A stretch of DNA of 32,652 nt from Bacteroidaceae bacterium (GTDB lineage: Bacteria > Bacillota > Clostridia > Lachnospirales > Lachnospiraceae). Of this stretch, positions 1 through 32,652 are shown in pieces. How positions within the stretch are numbered: position 1 is the first letter of the stretch; every line of letters starts with the position of its first letter. Made by a program: the position numbers and the translations under genes. A model generated the notes under the pieces. The model was not told the origin of the DNA. It was given only the letters and a program-made list of their open reading frames with translations, and ran no database searches. Location: positions 1 to 32,652 of the forward strand of contig CAVFAM010000344.1 of NCBI GenBank assembly GCA_963620375.1, written 5' to 3'.

Positions 1-2
1 CA

Positions 3-449
3 ATTAAACTGAACGTAGTAAGACAGACCGTATCGAAGTGGGAGAATGGTTTATCAGTTCCAGATTCCAGTATGCTGATTATTTTGGCGGATGAACTGGA
101 TACTACGGTAAGTGAATTACTTGGGGAACTTGTAGCAGAACCGACTACCGATGATTTAAAGATTCTTTCTGAAAAGTTGGAAGTGATTAATTTGCAGCTT
201 GCAAAAAGAAGTGTAACAAAGGTAAAAACGATTCGATGGATTCTTATTTCATTGTGTGCGGTTATAGTGGTAATATATATCGCACTTGCATCTATGAATA
301 GTTTTTATTTGGATTGGAATTACAATGATCCTGAGTTGGCAGTGGCAGGAACAATACTGCATGGGTTTGAATTCTTGTTTGTAAGACTTGCACCGATTGC
401 TTTTTTGACTTCGGTGGTTGGAATTGTAATGACATATAAGAAAAGATAA
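3..449 (+). CDS. XRE-family HTH regulator with C-terminal transmembrane segments (5'-truncated by window edge)
   Basis: Frame is open from base 3: IKLNVVRQTVSKWENGLSVPDSSMLIILADELDTTVSELLG is the second half of an XRE HTH. Two hydrophobic segments follow. The ORF-track start at 72 is internal. Confidence 0.8.
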   Translation: MKLNVVRQTVSKWENGLSVPDSSMLIILADELDTTVSELLGELVAEPTTDDLKILSEKLEVINLQLAKRSVTKVKTIRWILISLCAVIVVIYIALASMNSFYLDWNYNDPELAVAGTILHGFEFLFVRLAPIAFLTSVVGIVMTYKKR

Positions 450-462
450 AATAAATATACTA

Positions 463-494
463 TTGACTCTCCCCTTTAGGGGAGATGATAGAAT
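463..494 (+). promoter_or_regulatory. MerR/BmrR-type promoter with operator in an elongated spacer
   Basis: TTGACT (463-468), 20-bp spacer, TAGAAT (489-494). Dyad TCTCCCCT-TT-AGGGGAGA at 468-485. A MerR-family gene lies in the same operon. Confidence 0.85.
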
Positions 495-527
495 CCTTCT
501 TGTAAAGATAACAAGGAGGATTTTTTT

Positions 528-1253
528 ATGAGCGAACAATGTATTCAAGTGAAAAATCTCACAAAATCATTTTCGGGAAGAAAAGTAATAAATGATCTTT
601 CTTTCGAAGTGAATAAGGGTGAGGTGTTTGCGCTGCTTGGTCATAATGGAGCAGGAAAAAGTACTACGATTGACTTGATTTTGGGACTGAAATGTCCGGA
701 CGAGGGAAATGCAACGATACTTGGAATGGATGCAGCAAAACACAGAAAAAAGGTATTTGAAAAAGTTGGGGTTCAACTTCAACATACCGAGTATCAGAAT
801 ATGATGACGGTGGAAGAAGCCTGCATTGAGTATGCTTCTTTGTATAAAAAGCCATCAGATTATAAAAAATTATTGCATTCGTTTGGATTGTCTGATTTGA
901 AAAAGAGTTATATCAACAAACTGTCTGGTGGAGAAAAACAGAAGCTTTCTGTTGTGCTGGCATTGATTGGGAATCCGGAGATTGTATTTTTGGATGAATT
1001 AACAACAGGTTTGGATGTGGCGGCAAGAAGAGAAGTATGGCGTACTTTAAAACATTTGAAAGAAAAAGGCCTTACTATCTTTCTGACCACACATTATATG
1101 GAGGAGGCGCAGGCACTTTGTGACCATGTATGCATTATTAAGTCAGGGGAAAAGGTAATAGAAGGTACTATTGCTGAAATTGTAAATGCTTCGGGAAAGA
1201 CTGATTTGGAAGAAGCATATCTTTATTTTATGGGTGAGGAGGAGCTGTTATGA
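528..1253 (+). CDS. ABC transporter ATP-binding protein (ABC-2/drug exporter type)
   Basis: Walker A GHNGAGKST, signature LSGGEKQK, Walker B VFLDE, TTH switch. RBS AAGGAGG upstream. Confidence 0.95.
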   Translation: MSEQCIQVKNLTKSFSGRKVINDLSFEVNKGEVFALLGHNGAGKSTTIDLILGLKCPDEGNATILGMDAAKHRKKVFEKVGVQLQHTEYQNMMTVEEACIEYASLYKKPSDYKKLLHSFGLSDLKKSYINKLSGGEKQKLSVVLALIGNPEIVFLDELTTGLDVAARREVWRTLKHLKEKGLTIFLTTHYMEEAQALCDHVCIIKSGEKVIEGTIAEIVNASGKTDLEEAYLYFMGEEELL

Positions 1254-1984
1254 AAAGATTTTTGACGATGTATAAAATAGAACAGAAGATATACTTTCGT
1301 TCACCGGATGTTATTCTGTTTGGATTATTGATGCCGGTTGTCGTATTTGCATTGATTACGATGATAGGCGGTAATAAGGAAGCGGCCGATTCCGGATTGA
1401 CATTTTTACAGAGCGCATTTGTATCATTATCTACCGTGGGAATATGCTGCACTGCATTTATGAGTATTCCAATAACGATTGTAGAGCTTAGAAATCAGGG
1501 GATTCTCCGCAGAATGTATTGCAGTCCGTGTTCACCTGCAAGATTACTTACTTGTGATATTCTTTCCAGTAGCATGATAGCAATCATTTCTACGATTATT
1601 TTAACGGTAGCTGCGATTCTTTTTGGATATCGAATGAGTGGAAATGTCTTTGCTTTTGTAGGGGTATGGTTACTTACGATGGTTTCTATGTTTTCGATTG
1701 GACTTTTGGTGGCAAGCCTATGTCGTACAACAAAATCTATGAATGTTGCAACAAGCCTTTTGTATTTTCCGATGTTGTTATTTTCAGGAGCAACGATTCC
1801 GGCAGAAGTATTTCCGGCTGGAGTTCGTGCTGTAATCAAATGGATGCCACTGGGAATTGGAATTGATACATTAAAAAAGGTGTCCATTGATTGCTTTGAT
1901 GATATACTTATTTCGGTGATTATTTTACTTGTGATAGCAGTAATCTGTACAAGTGTTGCTGTAAAAACATTCAGGTGGGAGTGA
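1250..1984 (+). CDS. ABC-2 type transporter permease
   Basis: About 6 hydrophobic helices, ELRNQGILRR and LFSGATIP motifs. ATGA overlap with the ATPase gene. Confidence 0.9.
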   Translation: MKRFLTMYKIEQKIYFRSPDVILFGLLMPVVVFALITMIGGNKEAADSGLTFLQSAFVSLSTVGICCTAFMSIPITIVELRNQGILRRMYCSPCSPARLLTCDILSSSMIAIISTIILTVAAILFGYRMSGNVFAFVGVWLLTMVSMFSIGLLVASLCRTTKSMNVATSLLYFPMLLFSGATIPAEVFPAGVRAVIKWMPLGIGIDTLKKVSIDCFDDILISVIILLVIAVICTSVAVKTFRWE

Positions 1985-1988
1985 TTCG

Positions 1989-2882
1989 ATGAAAATGTAT
2001 GAAGAACATGAAATGTGTGGAGAAGTAGATAGTGGTTCGTTATATAAGATTGGGCTGTTTGCTGCGATGAATCGTGTGACAGTGAAAGCTCTTCGTTTCT
2101 ATGAGGAGCAGGGGCTTTTGCTGCCGTCTTATATTGATGCTGAAACTGGATATCGTTATTATAAACTAAATCAAATGGCTACTATGCACCAAATATCAGC
2201 ATTAAAACAGGCTGGTTTTACCTTGGAAGAAATTGTACGCATCAATAATGGCGAAGATGAAGAAGCATTATTGCTAAAAAAGAAATCAGAAATTCTTTCA
2301 AAAATCGCTGAACTTACAAAACAGGTGGCTTTTTTAGATGGATATCTGGCAAAAAAGAAATCTTGTTTATTATCTCCAGTCTTAATCAAGGAGGTGCCGG
2401 AGTGTATAGTTGCTTATATGAAGACAAGACTTGATTCCTATGATAATCTATTTGATAAAATGCCTCAAATGGGAGAACTTATGGAACAGGCAGGATGTAT
2501 TTGCGCTCTCCCGGAATATTGTTTTACGAATTATTTGGAGCCGAATTATAAAGAAGAAGACATTCTGGTGGAATTGTGTGAATCAGTGAAAGAATGTAAG
2601 GATGATACCGGTGAACTTCATTTTAAAACGATGCCGAAACTCCAGGTAGCATCAATATTTCATAAGGGGTCATATAATACTTTGACCGCTTCTTATGAAA
2701 GTGTGCTAAGAAATGTGGAAGATAATGGATATGAGATTGTAGGGGCGATTCGGGAAAGTTATATAGATGGTGTTTGGAACAAAGAGGATGAAAGCGAATG
2801 GCTTACAGAAATTCAGGTGCCAATCAAAAAAATTACCAGTGAAGATGAAGATAATTTGAAGGAGAGACGAGATGATGAGTAA
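1989..2882 (+). CDS. MerR-family regulator with C-terminal GyrI-like effector domain (BmrR-like)
   Basis: YKIGLFA...VTVKALRFYEEQGLL...TGYRYY HTH; C-terminal HKGSY...IRESY...WLTEIQVP. Confidence 0.92.
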   Translation: MKMYEEHEMCGEVDSGSLYKIGLFAAMNRVTVKALRFYEEQGLLLPSYIDAETGYRYYKLNQMATMHQISALKQAGFTLEEIVRINNGEDEEALLLKKKSEILSKIAELTKQVAFLDGYLAKKKSCLLSPVLIKEVPECIVAYMKTRLDSYDNLFDKMPQMGELMEQAGCICALPEYCFTNYLEPNYKEEDILVELCESVKECKDDTGELHFKTMPKLQVASIFHKGSYNTLTASYESVLRNVEDNGYEIVGAIRESYIDGVWNKEDESEWLTEIQVPIKKITSEDEDNLKERRDDE

Positions 2883-2910
2883 AGGTATTATTTTATATCA
2901 ATCAAAGTAA
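2872..2910 (+). pseudogene. Truncated remnant resembling a flavodoxin-domain N-terminus (MMSKGIILYQSK*)
   Basis: RBS GAAGGAG at 2858-2864 and start overlapping the merR end. The peptide matches the flavodoxin start pattern xIxYxS(KYG-T) but stops after 12 codons. Confidence 0.45.
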
Positions 2911-2966
2911 GTAAGAAGAAAATTCCAGTTTGTCTGACTCACAACAATTTAATATCAAACTAATAC

Positions 2967-3003
2967 AAGCACTTTAGCCAATAAAGGTTAAGGTGCTTTT
3001 TTT
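2967..3003 (+). terminator. Intrinsic terminator
   Basis: AAGCACTTTAGCC-aataaa-GGTTAAGGTGCTT stem (13 bp including G-U pairs) followed by a T-tract. Confidence 0.75.
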
Positions 3004-3101
3004 GCACCTTGAAAGGAGGTGGTTGAAGCACACCACATCGGGGAAAGCCCGATTTAATCATTACAACAGGCATTGCCTGATCATATAGAGTTACTTTTAA
3101 C

Positions 3102-3138
3102 AGCCAGTTAGGGCTTATCCCTGCTGGCTTATTTTTTT
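3102..3138 (+). terminator. Terminator-like hairpin directly upstream of the pilin gene
   Basis: AGCCAGttAGGG-cttat-CCCTgCTGGCT followed by TATTTTTTT. Confidence 0.6.
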
Positions 3139-3159
3139 ATCGAAAAGGAGATAAACGAC

Positions 3160-3537
3160 ATGAGAAAAGAACAGATTATTACGACAAACAACAATCAGAT
3201 GGAGGAGAAAGGCATAAAGAGCAGATTCATTCACTTTAAAAAGAGATTCGTTCCGGCAGTATCCGGGGCACTTATGGGAGTAATGCTTATGAGCACTACT
3301 TGTTTTGCAGCAGGTACAGGTACTTCCGCAGTAACACAGCCGCTTGAGAATTTAAAGACACTTATCATTGCAGTCATTGGTGCGGTCGGTGTCATCATTC
3401 TTGCAAAGAATGTCATGGAGTTCGCACAAGCCTACCAGCAGCAGGATTCATCTACTATGAACTCCGCTCTGAAAGGAATTGTAGCAGGTGTCATGATGGC
3501 TGGTATTTCAACAGTTCTGACATTCTTAGGCTTCTAA
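3160..3537 (+). CDS. VirB2/Maff2-like small conjugation membrane protein (pilin-like)
   Basis: Signal-like leader ending TTCFAA, then two hydrophobic helices separated by QQQDSSTMNSA. Located upstream of the virB6-like gene. Confidence 0.7.
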   Translation: MRKEQIITTNNNQMEEKGIKSRFIHFKKRFVPAVSGALMGVMLMSTTCFAAGTGTSAVTQPLENLKTLIIAVIGAVGVIILAKNVMEFAQAYQQQDSSTMNSALKGIVAGVMMAGISTVLTFLGF

Positions 3538-3541
3538 GATT

Positions 3542-3559
3542 GGGAAAATGCATTTTCCC
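3542..3559. repeat. Perfect 18-bp palindrome
   Basis: GGGAAAATGCATTTTCCC between the pilin-like and virB6-like genes. Confidence 0.7.
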
Positions 3560-3591
3560 TTTTAGTAAAAGGAAAGAGGTGAACAACAAGT

Positions 3592-4434
3592 ATGGATATT
3601 TTTAAGCTTGGAGACAAGATCCTTGCACTTCTTGAGGCGGTGTTTGGGTTTTGGAACAATCAGATATCCCTGGTCTTTGCAATGCTTGGACAGTCACCGG
3701 TCAGTTTCAAGGGCGGAGGTCCCTGGGCAGTTATTGAGGGTATAGAGCCGGTCTTTGTAGCGGTCGGCTCATCCCTCGTTGTGCTGTTCTTTGTTATCGG
3801 TTTCTGCTCGGAAAGCATAGATGTAAAAGATGAGATGAGGTTTGAATCAATCCTGCGTATGCTTATCCGACTGGGACTTGCAGAATGGTTTGTTGCAAAT
3901 AATGTCACAATCATGAAAGCGTTTTTTACTTCCATAGGAAATCTGGTGGGACTTATATCTGCCGGGACAACGACGCAGCTTGCCATTGACAGTTCACAGG
4001 CAGATATCATTAAGGGACTTGGATTTGGTGAAAGTCTGGTAATGCTGATACTTACAGCTTTGCTTGCAATCATCATTATTATCTGTGGATTCTTTATCAT
4101 TTACACAGTGTATTTCAGGTTCTTAAAGATACTGATTATTGTGCCGCTTGGTGCGATTGCATGCTCCACGATGGCAGGAAACAGAATGGTCAGCCATACA
4201 ATGGCTACTTACTGCAAATATTTCCTGTCATGTGTATTCGAGGCAGTAACGATGGCACTTGCGATTGTGGTATGTAATGCATTTATCAATGCAGGACTTC
4301 CGGCATTTACAGGAAGTTATGCTGACTGGGCACAGACGCTTATATATCTGTGTGAAATGACATTTACGATTGCAATGACTGTCGGAAGCGTGAAGGGTGC
4401 ACAGACACTTACAAGCAAGGCATTTGGATTATAG
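3592..4434 (+). CDS. VirB6/TrbL-like polytopic conjugation membrane protein
   Basis: Multiple transmembrane helices, YFRFLKILIIVPLGAIA motif, position between the pilin-like gene and prgI. Confidence 0.75.
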   Translation: MDIFKLGDKILALLEAVFGFWNNQISLVFAMLGQSPVSFKGGGPWAVIEGIEPVFVAVGSSLVVLFFVIGFCSESIDVKDEMRFESILRMLIRLGLAEWFVANNVTIMKAFFTSIGNLVGLISAGTTTQLAIDSSQADIIKGLGFGESLVMLILTALLAIIIIICGFFIIYTVYFRFLKILIIVPLGAIACSTMAGNRMVSHTMATYCKYFLSCVFEAVTMALAIVVCNAFINAGLPAFTGSYADWAQTLIYLCEMTFTIAMTVGSVKGAQTLTSKAFGL

Positions 4435-4446
4435 AAGGAGGCAAAA

Positions 4447-4857
4447 ATGGATAATGAAATGAAACAGGTTACTTATAATTCAAGTATAACCGGAGAAACG
4501 CAGGTGACATTTGATATCCAGCAGTATATGAATAACAGGGCAATGTTTATTGGTCTTATGTGTAACGAAGATGGACATGAGGAGCATTTTGGGGATGTGA
4601 CTGTGAATTTGTCGGTTGCAGCACCAAATTACTGCGGATATCTGAATGTGAATGACATGCCGGATATTGAAAAGTTTATTACAGACAATGACATTGGAGA
4701 GTTTACGGGATTTACGCAAAGGAGCGGTTTCTGTGAATATCCGCTTTATCTGTTCAATGTAGATAAGCTTAGGGAACTGTGTCCGGATGGAATGGATAAG
4801 TATGAGGCGAATATTGGAATGACAAGAAAGCCGGAGACAAAAGATTTATCAAGATAG
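4447..4857 (+). CDS. DUF4313-like ICE protein
   Basis: FGDVTVNL...YLNVNDMPDIEKFI...GEFTG...SGFCEYPLYLF pattern recalled for this family; RBS AAGGAGG. Confidence 0.6.
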   Translation: MDNEMKQVTYNSSITGETQVTFDIQQYMNNRAMFIGLMCNEDGHEEHFGDVTVNLSVAAPNYCGYLNVNDMPDIEKFITDNDIGEFTGFTQRSGFCEYPLYLFNVDKLRELCPDGMDKYEANIGMTRKPETKDLSR

Positions 4858-4869
4858 GAGGCAGGGACA

Positions 4870-5382
4870 ATGGTAATCGAAGTAAACAAGGATATTGACC
4901 GCTATCAGGAATCGGTTGCGATGGGACTTACAGCAAGGCAGCTTATATTTTCTATTGCAAGCGTAGTAGTCGGTGGCGGTATCGTCCTTCTTCTTTACAG
5001 GTATATCGGTCTTACGGGTTCTGCTTATGTGGCAATTCCCTGTGTGGCACCGATTGCACTTGGCGGTTTCTATTCCTTTAATGGGATGAATTTCTACGAG
5101 TATATGGGAAAGAAACTGCATTTTATGTTTGGAAACAGGGCACTTACCTATGTATCAACAGAGGGAGAGCCTGCAATAAAGCAGTTAGAAGCAGAACAGA
5201 ATGAACAGGTAAAGAAGAAAGGCAGAAAGGCTGAACAGGAGACTGTAACAGCTGATTCGGCTGTAAAGAAGCAGGAGGAGTTTGAAGCAATGAAGAAAAA
5301 GACGAGAAACATGCTGCTTGGACTTGTCGCAGTCATTGTGGCGGCAGTAGCAGGCATTGCAGCATATAAGGCAATGCATTAG
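4870..5382 (+). CDS. prgI: PrgI-family (VirB3-like) conjugation protein
   Basis: IEVNKDIDRYQE...GLTARQLIF, two transmembrane helices, NGMNFYEY. Lies immediately upstream of virB4. Confidence 0.85.
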   Translation: MVIEVNKDIDRYQESVAMGLTARQLIFSIASVVVGGGIVLLLYRYIGLTGSAYVAIPCVAPIALGGFYSFNGMNFYEYMGKKLHFMFGNRALTYVSTEGEPAIKQLEAEQNEQVKKKGRKAEQETVTADSAVKKQEEFEAMKKKTRNMLLGLVAVIVAAVAGIAAYKAMH

Positions 5383-5394
5383 AAACGAATAGTA

Positions 5395-5450
5395 TCTGAC
5401 CGCAAGGTCGGGAACACAGCCCGCAGGGTGAAGTTCCCGGCGGGCTTTCA
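5395..5450 (+). other. Tandem RNA hairpins in the prgI-virB4 spacer
   Basis: TCTGACC-GCAA-GGTCGGG (5395-5412) and AGCCCGCaGGG-tgaagtt-CCCgGCGGGCT (5418-5446). Confidence 0.55.
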
Positions 5451-5474
5451 TTATAAGAAAGCGAGGTTAGAGAC

Positions 5475-7865
5475 ATGGGTTTATTTACAGACGGATTTAA
5501 GTTATTAAAGAAGGCGAGTGAGCCTTTGTATAAGACACCTAAATCCATTCAGGAAACCATAGAGATTATGGCGGTGGCTGAAAACGGCATTTTTGAAGTA
5601 AGCAAAAATAAGTATTCCAAATGCTACCGCTTTCAGGACATCAATTACACGACAGCAACCGAGGATGAGCAGATTGGCATATTTGAAAGATACTGCAAGT
5701 TCTTAAACTCAATGGACTGTAATTATAAGATTACGATCAATAATAAGAACAAAAACATGGATGATCTCCGTGATAAGGTTCTTATCACAGAAAGAGAGGA
5801 TGGCTTCAATAATTACCGTAGAATCTACAATGACATTATCGAGGAGAAGATTATTGAGGGCAGACAGGGGATTGAACAGGAGAGATACCTGACAATCACG
5901 ATTGAGAGAAAGAACTTCGAGGAGGCAAAGGCACAGTTTGCTACCCTTGAGGCAACGATACACAAGGCTTTCATTGAGCTTGGGGCAGAGATTGTGCCGC
6001 TTAATGGCAATGAGAGACTGAAAGTGCTCTATGACTATTATCATCTTGGAGATGAGGGCAGTTTTGATTTTGATATCAAAAAGGCAAAGAAGGTCGGGGC
6101 AGATTTTAGAAATGATCTGTGCAATGGGATGGTGAAATATTTCCCAGACCATTTTGAGGATGAGAGTAAATTCTGCAAGGCACTTTTTATCAAAAAGTAT
6201 CCGAGCAGTTTATCAGACAGATTCATCAATGAGATTACTTCCCTTCCGGTTCATTCCATTACGAGCATTGATGTGGTGCCTATTCCAAAGGATTTGACCA
6301 CAAAGGTGCTTCAGAAGAAATACCTTGGTATTGAGTCGGATATCATTAAGCAGCAGAGAGTCCGTAACAAGAATAACGATTTTTCTACGGAAATCTCATA
6401 TGCGAAGAGAACGGAGAAAAAGGAGATTGAGGAAATCATGGATGATGTCCGTGAGAATGACCAGTGCCTTTTCTTCGTGGGAGTAACCATTATTCTTATG
6501 GCAGAAAGCAAGAAGGAGCTTGAGAGTGTATGTGAGACAGTAGAGACTATCGGAAAGCGTAACAGCTGCACGATTGATACACACTACTTAAAGCAGAGAG
6601 AAGCACTCAACACAGCACTTCCGATTGGAGTAAGACAGGTGGAAACAATGCGTACCCTTCTTACTCAGTCACTTGCGGTGCTTATGCCATTTAATGTGCA
6701 GGAGCTTAACGACAGCACAGGCAATTACTATGGTATCAACCAGATTAGCAAGAATGTGAATATCGGCAACAGAAAGAAGCTCATCAATGGAAATGGCTTT
6801 GTATTTGGTGTGCCGGGTTCCGGTAAATCCTTCTTCTGCAAGATGGAGATGGGCAGCGTATTCTTGTCGGGAGATGATGAAATAATCGTCATAGATCCAA
6901 TGAACGAATACTTTGATATTGCTGAGACTTATGGCGGAACTGTAGTAAATATGTCTACTTACACGGATAACTATGTGAATCCGCTGGAGATGGATGTATG
7001 GAGCCTTGATCCGAATGATTCAAAGGGAATGGTAAGAGAAAAAGGCGAGTTCATGCTTGGTCTTTGTGAGCAGTGCATCGGAGACAGCTTAAATTCGAGA
7101 CAGAAGTCAATCATCGACCGCTGTGTGAGAAAACTGTATATCGACATTGCAAGAAGCAAAGAGAAGTATATCCCGGTAATGAGTGATTTCTACGATATCC
7201 TTATGGCACAGCCGGAGGATGAGGCAAAAGACATTGCATTGTCACTAGAGCTTTTCGTAAATGGTTCACTTAACATCTTCAATCACCAGACAAATGTGGA
7301 TGTGGATAACAGATTCACAGTATATGGCATCAGGGACTTAGGTACGGAGCTTAGTCCTATCACAATGCTTGTCATGATGGAGTCTATTCAGAACAGGATT
7401 GTTGAGAATGGTAAGAGAGGCAAGGCAACATGGCTCTATATTGATGAGTTTCACGTCCTGCTTAATTCCAAGTATTCTGCAAAATATCTGCAGCAGCTCT
7501 GGAAGAAAGTAAGAAAGCAGGGAGGACTTTGTACCGGTATCACGCAGAATGTCGTCGATCTGTTGCAGAACTATACAGCAACCACAATGCTTGCAAACTC
7601 AGAGTTTGTGGCACTCTTAAAACAAGCGAATACAGACAGTTCCAAGATGGCAGAGGTTATCGGAGTATCAGAGGCACAGCTTCGATTCGTAACCAATACC
7701 GCTTCGGGAATGGGACTTATAAAGTTTGGTTCTGTGGTGATTCCGTTCGATAATCAGATTAGTAAGGATACAGACCTTTACAGACTGTACAACACCAATA
7801 TTCATGAGAAGATTGCAGAACAGAAGAAGCAAGGGGGATTTGAGAAACCTGTGATTTTGCAATAG
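5475..7865 (+). CDS. virB4: VirB4-like conjugal transfer ATPase
   Basis: Walker A GVPGSGKS, IDP motif, Walker B LYIDEFH, WKKVRKQGG and ITQN motifs; 796 aa. Confidence 0.93.
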   Translation: MGLFTDGFKLLKKASEPLYKTPKSIQETIEIMAVAENGIFEVSKNKYSKCYRFQDINYTTATEDEQIGIFERYCKFLNSMDCNYKITINNKNKNMDDLRDKVLITEREDGFNNYRRIYNDIIEEKIIEGRQGIEQERYLTITIERKNFEEAKAQFATLEATIHKAFIELGAEIVPLNGNERLKVLYDYYHLGDEGSFDFDIKKAKKVGADFRNDLCNGMVKYFPDHFEDESKFCKALFIKKYPSSLSDRFINEITSLPVHSITSIDVVPIPKDLTTKVLQKKYLGIESDIIKQQRVRNKNNDFSTEISYAKRTEKKEIEEIMDDVRENDQCLFFVGVTIILMAESKKELESVCETVETIGKRNSCTIDTHYLKQREALNTALPIGVRQVETMRTLLTQSLAVLMPFNVQELNDSTGNYYGINQISKNVNIGNRKKLINGNGFVFGVPGSGKSFFCKMEMGSVFLSGDDEIIVIDPMNEYFDIAETYGGTVVNMSTYTDNYVNPLEMDVWSLDPNDSKGMVREKGEFMLGLCEQCIGDSLNSRQKSIIDRCVRKLYIDIARSKEKYIPVMSDFYDILMAQPEDEAKDIALSLELFVNGSLNIFNHQTNVDVDNRFTVYGIRDLGTELSPITMLVMMESIQNRIVENGKRGKATWLYIDEFHVLLNSKYSAKYLQQLWKKVRKQGGLCTGITQNVVDLLQNYTATTMLANSEFVALLKQANTDSSKMAEVIGVSEAQLRFVTNTASGMGLIKFGSVVIPFDNQISKDTDLYRLYNTNIHEKIAEQKKQGGFEKPVILQ

Positions 7866-7891
7866 TTCGTTAGTGTAGAGATTTTGATTAA

Positions 7892-7988
7892 ATAATCGTT
7901 GATAAAGTTCAAACAACGAAATTCAACAAAGGATTGACAAAACAAAAGATTAGAGTTATTATAATCGTGTAAAAAGTTCAAACAACGA
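7892..7988 (+). repeat. Imperfect 28-bp direct repeat (period 69 bp) flanking a promoter
   Basis: ATAATCGTtgatAAAGTTCAAACAACGA (7892-7919) and ATAATCGTgtaaAAAGTTCAAACAACGA (7961-7988). Confidence 0.85.
7934..7962 (+). promoter_or_regulatory. Sigma-70/A promoter of the inserted two-gene cassette
   Basis: TTGACA (7934-7939), 17 bp, TATTAT (7957-7962), with TATAAT overlapping at 7960-7965. Dyad TTCAAAC-N5-GTTTGAA at 7977-7995. Confidence 0.75.
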
Positions 7989-8014
7989 GTTTGAATAACG
8001 AAAGGAGCGATTAA

Positions 8015-8242
8015 ATGACAAAAAATAACAAACGAGTTTTGGAGAATCTTATTGAAGCCGAAATTCAAGCAAATCCAAATGGCATTAACACGAGAACATT
8101 AATGCGCATAGTATACAACCAGTTGAAAGGAAGTATTCAAAATTTAAATATGCATCATGTTGCGGGAATGCTTAGTTGGGTATACAAATCAAAAGGTCAT
8201 GTGTTCTTGATAAGATCAAAAGGATATTCGATTATAGCATAG
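8015..8242 (+). CDS. Small basic hypothetical protein, possibly winged-helix-like
   Basis: RBS AAAGGAG; 75 aa; apparent helix-helix-helix-beta-hairpin pattern; AT-rich codon usage. Confidence 0.6.
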   Translation: MTKNNKRVLENLIEAEIQANPNGINTRTLMRIVYNQLKGSIQNLNMHHVAGMLSWVYKSKGHVFLIRSKGYSIIA

Positions 8243-8264
8243 TAATATAGATTGGAGGTACAAT

Positions 8265-8711
8265 ATGTATAACGAATCATATTTAAAAGAATTATACTCA
8301 ATCAGGGATAGAGTAAATGCTCTTATCTCATTAATGGAAAGAGAAGATAGTAATGAAGATGGTAAAAAAATGACAACTACAAAGATTATTGCAAAAAAAA
8401 CCACAGTAGGAGAGGTAAAGAAGAAGGCTATTCTTGAAGAGATATATAGAATGGGAGGAACAACAACGCCTGATGTAATCTCAGAATTGGCTATTAAGTA
8501 TGGGCGAAAACCGAGTTCAACTGCTGGATATTATTCTGGTAAAAAACCATCTTTAATTGCAACTGTAGATAAAAAAGCAAGAAAACTTACACCATATGGG
8601 GAAAGTATTGTTGAACAAACTCGTACTGATTGGGGAGAAGATTGGCTTGATCGCGTACCTCTTGATATAGTGGGTAATGAGAATACTCCTGATATGGAAA
8701 TAGAATTTTGA
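8265..8711 (+). CDS. Hypothetical protein with possible winged-helix domain
   Basis: RBS GGAGG; KKKAILEEIYRMGG...ELAIKYG...RKLTPYGESIVE resembles a wHTH ending in a LT-x-G wing motif. Confidence 0.65.
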   Translation: MYNESYLKELYSIRDRVNALISLMEREDSNEDGKKMTTTKIIAKKTTVGEVKKKAILEEIYRMGGTTTPDVISELAIKYGRKPSSTAGYYSGKKPSLIATVDKKARKLTPYGESIVEQTRTDWGEDWLDRVPLDIVGNENTPDMEIEF

Positions 8712-8750
8712 TTGTGAGATATAGTGGATTCATTTTGTGATCAATTATAC

Positions 8751-8786
8751 AGCCGTAGGGTAGAAATACCTTGCGGCTTATTTTTT
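8751..8786 (+). terminator. Terminator-like hairpin with GAAA loop
   Basis: AGCCGTAGGGTA-GAAA-TACCTTGCGGCT followed by TATTTTTT. Confidence 0.7.
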
Positions 8787-8807
8787 ATTAGAAAGAAGGT
8801 GAGAACA

Positions 8808-10730
8808 TTGAAGATAAAGAAAGTGGATGACAAACCTATGGTCATTCACACAAAGGAGAAAGCCAGGATTCATGCCCACGAGCCAAAGGGTGCCAAGATT
8901 AAAGGCAGCAACATCTATGCAGTAGAGAGAGGTCCTAAGACTATCGGTGCAAAGGTATCTGATGATAAAAAGAAGTCCTATCGCAAGAGTACCATTCATC
9001 AGTCGGAGGCTAAGGATAAAGGTCTTTCTAAGTTCAAGCGTAACATTAGAGAGTCAGGAACTTCAATCAAGACCAAGAATACGAATCTTCACATAGCAGG
9101 AAGAACCGGTGCACTTGCAGCCGGGGCAGTAACAGAGCAGGTGGAAGGCGGGCATGAGGTATCGCAGGCAGCATATCTTGCATATGAAGCAAGCCGACCT
9201 GTTACCGGAACTGCTTCTAAGGGTGCAGCACTTTTCAGGAAAAAGGCGGCAGCCGAGGCAAAGAAGCGTATCAAGAAGGTAGAGGCAGGAAAGAAGCTGG
9301 CAAAAAAGACAGCAAAGAAAGCTGCCAAAGATACAGCCAAGACGGTAGCTAAAGAGACGGCAAAAGAAACCGCCAAGACAACTGCCAAGGTTGCAACAAA
9401 AACTGCGACAAAGGCAGCTGCTACAGCGGCAGGAACAGCGGTTGCACCGGGAGTTGGTACTGCAATCGGCATGGCAGCCGGATATGCTGCAGGTGTGTCC
9501 ATAGAGGTCAAGGATGAAAAGATGACCAACCGGAGCAGGAAGATAAAATTCTTTCTGGATAAGATGAAAGCACAGGAGAATCAGACAGACAGCGTGGCAA
9601 AGCTGGTAAAGGATCTGATTGTGCGAAAAGCGATTACCTGGGTAAAGGCAGCTGCACCGATTATCGGATTGGTGCTTTTATTACTTGTTCTTGTAGTTGC
9701 CATGATTGCGGTTCCGGTTATAGCGGTGATAGCAATCCTTTACAATTCTCCATTTGCTTTATTTCTGCCACCACTTGAATCAGGAGATACCGTGCAGACA
9801 GTAACGAGTGCTTATGTGCAGGAGTTTAACCGGGATGTGAATACGAAAGTGAATGAGCATACCGGATATGACCTTGGAGAGCTTGTATATGTGGATTATG
9901 AAGGTATGGAAGAAAACCCAAGCAATTACTATGACATCATGGCAGTCTATATGGTCAAGCATGGTGTCGGAGATACAGCAACAGTCATGAATGATACTTC
10001 AAAAGGCTGGCTGCAGGCAGTTGTAAATGATATGTGTTCATACACCACAAGCACCGGAACAAAGGATGTGGAAGAAACAGATGCAGACGGCAATGTAACT
10101 ACTGTCACAAAGTCTGTTCTGTATGTGAATGTAACGCTGAAATCTTACAGGGATATGATTTCGGTCTATGGTTTTAATTCTGATCAGGTGGAAATGCTTG
10201 AGCAGATTATGAGTCCGGAGTTTATGGGACAGCTTGGATATGCCGGAAGCGGAAGTGGCGGCGGAGGCGGAAGTCCGGGGGTAAGCTCCATGACTGAGGA
10301 TGAAATCAATGCCATCCTAAACGAAATTACAGACAGCAGGCAGAAAACAGTCTGCTCCTATGCACTTCACAGAGTTGGCTTCCCTTATAGTCAGGATTTA
10401 AGGGACAGCGGTAACTATTATGACTGTAGCTCCTTAGCCTATTATTCATGGAAAGATGCAGGCGTGGATGTTAGTTACGGCGGGGCAACCACAGCGGCAG
10501 CGGAGGCACAGGGACTTGATGAAGCCGGAAAGACAGTCTCCTTTGATGAGCTACAGCCGGGAGACCTTATATTTTACAGTTTTACAAGCAACGGAAGATA
10601 TAAGAACATCAGCCATGTGGCAGTATATGTCGGAAATGGCAAGGTGGTAGAAGCACTTAATGAAAATCTTGGTGTGGTTTACCGGGATGTGGCAAGCACA
10701 GGAAAGATTGTTGTGATAGGAAGACCATAA
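8808..10730 (+). CDS. Conjugation cell-wall hydrolase with C-terminal NlpC/P60 domain (VirB1-like role)
   Basis: C-terminal GFPYSQ...YDCSSL...QPGDLIFY...HVAVYVGNG; internal transmembrane helix. Probable TTG start at 8808 after GAAGGTGA (the ORF track starts at 8724, upstream of a hairpin). Confidence 0.88.
   Translation: MKIKKVDDKPMVIHTKEKARIHAHEPKGAKIKGSNIYAVERGPKTIGAKVSDDKKKSYRKSTIHQSEAKDKGLSKFKRNIRESGTSIKTKNTNLHIAGRTGALAAGAVTEQVEGGHEVSQAAYLAYEASRPVTGTASKGAALFRKKAAAEAKKRIKKVEAGKKLAKKTAKKAAKDTAKTVAKETAKETAKTTAKVATKTATKAAATAAGTAVAPGVGTAIGMAAGYAAGVSIEVKDEKMTNRSRKIKFFLDKMKAQENQTDSVAKLVKDLIVRKAITWVKAAAPIIGLVLLLLVLVVAMIAVPVIAVIAILYNSPFALFLPPLESGDTVQTVTSAYVQEFNRDVNTKVNEHTGYDLGELVYVDYEGMEENPSNYYDIMAVYMVKHGVGDTATVMNDTSKGWLQAVVNDMCSYTTSTGTKDVEETDADGNVTTVTKSVLYVNVTLKSYRDMISVYGFNSDQVEMLEQIMSPEFMGQLGYAGSGSGGGGGSPGVSSMTEDEINAILNEITDSRQKTVCSYALHRVGFPYSQDLRDSGNYYDCSSLAYYSWKDAGVDVSYGGATTAAAEAQGLDEAGKTVSFDELQPGDLIFYSFTSNGRYKNISHVAVYVGNGKVVEALNENLGVVYRDVASTGKIVVIGRP
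9300..9431 (+). repeat. Low-complexity AKxT/A tetrapeptide coding repeats
   Basis: AKKTAKKAAKDTAKTVAKETAKETAKTTAKVATKTATKAAATAA within the NlpC/P60 protein. Confidence 0.8.
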
Positions 10731-10780
10731 CAGGAAATTTGCAGAGAGGGCATAGTCCCTCTCTGGGATTGGAGGTAAGA

Positions 10781-11677
10781 ATGGATTTGAAAGATATGAT
10801 ACTGGTAACAGAAAACAACAAGGGGACAGAGACAAATATGCTGATGACCTTGGATGATTATAAGAGTTTTATAGCAATTGATGACATGTCAGAGCTTGCA
10901 GACAATTTGTTGCAGCTTGGAAGGACGCTTGGTAAAGCAGATAACTTCACAGAGTATTACAGGGCAGCAAATGTAACTGTATCTGCGAGATTCTGTCTGG
11001 ATGATATTCAGCTGGGACATTTTCTTCAGGGATTTTATAACGATTCCAAAGAATTTCGGTTTGATAAAGAAGCCAGTTCTTCTGAATGTGTTGCAAAGCT
11101 TAAGGAGATTGGAATGACCGATAAGGGCTGGGGTGATGATTTTAACCTGCATTATGAAAGTGTGGACAGATCATTTGAAAGGGGACAGACGTTTCATAAC
11201 TTCAATGACCATGATTACATGGTGCTTGAAGCATTATCACCAAGAAATCTTGTGGTGATGGATATGAAGTCAGGTTCTCTTACAATTGCCCTTGGTGCGA
11301 CAGAGTATAAGCGTTATCCGAAGGATGAGAAGCCTACAAAGGACAATACCACAATCGGGGTATCGTGGGAGCATGGGATTTATCTTGGTTCCACTCTCTC
11401 AACCACGAATTTCAAGGCATACAAGAGGGAGTATGGAACACCGGAAAAGATAGAGGATATCTATGATTACAGGGCAAAGCTAAAGCAGAAGTTCTATTTT
11501 TATCAGGATATGTCAAAGGATGATGATGTGCCAAAGAAGCTGCAGAATGACTTCCTTCACCAGATGTATGAGGATTTTGGAACGATTGAAGAGGACTGTT
11601 TTTACGACAGGCTGGAAGATGGAAAGTACGATGAGGGCTTTAAGGAAAGACAGGTAAAGGAAGAAAAGAGCCGGTGA
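10781..11677 (+). CDS. Hypothetical ICE protein
   Basis: Long ORF; ATG 10781 after GGAGGT RBS; preceded by hairpin CAGAGAGGG-catagt-CCCTCTCTG (10742-10765). Confidence 0.75.
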   Translation: MDLKDMILVTENNKGTETNMLMTLDDYKSFIAIDDMSELADNLLQLGRTLGKADNFTEYYRAANVTVSARFCLDDIQLGHFLQGFYNDSKEFRFDKEASSSECVAKLKEIGMTDKGWGDDFNLHYESVDRSFERGQTFHNFNDHDYMVLEALSPRNLVVMDMKSGSLTIALGATEYKRYPKDEKPTKDNTTIGVSWEHGIYLGSTLSTTNFKAYKREYGTPEKIEDIYDYRAKLKQKFYFYQDMSKDDDVPKKLQNDFLHQMYEDFGTIEEDCFYDRLEDGKYDEGFKERQVKEEKSR

Positions 11678-11704
11678 TGAGATTTTTACAGGAGGCGATA
11701 TCAT

Positions 11705-11923
11705 ATGGAACAGGAATTTGATGTTGAGATAAAGGAAGTGCTTTCACGAGTACAGAAAGTAAAGGCAGAGTCGCTTGACGATGCCATCAATAAGGCAATG
11801 GATATGTATTATGCAGAGCAGATAGTCCTTGGAGCAGAGGACATGAAGGGAGTTGATTTCTCGCCATTCAGCGAAGGTCAGCTCCCTTCTTCATTAAAAG
11901 AAAACGGAGGAAGAACAAGATGA
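11705..11923 (+). CDS. DpnD/PcfM-like small protein
   Basis: FDVEIKEVLSRVQKVKAESLDDAI...Y...IVLGAEDMKGVDF pattern; RBS AGGAGG. Confidence 0.7.
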   Translation: MEQEFDVEIKEVLSRVQKVKAESLDDAINKAMDMYYAEQIVLGAEDMKGVDFSPFSEGQLPSSLKENGGRTR

Positions 11924-12288
11924 AAAGTGATTCAACAACAGTAATTAAGAACATGGAGTTTTTAGTAAAGGAACTTCATAAGGAGTGGGACAGATCGGGT
12001 GCTTCTAAGGCATCCGTTATTATTTCCCTTGAGGAAGTAGATGGTATCAATGATAAGTTAAAAGAGATTATCTATCAGACACAGAAGTCAGTCGATGAGG
12101 ATGAGCTGACCTTTAAACAGAGCATTGCAAAGTCCAAGGAGTGCTATGTGCTTCTTCGTGTTATGCGTAAGATTGCAAAGAAAAAGGATAAATGTGAAAA
12201 ACAGGCAATCGACAATGAATTTGCAATCGAGCTGGATAAGGAAGAGTTAAAGCTCTTTAAGGGATTGTTTGTAGAGATGTTTAAGTAG
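11920..12288 (+). CDS. Hypothetical ICE protein
   Basis: ATGA overlap with the previous gene; RBS GGAGG. Confidence 0.7.
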
Positions 12289-12302
12289 AGGAGGACAAAG
12301 GT

Positions 12303-15300
12303 ATGGGCGTTGATATGAAGGTCAAAGCGATATACGATTCTGAGATTGGTAACATCACCAGATCAGAAAAGAACTGGAAGGATGTGTTAAAGGTCGCAGG
12401 TCAGTTATACCGCTATGAATTTGACAATATCGTTATGGTAACAGCGCAAAGACCTCCGGAAAAAAGCACACTCATGGCAGATTATGATACCTGGAAAAAG
12501 GTGGGAAGATATGTAAAGCGTGGTGCGAAAGGTTGCGCCATCTTCCCGTCAAGGGCACTGAATCCACGCATGAGGTATATCTTTGATATTAGTGACACCG
12601 GAGGGAAGAATGTCAAACTGACATGGGACCTAGAGGGAGAAAATCTTAAAGATTATGTGGATTTTCTTGTGTCAGAAGGTCAGATTGAGCAGTACGATAA
12701 CAGCGACAGGGAGTCTCTAAAAAATATATTAAAACAGTTTACAGGAACAGATGTTTGGCTTATAATAAAAGAAGAGTTCGGAGACCGAATGACCGAGCTT
12801 ATGCAGCTATCAGGTAGTGTGATAAAGGAAGAAAGTAAGAAACGCAATGGCTTACAGCAGGAAATGGACATGGAGCAGCTTGTATATGCAAGTGTCATGT
12901 ATGCTGTAGGGACGAGATGCGGATTTGACTTATCTGTGCAAGAACAGGATTTCAGTCAGATCGTAAATATCAAAGACGAAGAGATCATTTACCGTCTTGG
13001 TTCCATTGTATGCGATGTCTCCTGTAGTGTTCTTAGAGAATTTAGTCGTAACTTAAAGACAATCGAGAGCGAAAGGAGAATTGGATATGTTAGAAGAAAT
13101 GACTTACAAGGAAGTGGACGGACTGCTTTATCCGCAGATAGAGATGCCGGACGAGACGGAGGATCTCACGAAGCTGGGCAAATACGGAAGGATGGCGATG
13201 AACTATCTAAAGGAGAACGAGCCGGCAAGATACAAGACGCTGATGAGATTCGGGAAGATGTACGAGAAGATGTCAGCGGTAGAGGAGGAAGCGAATCAGC
13301 TGTACGACCAGTTAGAGATGCAGTACCTAGAGAAGCACAAGCCACAGGATCCGTCATCGACAATGGAGATGTGGAAGATAAGAGAGCAGGCGAAGATGCA
13401 GGCAGAGGAAGTGGTACTGAATCAGGTAGTGATGCGATTCCACTAGAATCAGATGATACAGAACTGAATAGGGAACTTGATGAAATCAATTCATTAGGTG
13501 TTAGTAAGGAAGCCGAATATACACAGGCTTCCTTTTTTTTCGACCAGAACGGGCAGGCAAGCATTGGCACCATTCATACTGAGGATGAAAACAATAATCA
13601 GTTTATGCGTCAGTACGAGCAGGACAGAAAAGCAGTATTAGCAGGTAAATACAATTACCTGAATCCCAAAAAGTCTGCAACAGTGCCAGGAGAGTATATC
13701 AAACAGGTGCTTATGAGAGGTACAGGTTTTATCGGTGGCAAGGGCAGGGTATGCAAGATTTTTGAAACAGAGATTGATGCAGGAACCAGGGCAAAGCGTA
13801 TCAAAGCAGAATATGGTCAGGGAGGTGCAGGCTGGCCGGTTGACGGACTAGGACTGCACGGATATGACACATTTCATGGGAACGGACTGCGTTTTCAGTG
13901 GCGAGATGAGGATGGAGAGGTTGAAGGATATGTTTCGTGGAAAGATATCGAAAAAGAGCTTGGTGTCCTTATTCTTACGGGGGAATATCAGCCTGAGGCA
14001 CCTCGTATTGATGAGCTTGCGATGGACGGACTCCGTGAGGATGATGAGGTCATTGATGCCGAATACCGGGAAGTGGAACCGGAAGAGGCAGAATCAGAGA
14101 TTGATGATTATGCAATTCCTGATGAGCCGGAGAGCTATGCTTCTAACCGAACTGTAGAAGTAGCAAATTCTCATGAAGATGCGCACAAGAAAAGTAATGA
14201 AGCATATGTATCTGCATATGGCATGACACCACAAGAAGCTGCCGATGAAGACCGCATGGTAACACAGTCAGAATATGGTGCTGAGATAGAAGCTGAAACA
14301 ACTGAAAAAGATCCATCAGAGCTTAAGTATATTACACCAATTGATTATGCCAAGAGGATAGCAGAGCTTGATGAAGACCTGCGTGATGCGGCGGAGATTC
14401 TTGTGACAGATTGCAGCTGCTACACTCCGTTTAGGGCATTCCTTATGGATGTGGTGCAGTCTGATTTTGCATTTATGCCAAATAAACTTGACCTTATCAG
14501 GGATATTGCATTAGGGACAGATAATGCAGAAAGAAAGGCATATTCCAACAATAAGTATGGTCTTGTGGAGTACTCAATCAGAAGCGGGTATGTGAAGATC
14601 AGCTATAAGAACAGGAATGGTGTGCGTAAGGAAGGTGCACTCGACTGGCGTGAGTTATATGAAATCTTATCTTATATGGTAAAACAGCCATTTTACTGCG
14701 GAGAAGACCAGAAGAAGTATTATCAGGAGACAAAGCAGAAAGCTGACAGGGATAAGATGAATCCGGTCTATAAGAGATTCTTTGATATCGAGGATAGTGT
14801 AAAAGCCAATCGTCTTGAAACCAGGGAAAGAGCAATAGCGAATGGCTGGGATACCAAGATTGACGAGAATGGACATGTGGTTTCAGATGATGCAGTACAG
14901 AAAAAATGCAACTTCCATTACAACCTCTGGGAAATGGAAAAAGGTGGAGCTAAGACCAGATACCAGTGGAATATTGATGCAATCCGCACGTTAAAACAGA
15001 TTGAATCAGAGAATAGGCTTGCCACACCAGAGGAACAGAAAGTTCTGTCGAAGTTTGTCGGATGGGGCGGACTGTCACAGGCATTTGATGATAATAATGA
15101 AAGCTGGAGCAGGGAGTATGCAGAACTTAAGAACCTTTTATCTGATGAGGAATACAGTGCGGCAAGGGCAACAGTAAATAATGCCTTTTATACTTCACCG
15201 GAGATTGCCATGTGCATAAATTCGGCACTTGTCCAGTTTGGTTTCAGAGGCGGCAATGTATTAGAGCCATCCATGGGTATCGGTAACTTCTTTGGAAGTA

Positions 15301-18300
15301 TGCCGGCACCAATGCAGAGAAGCAAGCTGTATGGGGTGGAGCTTGACAGCATTTCAGGAAGAATCGTAAAGCAGCTTTATCAGAATGCCAATATCAGTAT
15401 TACAGGATTTGAGAATACCACATATCCGGATAACTTCTTTGATGTGGTTGTCGGAAATGTGCCATTTGGTGATTATAAGGTATTTGATCCAAAGTACAAC
15501 AAGTATAACTTCCGTATTCATGATTATTTTCTTGCAAAAGCACTCGATCAGGTTAGACCGGGAGGAATGGTTGCGGTGATTACCACAAAGGGAACACTTG
15601 ATAAGGCAAATCCTACTATCCGAAAGTATTTGGCTGAAAGGGCAGAGCTTGTGGGAGCGATAAGGCTTCCAAATACTGCATTTAAAGATAATGCAGGAAC
15701 TGAAGTGACAGCAGATATCCTGTTTCTGCAGAAAAGGGAGAGAAAGATTGATATTGAGCCGGACTGGGTACACCTTGGTGTGACTGAGAATGGCATTGCT
15801 GTCAATTCATATTTTGCAGAGCATCCGGAAATGATGCTTGGTTCTATGGAGTATGATACAAGGATTTACGGACAGGACAGCAGATATACAGTCTGTGTGA
15901 ATGATGATGAGAACTTCAATATGTATGAAGCATTAAACAAAGCTATCGGTAATATCAAAGCACAGATGACAGATTTTGAGAGAGTGGCAGATGAGGCGGA
16001 GCAGACGGAGGAAGTTATCCCGGCTGATCCGGACGTGAGAAACTACACTTACACATTTTTTGAAGGAAAGCTCTATTACAGGGAAAATTCTGAGATGGTA
16101 AGAAAAGAGGTATCACAGACTGCAGAGGAGAGAATCAGAAGTCTTGACGAAATCAGACAGATAACAAGAGAGCTGATTGATATCCAGATGGATGGCTGCA
16201 GCGAGGAGGAGCTTTCTGATAAGCAGAGACTTCTTAATGTGAAATACGATGCCTTTATAAAGCAGTATGGAGCCATTACTTCAAAAGCAAACAGAATAGC
16301 ATTTCGAGATGACAGCGATTACCCGCTTCTTTGCAGTCTTGAGGAAGTAAATGAAGACGGGGAGGTGAAAAAAGCGGATATGTTTTATAAACAGACGATT
16401 AAGGCAAAGACTGTCATAGACAGAGTGGAGACTGCTGTGGAAGCATTAAATGTATCCGTCAATGAATTTGGATATGTAAACCTTGCCTATATGCTCTCTA
16501 TCTATGAGCCTGATATTACAAATGCAAAGGAAGAGCTTGCAGAAAAGTCCGGGCAGACATCTGATGAGGTAACATTTAGTGATGATGCTTTGGCAGAGCT
16601 TAGAAGGGCAGTTCTTGTGGAAGAGCTGGACGGACTGATTTTCCTTAATCCCGACCGTTACAACGAGAACAATCCTGATATCGGCTGGGAGACAGCAGAC
16701 GAGTATCTTTCCGGCAATGTGAGAGACAAGCTACGTGTAGCAAAGGCTATGGCGGCTGATACCGACAATCTGCAGGAAGAAAGATTTGCAGGAAATGTGG
16801 CAGCACTTGAAAAGGTGCAGCCGGAGTGGATTGAAGCATCAGATATTGATGTAAAGATTGGTACGACATGGATTGAGCCGCTTGATTATGAGCAGTTTAT
16901 CTATGAACTTCTCAATACACCAAGGCGTGCAAGAGCAGTCAGAAGCCAGTATTACAATACAGGCATTCAGGTACACTTAAATAAGATGAGCATGGAATGG
17001 TTCATCGAGAATAAGAGCATGGATAAGCATTCAGTGGCAGCTACTAAGACCTATGGTACAAGCCGCATGGATGCTTATTCTATTTTTGAGGATACGCTGA
17101 ATCTTAAAACTGTAACAGTTAGGGACAGGATTGATGACGGTGATGGCAAATATCATTACGAAGTCAATAAGAATGAGACAATGCTTGCAAGGGAAAAGCA
17201 GAACATGATCAAGGAGAAGTTCAAGGAATGGCTGTTTGCAGAGCCGGAGCGAAGACAGAAGTATGTGGAATATTACAACGAGACATTCAATAATATCCGT
17301 CTGCGTGAGTATGACGGAAGCCACTTACAGTTTCCGGGAATGAATCCGGCGATTGAGCTAAAGCCTCATCAGAAGAATGCAGTGGCAAGAATCCTTTTAG
17401 GGGGAAATACCCTGCTGGCACACTGCGTCGGTGCCGGAAAGTCCTTTGAGATGATGGCAGCCTGCATGGAGCAGAAGAGACTTGGACTTGCCAATAAGAC
17501 GATCATGGTTGTTCCAAAGCCGCTTATCGGGCAGACTGCATCAGAGTTTTTAAGGCTTTATCCGTCAGCAAATATCTTAGTAGCCACGGAGCGTGATTTT
17601 GAAAAAAGCCGCAGAAAGCAGTTTGTATCAAGGATTGCGACAGGTGACTATGACTGTATCATCATGTCGCACTCGCAGTTTGAGAAAATCCCAATCTCAG
17701 CAGAGAGAAAGGAAAGAATGCTCAATGAGCAGATTGATGAGATAAGCTATGCGATTGACGAGATGAAGGAACGTAACGGAGAGCGATGGACTGTAAAGCA
17801 GATGGAAAGCCAGAAGAAAAAGCTGGAGGAACAGCTGAAATCCTTATCTGATGAGAGCAGAAAGGATGACCTTATTACCTTTGAGGAGCTGGGTGTAGAC
17901 TCTATCATGGTAGACGAGGCACATAATTTTAAGAACCTTGCCATATTTTCCAAGATGAATAATGTGTCAGGTATCAGCAGCAGTGGAGCTAAGAAGTCAA
18001 CGGATATGCAGCTTAAATGCCAGTATTTATCAGAGATAAATGATGGCAGAGGCATTGTATTTGCAACAGGTACACCGATATCCAATACCATGTGTGAGAT
18101 GTATGTCATGCAGCTTTACTTACAGAAAGCGGCACTTGAAGAGATGGGAATCCATCACTTTGATTCATGGGCGGCAAACTTTGGTGAAGTGACAACAGCA
18201 CTTGAGCTTACTGTAGAGGGAAGCGGTTTCCGTTTTAAGAGCAGATTCAATAAATTTACAAATCTGCCGGAGCTTATGAATATCTTCCGTGAGGTGGCAG

Positions 18301-19886
18301 ATGTGCAGACAGCCGACATGCTTGACCTTGATGTGCCAGCCCTCAGAGGCGGCAAGCCTATTATTGTGGAGTCGGAGCCTGACTGGTATGTAAAACAGGT
18401 CATGGAAGACTTTGTTGTGAGGGCAGAGCGTATCAGAGGTGGTGGAGTTGATCCAAGCGTGGATAACTTCCTAAAGATTACCCATGAGGCAAGACTACTC
18501 GGAACAGATGCAAGGCTGATTGATAAGGATGCACCAAACAATCCGGATGGAAAGCTCAATAAGGTTGCAGAAAATGTCTGGAAAGAATATGAGAAAGGAA
18601 ATGCTGCTGGTCATATAGGCTGTCAGCTTATTTTTTCTGACATCGGCACACCGGGACCGGATAAGGACTTTACCATTTATGATTATCTGAAGGAAACACT
18701 GATACAGTATGGTATTCCGACAGATGAGATAGCATTTATCCATGATGCCAAGACGGATGCACAGAGGGACGCACTTTTTAAGGAGATGAGGACAGGTAAA
18801 AAGAAGGTTCTTATCGGTTCAACGGACAAGTGTGGAACAGGTGTCAATGTGCAGACACACCTTGTTGCAATGCATCATGTAGACTGCCCTTGGAAGCCAA
18901 GCTCAATAGAACAGCGAGAAGGACGAGGCATCAGGCAGGGCAACGAAAATGAAGAGGTTGCAATCTACAGATATGTCACAAAAGGAACCTTTGATGCATA
19001 CAACTGGTCGCTTGTCGAAAATAAGCAGCGATTCATCAGTCAGGTCATGACAAGCAAGGCAGTAAACCGAAGCTGTGAGGATATCGACGAGGCTACACTT
19101 TCCTATGCAGAGATTAAGGCGGTTGCCACAGGCAATCCTCTTATTCGTGAGAAGATGGAGATTGACAATGATGTCCAGAGATTAAAGCTCTTGAAGGCAT
19201 CCTATGACAATCAGAGATACGGATTGCAGGACAACTTTATGATTAAGTATCCGAAGCTAATCAAGACAGCAACAGAAAAGCTTGCCAATGTCCGTGAGGA
19301 TGTAAAGGCAAGGGATAAAGAGCTGATTGATAATCCGGAATTTGCGATTACAATAGGCAAAGCAACTTACACAGAGCGTGTGGATGGCGGAACGATGATG
19401 CTTGAAGCAATCAGCAAATGTAAGACCGGAGAGACAACTGCAATCGGTAAATTCCACGGATTTGAGCTGCTTGTGGAAAAGAATTTCCTTGGCATCAATT
19501 ATATGGTGCTTCGAGGAAAGACAGAGTACAAGGCAGAGCTTTCCACCAGTCCGGTCGGCAGTATGGTAAAGCTGGAAAACCTGTTCAACGGACTCCATGA
19601 GAACATTGATTTCTTAGAAAAGAAGATTGAGCAGTACCAGAATGACCTTGAAGCATCAAAGGCAGAGTATGACAAGCCATTTGCGTACAGTGAGGAACTG
19701 AATGAAAAACTGGCAAGGCAGTGTGAACTGAATGCCCAGCTTGACATTGAGAATGCAAAGGCTGTGGATGCAGACCTGAGCGGACAGGAGGAAGAAAGAG
19801 AAGCAGATGACAGGATGGAAGCTGCAGCAATTGTAGCAGAGGATAAAGGTGCTTATCCAGCCGACAGAGAGGGCAGAACACGATAG
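12303..19886 (+). CDS. Giant multidomain protein: ArdC-N-like ssDNA-binding domain, N6-adenine methyltransferase and SNF2-type helicase (DarB-like)
   Basis: N-terminal [10 protein letters not shown]...[16 protein letters not shown]; MTase motif [12 protein letters not shown] and motif IV GNVPFG; helicase [18 protein letters not shown] and [11 protein letters not shown]. Confidence 0.9.
13087..13446 (+). CDS. tnpV: TnpV-like protein nested in the +1 frame of the giant helicase gene
   Basis: [13 protein letters not shown]...[23 protein letters not shown]...W...[10 protein letters not shown] matches the TnpV family pattern; own RBS AAAGGAG (13072-13078) 8 nt before ATG 13087. Confidence 0.75.
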
Positions 19887-19899
19887 GAGAGTGAGTAAT

Positions 19900-20517
19900 A
19901 TGAGCATAAGAAAAGTGGTCGCAGGACTACTGATTACAGCAGGGATTGCCATTATGGCAGTCCCTTTTTTCTGGCGGGCAACCGGAGAAAAACAGACAGA
20001 ACAGCTCATAAGTGAATTTGAGCAGACATTGGAGGATGATTACGATGAAGAAACAGATGTGGAGGAAGAGCAAACCTCCATTAGTGAAGAGGATGAAGCC
20101 ATTCTTAAAGAAGGCGGTGTTATCGGTATCATTGAGATACCGGGCTTAGATATCAGGTATCCGGTAATGCAAGGAACCACAAGTAAAGTGCTTAATGCAG
20201 GGATTGGTCATATAGAAGAAACAGCAGGAATCGGTGAGAGTGGCAACTGTGTGTTATGCGGTCACAATGGCAGCAGATACGGCACATTTTTTACACCACT
20301 AAATCAGATATCCATAGGCGATGAAGTGATGATAACCGACAAAAATGGGCTGAAGCATATCTATGAGGTAACAGAGACAGAGGTAGTAAATCCGTATGAT
20401 AACAGCATCAAGACACAGAGTGAAGAAAAAGAATTAACTCTTTTTACCTGTTCCCAGAAAGGAACCATGCGTTTTGTGGTCAGGTGCATTTATAAGGAGG
20501 CGGTGATGGATGAATAA
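19900..20517 (+). CDS. Sortase (class D-like)
   Basis: N-terminal membrane anchor, LCGHN, LTLFTC catalytic motif and downstream Arg; ATG 19900 after AGGAG. Confidence 0.88.
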   Translation: MSIRKVVAGLLITAGIAIMAVPFFWRATGEKQTEQLISEFEQTLEDDYDEETDVEEEQTSISEEDEAILKEGGVIGIIEIPGLDIRYPVMQGTTSKVLNAGIGHIEETAGIGESGNCVLCGHNGSRYGTFFTPLNQISIGDEVMITDKNGLKHIYEVTETEVVNPYDNSIKTQSEEKELTLFTCSQKGTMRFVVRCIYKEAVMDE

Positions 20518-20908
20518 GAGATACCGGTTAAGTGAGATAGAAGAGGCAGTATCAGAAATGGAAGAGCTAATCGACACCGAGGATGATATTGCAGAGATTG
20601 ACGATGACTTTCAGATAGTCGTAAGTGGCTGGTCTGTGTATGTCGAAAGCCTGAATCTGACACTCAGACAGGGAATAGCCTGTGCATGGGATGCGGAGGA
20701 AGGATTATTTATGCCTGATTTTGATGTGACCATCGTGTATGAAGGGAACATTGAAACACAGGAGTGGCTCTACTACGAGCAGGACGGAATGGTCGTTACA
20801 CTTGGCAACTGGTTAAATGGCAGATTGTCTTGTGAACAGATAGAACAGCTTTGGTGTGAGCTTATCATACCGGAGCATAACAAAGAACAAAAAGAAAGCG
20901 AGGAATAG
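20510..20908 (+). CDS. Acidic hypothetical protein
   Basis: 132-aa ORF overlapping the sortase stop; RBS AAGGAGG. Confidence 0.7.
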   Translation: MNKRYRLSEIEEAVSEMEELIDTEDDIAEIDDDFQIVVSGWSVYVESLNLTLRQGIACAWDAEEGLFMPDFDVTIVYEGNIETQEWLYYEQDGMVVTLGNWLNGRLSCEQIEQLWCELIIPEHNKEQKESEE

Positions 20909-20911
20909 CAT

Positions 20912-21601
20912 ATGAAGTATTCAATTAAGGTAAACGAAGTAAGAGCAAAAGAAGGCAGCAATATCAAAGGATTTGCAACAGTGGTATTCGGTGATTCATT
21001 TAAGATCACCAATATAGCAATCCTTGAGAATAAGGACAAGGGAGAGCTTTTTGTATCAATGCCAAGATACCGCTCCAATGAGCGTGATGAAAGCAACGGT
21101 GTGATTTATAAGGATGTGTGCAATCCTATCACAGCAGAGTTTCGTGAGGAACTCTACACCAATATCCTTGATGCCTATGCAAGAATCAAGGAACCGGAGA
21201 AAGAGGAGACACAGAAGCAGGAGCGTACACAGGAAATGCCGGAGTTTTCCGTAACTGTGACACCTTATGAGAGGGAAGGCAGTAACATCAAAGGACTTGC
21301 CCGTATTTACTTTGAAAACAGTTTCATTGTAAATAATATCAATATCGTGCAGGGCAAAGAAAAAATCTTTGTATCAATGCCTTCTTATAAGACAAAGCAG
21401 GTGGATGAGCAGGGTAAGCCAATCTATCAGGATGTCTGCTATCCGGTCACAAAGGATTTCAGGGAAAAACTCTATAATGAGATTATCTCGGAATATGAGA
21501 AAGCAAAGGATAAGAGCAATGAAAAGGCGAGGGAGAGTGCTGAGAGACATCATGGCAATCCCGATAAAGAGAAGGACAAAGAGGCAACACCCTTTCGATA
21601 A
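20912..21601 (+). CDS. Tandem SpoVG-domain protein
   Basis: Two copies of GSNIKG(F/L)A...F..SF....I.I......LFVSMP...Y.DVC.P.T..FRE.LY. Confidence 0.85.
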   Translation: MKYSIKVNEVRAKEGSNIKGFATVVFGDSFKITNIAILENKDKGELFVSMPRYRSNERDESNGVIYKDVCNPITAEFREELYTNILDAYARIKEPEKEETQKQERTQEMPEFSVTVTPYEREGSNIKGLARIYFENSFIVNNINIVQGKEKIFVSMPSYKTKQVDEQGKPIYQDVCYPVTKDFREKLYNEIISEYEKAKDKSNEKARESAERHHGNPDKEKDKEATPFR

Positions 21602-21661
21602 TTAGTAATCAGAGTACAGGGGCGGCCAAGGCTGCCCCATTTACAGAATGGAGGAAACAGA

Positions 21662-22582
21662 ATGGATATGGAAGCAGGAAAAACACTTACCAATGAGGAG
21701 GTTATAAGGGAACTTCTCGAATTACTAAAGAAAAATGCCATGAAAGAGCAGGCAAATAATGTATTTGAGATATGCAGCTATGTGGATGGACTGGAGAAAA
21801 AGATTGATTCCATGACGGAAGAACTCACCAATATGCAGAACCAGATCAAAGAAATGCAGGAGGATACCCTTGTCAATAATGCTAAAAAGGCATTGTCGGA
21901 AGCACAGGAGCGACTTAATGCCAGATGTGAGCAGATAAAGTCACAGGTGTTTGCAGTGAAAGCACAGGTCAAATCTACAGCAAAGAGCATAGTTGATGAA
22001 GCAAAGGCAAAGGGAAGAGCTGCATTATACAGGGTGTCGGAGTTCTTAGGAATTAAGAAAAGACTTCTTGATATCCGGGAAAATGTAAGAGGTGCAATCA
22101 AGACCACGGATAAGGATATAGCAAAGACAGCACTTCTTGCAAAAGGATTTCGTGAAGCAGGGCAGACAGCAGCCAATGCATTCCGCACTTTTGCTGACAA
22201 ATCGGAGGTGGATTATTTACAGAAAGAGCAGAAACATCCAATTACAAAGGCAGTGCTTGCCCCTATGAAAGCAGTGAAAAAGATGCTGGTATCAATGGAG
22301 CTTCATCTGGATGCATCGATTGATAAGCTGGATAATCTGGCTATGAATGTGCAGCTTGATAAGGAAAAGCATATGGAGAATGCGAAAGCACAGGAACAGA
22401 CAGAGCCGGAGAGGGCAGAAGCTGAGCGAGTAGAAGCAGAGGTTGTATATTCACCTATGGTCGCTGAATCACAGGAGTATCAGTATAATGCAGATGCATT
22501 TGAGGCTAGAGACGTGGATGAGGTGAAGCAGGAAGCGGCACATAAGGAAGTATCAAAGGTAAGAGAAGATAAAGCCAGATAG
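21662..22582 (+). CDS. Coiled-coil ICE protein (DUF6674-like)
   Basis: Heptad-rich 306-aa ORF; RBS GGAGG; family call from recalled pattern. Confidence 0.6.
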   Translation: MDMEAGKTLTNEEVIRELLELLKKNAMKEQANNVFEICSYVDGLEKKIDSMTEELTNMQNQIKEMQEDTLVNNAKKALSEAQERLNARCEQIKSQVFAVKAQVKSTAKSIVDEAKAKGRAALYRVSEFLGIKKRLLDIRENVRGAIKTTDKDIAKTALLAKGFREAGQTAANAFRTFADKSEVDYLQKEQKHPITKAVLAPMKAVKKMLVSMELHLDASIDKLDNLAMNVQLDKEKHMENAKAQEQTEPERAEAERVEAEVVYSPMVAESQEYQYNADAFEARDVDEVKQEAAHKEVSKVREDKAR

Positions 22583-22587
22583 TTTTG

Positions 22588-22618
22588 AGGACGTGGGAGA
22601 GATTCTGCGTCCTTTTTT
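22588..22618 (+). terminator. Intrinsic terminator ending the backbone operon
   Basis: AGGACGTGGGA-GAGA-TTCTGCGTCCT followed by a T-tract. Confidence 0.75.
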
Positions 22619-22771
22619 GTGTAGATGAACAGTACATATGTGCATGAACCTATTTTGGAGGAGTAGATTGATAAGTTATAAGCAAAGGATACTATAGAAG
22701 ACTCTCTGTTAATGCAAGCGAAAAGAGAAAAATTGCTAATCTCTTCTCGCTCATATTTGCTTGCATAGTTA

Positions 22772-23773
22772 CTATACAACTATATCAAACTGAAGCATCA
22801 TGCCACCAAAATTGTCAATAAAATAGGCATATTGCTTTGGATGAGTTGCTTTCAGTTTTTGATAACGATTGGATTCTGGAACTTCAAGGTGAACTCCGAA
22901 CCCACAAAACATACAACCATTTCTTGTATAACCCATATTGTATAAATCTGGGATCTTAACATTATATTTTTCAATATATTCATTAATATCATCATCAGTC
23001 CAAAAAGAGAGTGGCTTACATTGGTTGTCTTTAAATTGATAAAAAACATTACAGCCATATTCAAGCCAGGCTTTTTCACGTTGGTAACTTTCGGATGCCA
23101 GGATTCCTAATATAACACATTTCATCCCTAATTCTTTTGCTTTACGGCGAAGTGGCTCCTTTTTTAGCTTGTCGCAACACTTATCAGAAATAGGTAATTC
23201 CATATATTTTTGATATTTCTTGAAGTTGCGCTCTATGTAATCAATAGAGTTTTGCTTGGTACGAGGAGTTTTTGCGTGTTGATATGTTCTGATGGCGTTT
23301 GAAACGCGTTTGGAGAACATAGGATACCCATAGTGTTCCACTACTTTTTTGAAATTCCACATTTCTCCCTTAGAATCTATAGGATAGACAATCATGATAT
23401 TGGTATGATTTTCTTTGATTTCCCATTGGATGTGTTTTAAGGTTTCAGGATATTCGTTAGTGGTATTTGCAAATAAATGTAATATGTTAGGGTATAATTG
23501 TTTAGTAATATGAGATAACACCGTAGAGTCTTTTCCACCCGAATAAGATATGTAGCAGTGATCTTCTCCAAAAGTTCTAACAGCTTGATTAATAAGATAC
23601 TTTGTCTGAATTATTTTGGCTTCAAGAGGCATAGAACGCAATGAAGCTAAAGTGTCACGTCGGTAAGTGAGATATTGAGTACGTTCTTCTCCACATTTCT
23701 TGCAGTATCTGGAATCGCGACTATAACGCATGTTTTCATCGTACTCTTCATCACATTTTTTACAAACAAACAT
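22772..23773 (-). CDS. PAPS/APS-reductase-family (PP-loop) protein with N-terminal Zn-ribbon
   Basis: SYSGGKDS PP-loop, DKCCDKLKKEP and RNGCMFC cysteines, N-terminal CKKC...CKKC. Probable start 23773 after AGGAGG RBS (complement at 23783-23788). Confidence 0.85.
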   Translation of the reverse strand: MFVCKKCDEEYDENMRYSRDSRYCKKCGEERTQYLTYRRDTLASLRSMPLEAKIIQTKYLINQAVRTFGEDHCYISYSGGKDSTVLSHITKQLYPNILHLFANTTNEYPETLKHIQWEIKENHTNIMIVYPIDSKGEMWNFKKVVEHYGYPMFSKRVSNAIRTYQHAKTPRTKQNSIDYIERNFKKYQKYMELPISDKCCDKLKKEPLRRKAKELGMKCVILGILASESYQREKAWLEYGCNVFYQFKDNQCKPLSFWTDDDINEYIEKYNVKIPDLYNMGYTRNGCMFCGFGVHLEVPESNRYQKLKATHPKQYAYFIDNFGGMMLQFDIVV

Positions 23774-23801
23774 TGTTTTAATCCTCCTTTTCTGTTTTTG
23801 A

Positions 23802-23902
23802 ACTAACAAATTTTTTGTATTTTTATTATAATACAAAATAATTGTTAGTCAAGAGCAAAAATACAAAATTTTATTGTAAAAAAAGCATAATTATAGTACA
23901 AT
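23802..23902. promoter_or_regulatory. Divergent promoters with a large operator palindrome
   Basis: 48-bp inverted repeat at 23802-23849 (18/20 arm matches) built from two ACAA-N5-TTGT boxes. Minus-strand promoter TTGACT(23852-23847)-16-TATAAT(23830-23825); plus-strand promoter TTGTAA(23874-23879)-17-TACAAT(23897-23902). Confidence 0.7.
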
Positions 23903-23928
23903 AAAAAATTGGAAAGGTGGGCATTTCT

Positions 23929-24261
23929 ATGGAAATTGGAAGCAGATTATCTGAATTAAGAAAGAAATATGGATACACACAAAAACAATTAGCAGAGGCT
24001 CTCAATTTGTCTCAACAAAGAGTGAGTAACATAGAAAGGAATACCACGGCACCAGATGTGGAATTTTTACATGGTGCAGCTGATTTGTACAAGATTTCTT
24101 TAGATGAACTTATTGGTAGAAGAACACTTATCACTGAGGAAAGCAGCTATGAACAGCAGATATTAAATGTCGTTGAAACTATGGACGACACAAAAAAAGA
24201 GCTGAGTTTGCGTTTGTTAAACGAAGTGGCTCAACAAAGAGGTGATAAAGATGGCGAATAG
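23929..24261 (+). CDS. XRE-family HTH transcriptional regulator
   Basis: RLSELRKKYGYTQKQLAEALNLSQQRVSNIERN..APD...ISLDELIG; start 23929 or 23917. Confidence 0.9.
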   Translation: MEIGSRLSELRKKYGYTQKQLAEALNLSQQRVSNIERNTTAPDVEFLHGAADLYKISLDELIGRRTLITEESSYEQQILNVVETMDDTKKELSLRLLNEVAQQRGDKDGE

Positions 24262-25639
24262 TTATTTTAACGAAAATACGCTTGAGGAGTTAATTGAAGA
24301 AATTAAGTATGTCTACAAGTCCGATGACAGACCATGGGTTATAGGATATAGCGGTGGTAAGGATTCTACAACCGTAGTAGAACTTGTTTATAAGATGTTA
24401 TTGGGATTAGATCCAGATGATAGACATAAAAATGTTTATATTGTATCTTCGGATACTCTAATTGAAAATCCACTTATAAAAATATATTTAAGTAAAATGA
24501 ATGATTTGTTGGGACAGGCAGCAGATAGAGATGGGCTACCAATAAAGTCGGCTATGGTTACACCTCCACCAAACAATTCGTTTTGGGCAAATGTAATTGG
24601 AAGAGGATTCCCTACACCTAGAATGAATGGAACATTCAGATGGTGTACAGATAGATTAAAAATAAATCCTAGTGGTGAATATATTCAAAGAGTTATTGAC
24701 GAGGAAGGAAAAGAAGTAGTTGTTCTTCTTGGAGTCAGAAAAGCAGAAAGTATAGCACGAAAGAGAAGAATTGAAGGCAGAGAACTTGCAAATAGACTTC
24801 TAAATCGACATGAAACCATACAGGATGCATATGTTTATAACCCTATTGTAGAACTTACAACAGATGACGTATGGGATGTTTTACTTAGGTGTGATGGCGG
24901 AAGAACACCTTGGGGATCGGATAATAGCGAGTTGGTATCGCTTTACGCGGATGCAGATAGTGGAGAATGTCCTTTTGCTGGTATTCATGCAGGTGGTCAG
25001 ACACAGAGCTGTGGTAATTCACGTTTTGGGTGCTGGGTATGCACAGTTGTTAAAGAAGATAAGTCGTTAAATGGATTTATAAAGAGTGGACATAGAGAGT
25101 TGATACCGCTTGCTGAATTTAGAAGTTGGCTTATGAGTATACGAGATAATGAAGAATATCGAGAGAAAAAGAGAAGAAATGGAACGGTATATCGTGATAA
25201 GCAAGGTAATATGGGATTCGGTCCATTTAACTGGAAAGCAAGAAAACTTATTCTTCGAAAGTTGTTAGAAACCCAACAGGTTATGGGATATGAACTTATA
25301 ACATTAGATGAACTGAAAGCAATAGATGAAATCTGGGATCAAGAATTAGACTTATCTCGAAGAGTTTTAGTGGAATTATATGAGGAAATAACAGGGAAAA
25401 GACTTCCTTGGTATGACTATAAAGAACCTTTGATTGATAATGAAACTGTTGTTGAATTAGAAAATCTGGCTCAAAAAAATAATGTACCAGAGGAATTGAT
25501 CCGCAATCTGTTATTATCGGTTTATCGAAATAAAAACTATTCAAATCAAAAAATACTTAGAGATGGAATAGATAGGCTATTGAATCAGCAATGGCTACAT
25601 TATGAAATAATAGAGGAGATTGAAAATGAAAATCAATAA
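24251..25639 (+). CDS. dndC: DNA phosphorothioation sulfurtransferase DndC
   Basis: PWVIGYSGGKDST, SDTLIENP, FWANVIGRGFPTP, RWCTDRLKI, GVRKAES, ECP, SCGNSRFGCWVCTVV..DKS and GPF motifs. Confidence 0.93.
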   Translation: MANSYFNENTLEELIEEIKYVYKSDDRPWVIGYSGGKDSTTVVELVYKMLLGLDPDDRHKNVYIVSSDTLIENPLIKIYLSKMNDLLGQAADRDGLPIKSAMVTPPPNNSFWANVIGRGFPTPRMNGTFRWCTDRLKINPSGEYIQRVIDEEGKEVVVLLGVRKAESIARKRRIEGRELANRLLNRHETIQDAYVYNPIVELTTDDVWDVLLRCDGGRTPWGSDNSELVSLYADADSGECPFAGIHAGGQTQSCGNSRFGCWVCTVVKEDKSLNGFIKSGHRELIPLAEFRSWLMSIRDNEEYREKKRRNGTVYRDKQGNMGFGPFNWKARKLILRKLLETQQVMGYELITLDELKAIDEIWDQELDLSRRVLVELYEEITGKRLPWYDYKEPLIDNETVVELENLAQKNNVPEELIRNLLLSVYRNKNYSNQKILRDGIDRLLNQQWLHYEIIEEIENENQ

Positions 25640-27764
25640 AGTAAAATTACATAATTTCAGCTCCTATGAGGGTAATAATGAATTTGATTTCGAGATAACA
25701 GATGCTGGAAAAAACATTGTACTCATTGGTGGAAAAAATGGGGCAGGTAAAACTTCTCTTTTTACGGCAATAAAAGTTGCATTGTATGGACCATTAGCAT
25801 ATGGATATGTAGGTGTAAATAGTCATTATATTTCTAAAATTAAAGACCTAATCAATTCAAAAGCATTTCAACAGGAGGTTGTGGAATCGGAAGTACAGAT
25901 AACGCTACAACTTAAGATTGAGCGTGATATTAGAAATTATGTGATAACAAGGAAATGGGATTATACCAATCAAAGGCTTACAGAGAAATACACAGTAGAA
26001 AGAGATGGCAAGCAATTGAATGACCAGGAATTGTCATACTTTGAGAATTATTTGCGAAGTATTATCCCTCCGGACTTATTTGAATTTTTCCTCTTTGATG
26101 GAGAAGAGGTTGGTAATATTTTCTCTACCAGTGCATACAACACATATGTTAGGAATGCTGTATTCACAATGTGCGGAATGGATGTGTTTGAGATTATCCG
26201 TAAATTTACACAAGGATATGTAACAAGAAACAATTCTATAGATGATGATGACGCATACGACACATATGAGTCTGCAAAACAGCAGATGGAACTATTAGAA
26301 ACAGAGAAGAAAAAACTTGAATCAAAAGTAAACAATTTAACAAAGGAATTAGAAGATATAGAGGTTCAACTTACTGAATTAGAAACTGCATTTAAAAATG
26401 CAGGAGGAATTTCGCGTAAAGAGAAGAAACAGTTAGAAGATGAGTATAATCATGCAGAGAAAGTGAAAACGGAAACACTTACAAATATTAAAATATTTGT
26501 AGAAGGACTAATGCCGTTTTATATATTGAAAGAATTTACTAATCCAATTATGTCACAACTGGATTTTGAAGAAAAAGGTGAGATATTTTATTACGTTCAA
26601 AGCAAGCTGAAGCGAGATTCAATTTCAGAATTATTAAAAGGTGATGTGTCAGATTCGAAGGTGGATCAGTTGATGGATTATTTATTGGACACATTTAGAC
26701 CAAAAGGTTTCCGTGAAGATCTGGAAATGATGTTTGATTTGTCAAAAGAGGACATTGGACGAGTAAATGGCATTGTATCGTCTTTAGATGATTTTGATGT
26801 ATCTGCAATGGTTGATATGGTTAAAAAGAGAAAGGCAGCTTCTGAAAGAACAGCAGAGATTAATAGAATTCTGAAAAACTCAATGAGTGAGGAGGATGTT
26901 AATACATTTGCTCAAAAGGAAAATGAAATTCTTAAGAAAAAGGATGACTTAACAAGTAGATTATATGACTCGCAACACAGATTAGAGGATATTGATAAAG
27001 AATTGCATTCGCAAGAACAGATTAGAGATAAAGCGATGCAAATTCTTAAATCAAATGCCCAGAATAAGCATGTCTATGAGCTGAGCACTGGTATTTCTTC
27101 TATGATGGAACAGTTCCTAGAAGAGAAAACTGTAAGCATAAGAAAGAAACTTGAGAAGACTATTGTACAGAAATTGAAGTCAATTTATAGAAAAAACAAT
27201 TTGATAACACATATCGAAATTGGAAAGAATTTTGATTTTAATTTATATCAGGACGAGGAATACAACGGCAAAGAACTCTTGACGCTGTACAAGAATTTGG
27301 GAAGTTCAGAGTTTACAAATCTTATTGGAACTAAAGGTGAAAAAAGACTGATTAAAATGTTACACGGTACATCTATAAATGTGCTGAAAAATATATCTGA
27401 AGTCGAATTGGGCAAGGAACCAATTCAATTATATAAGAAAATTGAGCTAGGAAGATTGTCAAAAGGAGAACGTCAAATTTTTATCTTGGCATTGTATTGG
27501 GCGATTATCGAGATATCAGGACAGAATATTCCGTTTGTTATTGATACTCCATATGCGAGAATTGATGCAAATCATAGACGTGAAATCTCAGAAAAATTCT
27601 TCCCGAATATTAGTAATCAGGTAATTATTCTGTCTACAGATGAAGAAATAAATGAGGAGTATTATAAGATAGTAAAACCTTATATTTCAAAAGAGTATCT
27701 GTTGATTAACGATGAAAATGAAAACAGAACTACGATTGAGAATAATTACTTTTTTGAGGTGTAG
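25626..27764 (+). CDS. dndD: DNA sulfur modification SMC-like ATPase DndD
   Basis: LIGGKNGAGKTS, ALYG, FFLFDGE, long coiled coil, LSKGERQ, VIDTPYARID..HR, QVIILSTDEEI. Confidence 0.92.
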   Translation: MKINKVKLHNFSSYEGNNEFDFEITDAGKNIVLIGGKNGAGKTSLFTAIKVALYGPLAYGYVGVNSHYISKIKDLINSKAFQQEVVESEVQITLQLKIERDIRNYVITRKWDYTNQRLTEKYTVERDGKQLNDQELSYFENYLRSIIPPDLFEFFLFDGEEVGNIFSTSAYNTYVRNAVFTMCGMDVFEIIRKFTQGYVTRNNSIDDDDAYDTYESAKQQMELLETEKKKLESKVNNLTKELEDIEVQLTELETAFKNAGGISRKEKKQLEDEYNHAEKVKTETLTNIKIFVEGLMPFYILKEFTNPIMSQLDFEEKGEIFYYVQSKLKRDSISELLKGDVSDSKVDQLMDYLLDTFRPKGFREDLEMMFDLSKEDIGRVNGIVSSLDDFDVSAMVDMVKKRKAASERTAEINRILKNSMSEEDVNTFAQKENEILKKKDDLTSRLYDSQHRLEDIDKELHSQEQIRDKAMQILKSNAQNKHVYELSTGISSMMEQFLEEKTVSIRKKLEKTIVQKLKSIYRKNNLITHIEIGKNFDFNLYQDEEYNGKELLTLYKNLGSSEFTNLIGTKGEKRLIKMLHGTSINVLKNISEVELGKEPIQLYKKIELGRLSKGERQIFILALYWAIIEISGQNIPFVIDTPYARIDANHRREISEKFFPNISNQVIILSTDEEINEEYYKIVKPYISKEYLLINDENENRTTIENNYFFEV

Positions 27765-27767
27765 CCA

Positions 27768-28148
27768 ATGATTTTTAGATTAAAAACATCAAAGAGAACA
27801 CAAGAAATCTTTGAGGAACTAGAAAATAGAACAAATTATAAACCATATACCTTGGTTAAGCATGCAATAGCATGGTCTTTGTTAGAAAAAACATCAGTCA
27901 CAGATTATAAGTCAGATTCTGATGGATTAGATTTGAATAGACAGACTATTACAGGTGATAATGATACATATTTCAAGGTGCTTATTGAACAGGTTGAAGG
28001 AAGATGTTTAACAGACGAGGAATATTTTCCACAGTATGTAAAGGCACATATCGACAGAGGTAGTCAACTGTTGCTAGATATGTATAATCATGCTGGAAAT
28101 ATGGATAAATATATTCTTCAGGTTTTAGGAGAGGGGGATACAGTATGA
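27768..28148 (+). CDS. dndE: DNA sulfur modification protein DndE
   Basis: 126 aa; AIAWSL, GLDLNRQTITG and C-terminal AHIDRG patterns; position directly after dndD. Confidence 0.82.
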   Translation: MIFRLKTSKRTQEIFEELENRTNYKPYTLVKHAIAWSLLEKTSVTDYKSDSDGLDLNRQTITGDNDTYFKVLIEQVEGRCLTDEEYFPQYVKAHIDRGSQLLLDMYNHAGNMDKYILQVLGEGDTV

Positions 28149-29338
28149 TTTATTTAGATAATAGTGCAACCTCTCCTATTGATGAGGAAGTTAGAGATGC
28201 GATGCTTCCATATTTGAATGAGGAGTTTGGAAATCCGTCAAGTAAATATTATTGCAAAGCAACTCATGCTAAGAATGCTGTCGAGGAAGCCAGAGAAAAG
28301 GTTGCAAGGTTGCTAGGTGCAAAGCCGGATGAGATTATTTTCACAGCTGGAGCAACAGAAAGTACAAATTTTATTATTAAGGGATATTTAGATTATAGAA
28401 AGTTTTACGGAGATGGCAGGAATCATGTGATTACATCTCTTGTAGAACACAAGGCAACATTAAACACCTGTAAGTATTTGAATGGTGAATTATATTCAAA
28501 CAATGATCCTACTACATCTTTATTTGGTGTAAAGAAAAAAGTAGATAGAGGATATGAAGCTTCATTTGTTGGAGTTACTCCAGATGGTGAGATTAGTGTT
28601 GAAGAAATTACTTCTGCAATTAAAGAAAATACAGCACTTGTATCAATGCTTTATGTGAATAACGAAATAGGGACAATAAGTGATGTTGAGTCAGTGGCAG
28701 AAATCTGTAAGAAGAATAACATTGCACTTCATTCTGATTTAACACAGGCTTTGGGTAAGATAGAAATTGATGTTAAGAGAATGGGAATTGATTATGCTTC
28801 TTGTTCTGCACACAAAATATATGGACCTAAAGGCATAGGCGCTGCATTTATGAAGTCTGATGCTTACGGGATAGTACCTATTACAGCATTTATGCATGGG
28901 GGTGAGCAGGAATTTGGATTCCGTGCAGGAACACATGCAGTTCATAATATTGTAGGTTTTGGCAAAGCAGCTGAAATAGCACTTAGAGATCTTAAGATAA
29001 ATGAAGCATATATAAAAAGTTTGGATGATATGTTGATTGAAGGTATTTCTACTATTGAAGGTGTTCATACAACTGTAGATATATCAAAGCGTTTACCTGG
29101 TATCATTAGTTTGGTAGTGGACAAAACTGATTTTCATAATGAGAGATTCATTAAGAAGATTAGCGAAGATGTGGCTTTGTCGACTGGATCTGCTTGTAGT
29201 GCTGGAGAACCATCTTATGTAATACAGGCACTTGGATTGGCAGATAAGGTTACAAAAGTACTTAGAGTATCTATAAACAAATATACAACAGCAAAAGATA
29301 TAGAAAAATTTGTAGGCATACTTAAAGCTGAAATTTAG
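28145..29338 (+). CDS. dndA: Cysteine desulfurase (DndA/IscS family)
   Basis: IYLDNSATSP, FGNPSS, EHKA, VNNEIG, SAHKIYGPKG (PLP lysine), STGSAC (catalytic Cys); ATGA overlap with dndE. Confidence 0.92.
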   Translation: MIYLDNSATSPIDEEVRDAMLPYLNEEFGNPSSKYYCKATHAKNAVEEAREKVARLLGAKPDEIIFTAGATESTNFIIKGYLDYRKFYGDGRNHVITSLVEHKATLNTCKYLNGELYSNNDPTTSLFGVKKKVDRGYEASFVGVTPDGEISVEEITSAIKENTALVSMLYVNNEIGTISDVESVAEICKKNNIALHSDLTQALGKIEIDVKRMGIDYASCSAHKIYGPKGIGAAFMKSDAYGIVPITAFMHGGEQEFGFRAGTHAVHNIVGFGKAAEIALRDLKINEAYIKSLDDMLIEGISTIEGVHTTVDISKRLPGIISLVVDKTDFHNERFIKKISEDVALSTGSACSAGEPSYVIQALGLADKVTKVLRVSINKYTTAKDIEKFVGILKAEI

Positions 29339-29353
29339 GAGGAATAACACGTT

Positions 29354-32300
29354 ATGGCATTAATGATGGATAACAAGCCAACTGAATATAAAGGTGAAGC
29401 GTTAGTATGGGAAAAACTGTCTTCATTATTGCCTAACGATGTTGTAGTCTACAATCATCGAGAGGTGGTTGATGATCGTGAATTTGATTTCGCATTACTT
29501 ATAAAAAATGTTGGAATTATGGTCATTGAAGTAAAAGGATGGCAGTCTCAGTACATCTTTGATGTGAAAGGTCCTGATGAAATTGTGATTCAAGGAGAAT
29601 CCCAAATTTATGGTTCTCCAGAGAAACAGGCAAGAGGATATAGATTTGATTGGCTGAATTTCTTGAATGACCAGTTTGCAATAAGTCCAGTTGTATTATC
29701 AATGGTATGTTATCCGTTTATATCAGAAAAAGAATATAAGGATGTAAGGTTAGACATTGTATCATCTAGGGATTTTACTATTTTCTCGGATGACCTGAAT
29801 TCAGCAACTAAACTAGGGCAGAAGATATCAAATGCATTTGTCAAGAAAAAGCCATTAAATAGTACTCCGTTTGATGAAAAAGCAATGGCTATAGTAAGAC
29901 AACATTTTGAACCATCATATAAGGCAAAGGATGATCAAATTGTAGAGGTTTCGGATGCATATTCATTACTGAAGGTATTCAACAAAGAATTAACAGAAAA
30001 GGATTCAGATGAACTGATAGAAATGTATTTTGCCGGAACAAAGATTGTTGCATTTGTTAAGAGTGAAATAGATTTGTTATCCGTTTGCGATAAGTTGGAA
30101 GCAGGATTTAATGCCAGAGGTATTATTTCTGATAAAGGAAATGTGAGATTGGCAGAAATAGATGAAAGAAATGATTTTAGTGGTGTATTTGGCTCATTTA
30201 GAATATTTAATTTTGAAATCTATACACATAATTTGGATTTGAATAACGATGAAATTATTGTAGAGGGACAATATACAGAACAACAAAAATTGATACTTGA
30301 AGAAATTGCAAATTCCACAAGTTGGAATTTTGATCAGTATAAGGTTGAACATGCAATGGGTGATAAAAATGTACTCGTTAAAGCAGGTGCGGGAACTGGT
30401 AAAACCTATTCAATGGTATCTCGTATTGCCTATTTGTGCATGAGTAGAAAACGATTTATAAATAATCTTGTAGATGAGATTGCTATGGTGACTTTTACGA
30501 ATGAAGCTGCTGATAATATGAAATTAAGACTAAAGCAGTATTTTATGAATTGTTATATTCTCACCAAAAACAAAAAAGTGCTACATGAAATAGAGGCTGT
30601 AGACTTAATGCAGATTTCGACCATACATAAATTTGCTAAAGCTGTTTTGCAAAGCAACGCTATGGAGTATGGACTGGGTGCGGATTTTGCAATTTCCTCA
30701 AGTGAGTATGCGAAAGAGCAGGTATATGAGAAATATCTTAATGATTTTCTGGTTCAAAAGCAAAAAGAAGATGCGAATTTTGCCCAACAACTAAGAATGC
30801 CTGTTCATAAGTTCAGAAAGTTGTTAATGCATTTTTCACAGCAATTATATAATAAGAGCTATGGGATTAAAGAACTTAAAGCAGAAAATCTGGGGACATT
30901 TGAAGAGTGGCCATTTTTTAATGATGTCATAATGAAGGTTATGATACCAGCAGAAAAAGAATACGAAGAACAGATATTTTCAAAAAATAAAATTGATCTA
31001 AAAGAAAGTATGCTATTACTGAACGATGCAGTAAATGGAGCGTTTAAGGAAAAATGTAGTCTTAAATATAAGTACTTATTTATTGATGAGTTTCAGGATA
31101 CTGATGATGTTCAGATTGATTCTTTCTTAAAGTTACAAAATGTGATTAAAGACACAAAGCTTTTTGTAGTTGGCGATTTAAAGCAGAGTATTTATCGTTT
31201 TAGAGGTGCGACAATTAGTGCGTTTGACCTAATTAGAACAGATAAAGAGAAATGGGAAGAATTTTCACTTACCATAAATTATAGAACTGATAAGAGATTA
31301 TTAGATAAATTTGATGCAGTATTTTCTAAAATGGGTTCAAAAGGATATTTGCCATTTCATAAAGGAAAGGATTCGCTGACCAGTAGTGTTGAGACGTATC
31401 TATCGGAACATGAGTTAGTGACCAAATTAGAGTATGACGGCGATGAGCAGAGGATGGAACAGCTCTTTGCAGAAATCGCAAGGCAGAAAGATATTATAAA
31501 ATATCTATCCAAGCATCATAAATTATCTTCTAAAGATATGATAATTGCCATTTTGGTAAGAGATAATTGGCAAATTCATAATATTTTGGAGGAAGCAAAG
31601 GTTCGAGGTGAGTTTATAGAAACTCAAGTAGGTGGAGATTTATATCAGCTTATGCCTGCTTTAGATTTGTATAAATTGGTAATTGCGCTGCTTAACCCGA
31701 GAGATCCAGTGAATCTTTTTAATTTGATAGATTCAAATTATGTAGGAATTCAGTTAGATATACAAGGATTACATGGTTTAGGTACAGAGGAGCAGGTAAA
31801 AAAGTTAACAGATGTACTTAATCAGTATTTCACAACTGTGATGAACACAACATGGGAAAAGATAATTATGGATACTAAGGTTCAACCAATTTTAATGCTT
31901 CTGAGGAGTATCTATGAAGGATGTCAGCCTTGGTATCAATATTCAGATACCGATAGTGAGCAAAGATTCTATAAAGCAAATTATGAATTGGTATTAGAGA
32001 AAATAATTAAAACATATAGTGTGGATTACTTAACTCTCAATGTGATAGAACACAGTATGCACATAAATATTATGACAAAGCAGGAAGAACTCGCACGAAA
32101 TATTGAGGTAGAGACTGATGATATACGAGTGATTTGTACTACTGTTCATAAAGCAAAAGGATTGGAATATGGATGCGTAATTATGCCATATATGGGTATG
32201 GATATTGCATCAATGAAGAAAGCTGATTTAGATGTGTATGTAGAAAATGAAAAACTTGCATATGGAATTAGAATTGGAGATGAACCAAACAAGAAATATA

Positions 32301-32458
32301 ATTCCAATTATGATGTATCGCAGGAACAAAATGAACGAGTTAACGAAGAAAGTCGAGTATTGTATGTAGCACTAACACGAGCTATCAGAAATGTTGTTTG
32401 GATGAAGGATATTAAATCAAAGAGCAAGATTTCGTGGCAGAATTTAATGGAGGTATAA
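29354..32458 (+). CDS. NERD nuclease-domain / UvrD-Rep (SF1A) helicase fusion
   Basis: N-terminal REFDFALL...IMVIEVKG...SPEKQA (NERD); helicase AGAGTGKT, TFTNEAA, STIHKF, IDEFQD, VGDLKQSIYRFRG, NYRT, TVHKAKGLEY, RVLYVALTRA. Confidence 0.9.
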   Translation: MALMMDNKPTEYKGEALVWEKLSSLLPNDVVVYNHREVVDDREFDFALLIKNVGIMVIEVKGWQSQYIFDVKGPDEIVIQGESQIYGSPEKQARGYRFDWLNFLNDQFAISPVVLSMVCYPFISEKEYKDVRLDIVSSRDFTIFSDDLNSATKLGQKISNAFVKKKPLNSTPFDEKAMAIVRQHFEPSYKAKDDQIVEVSDAYSLLKVFNKELTEKDSDELIEMYFAGTKIVAFVKSEIDLLSVCDKLEAGFNARGIISDKGNVRLAEIDERNDFSGVFGSFRIFNFEIYTHNLDLNNDEIIVEGQYTEQQKLILEEIANSTSWNFDQYKVEHAMGDKNVLVKAGAGTGKTYSMVSRIAYLCMSRKRFINNLVDEIAMVTFTNEAADNMKLRLKQYFMNCYILTKNKKVLHEIEAVDLMQISTIHKFAKAVLQSNAMEYGLGADFAISSSEYAKEQVYEKYLNDFLVQKQKEDANFAQQLRMPVHKFRKLLMHFSQQLYNKSYGIKELKAENLGTFEEWPFFNDVIMKVMIPAEKEYEEQIFSKNKIDLKESMLLLNDAVNGAFKEKCSLKYKYLFIDEFQDTDDVQIDSFLKLQNVIKDTKLFVVGDLKQSIYRFRGATISAFDLIRTDKEKWEEFSLTINYRTDKRLLDKFDAVFSKMGSKGYLPFHKGKDSLTSSVETYLSEHELVTKLEYDGDEQRMEQLFAEIARQKDIIKYLSKHHKLSSKDMIIAILVRDNWQIHNILEEAKVRGEFIETQVGGDLYQLMPALDLYKLVIALLNPRDPVNLFNLIDSNYVGIQLDIQGLHGLGTEEQVKKLTDVLNQYFTTVMNTTWEKIIMDTKVQPILMLLRSIYEGCQPWYQYSDTDSEQRFYKANYELVLEKIIKTYSVDYLTLNVIEHSMHINIMTKQEELARNIEVETDDIRVICTTVHKAKGLEYGCVIMPYMGMDIASMKKADLDVYVENEKLAYGIRIGDEPNKKYNSNYDVSQEQNERVNEESRVLYVALTRAIRNVVWMKDIKSKSKISWQNLMEV

Positions 32459-32459
32459 A

Positions 32460-32600
32460 ATGTCATTATCAATATATACTTACAGCAATCCATATGAAAT
32501 AAATAATGAACCCTATTGGGATTCAATAAGAAACTGTGCTCATTTTTGTGTTTCGCAGACAATGGTAAATGGATTGTCAGCAGTATATGATGAATTGTGA
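32460..32600 (+). pseudogene. Next operon gene, apparently truncated after 46 codons
   Basis: ATG 32460 lies 1 nt after the helicase stop with GGAGGT RBS; MSLSIYTYSNPYEINNEPYWDSIRNCAHFCVSQTMVNGLSAVYDEL*. The stop TGA lies within the putative IS end. Confidence 0.6.
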
Positions 32601-32652
32601 ATAATCTGCGCCAAAATGAGCCACCTGTCCGGTGAGAGTGAGCCACCATTCC
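32596..32652. mobile_element. Probable terminal region of an IS21-family insertion sequence (runs off window)
   Basis: Starts TG(TGAA); abrupt GC rise; tandem TGAGCCACC at 32617-32625 and 32639-32647 (22-bp period), each followed by nnTCC. Confidence 0.65.

Follow-up and report, generated by a model that had tools for sequence, protein, structure and literature searches.

The locus described here raises the question of which effector acts together with a phosphorothioate (PT) modification cassette next to which neither dndFGH nor pbe genes are located. The window (the whole stretch of DNA analysed, 32,652 nucleotides, which is also the whole contig) lacks dndB, dndFGH and pbe genes, as the first-pass annotation had reported, and dndB, dndF, dndG, dndH and pbeA gave no match across its own assembly, which is 81% complete. 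The same annotation had described positions 22772..32600 as a co-oriented run of xre, dndC, dndD, dndE, a cysteine desulfurase gene, a NERD/UvrD gene and a further gene, with gaps of 15 nt or less. The open reading frames and their common orientation (all on the plus strand) were confirmed, the intergenic distances being -20, -20, 3, -4, 15 and 1 nt; the run, however, starts only from xre, since the first part of that stretch is covered by a divergent gene on the minus strand.

The genes from xre to the NERD/UvrD gene are intact in the window. The Xre-family HTH regulator (23917..24261, PF01381, E 2e-15) is followed by two adjacent genes scoring above the curated cut-offs, i.e., dndC (24242..25639), coding for a PAPS-reductase-like sulfurtransferase with intact SGGKDS and RFGCWVC motifs (TIGR03183, 411 bits vs. 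a cut-off of 290), and dndD (25620..27764), coding for a coiled-coil ABC ATPase whose Walker A, LSKGE and IDTP motifs are all intact (TIGR03185, 363 bits vs. 246). The Dnd modification module is completed by dndE (27768..28148), recognised by the Pfam model PF08870 (90.7 bits, E 1e-25) but below the TIGR03184 cut-off (44.7 vs. 71.85), and by a DndA-like cysteine desulfurase (28145..29338) carrying the SAHK and GSAC motifs, for which DndA is the top-scoring model (PADLOC DndA, E 1e-121), though below the TIGR03235 cut-off (365 bits vs. 480). The NERD+UvrD gene (29354..32458), encoding an AddA-like SF1 helicase of 1034 aa recognised by the Pfam NERD and UvrD models, is referred to here as effector gene 1. 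The divergent gene (22772..23836, minus strand, PF01507, E 1e-22) is an accessory, phage-type member of the PAPS-reductase family, with SGGKDS, CCDKLK and GCMFC motifs and an N-terminal CxxC...CxxC arrangement; its closest annotated relatives are phage PAPS reductases (30-39% identity), and it adjoins xre in the loci of the window type, being sometimes split or short. In these loci xre occupies the position where other loci have dndB, which the loci with dnd downstream of the effector genes carry instead.

The further gene (32460..32600, plus strand), effector gene 2, had been counted as a whole gene; the window actually contains no more than the opening 46 codons of an AddB/RecC-like gene whose full product has 904 aa. 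This stub matches residues 1-46 of the protein of locus L001 at 100% identity, the complete gene being found in relatives, and is interrupted at 32597, since the sequence from 32598 to the end of the contig (32598..32652) is foreign. In three out of four public sequencing runs, the contigs part from the window at 32597 and then continue the intact frame of gene 2. The 55-base end may resemble the ends of IS21-family elements, although searches gave no match; no second copy of it exists in the assembly or in the fetched loci. These 55 bases either belong to the terminus of an inserted element or reflect chimeric assembly, and gene 2 of the window is accordingly either broken or misassembled.

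The relatives also disclose what lies beyond. The canonical dndFGH or pbe genes that might have been located just outside the window do not follow there; the AddB-like gene is followed by five divergent genes, dpdE, dpdF, dpdG, dpdH and dpdI, in the canonical order. The E-values of the Dpd models are 5.5e-115 for DpdE, 4e-141 for DpdF, 2e-80 for DpdH, 1e-9 for DpdG and 5e-7 for DpdI, all five matches falling below the NCBIfam cut-offs; the block is assigned to the Dpd system by homology and gene order. The DpdG-like protein aligned with annotated DpdG in hhalign (97.7%), and an hhalign match of 90.3% was obtained to the gene located between dpdH and dpdJ. The fold search with the DpdG-like model returned FokI, N.BspD6I, SspB (Z 6.4) and BrxA (Z 6.0), with a best Z of 6.9; since these values are only middling, nothing more than a tandem winged helix was taken from it. 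Hence, the first-pass proposal of a distinct effector, different from DndFGH and Pbe and coupled to dndCDEA, stands, while its two-gene NERD-UvrD form must be rejected: the effector comprises seven genes, i.e., the NERD-UvrD helicase, the AddB-like gene and dpdE-I, the latter five known from relatives and lying outside the window.

This does not make the locus a canonical Dpd (7-deazaguanine, dpdA-K) system, with which it shares dpdE-F-G-H-I; dndCDEA and the AddAB-like pair are present instead of the other genes. DpdA was not found in any of five module genomes, with a model that gave below-cut-off matches in two control genomes. DpdJ was above the cut-off in none of 15 (two weak matches of 90 residues were seen, and no true-positive control genome was at hand), and tblastn with the query set of one plasmid found no DpdJ, DpdK or DpdD in the fetched flanks; DpdK and DpdD were searched genome-wide in G000 only. 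Membership in the canonical system was rejected on these grounds.

As for the first two effector genes, the helicase carries a NERD nuclease domain of the PD-(D/E)XK type at residues 12-110 and UvrD domains at residues 326-1014 of 1034. The NERD residues E15, D45, E59 and K61 are conserved in 79-80 of 81 homologues, in whose alignment the helicase motifs are invariant, and when the family profile was compared with PDB sequences, AddA ranked first (3u44_A, E 4e-61). Gabija was ruled out, the GajB matches being confined to the helicase core. The AddB-like profile has no PDB match by sequence search, and the best fold matches of its full-length model (pLDDT 66, TM-scores of about 0.2) are RecC and AddB. 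Its four cysteines are invariant in 21 diverse rows, in a 1+3 pattern that we take to resemble the iron staple of AddB. The spacing between the first and second cysteine is only 137-191 residues, the (D/E)(Y/F)K(T/S) nuclease motif was found between them in none of the 21 rows, and no N-terminal Walker A was detected. The pair has an SF1A helicase beside an inactive-helicase scaffold with a four-cysteine staple, like AddAB/RecBC; unlike them, it has no C-terminal RecB-family nuclease on either subunit, the nuclease being the N-terminal NERD domain of a helicase that ends just past its core, and it belongs to a mobile defence operon.

The helicase is not tied to dnd throughout its family. The expectation that its homologues would be consistently adjacent to dndCDE failed at eight distant loci, where the helicase-AddB-like pair occurs without dnd or dpd, and on one plasmid the pair adjoins a canonical-type dpd cluster; the PT link thus belongs to the Dpd-linked clade and not to the helicase family as a whole. 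Metagenome and viral contigs were scanned with the 81-row helicase alignment and generic UvrD words; of the 160 loci kept, the 12 best-scoring ones (L016-L024 and L096-L098) were analysed and the remaining 148 set aside as generic UvrD/AddA. A class-wide profile search gave two distant matches in 399 genomes, and a gene-order search of six genomes gave none.

The proposed setting on an integrative conjugative element is supported. The backbone carrying the locus (3160..22582, plus strand, Pfam assignments) encodes TrbC-like, PrgI, TraG/VirB4-type ATPase, NlpC/P60, sortase and SpoVG-like proteins and a 2527-aa methylase-helicase, and its GC content is 0.428 vs. 0.336 for the locus. In genome G020 the same element also harbors VirD4, a relaxase and an integrase, and its two boundaries, about 79 kb apart, are marked by copies of a direct repeat of 16 bp found at the 3' end of lysS. 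The module loci are carried by mobile elements that sit at lysS or guaA and bring other defence genes with them; Mrr, GmrSD and HNH nucleases are also present in many of them.

The arrangement of dnd and the seven-gene module was compared across 17 genomes. The dnd genes directly adjoin the module in 15 of them (upstream in nine, downstream and co-oriented in three, downstream and convergent in three), nine of the 15 cases belonging to one clade. In a 16th (G599), dpdI and dndB lie on two contigs with IS4 and IS66 genes between them, and the junction sequence matches; in G467 the first genes of the module are present, dndC and dpdH were not found, and the contig ends within dpdE. Counting only the modules read through to dpdI, dnd lies adjacent in 12 out of 13, the remaining one being the IS-split case. 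In one draw of 330 family genomes, DpdH-like proteins occurred in five and dndC in 16, with an overlap of five (Fisher p 1.4e-7, a value to be read with the kinship of the genomes in mind, as the five overlaps represent about three lineages). The other 11 dndC loci of this sample harbor DndFGH (DndH) in seven cases and PbeA in four, so that the module, DndFGH and PbeA are mutually exclusive at 16/16 dndC loci. In the profile searches, which scored two candidates per genome, DndH was found in none of the 15-16 module genomes searched (the same model being positive in 2/2 DndH genomes) and PbeA in none of four; no DndF, DndG, DndH or PbeA was found in the flanks, where the PbeC matches were DndD only, and no ssp genes were found among the locus proteins, which the scan covered. 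Compared with DndABCDE-DndFGH and DndCDEA-PbeABCD, the modification genes are thus the same and the module fills the neighbouring slot held there by DndFGH or PbeA, with xre and not dndB in the window lineage.

The module occurs with two deep DndC lineages and in three layouts. A single clade for the module-linked DndC sequences was rejected (p-AU 2e-37), and in the DpdF tree the window-type loci are nested inside the dndBCDEA-type ones (p-AU 8e-7), which suggests that the dnd cassette has been exchanged while the link between dnd and the module was kept.

Such gene content, homologies, linkage and exclusivity are observed. On this comparative basis, the locus is probably a mobile, restriction-modification-like PT system whose effector joins a sensor/motor derived from Dpd to an AddAB-like nuclease-helicase, these taking the place of DndFGH and DpdJK. 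Judging from family membership and intact motifs, DndA, DndC, DndD and DndE would mark the host DNA with PT, and the seven-protein effector would attack unmarked DNA. DpdG (tandem winged-helix), DpdH (a BrxC-like P-loop ATPase) and DpdI might sense or scan the DNA, DpdE (SNF2-like) and DpdF (RecQ-like) might be the motors, and the AddAB-like pair might unwind the DNA and cut it through the NERD domain, standing in for the DpdJ helicase and the DpdK nuclease. We infer that the seven proteins may form a complex, that their activity may depend on PT and that it may be directed against phages. According to PMC10164549, the restriction half of Dpd consists of DpdD-K, whose individual roles are unknown.

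The same linkage might arise if two independent systems shared defence islands, the module being self-sufficient and modification-independent (responding, e.g., to DNA ends or replication forks) and dnd acting alone or with Mrr, GmrSD or HNH nucleases. This seems rather unlikely, yet it is the most serious alternative: the loci travel on mobile elements at lysS/guaA with other defence genes, the distant pair exists without dnd, the Mrr, GmrSD and HNH nucleases of many loci could be the true PT partners, and Rakesh et al. report frequent decoupling of Dnd modification from adjacent effectors (PMC10853773). Against independence, every module read through to dpdI either adjoins dnd or is separated from it by an IS split, the link has outlasted the swap of both DndC lineage and gene order, and the three effectors exclude one another at the 16 dndC loci of the sample. 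The linkage data would fit equally well a PT-stimulated defence, in which PT on the host DNA serves to activate or license the effector, the phage DNA or the cell is killed, and PT is no protective mark. SspE, described in PMC10164549 as a PT-sensing NTPase/nuclease, provides a precedent, and the DpdG-like model weakly matches SspB and BrxA; these Z values, however, are within the range of common arrangements, and in canonical Dpd it is DNA without the modification that DpdD-K restrict (PMC5699537; PMC10164549), which makes this mode improbable. Finally, none of the observations spoke for processing of the adenylated intermediate, the second idea of the first-pass annotation. Although folds of the AddA and AddB/RecC kind belong to machines that process DNA ends and DpdF is RecQ-like, a mere repair accessory resecting breaks or adenylated nicks left by PT synthesis, with no defence role, is highly improbable, since the module is absent from 11/16 dndC loci of the sample, occupies the effector slot and derives five of its seven genes from a restriction module.

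Within the restriction-modification-like reading, a further step can be proposed more tentatively, somewhat short of an even expectation: DpdE-I could be a modification-agnostic reader of self and non-self that has switched from 7-deazaguanine to PT, with a re-engineered AddAB (nuclease at the N-terminus of the helicase, nuclease-less iron-staple partner) as the cutter. The module would then accept different DndC lineages and thus probably different PT motifs. Reuse of Dpd parts has precedents. BRIGADE and BREX-related capture (BRC) are hybrid systems that have taken up DpdG/DpdHI or TGT parts by recombination, and they retain 7-deazaguanine/TGT genes together with YprA helicases or PglZ; the available portions of these reports (bioRxiv 10.1101/2025.09.15.676423; PMC12839542) link DpdE-I neither with dndCDE nor with an AddAB-like pair. 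A literature search returned no paper on the dnd, Dpd and AddAB-like arrangement, nor was it found as an already catalogued PT subtype, although the supplement of Rakesh et al. may list such loci.

How PT systems discriminate self from non-self under partial modification is poorly understood (PMC12914056). If true, the modification-agnostic reading would add a class of PT effectors beside DndFGH, PbeABCD and SspE/FGH. In this natural hybrid DpdE-I are retained, but DndCDEA stands in for DpdABC on the side of the mark and the AddAB-like pair for DpdJK as the cutter; in this way the hybrid separates the sensor from the executor and makes mark reading by DpdE-I directly testable. It would also explain why some dnd loci of gut bacteria appear effector-less to annotation tools, because all the Dpd matches are below the curated cut-offs and no family matches the AddB-like gene.

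The co-oriented run of xre, dndC, dndD, dndE, a desulfurase gene, the NERD-UvrD gene and a last ORF, described in the first-pass annotation, is real, with intergenic gaps ranging from -20 to 15 nt; family scans confirmed the identity of the Dnd genes, whose catalytic motifs are intact. The window corresponds to a whole contig (C344). Its last ORF amounts to 46 codons, a stub whose product is identical to the N-terminal part of a 904-aa protein in the closest relative. Since contigs of three of the four public runs depart from the window at 32597 and then go on in the frame of the 904-aa gene, the final 55 bases are foreign, coming from an inserted element or else from misassembly. This copy of the operon is broken or truncated in the gene following the helicase, and the remainder was not found in the source assembly (81%-complete, 477 contigs).

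Divergent from xre lies, in loci of this type, a phage-type PAPS-reductase gene (22772-23836, minus strand) with an N-terminal Zn-finger-like CxxC pair, which is split or shortened in some relatives and whose product could be a second sulfur- or nucleotide-modifying enzyme. In DndD (25620-27764), the two stretches aligned to the profile are separated by about 60 unmatched residues (roughly 547-606). The conjugative element also harbors an ABC-2 transporter pair with a MerR/GyrI-like regulator (528-2882), possibly drug or bacteriocin efflux cargo.

In each of the five loci retrieved by the genome scan, the helicase gene is followed by the 904-aa gene, which is split in two in locus L004, and by a DpdE-like gene. 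Judging by the named close relatives among these genomes, the window probably belongs to Lachnospiraceae. The extended loci contain seven genes (the module), encoding NERD-UvrD, the 904-aa protein and matches to DpdE, DpdF, DpdG, DpdH and DpdI of the 7-deazaguanine (Dpd) system; hence, both genes of the effector initially proposed, NERD-UvrD plus a downstream gene, are real, but the effector of the relatives comprises seven genes rather than two. All five Dpd matches lie below the NCBIfam cut-offs, the DpdG model matching four of five proteins tried and the DpdI model one of three, and no DpdJ, DpdK or DpdD was found after dpdI in the fetched flanks. Two module copies are damaged: in genome G924 the first two genes are in pieces, and in L004 a transposase lies in dpdE.

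Sequence and structural modelling suggest that these first two genes are a rearranged AddAB. AddA is the best match of the helicase family profile among solved structures, and 79-80 of 81 homologues retain the NERD catalytic residues. Scans with Pfam, NCBIfam and PADLOC gave no match for the 904-aa protein; its language-model neighbours are AddB-like, and its predicted model (pLDDT 66) has RecC and AddB as top matches (E 3e-9 to 4e-9, TM about 0.2). Across the family (21 rows, identity down to 15%), four cysteines arranged 1+3 never vary, a pattern agreeing with the AddB iron staple. No nuclease-type motif occurs within the short inter-cysteine span, and these tests recognised no nuclease domain other than NERD in the conserved core. 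One AddB-like protein (L097 13277-17545; 1422 aa) carries about 430 extra C-terminal residues.

An AddB-like profile matched 12 of 400 family genomes (10 with a Dpd block, two distant), and one of 400 genomes from another class (G924) carries the Dpd-linked clade. This clade comprises 17 genomes (the 10 profile matches, the window, G020, the first-scan genomes and G924), G020 and one first-scan locus, identical in sequence, being counted once. The dnd genes are directly adjacent to the module in 15 of the 17: upstream as xre-dndCDE-A in nine (window-type), downstream and co-oriented as dndBCDEA in three (G788, G778, G827), downstream and convergent in three (G739, G668, G924). In G599, dpdI and dndB belong to separate contigs whose junction sequence matches, IS4 and IS66 genes lying between the two; in G467, whose contig ends within dpdE, dndC and dpdH both went undetected. 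Among metagenome and viral loci, four have dnd upstream, and four without it end before the module does. In G743, whose dnd cassette is otherwise of the xre type without dndB, a DGQHR/DndB-like gene follows dpdI (L203 7511-8830).

A single draw of 330 family genomes, with each genus represented once, contained dndC in 16 and a DpdH-like gene in five, all among the 16 (Fisher p 1.4e-7, which overstates the link because the five carriers stem from about three lineages and no more than two candidates were scored per genome). The remaining 11 dndC loci have DndH (7) or PbeA (4), from the known phosphorothioate (PT) effectors, next to dnd. DndH was detected in none of 15 module genomes, nor in G924 (control detected in 2/2), PbeA in none of four, DpdA in none of five, and DpdJ above cut-off in none of 15.

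It might be argued that dnd and the module are independent systems sharing a location, and Rakesh et al. (PMC10853773) argue that modification by Dnd frequently runs uncoupled from the effectors beside it. In the DndC tree (29 rows), module-linked DndC splits into two clades with a deep separation, among which DndFGH- and Pbe-linked DndC is interspersed (four changes, at least two forced), and a single clade is rejected (p-AU 2e-37). In the DpdF tree (17 rows, rooted on two canonical Dpd proteins with long outgroup branches), the eight window-type loci are nested within the seven dndBCDEA-type loci, whose grouping as one clade is rejected (p-AU 8e-7). On the basis of these two topologies, the window lineage most likely swapped its dnd cassette for a distant one, shifted dnd upstream and kept the effector. 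Replacement of the cassette while the effector was kept makes passive co-location hard to invoke, and we regard it as improbable, albeit the strongest of the alternatives.

The link to PT suggested for the helicase is not borne out for the family at large: the helicase-AddB-like pair occurs without dpd or adjacent dnd in eight distant loci (L013, L014, L015, L023, G769, G841, G128, G182), with a short UvrD behind it in six. A Paenibacillus plasmid (NZ_CP043762; L226 1-36377) resembles canonical Dpd in having tgt, two dpdJ, dpdK and dpdE-I, with an AddB-like gene and UvrD added behind, possibly an intermediate between canonical Dpd and the hybrid. Because of these eight loci and this plasmid, the pair is a mobile unit, the PT link being confined to the Dpd-linked clade. 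Clostridia as well as Bacillus and Geobacillus plasmids carry a separate three- or four-gene cassette without dnd or dpd (L014 5158-12527; L015 16940-24294; L013 15981-22954; L220/L223; L180; L023), in which UvrD, AddB-like, an optional 61-74 aa gene and a short UvrD are joined and which is a candidate for a defence system in its own right.

Counting against a pairing of dnd with the module, Mrr, GmrSD and HNH genes are frequent insertions in module loci, GmrSD- and Mrr-family nucleases recurring in the stretch from dndE through dndA to the helicase gene or immediately behind dnd (L001 6841-8790; L005 9165-9983; L206 6343-10319; L222 6592-9406). Behind dpdI of G020 and G459 stands an LRR_5-TelA-rhomboid trio, which recurs behind the distant UvrD-AddB-UvrD cassette of G769 (L008 2730-6165; L182 13446-16892; L223 2358-5476). 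The G020 element, of about 79 kb, is delimited by a direct repeat of 16 bp at the 3' end of lysS (L012 4969-4984, L009 5989-6004); the G668 module is just downstream of lysS and that of G778 near guaA.

Gene content, homology, linkage and phylogeny are what is established for the system, and we infer every functional step. We consider it reasonably probable that PT marks self and that Dpd-derived sensor and motors, with the AddAB-like pair, degrade unmarked DNA. DndA/C/D/E would mark self DNA; DpdG (tandem winged helix), DpdH (P-loop ATPase, described as BrxC-like by Bell et al.) and DpdI would scan DNA; DpdE and DpdF would translocate or unwind it; the AddAB-like pair would degrade unmarked DNA via NERD, in place of DpdJK. 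Sensing stimulated by PT seems quite unlikely, and a role as a repair accessory more so still.

In the accessible parts of the literature, nucleases close to dnd, NERD among them, are already described, as are Dpd hybrids such as BRIGADE and BRC (PMC10853773, PMC12839542, PMC5699537, PMC10164549, PMC12914056, bioRxiv 10.1101/2025.09.15.676423); neither in these passages nor in the literature searches was dnd found combined with DpdE-I or with an AddAB-like pair. This combination of known parts is real and apparently uncatalogued, and what is new in this locus would be a PT-based defence variant, of predicted function, pairing an effector derived from Dpd with a rearranged AddAB.
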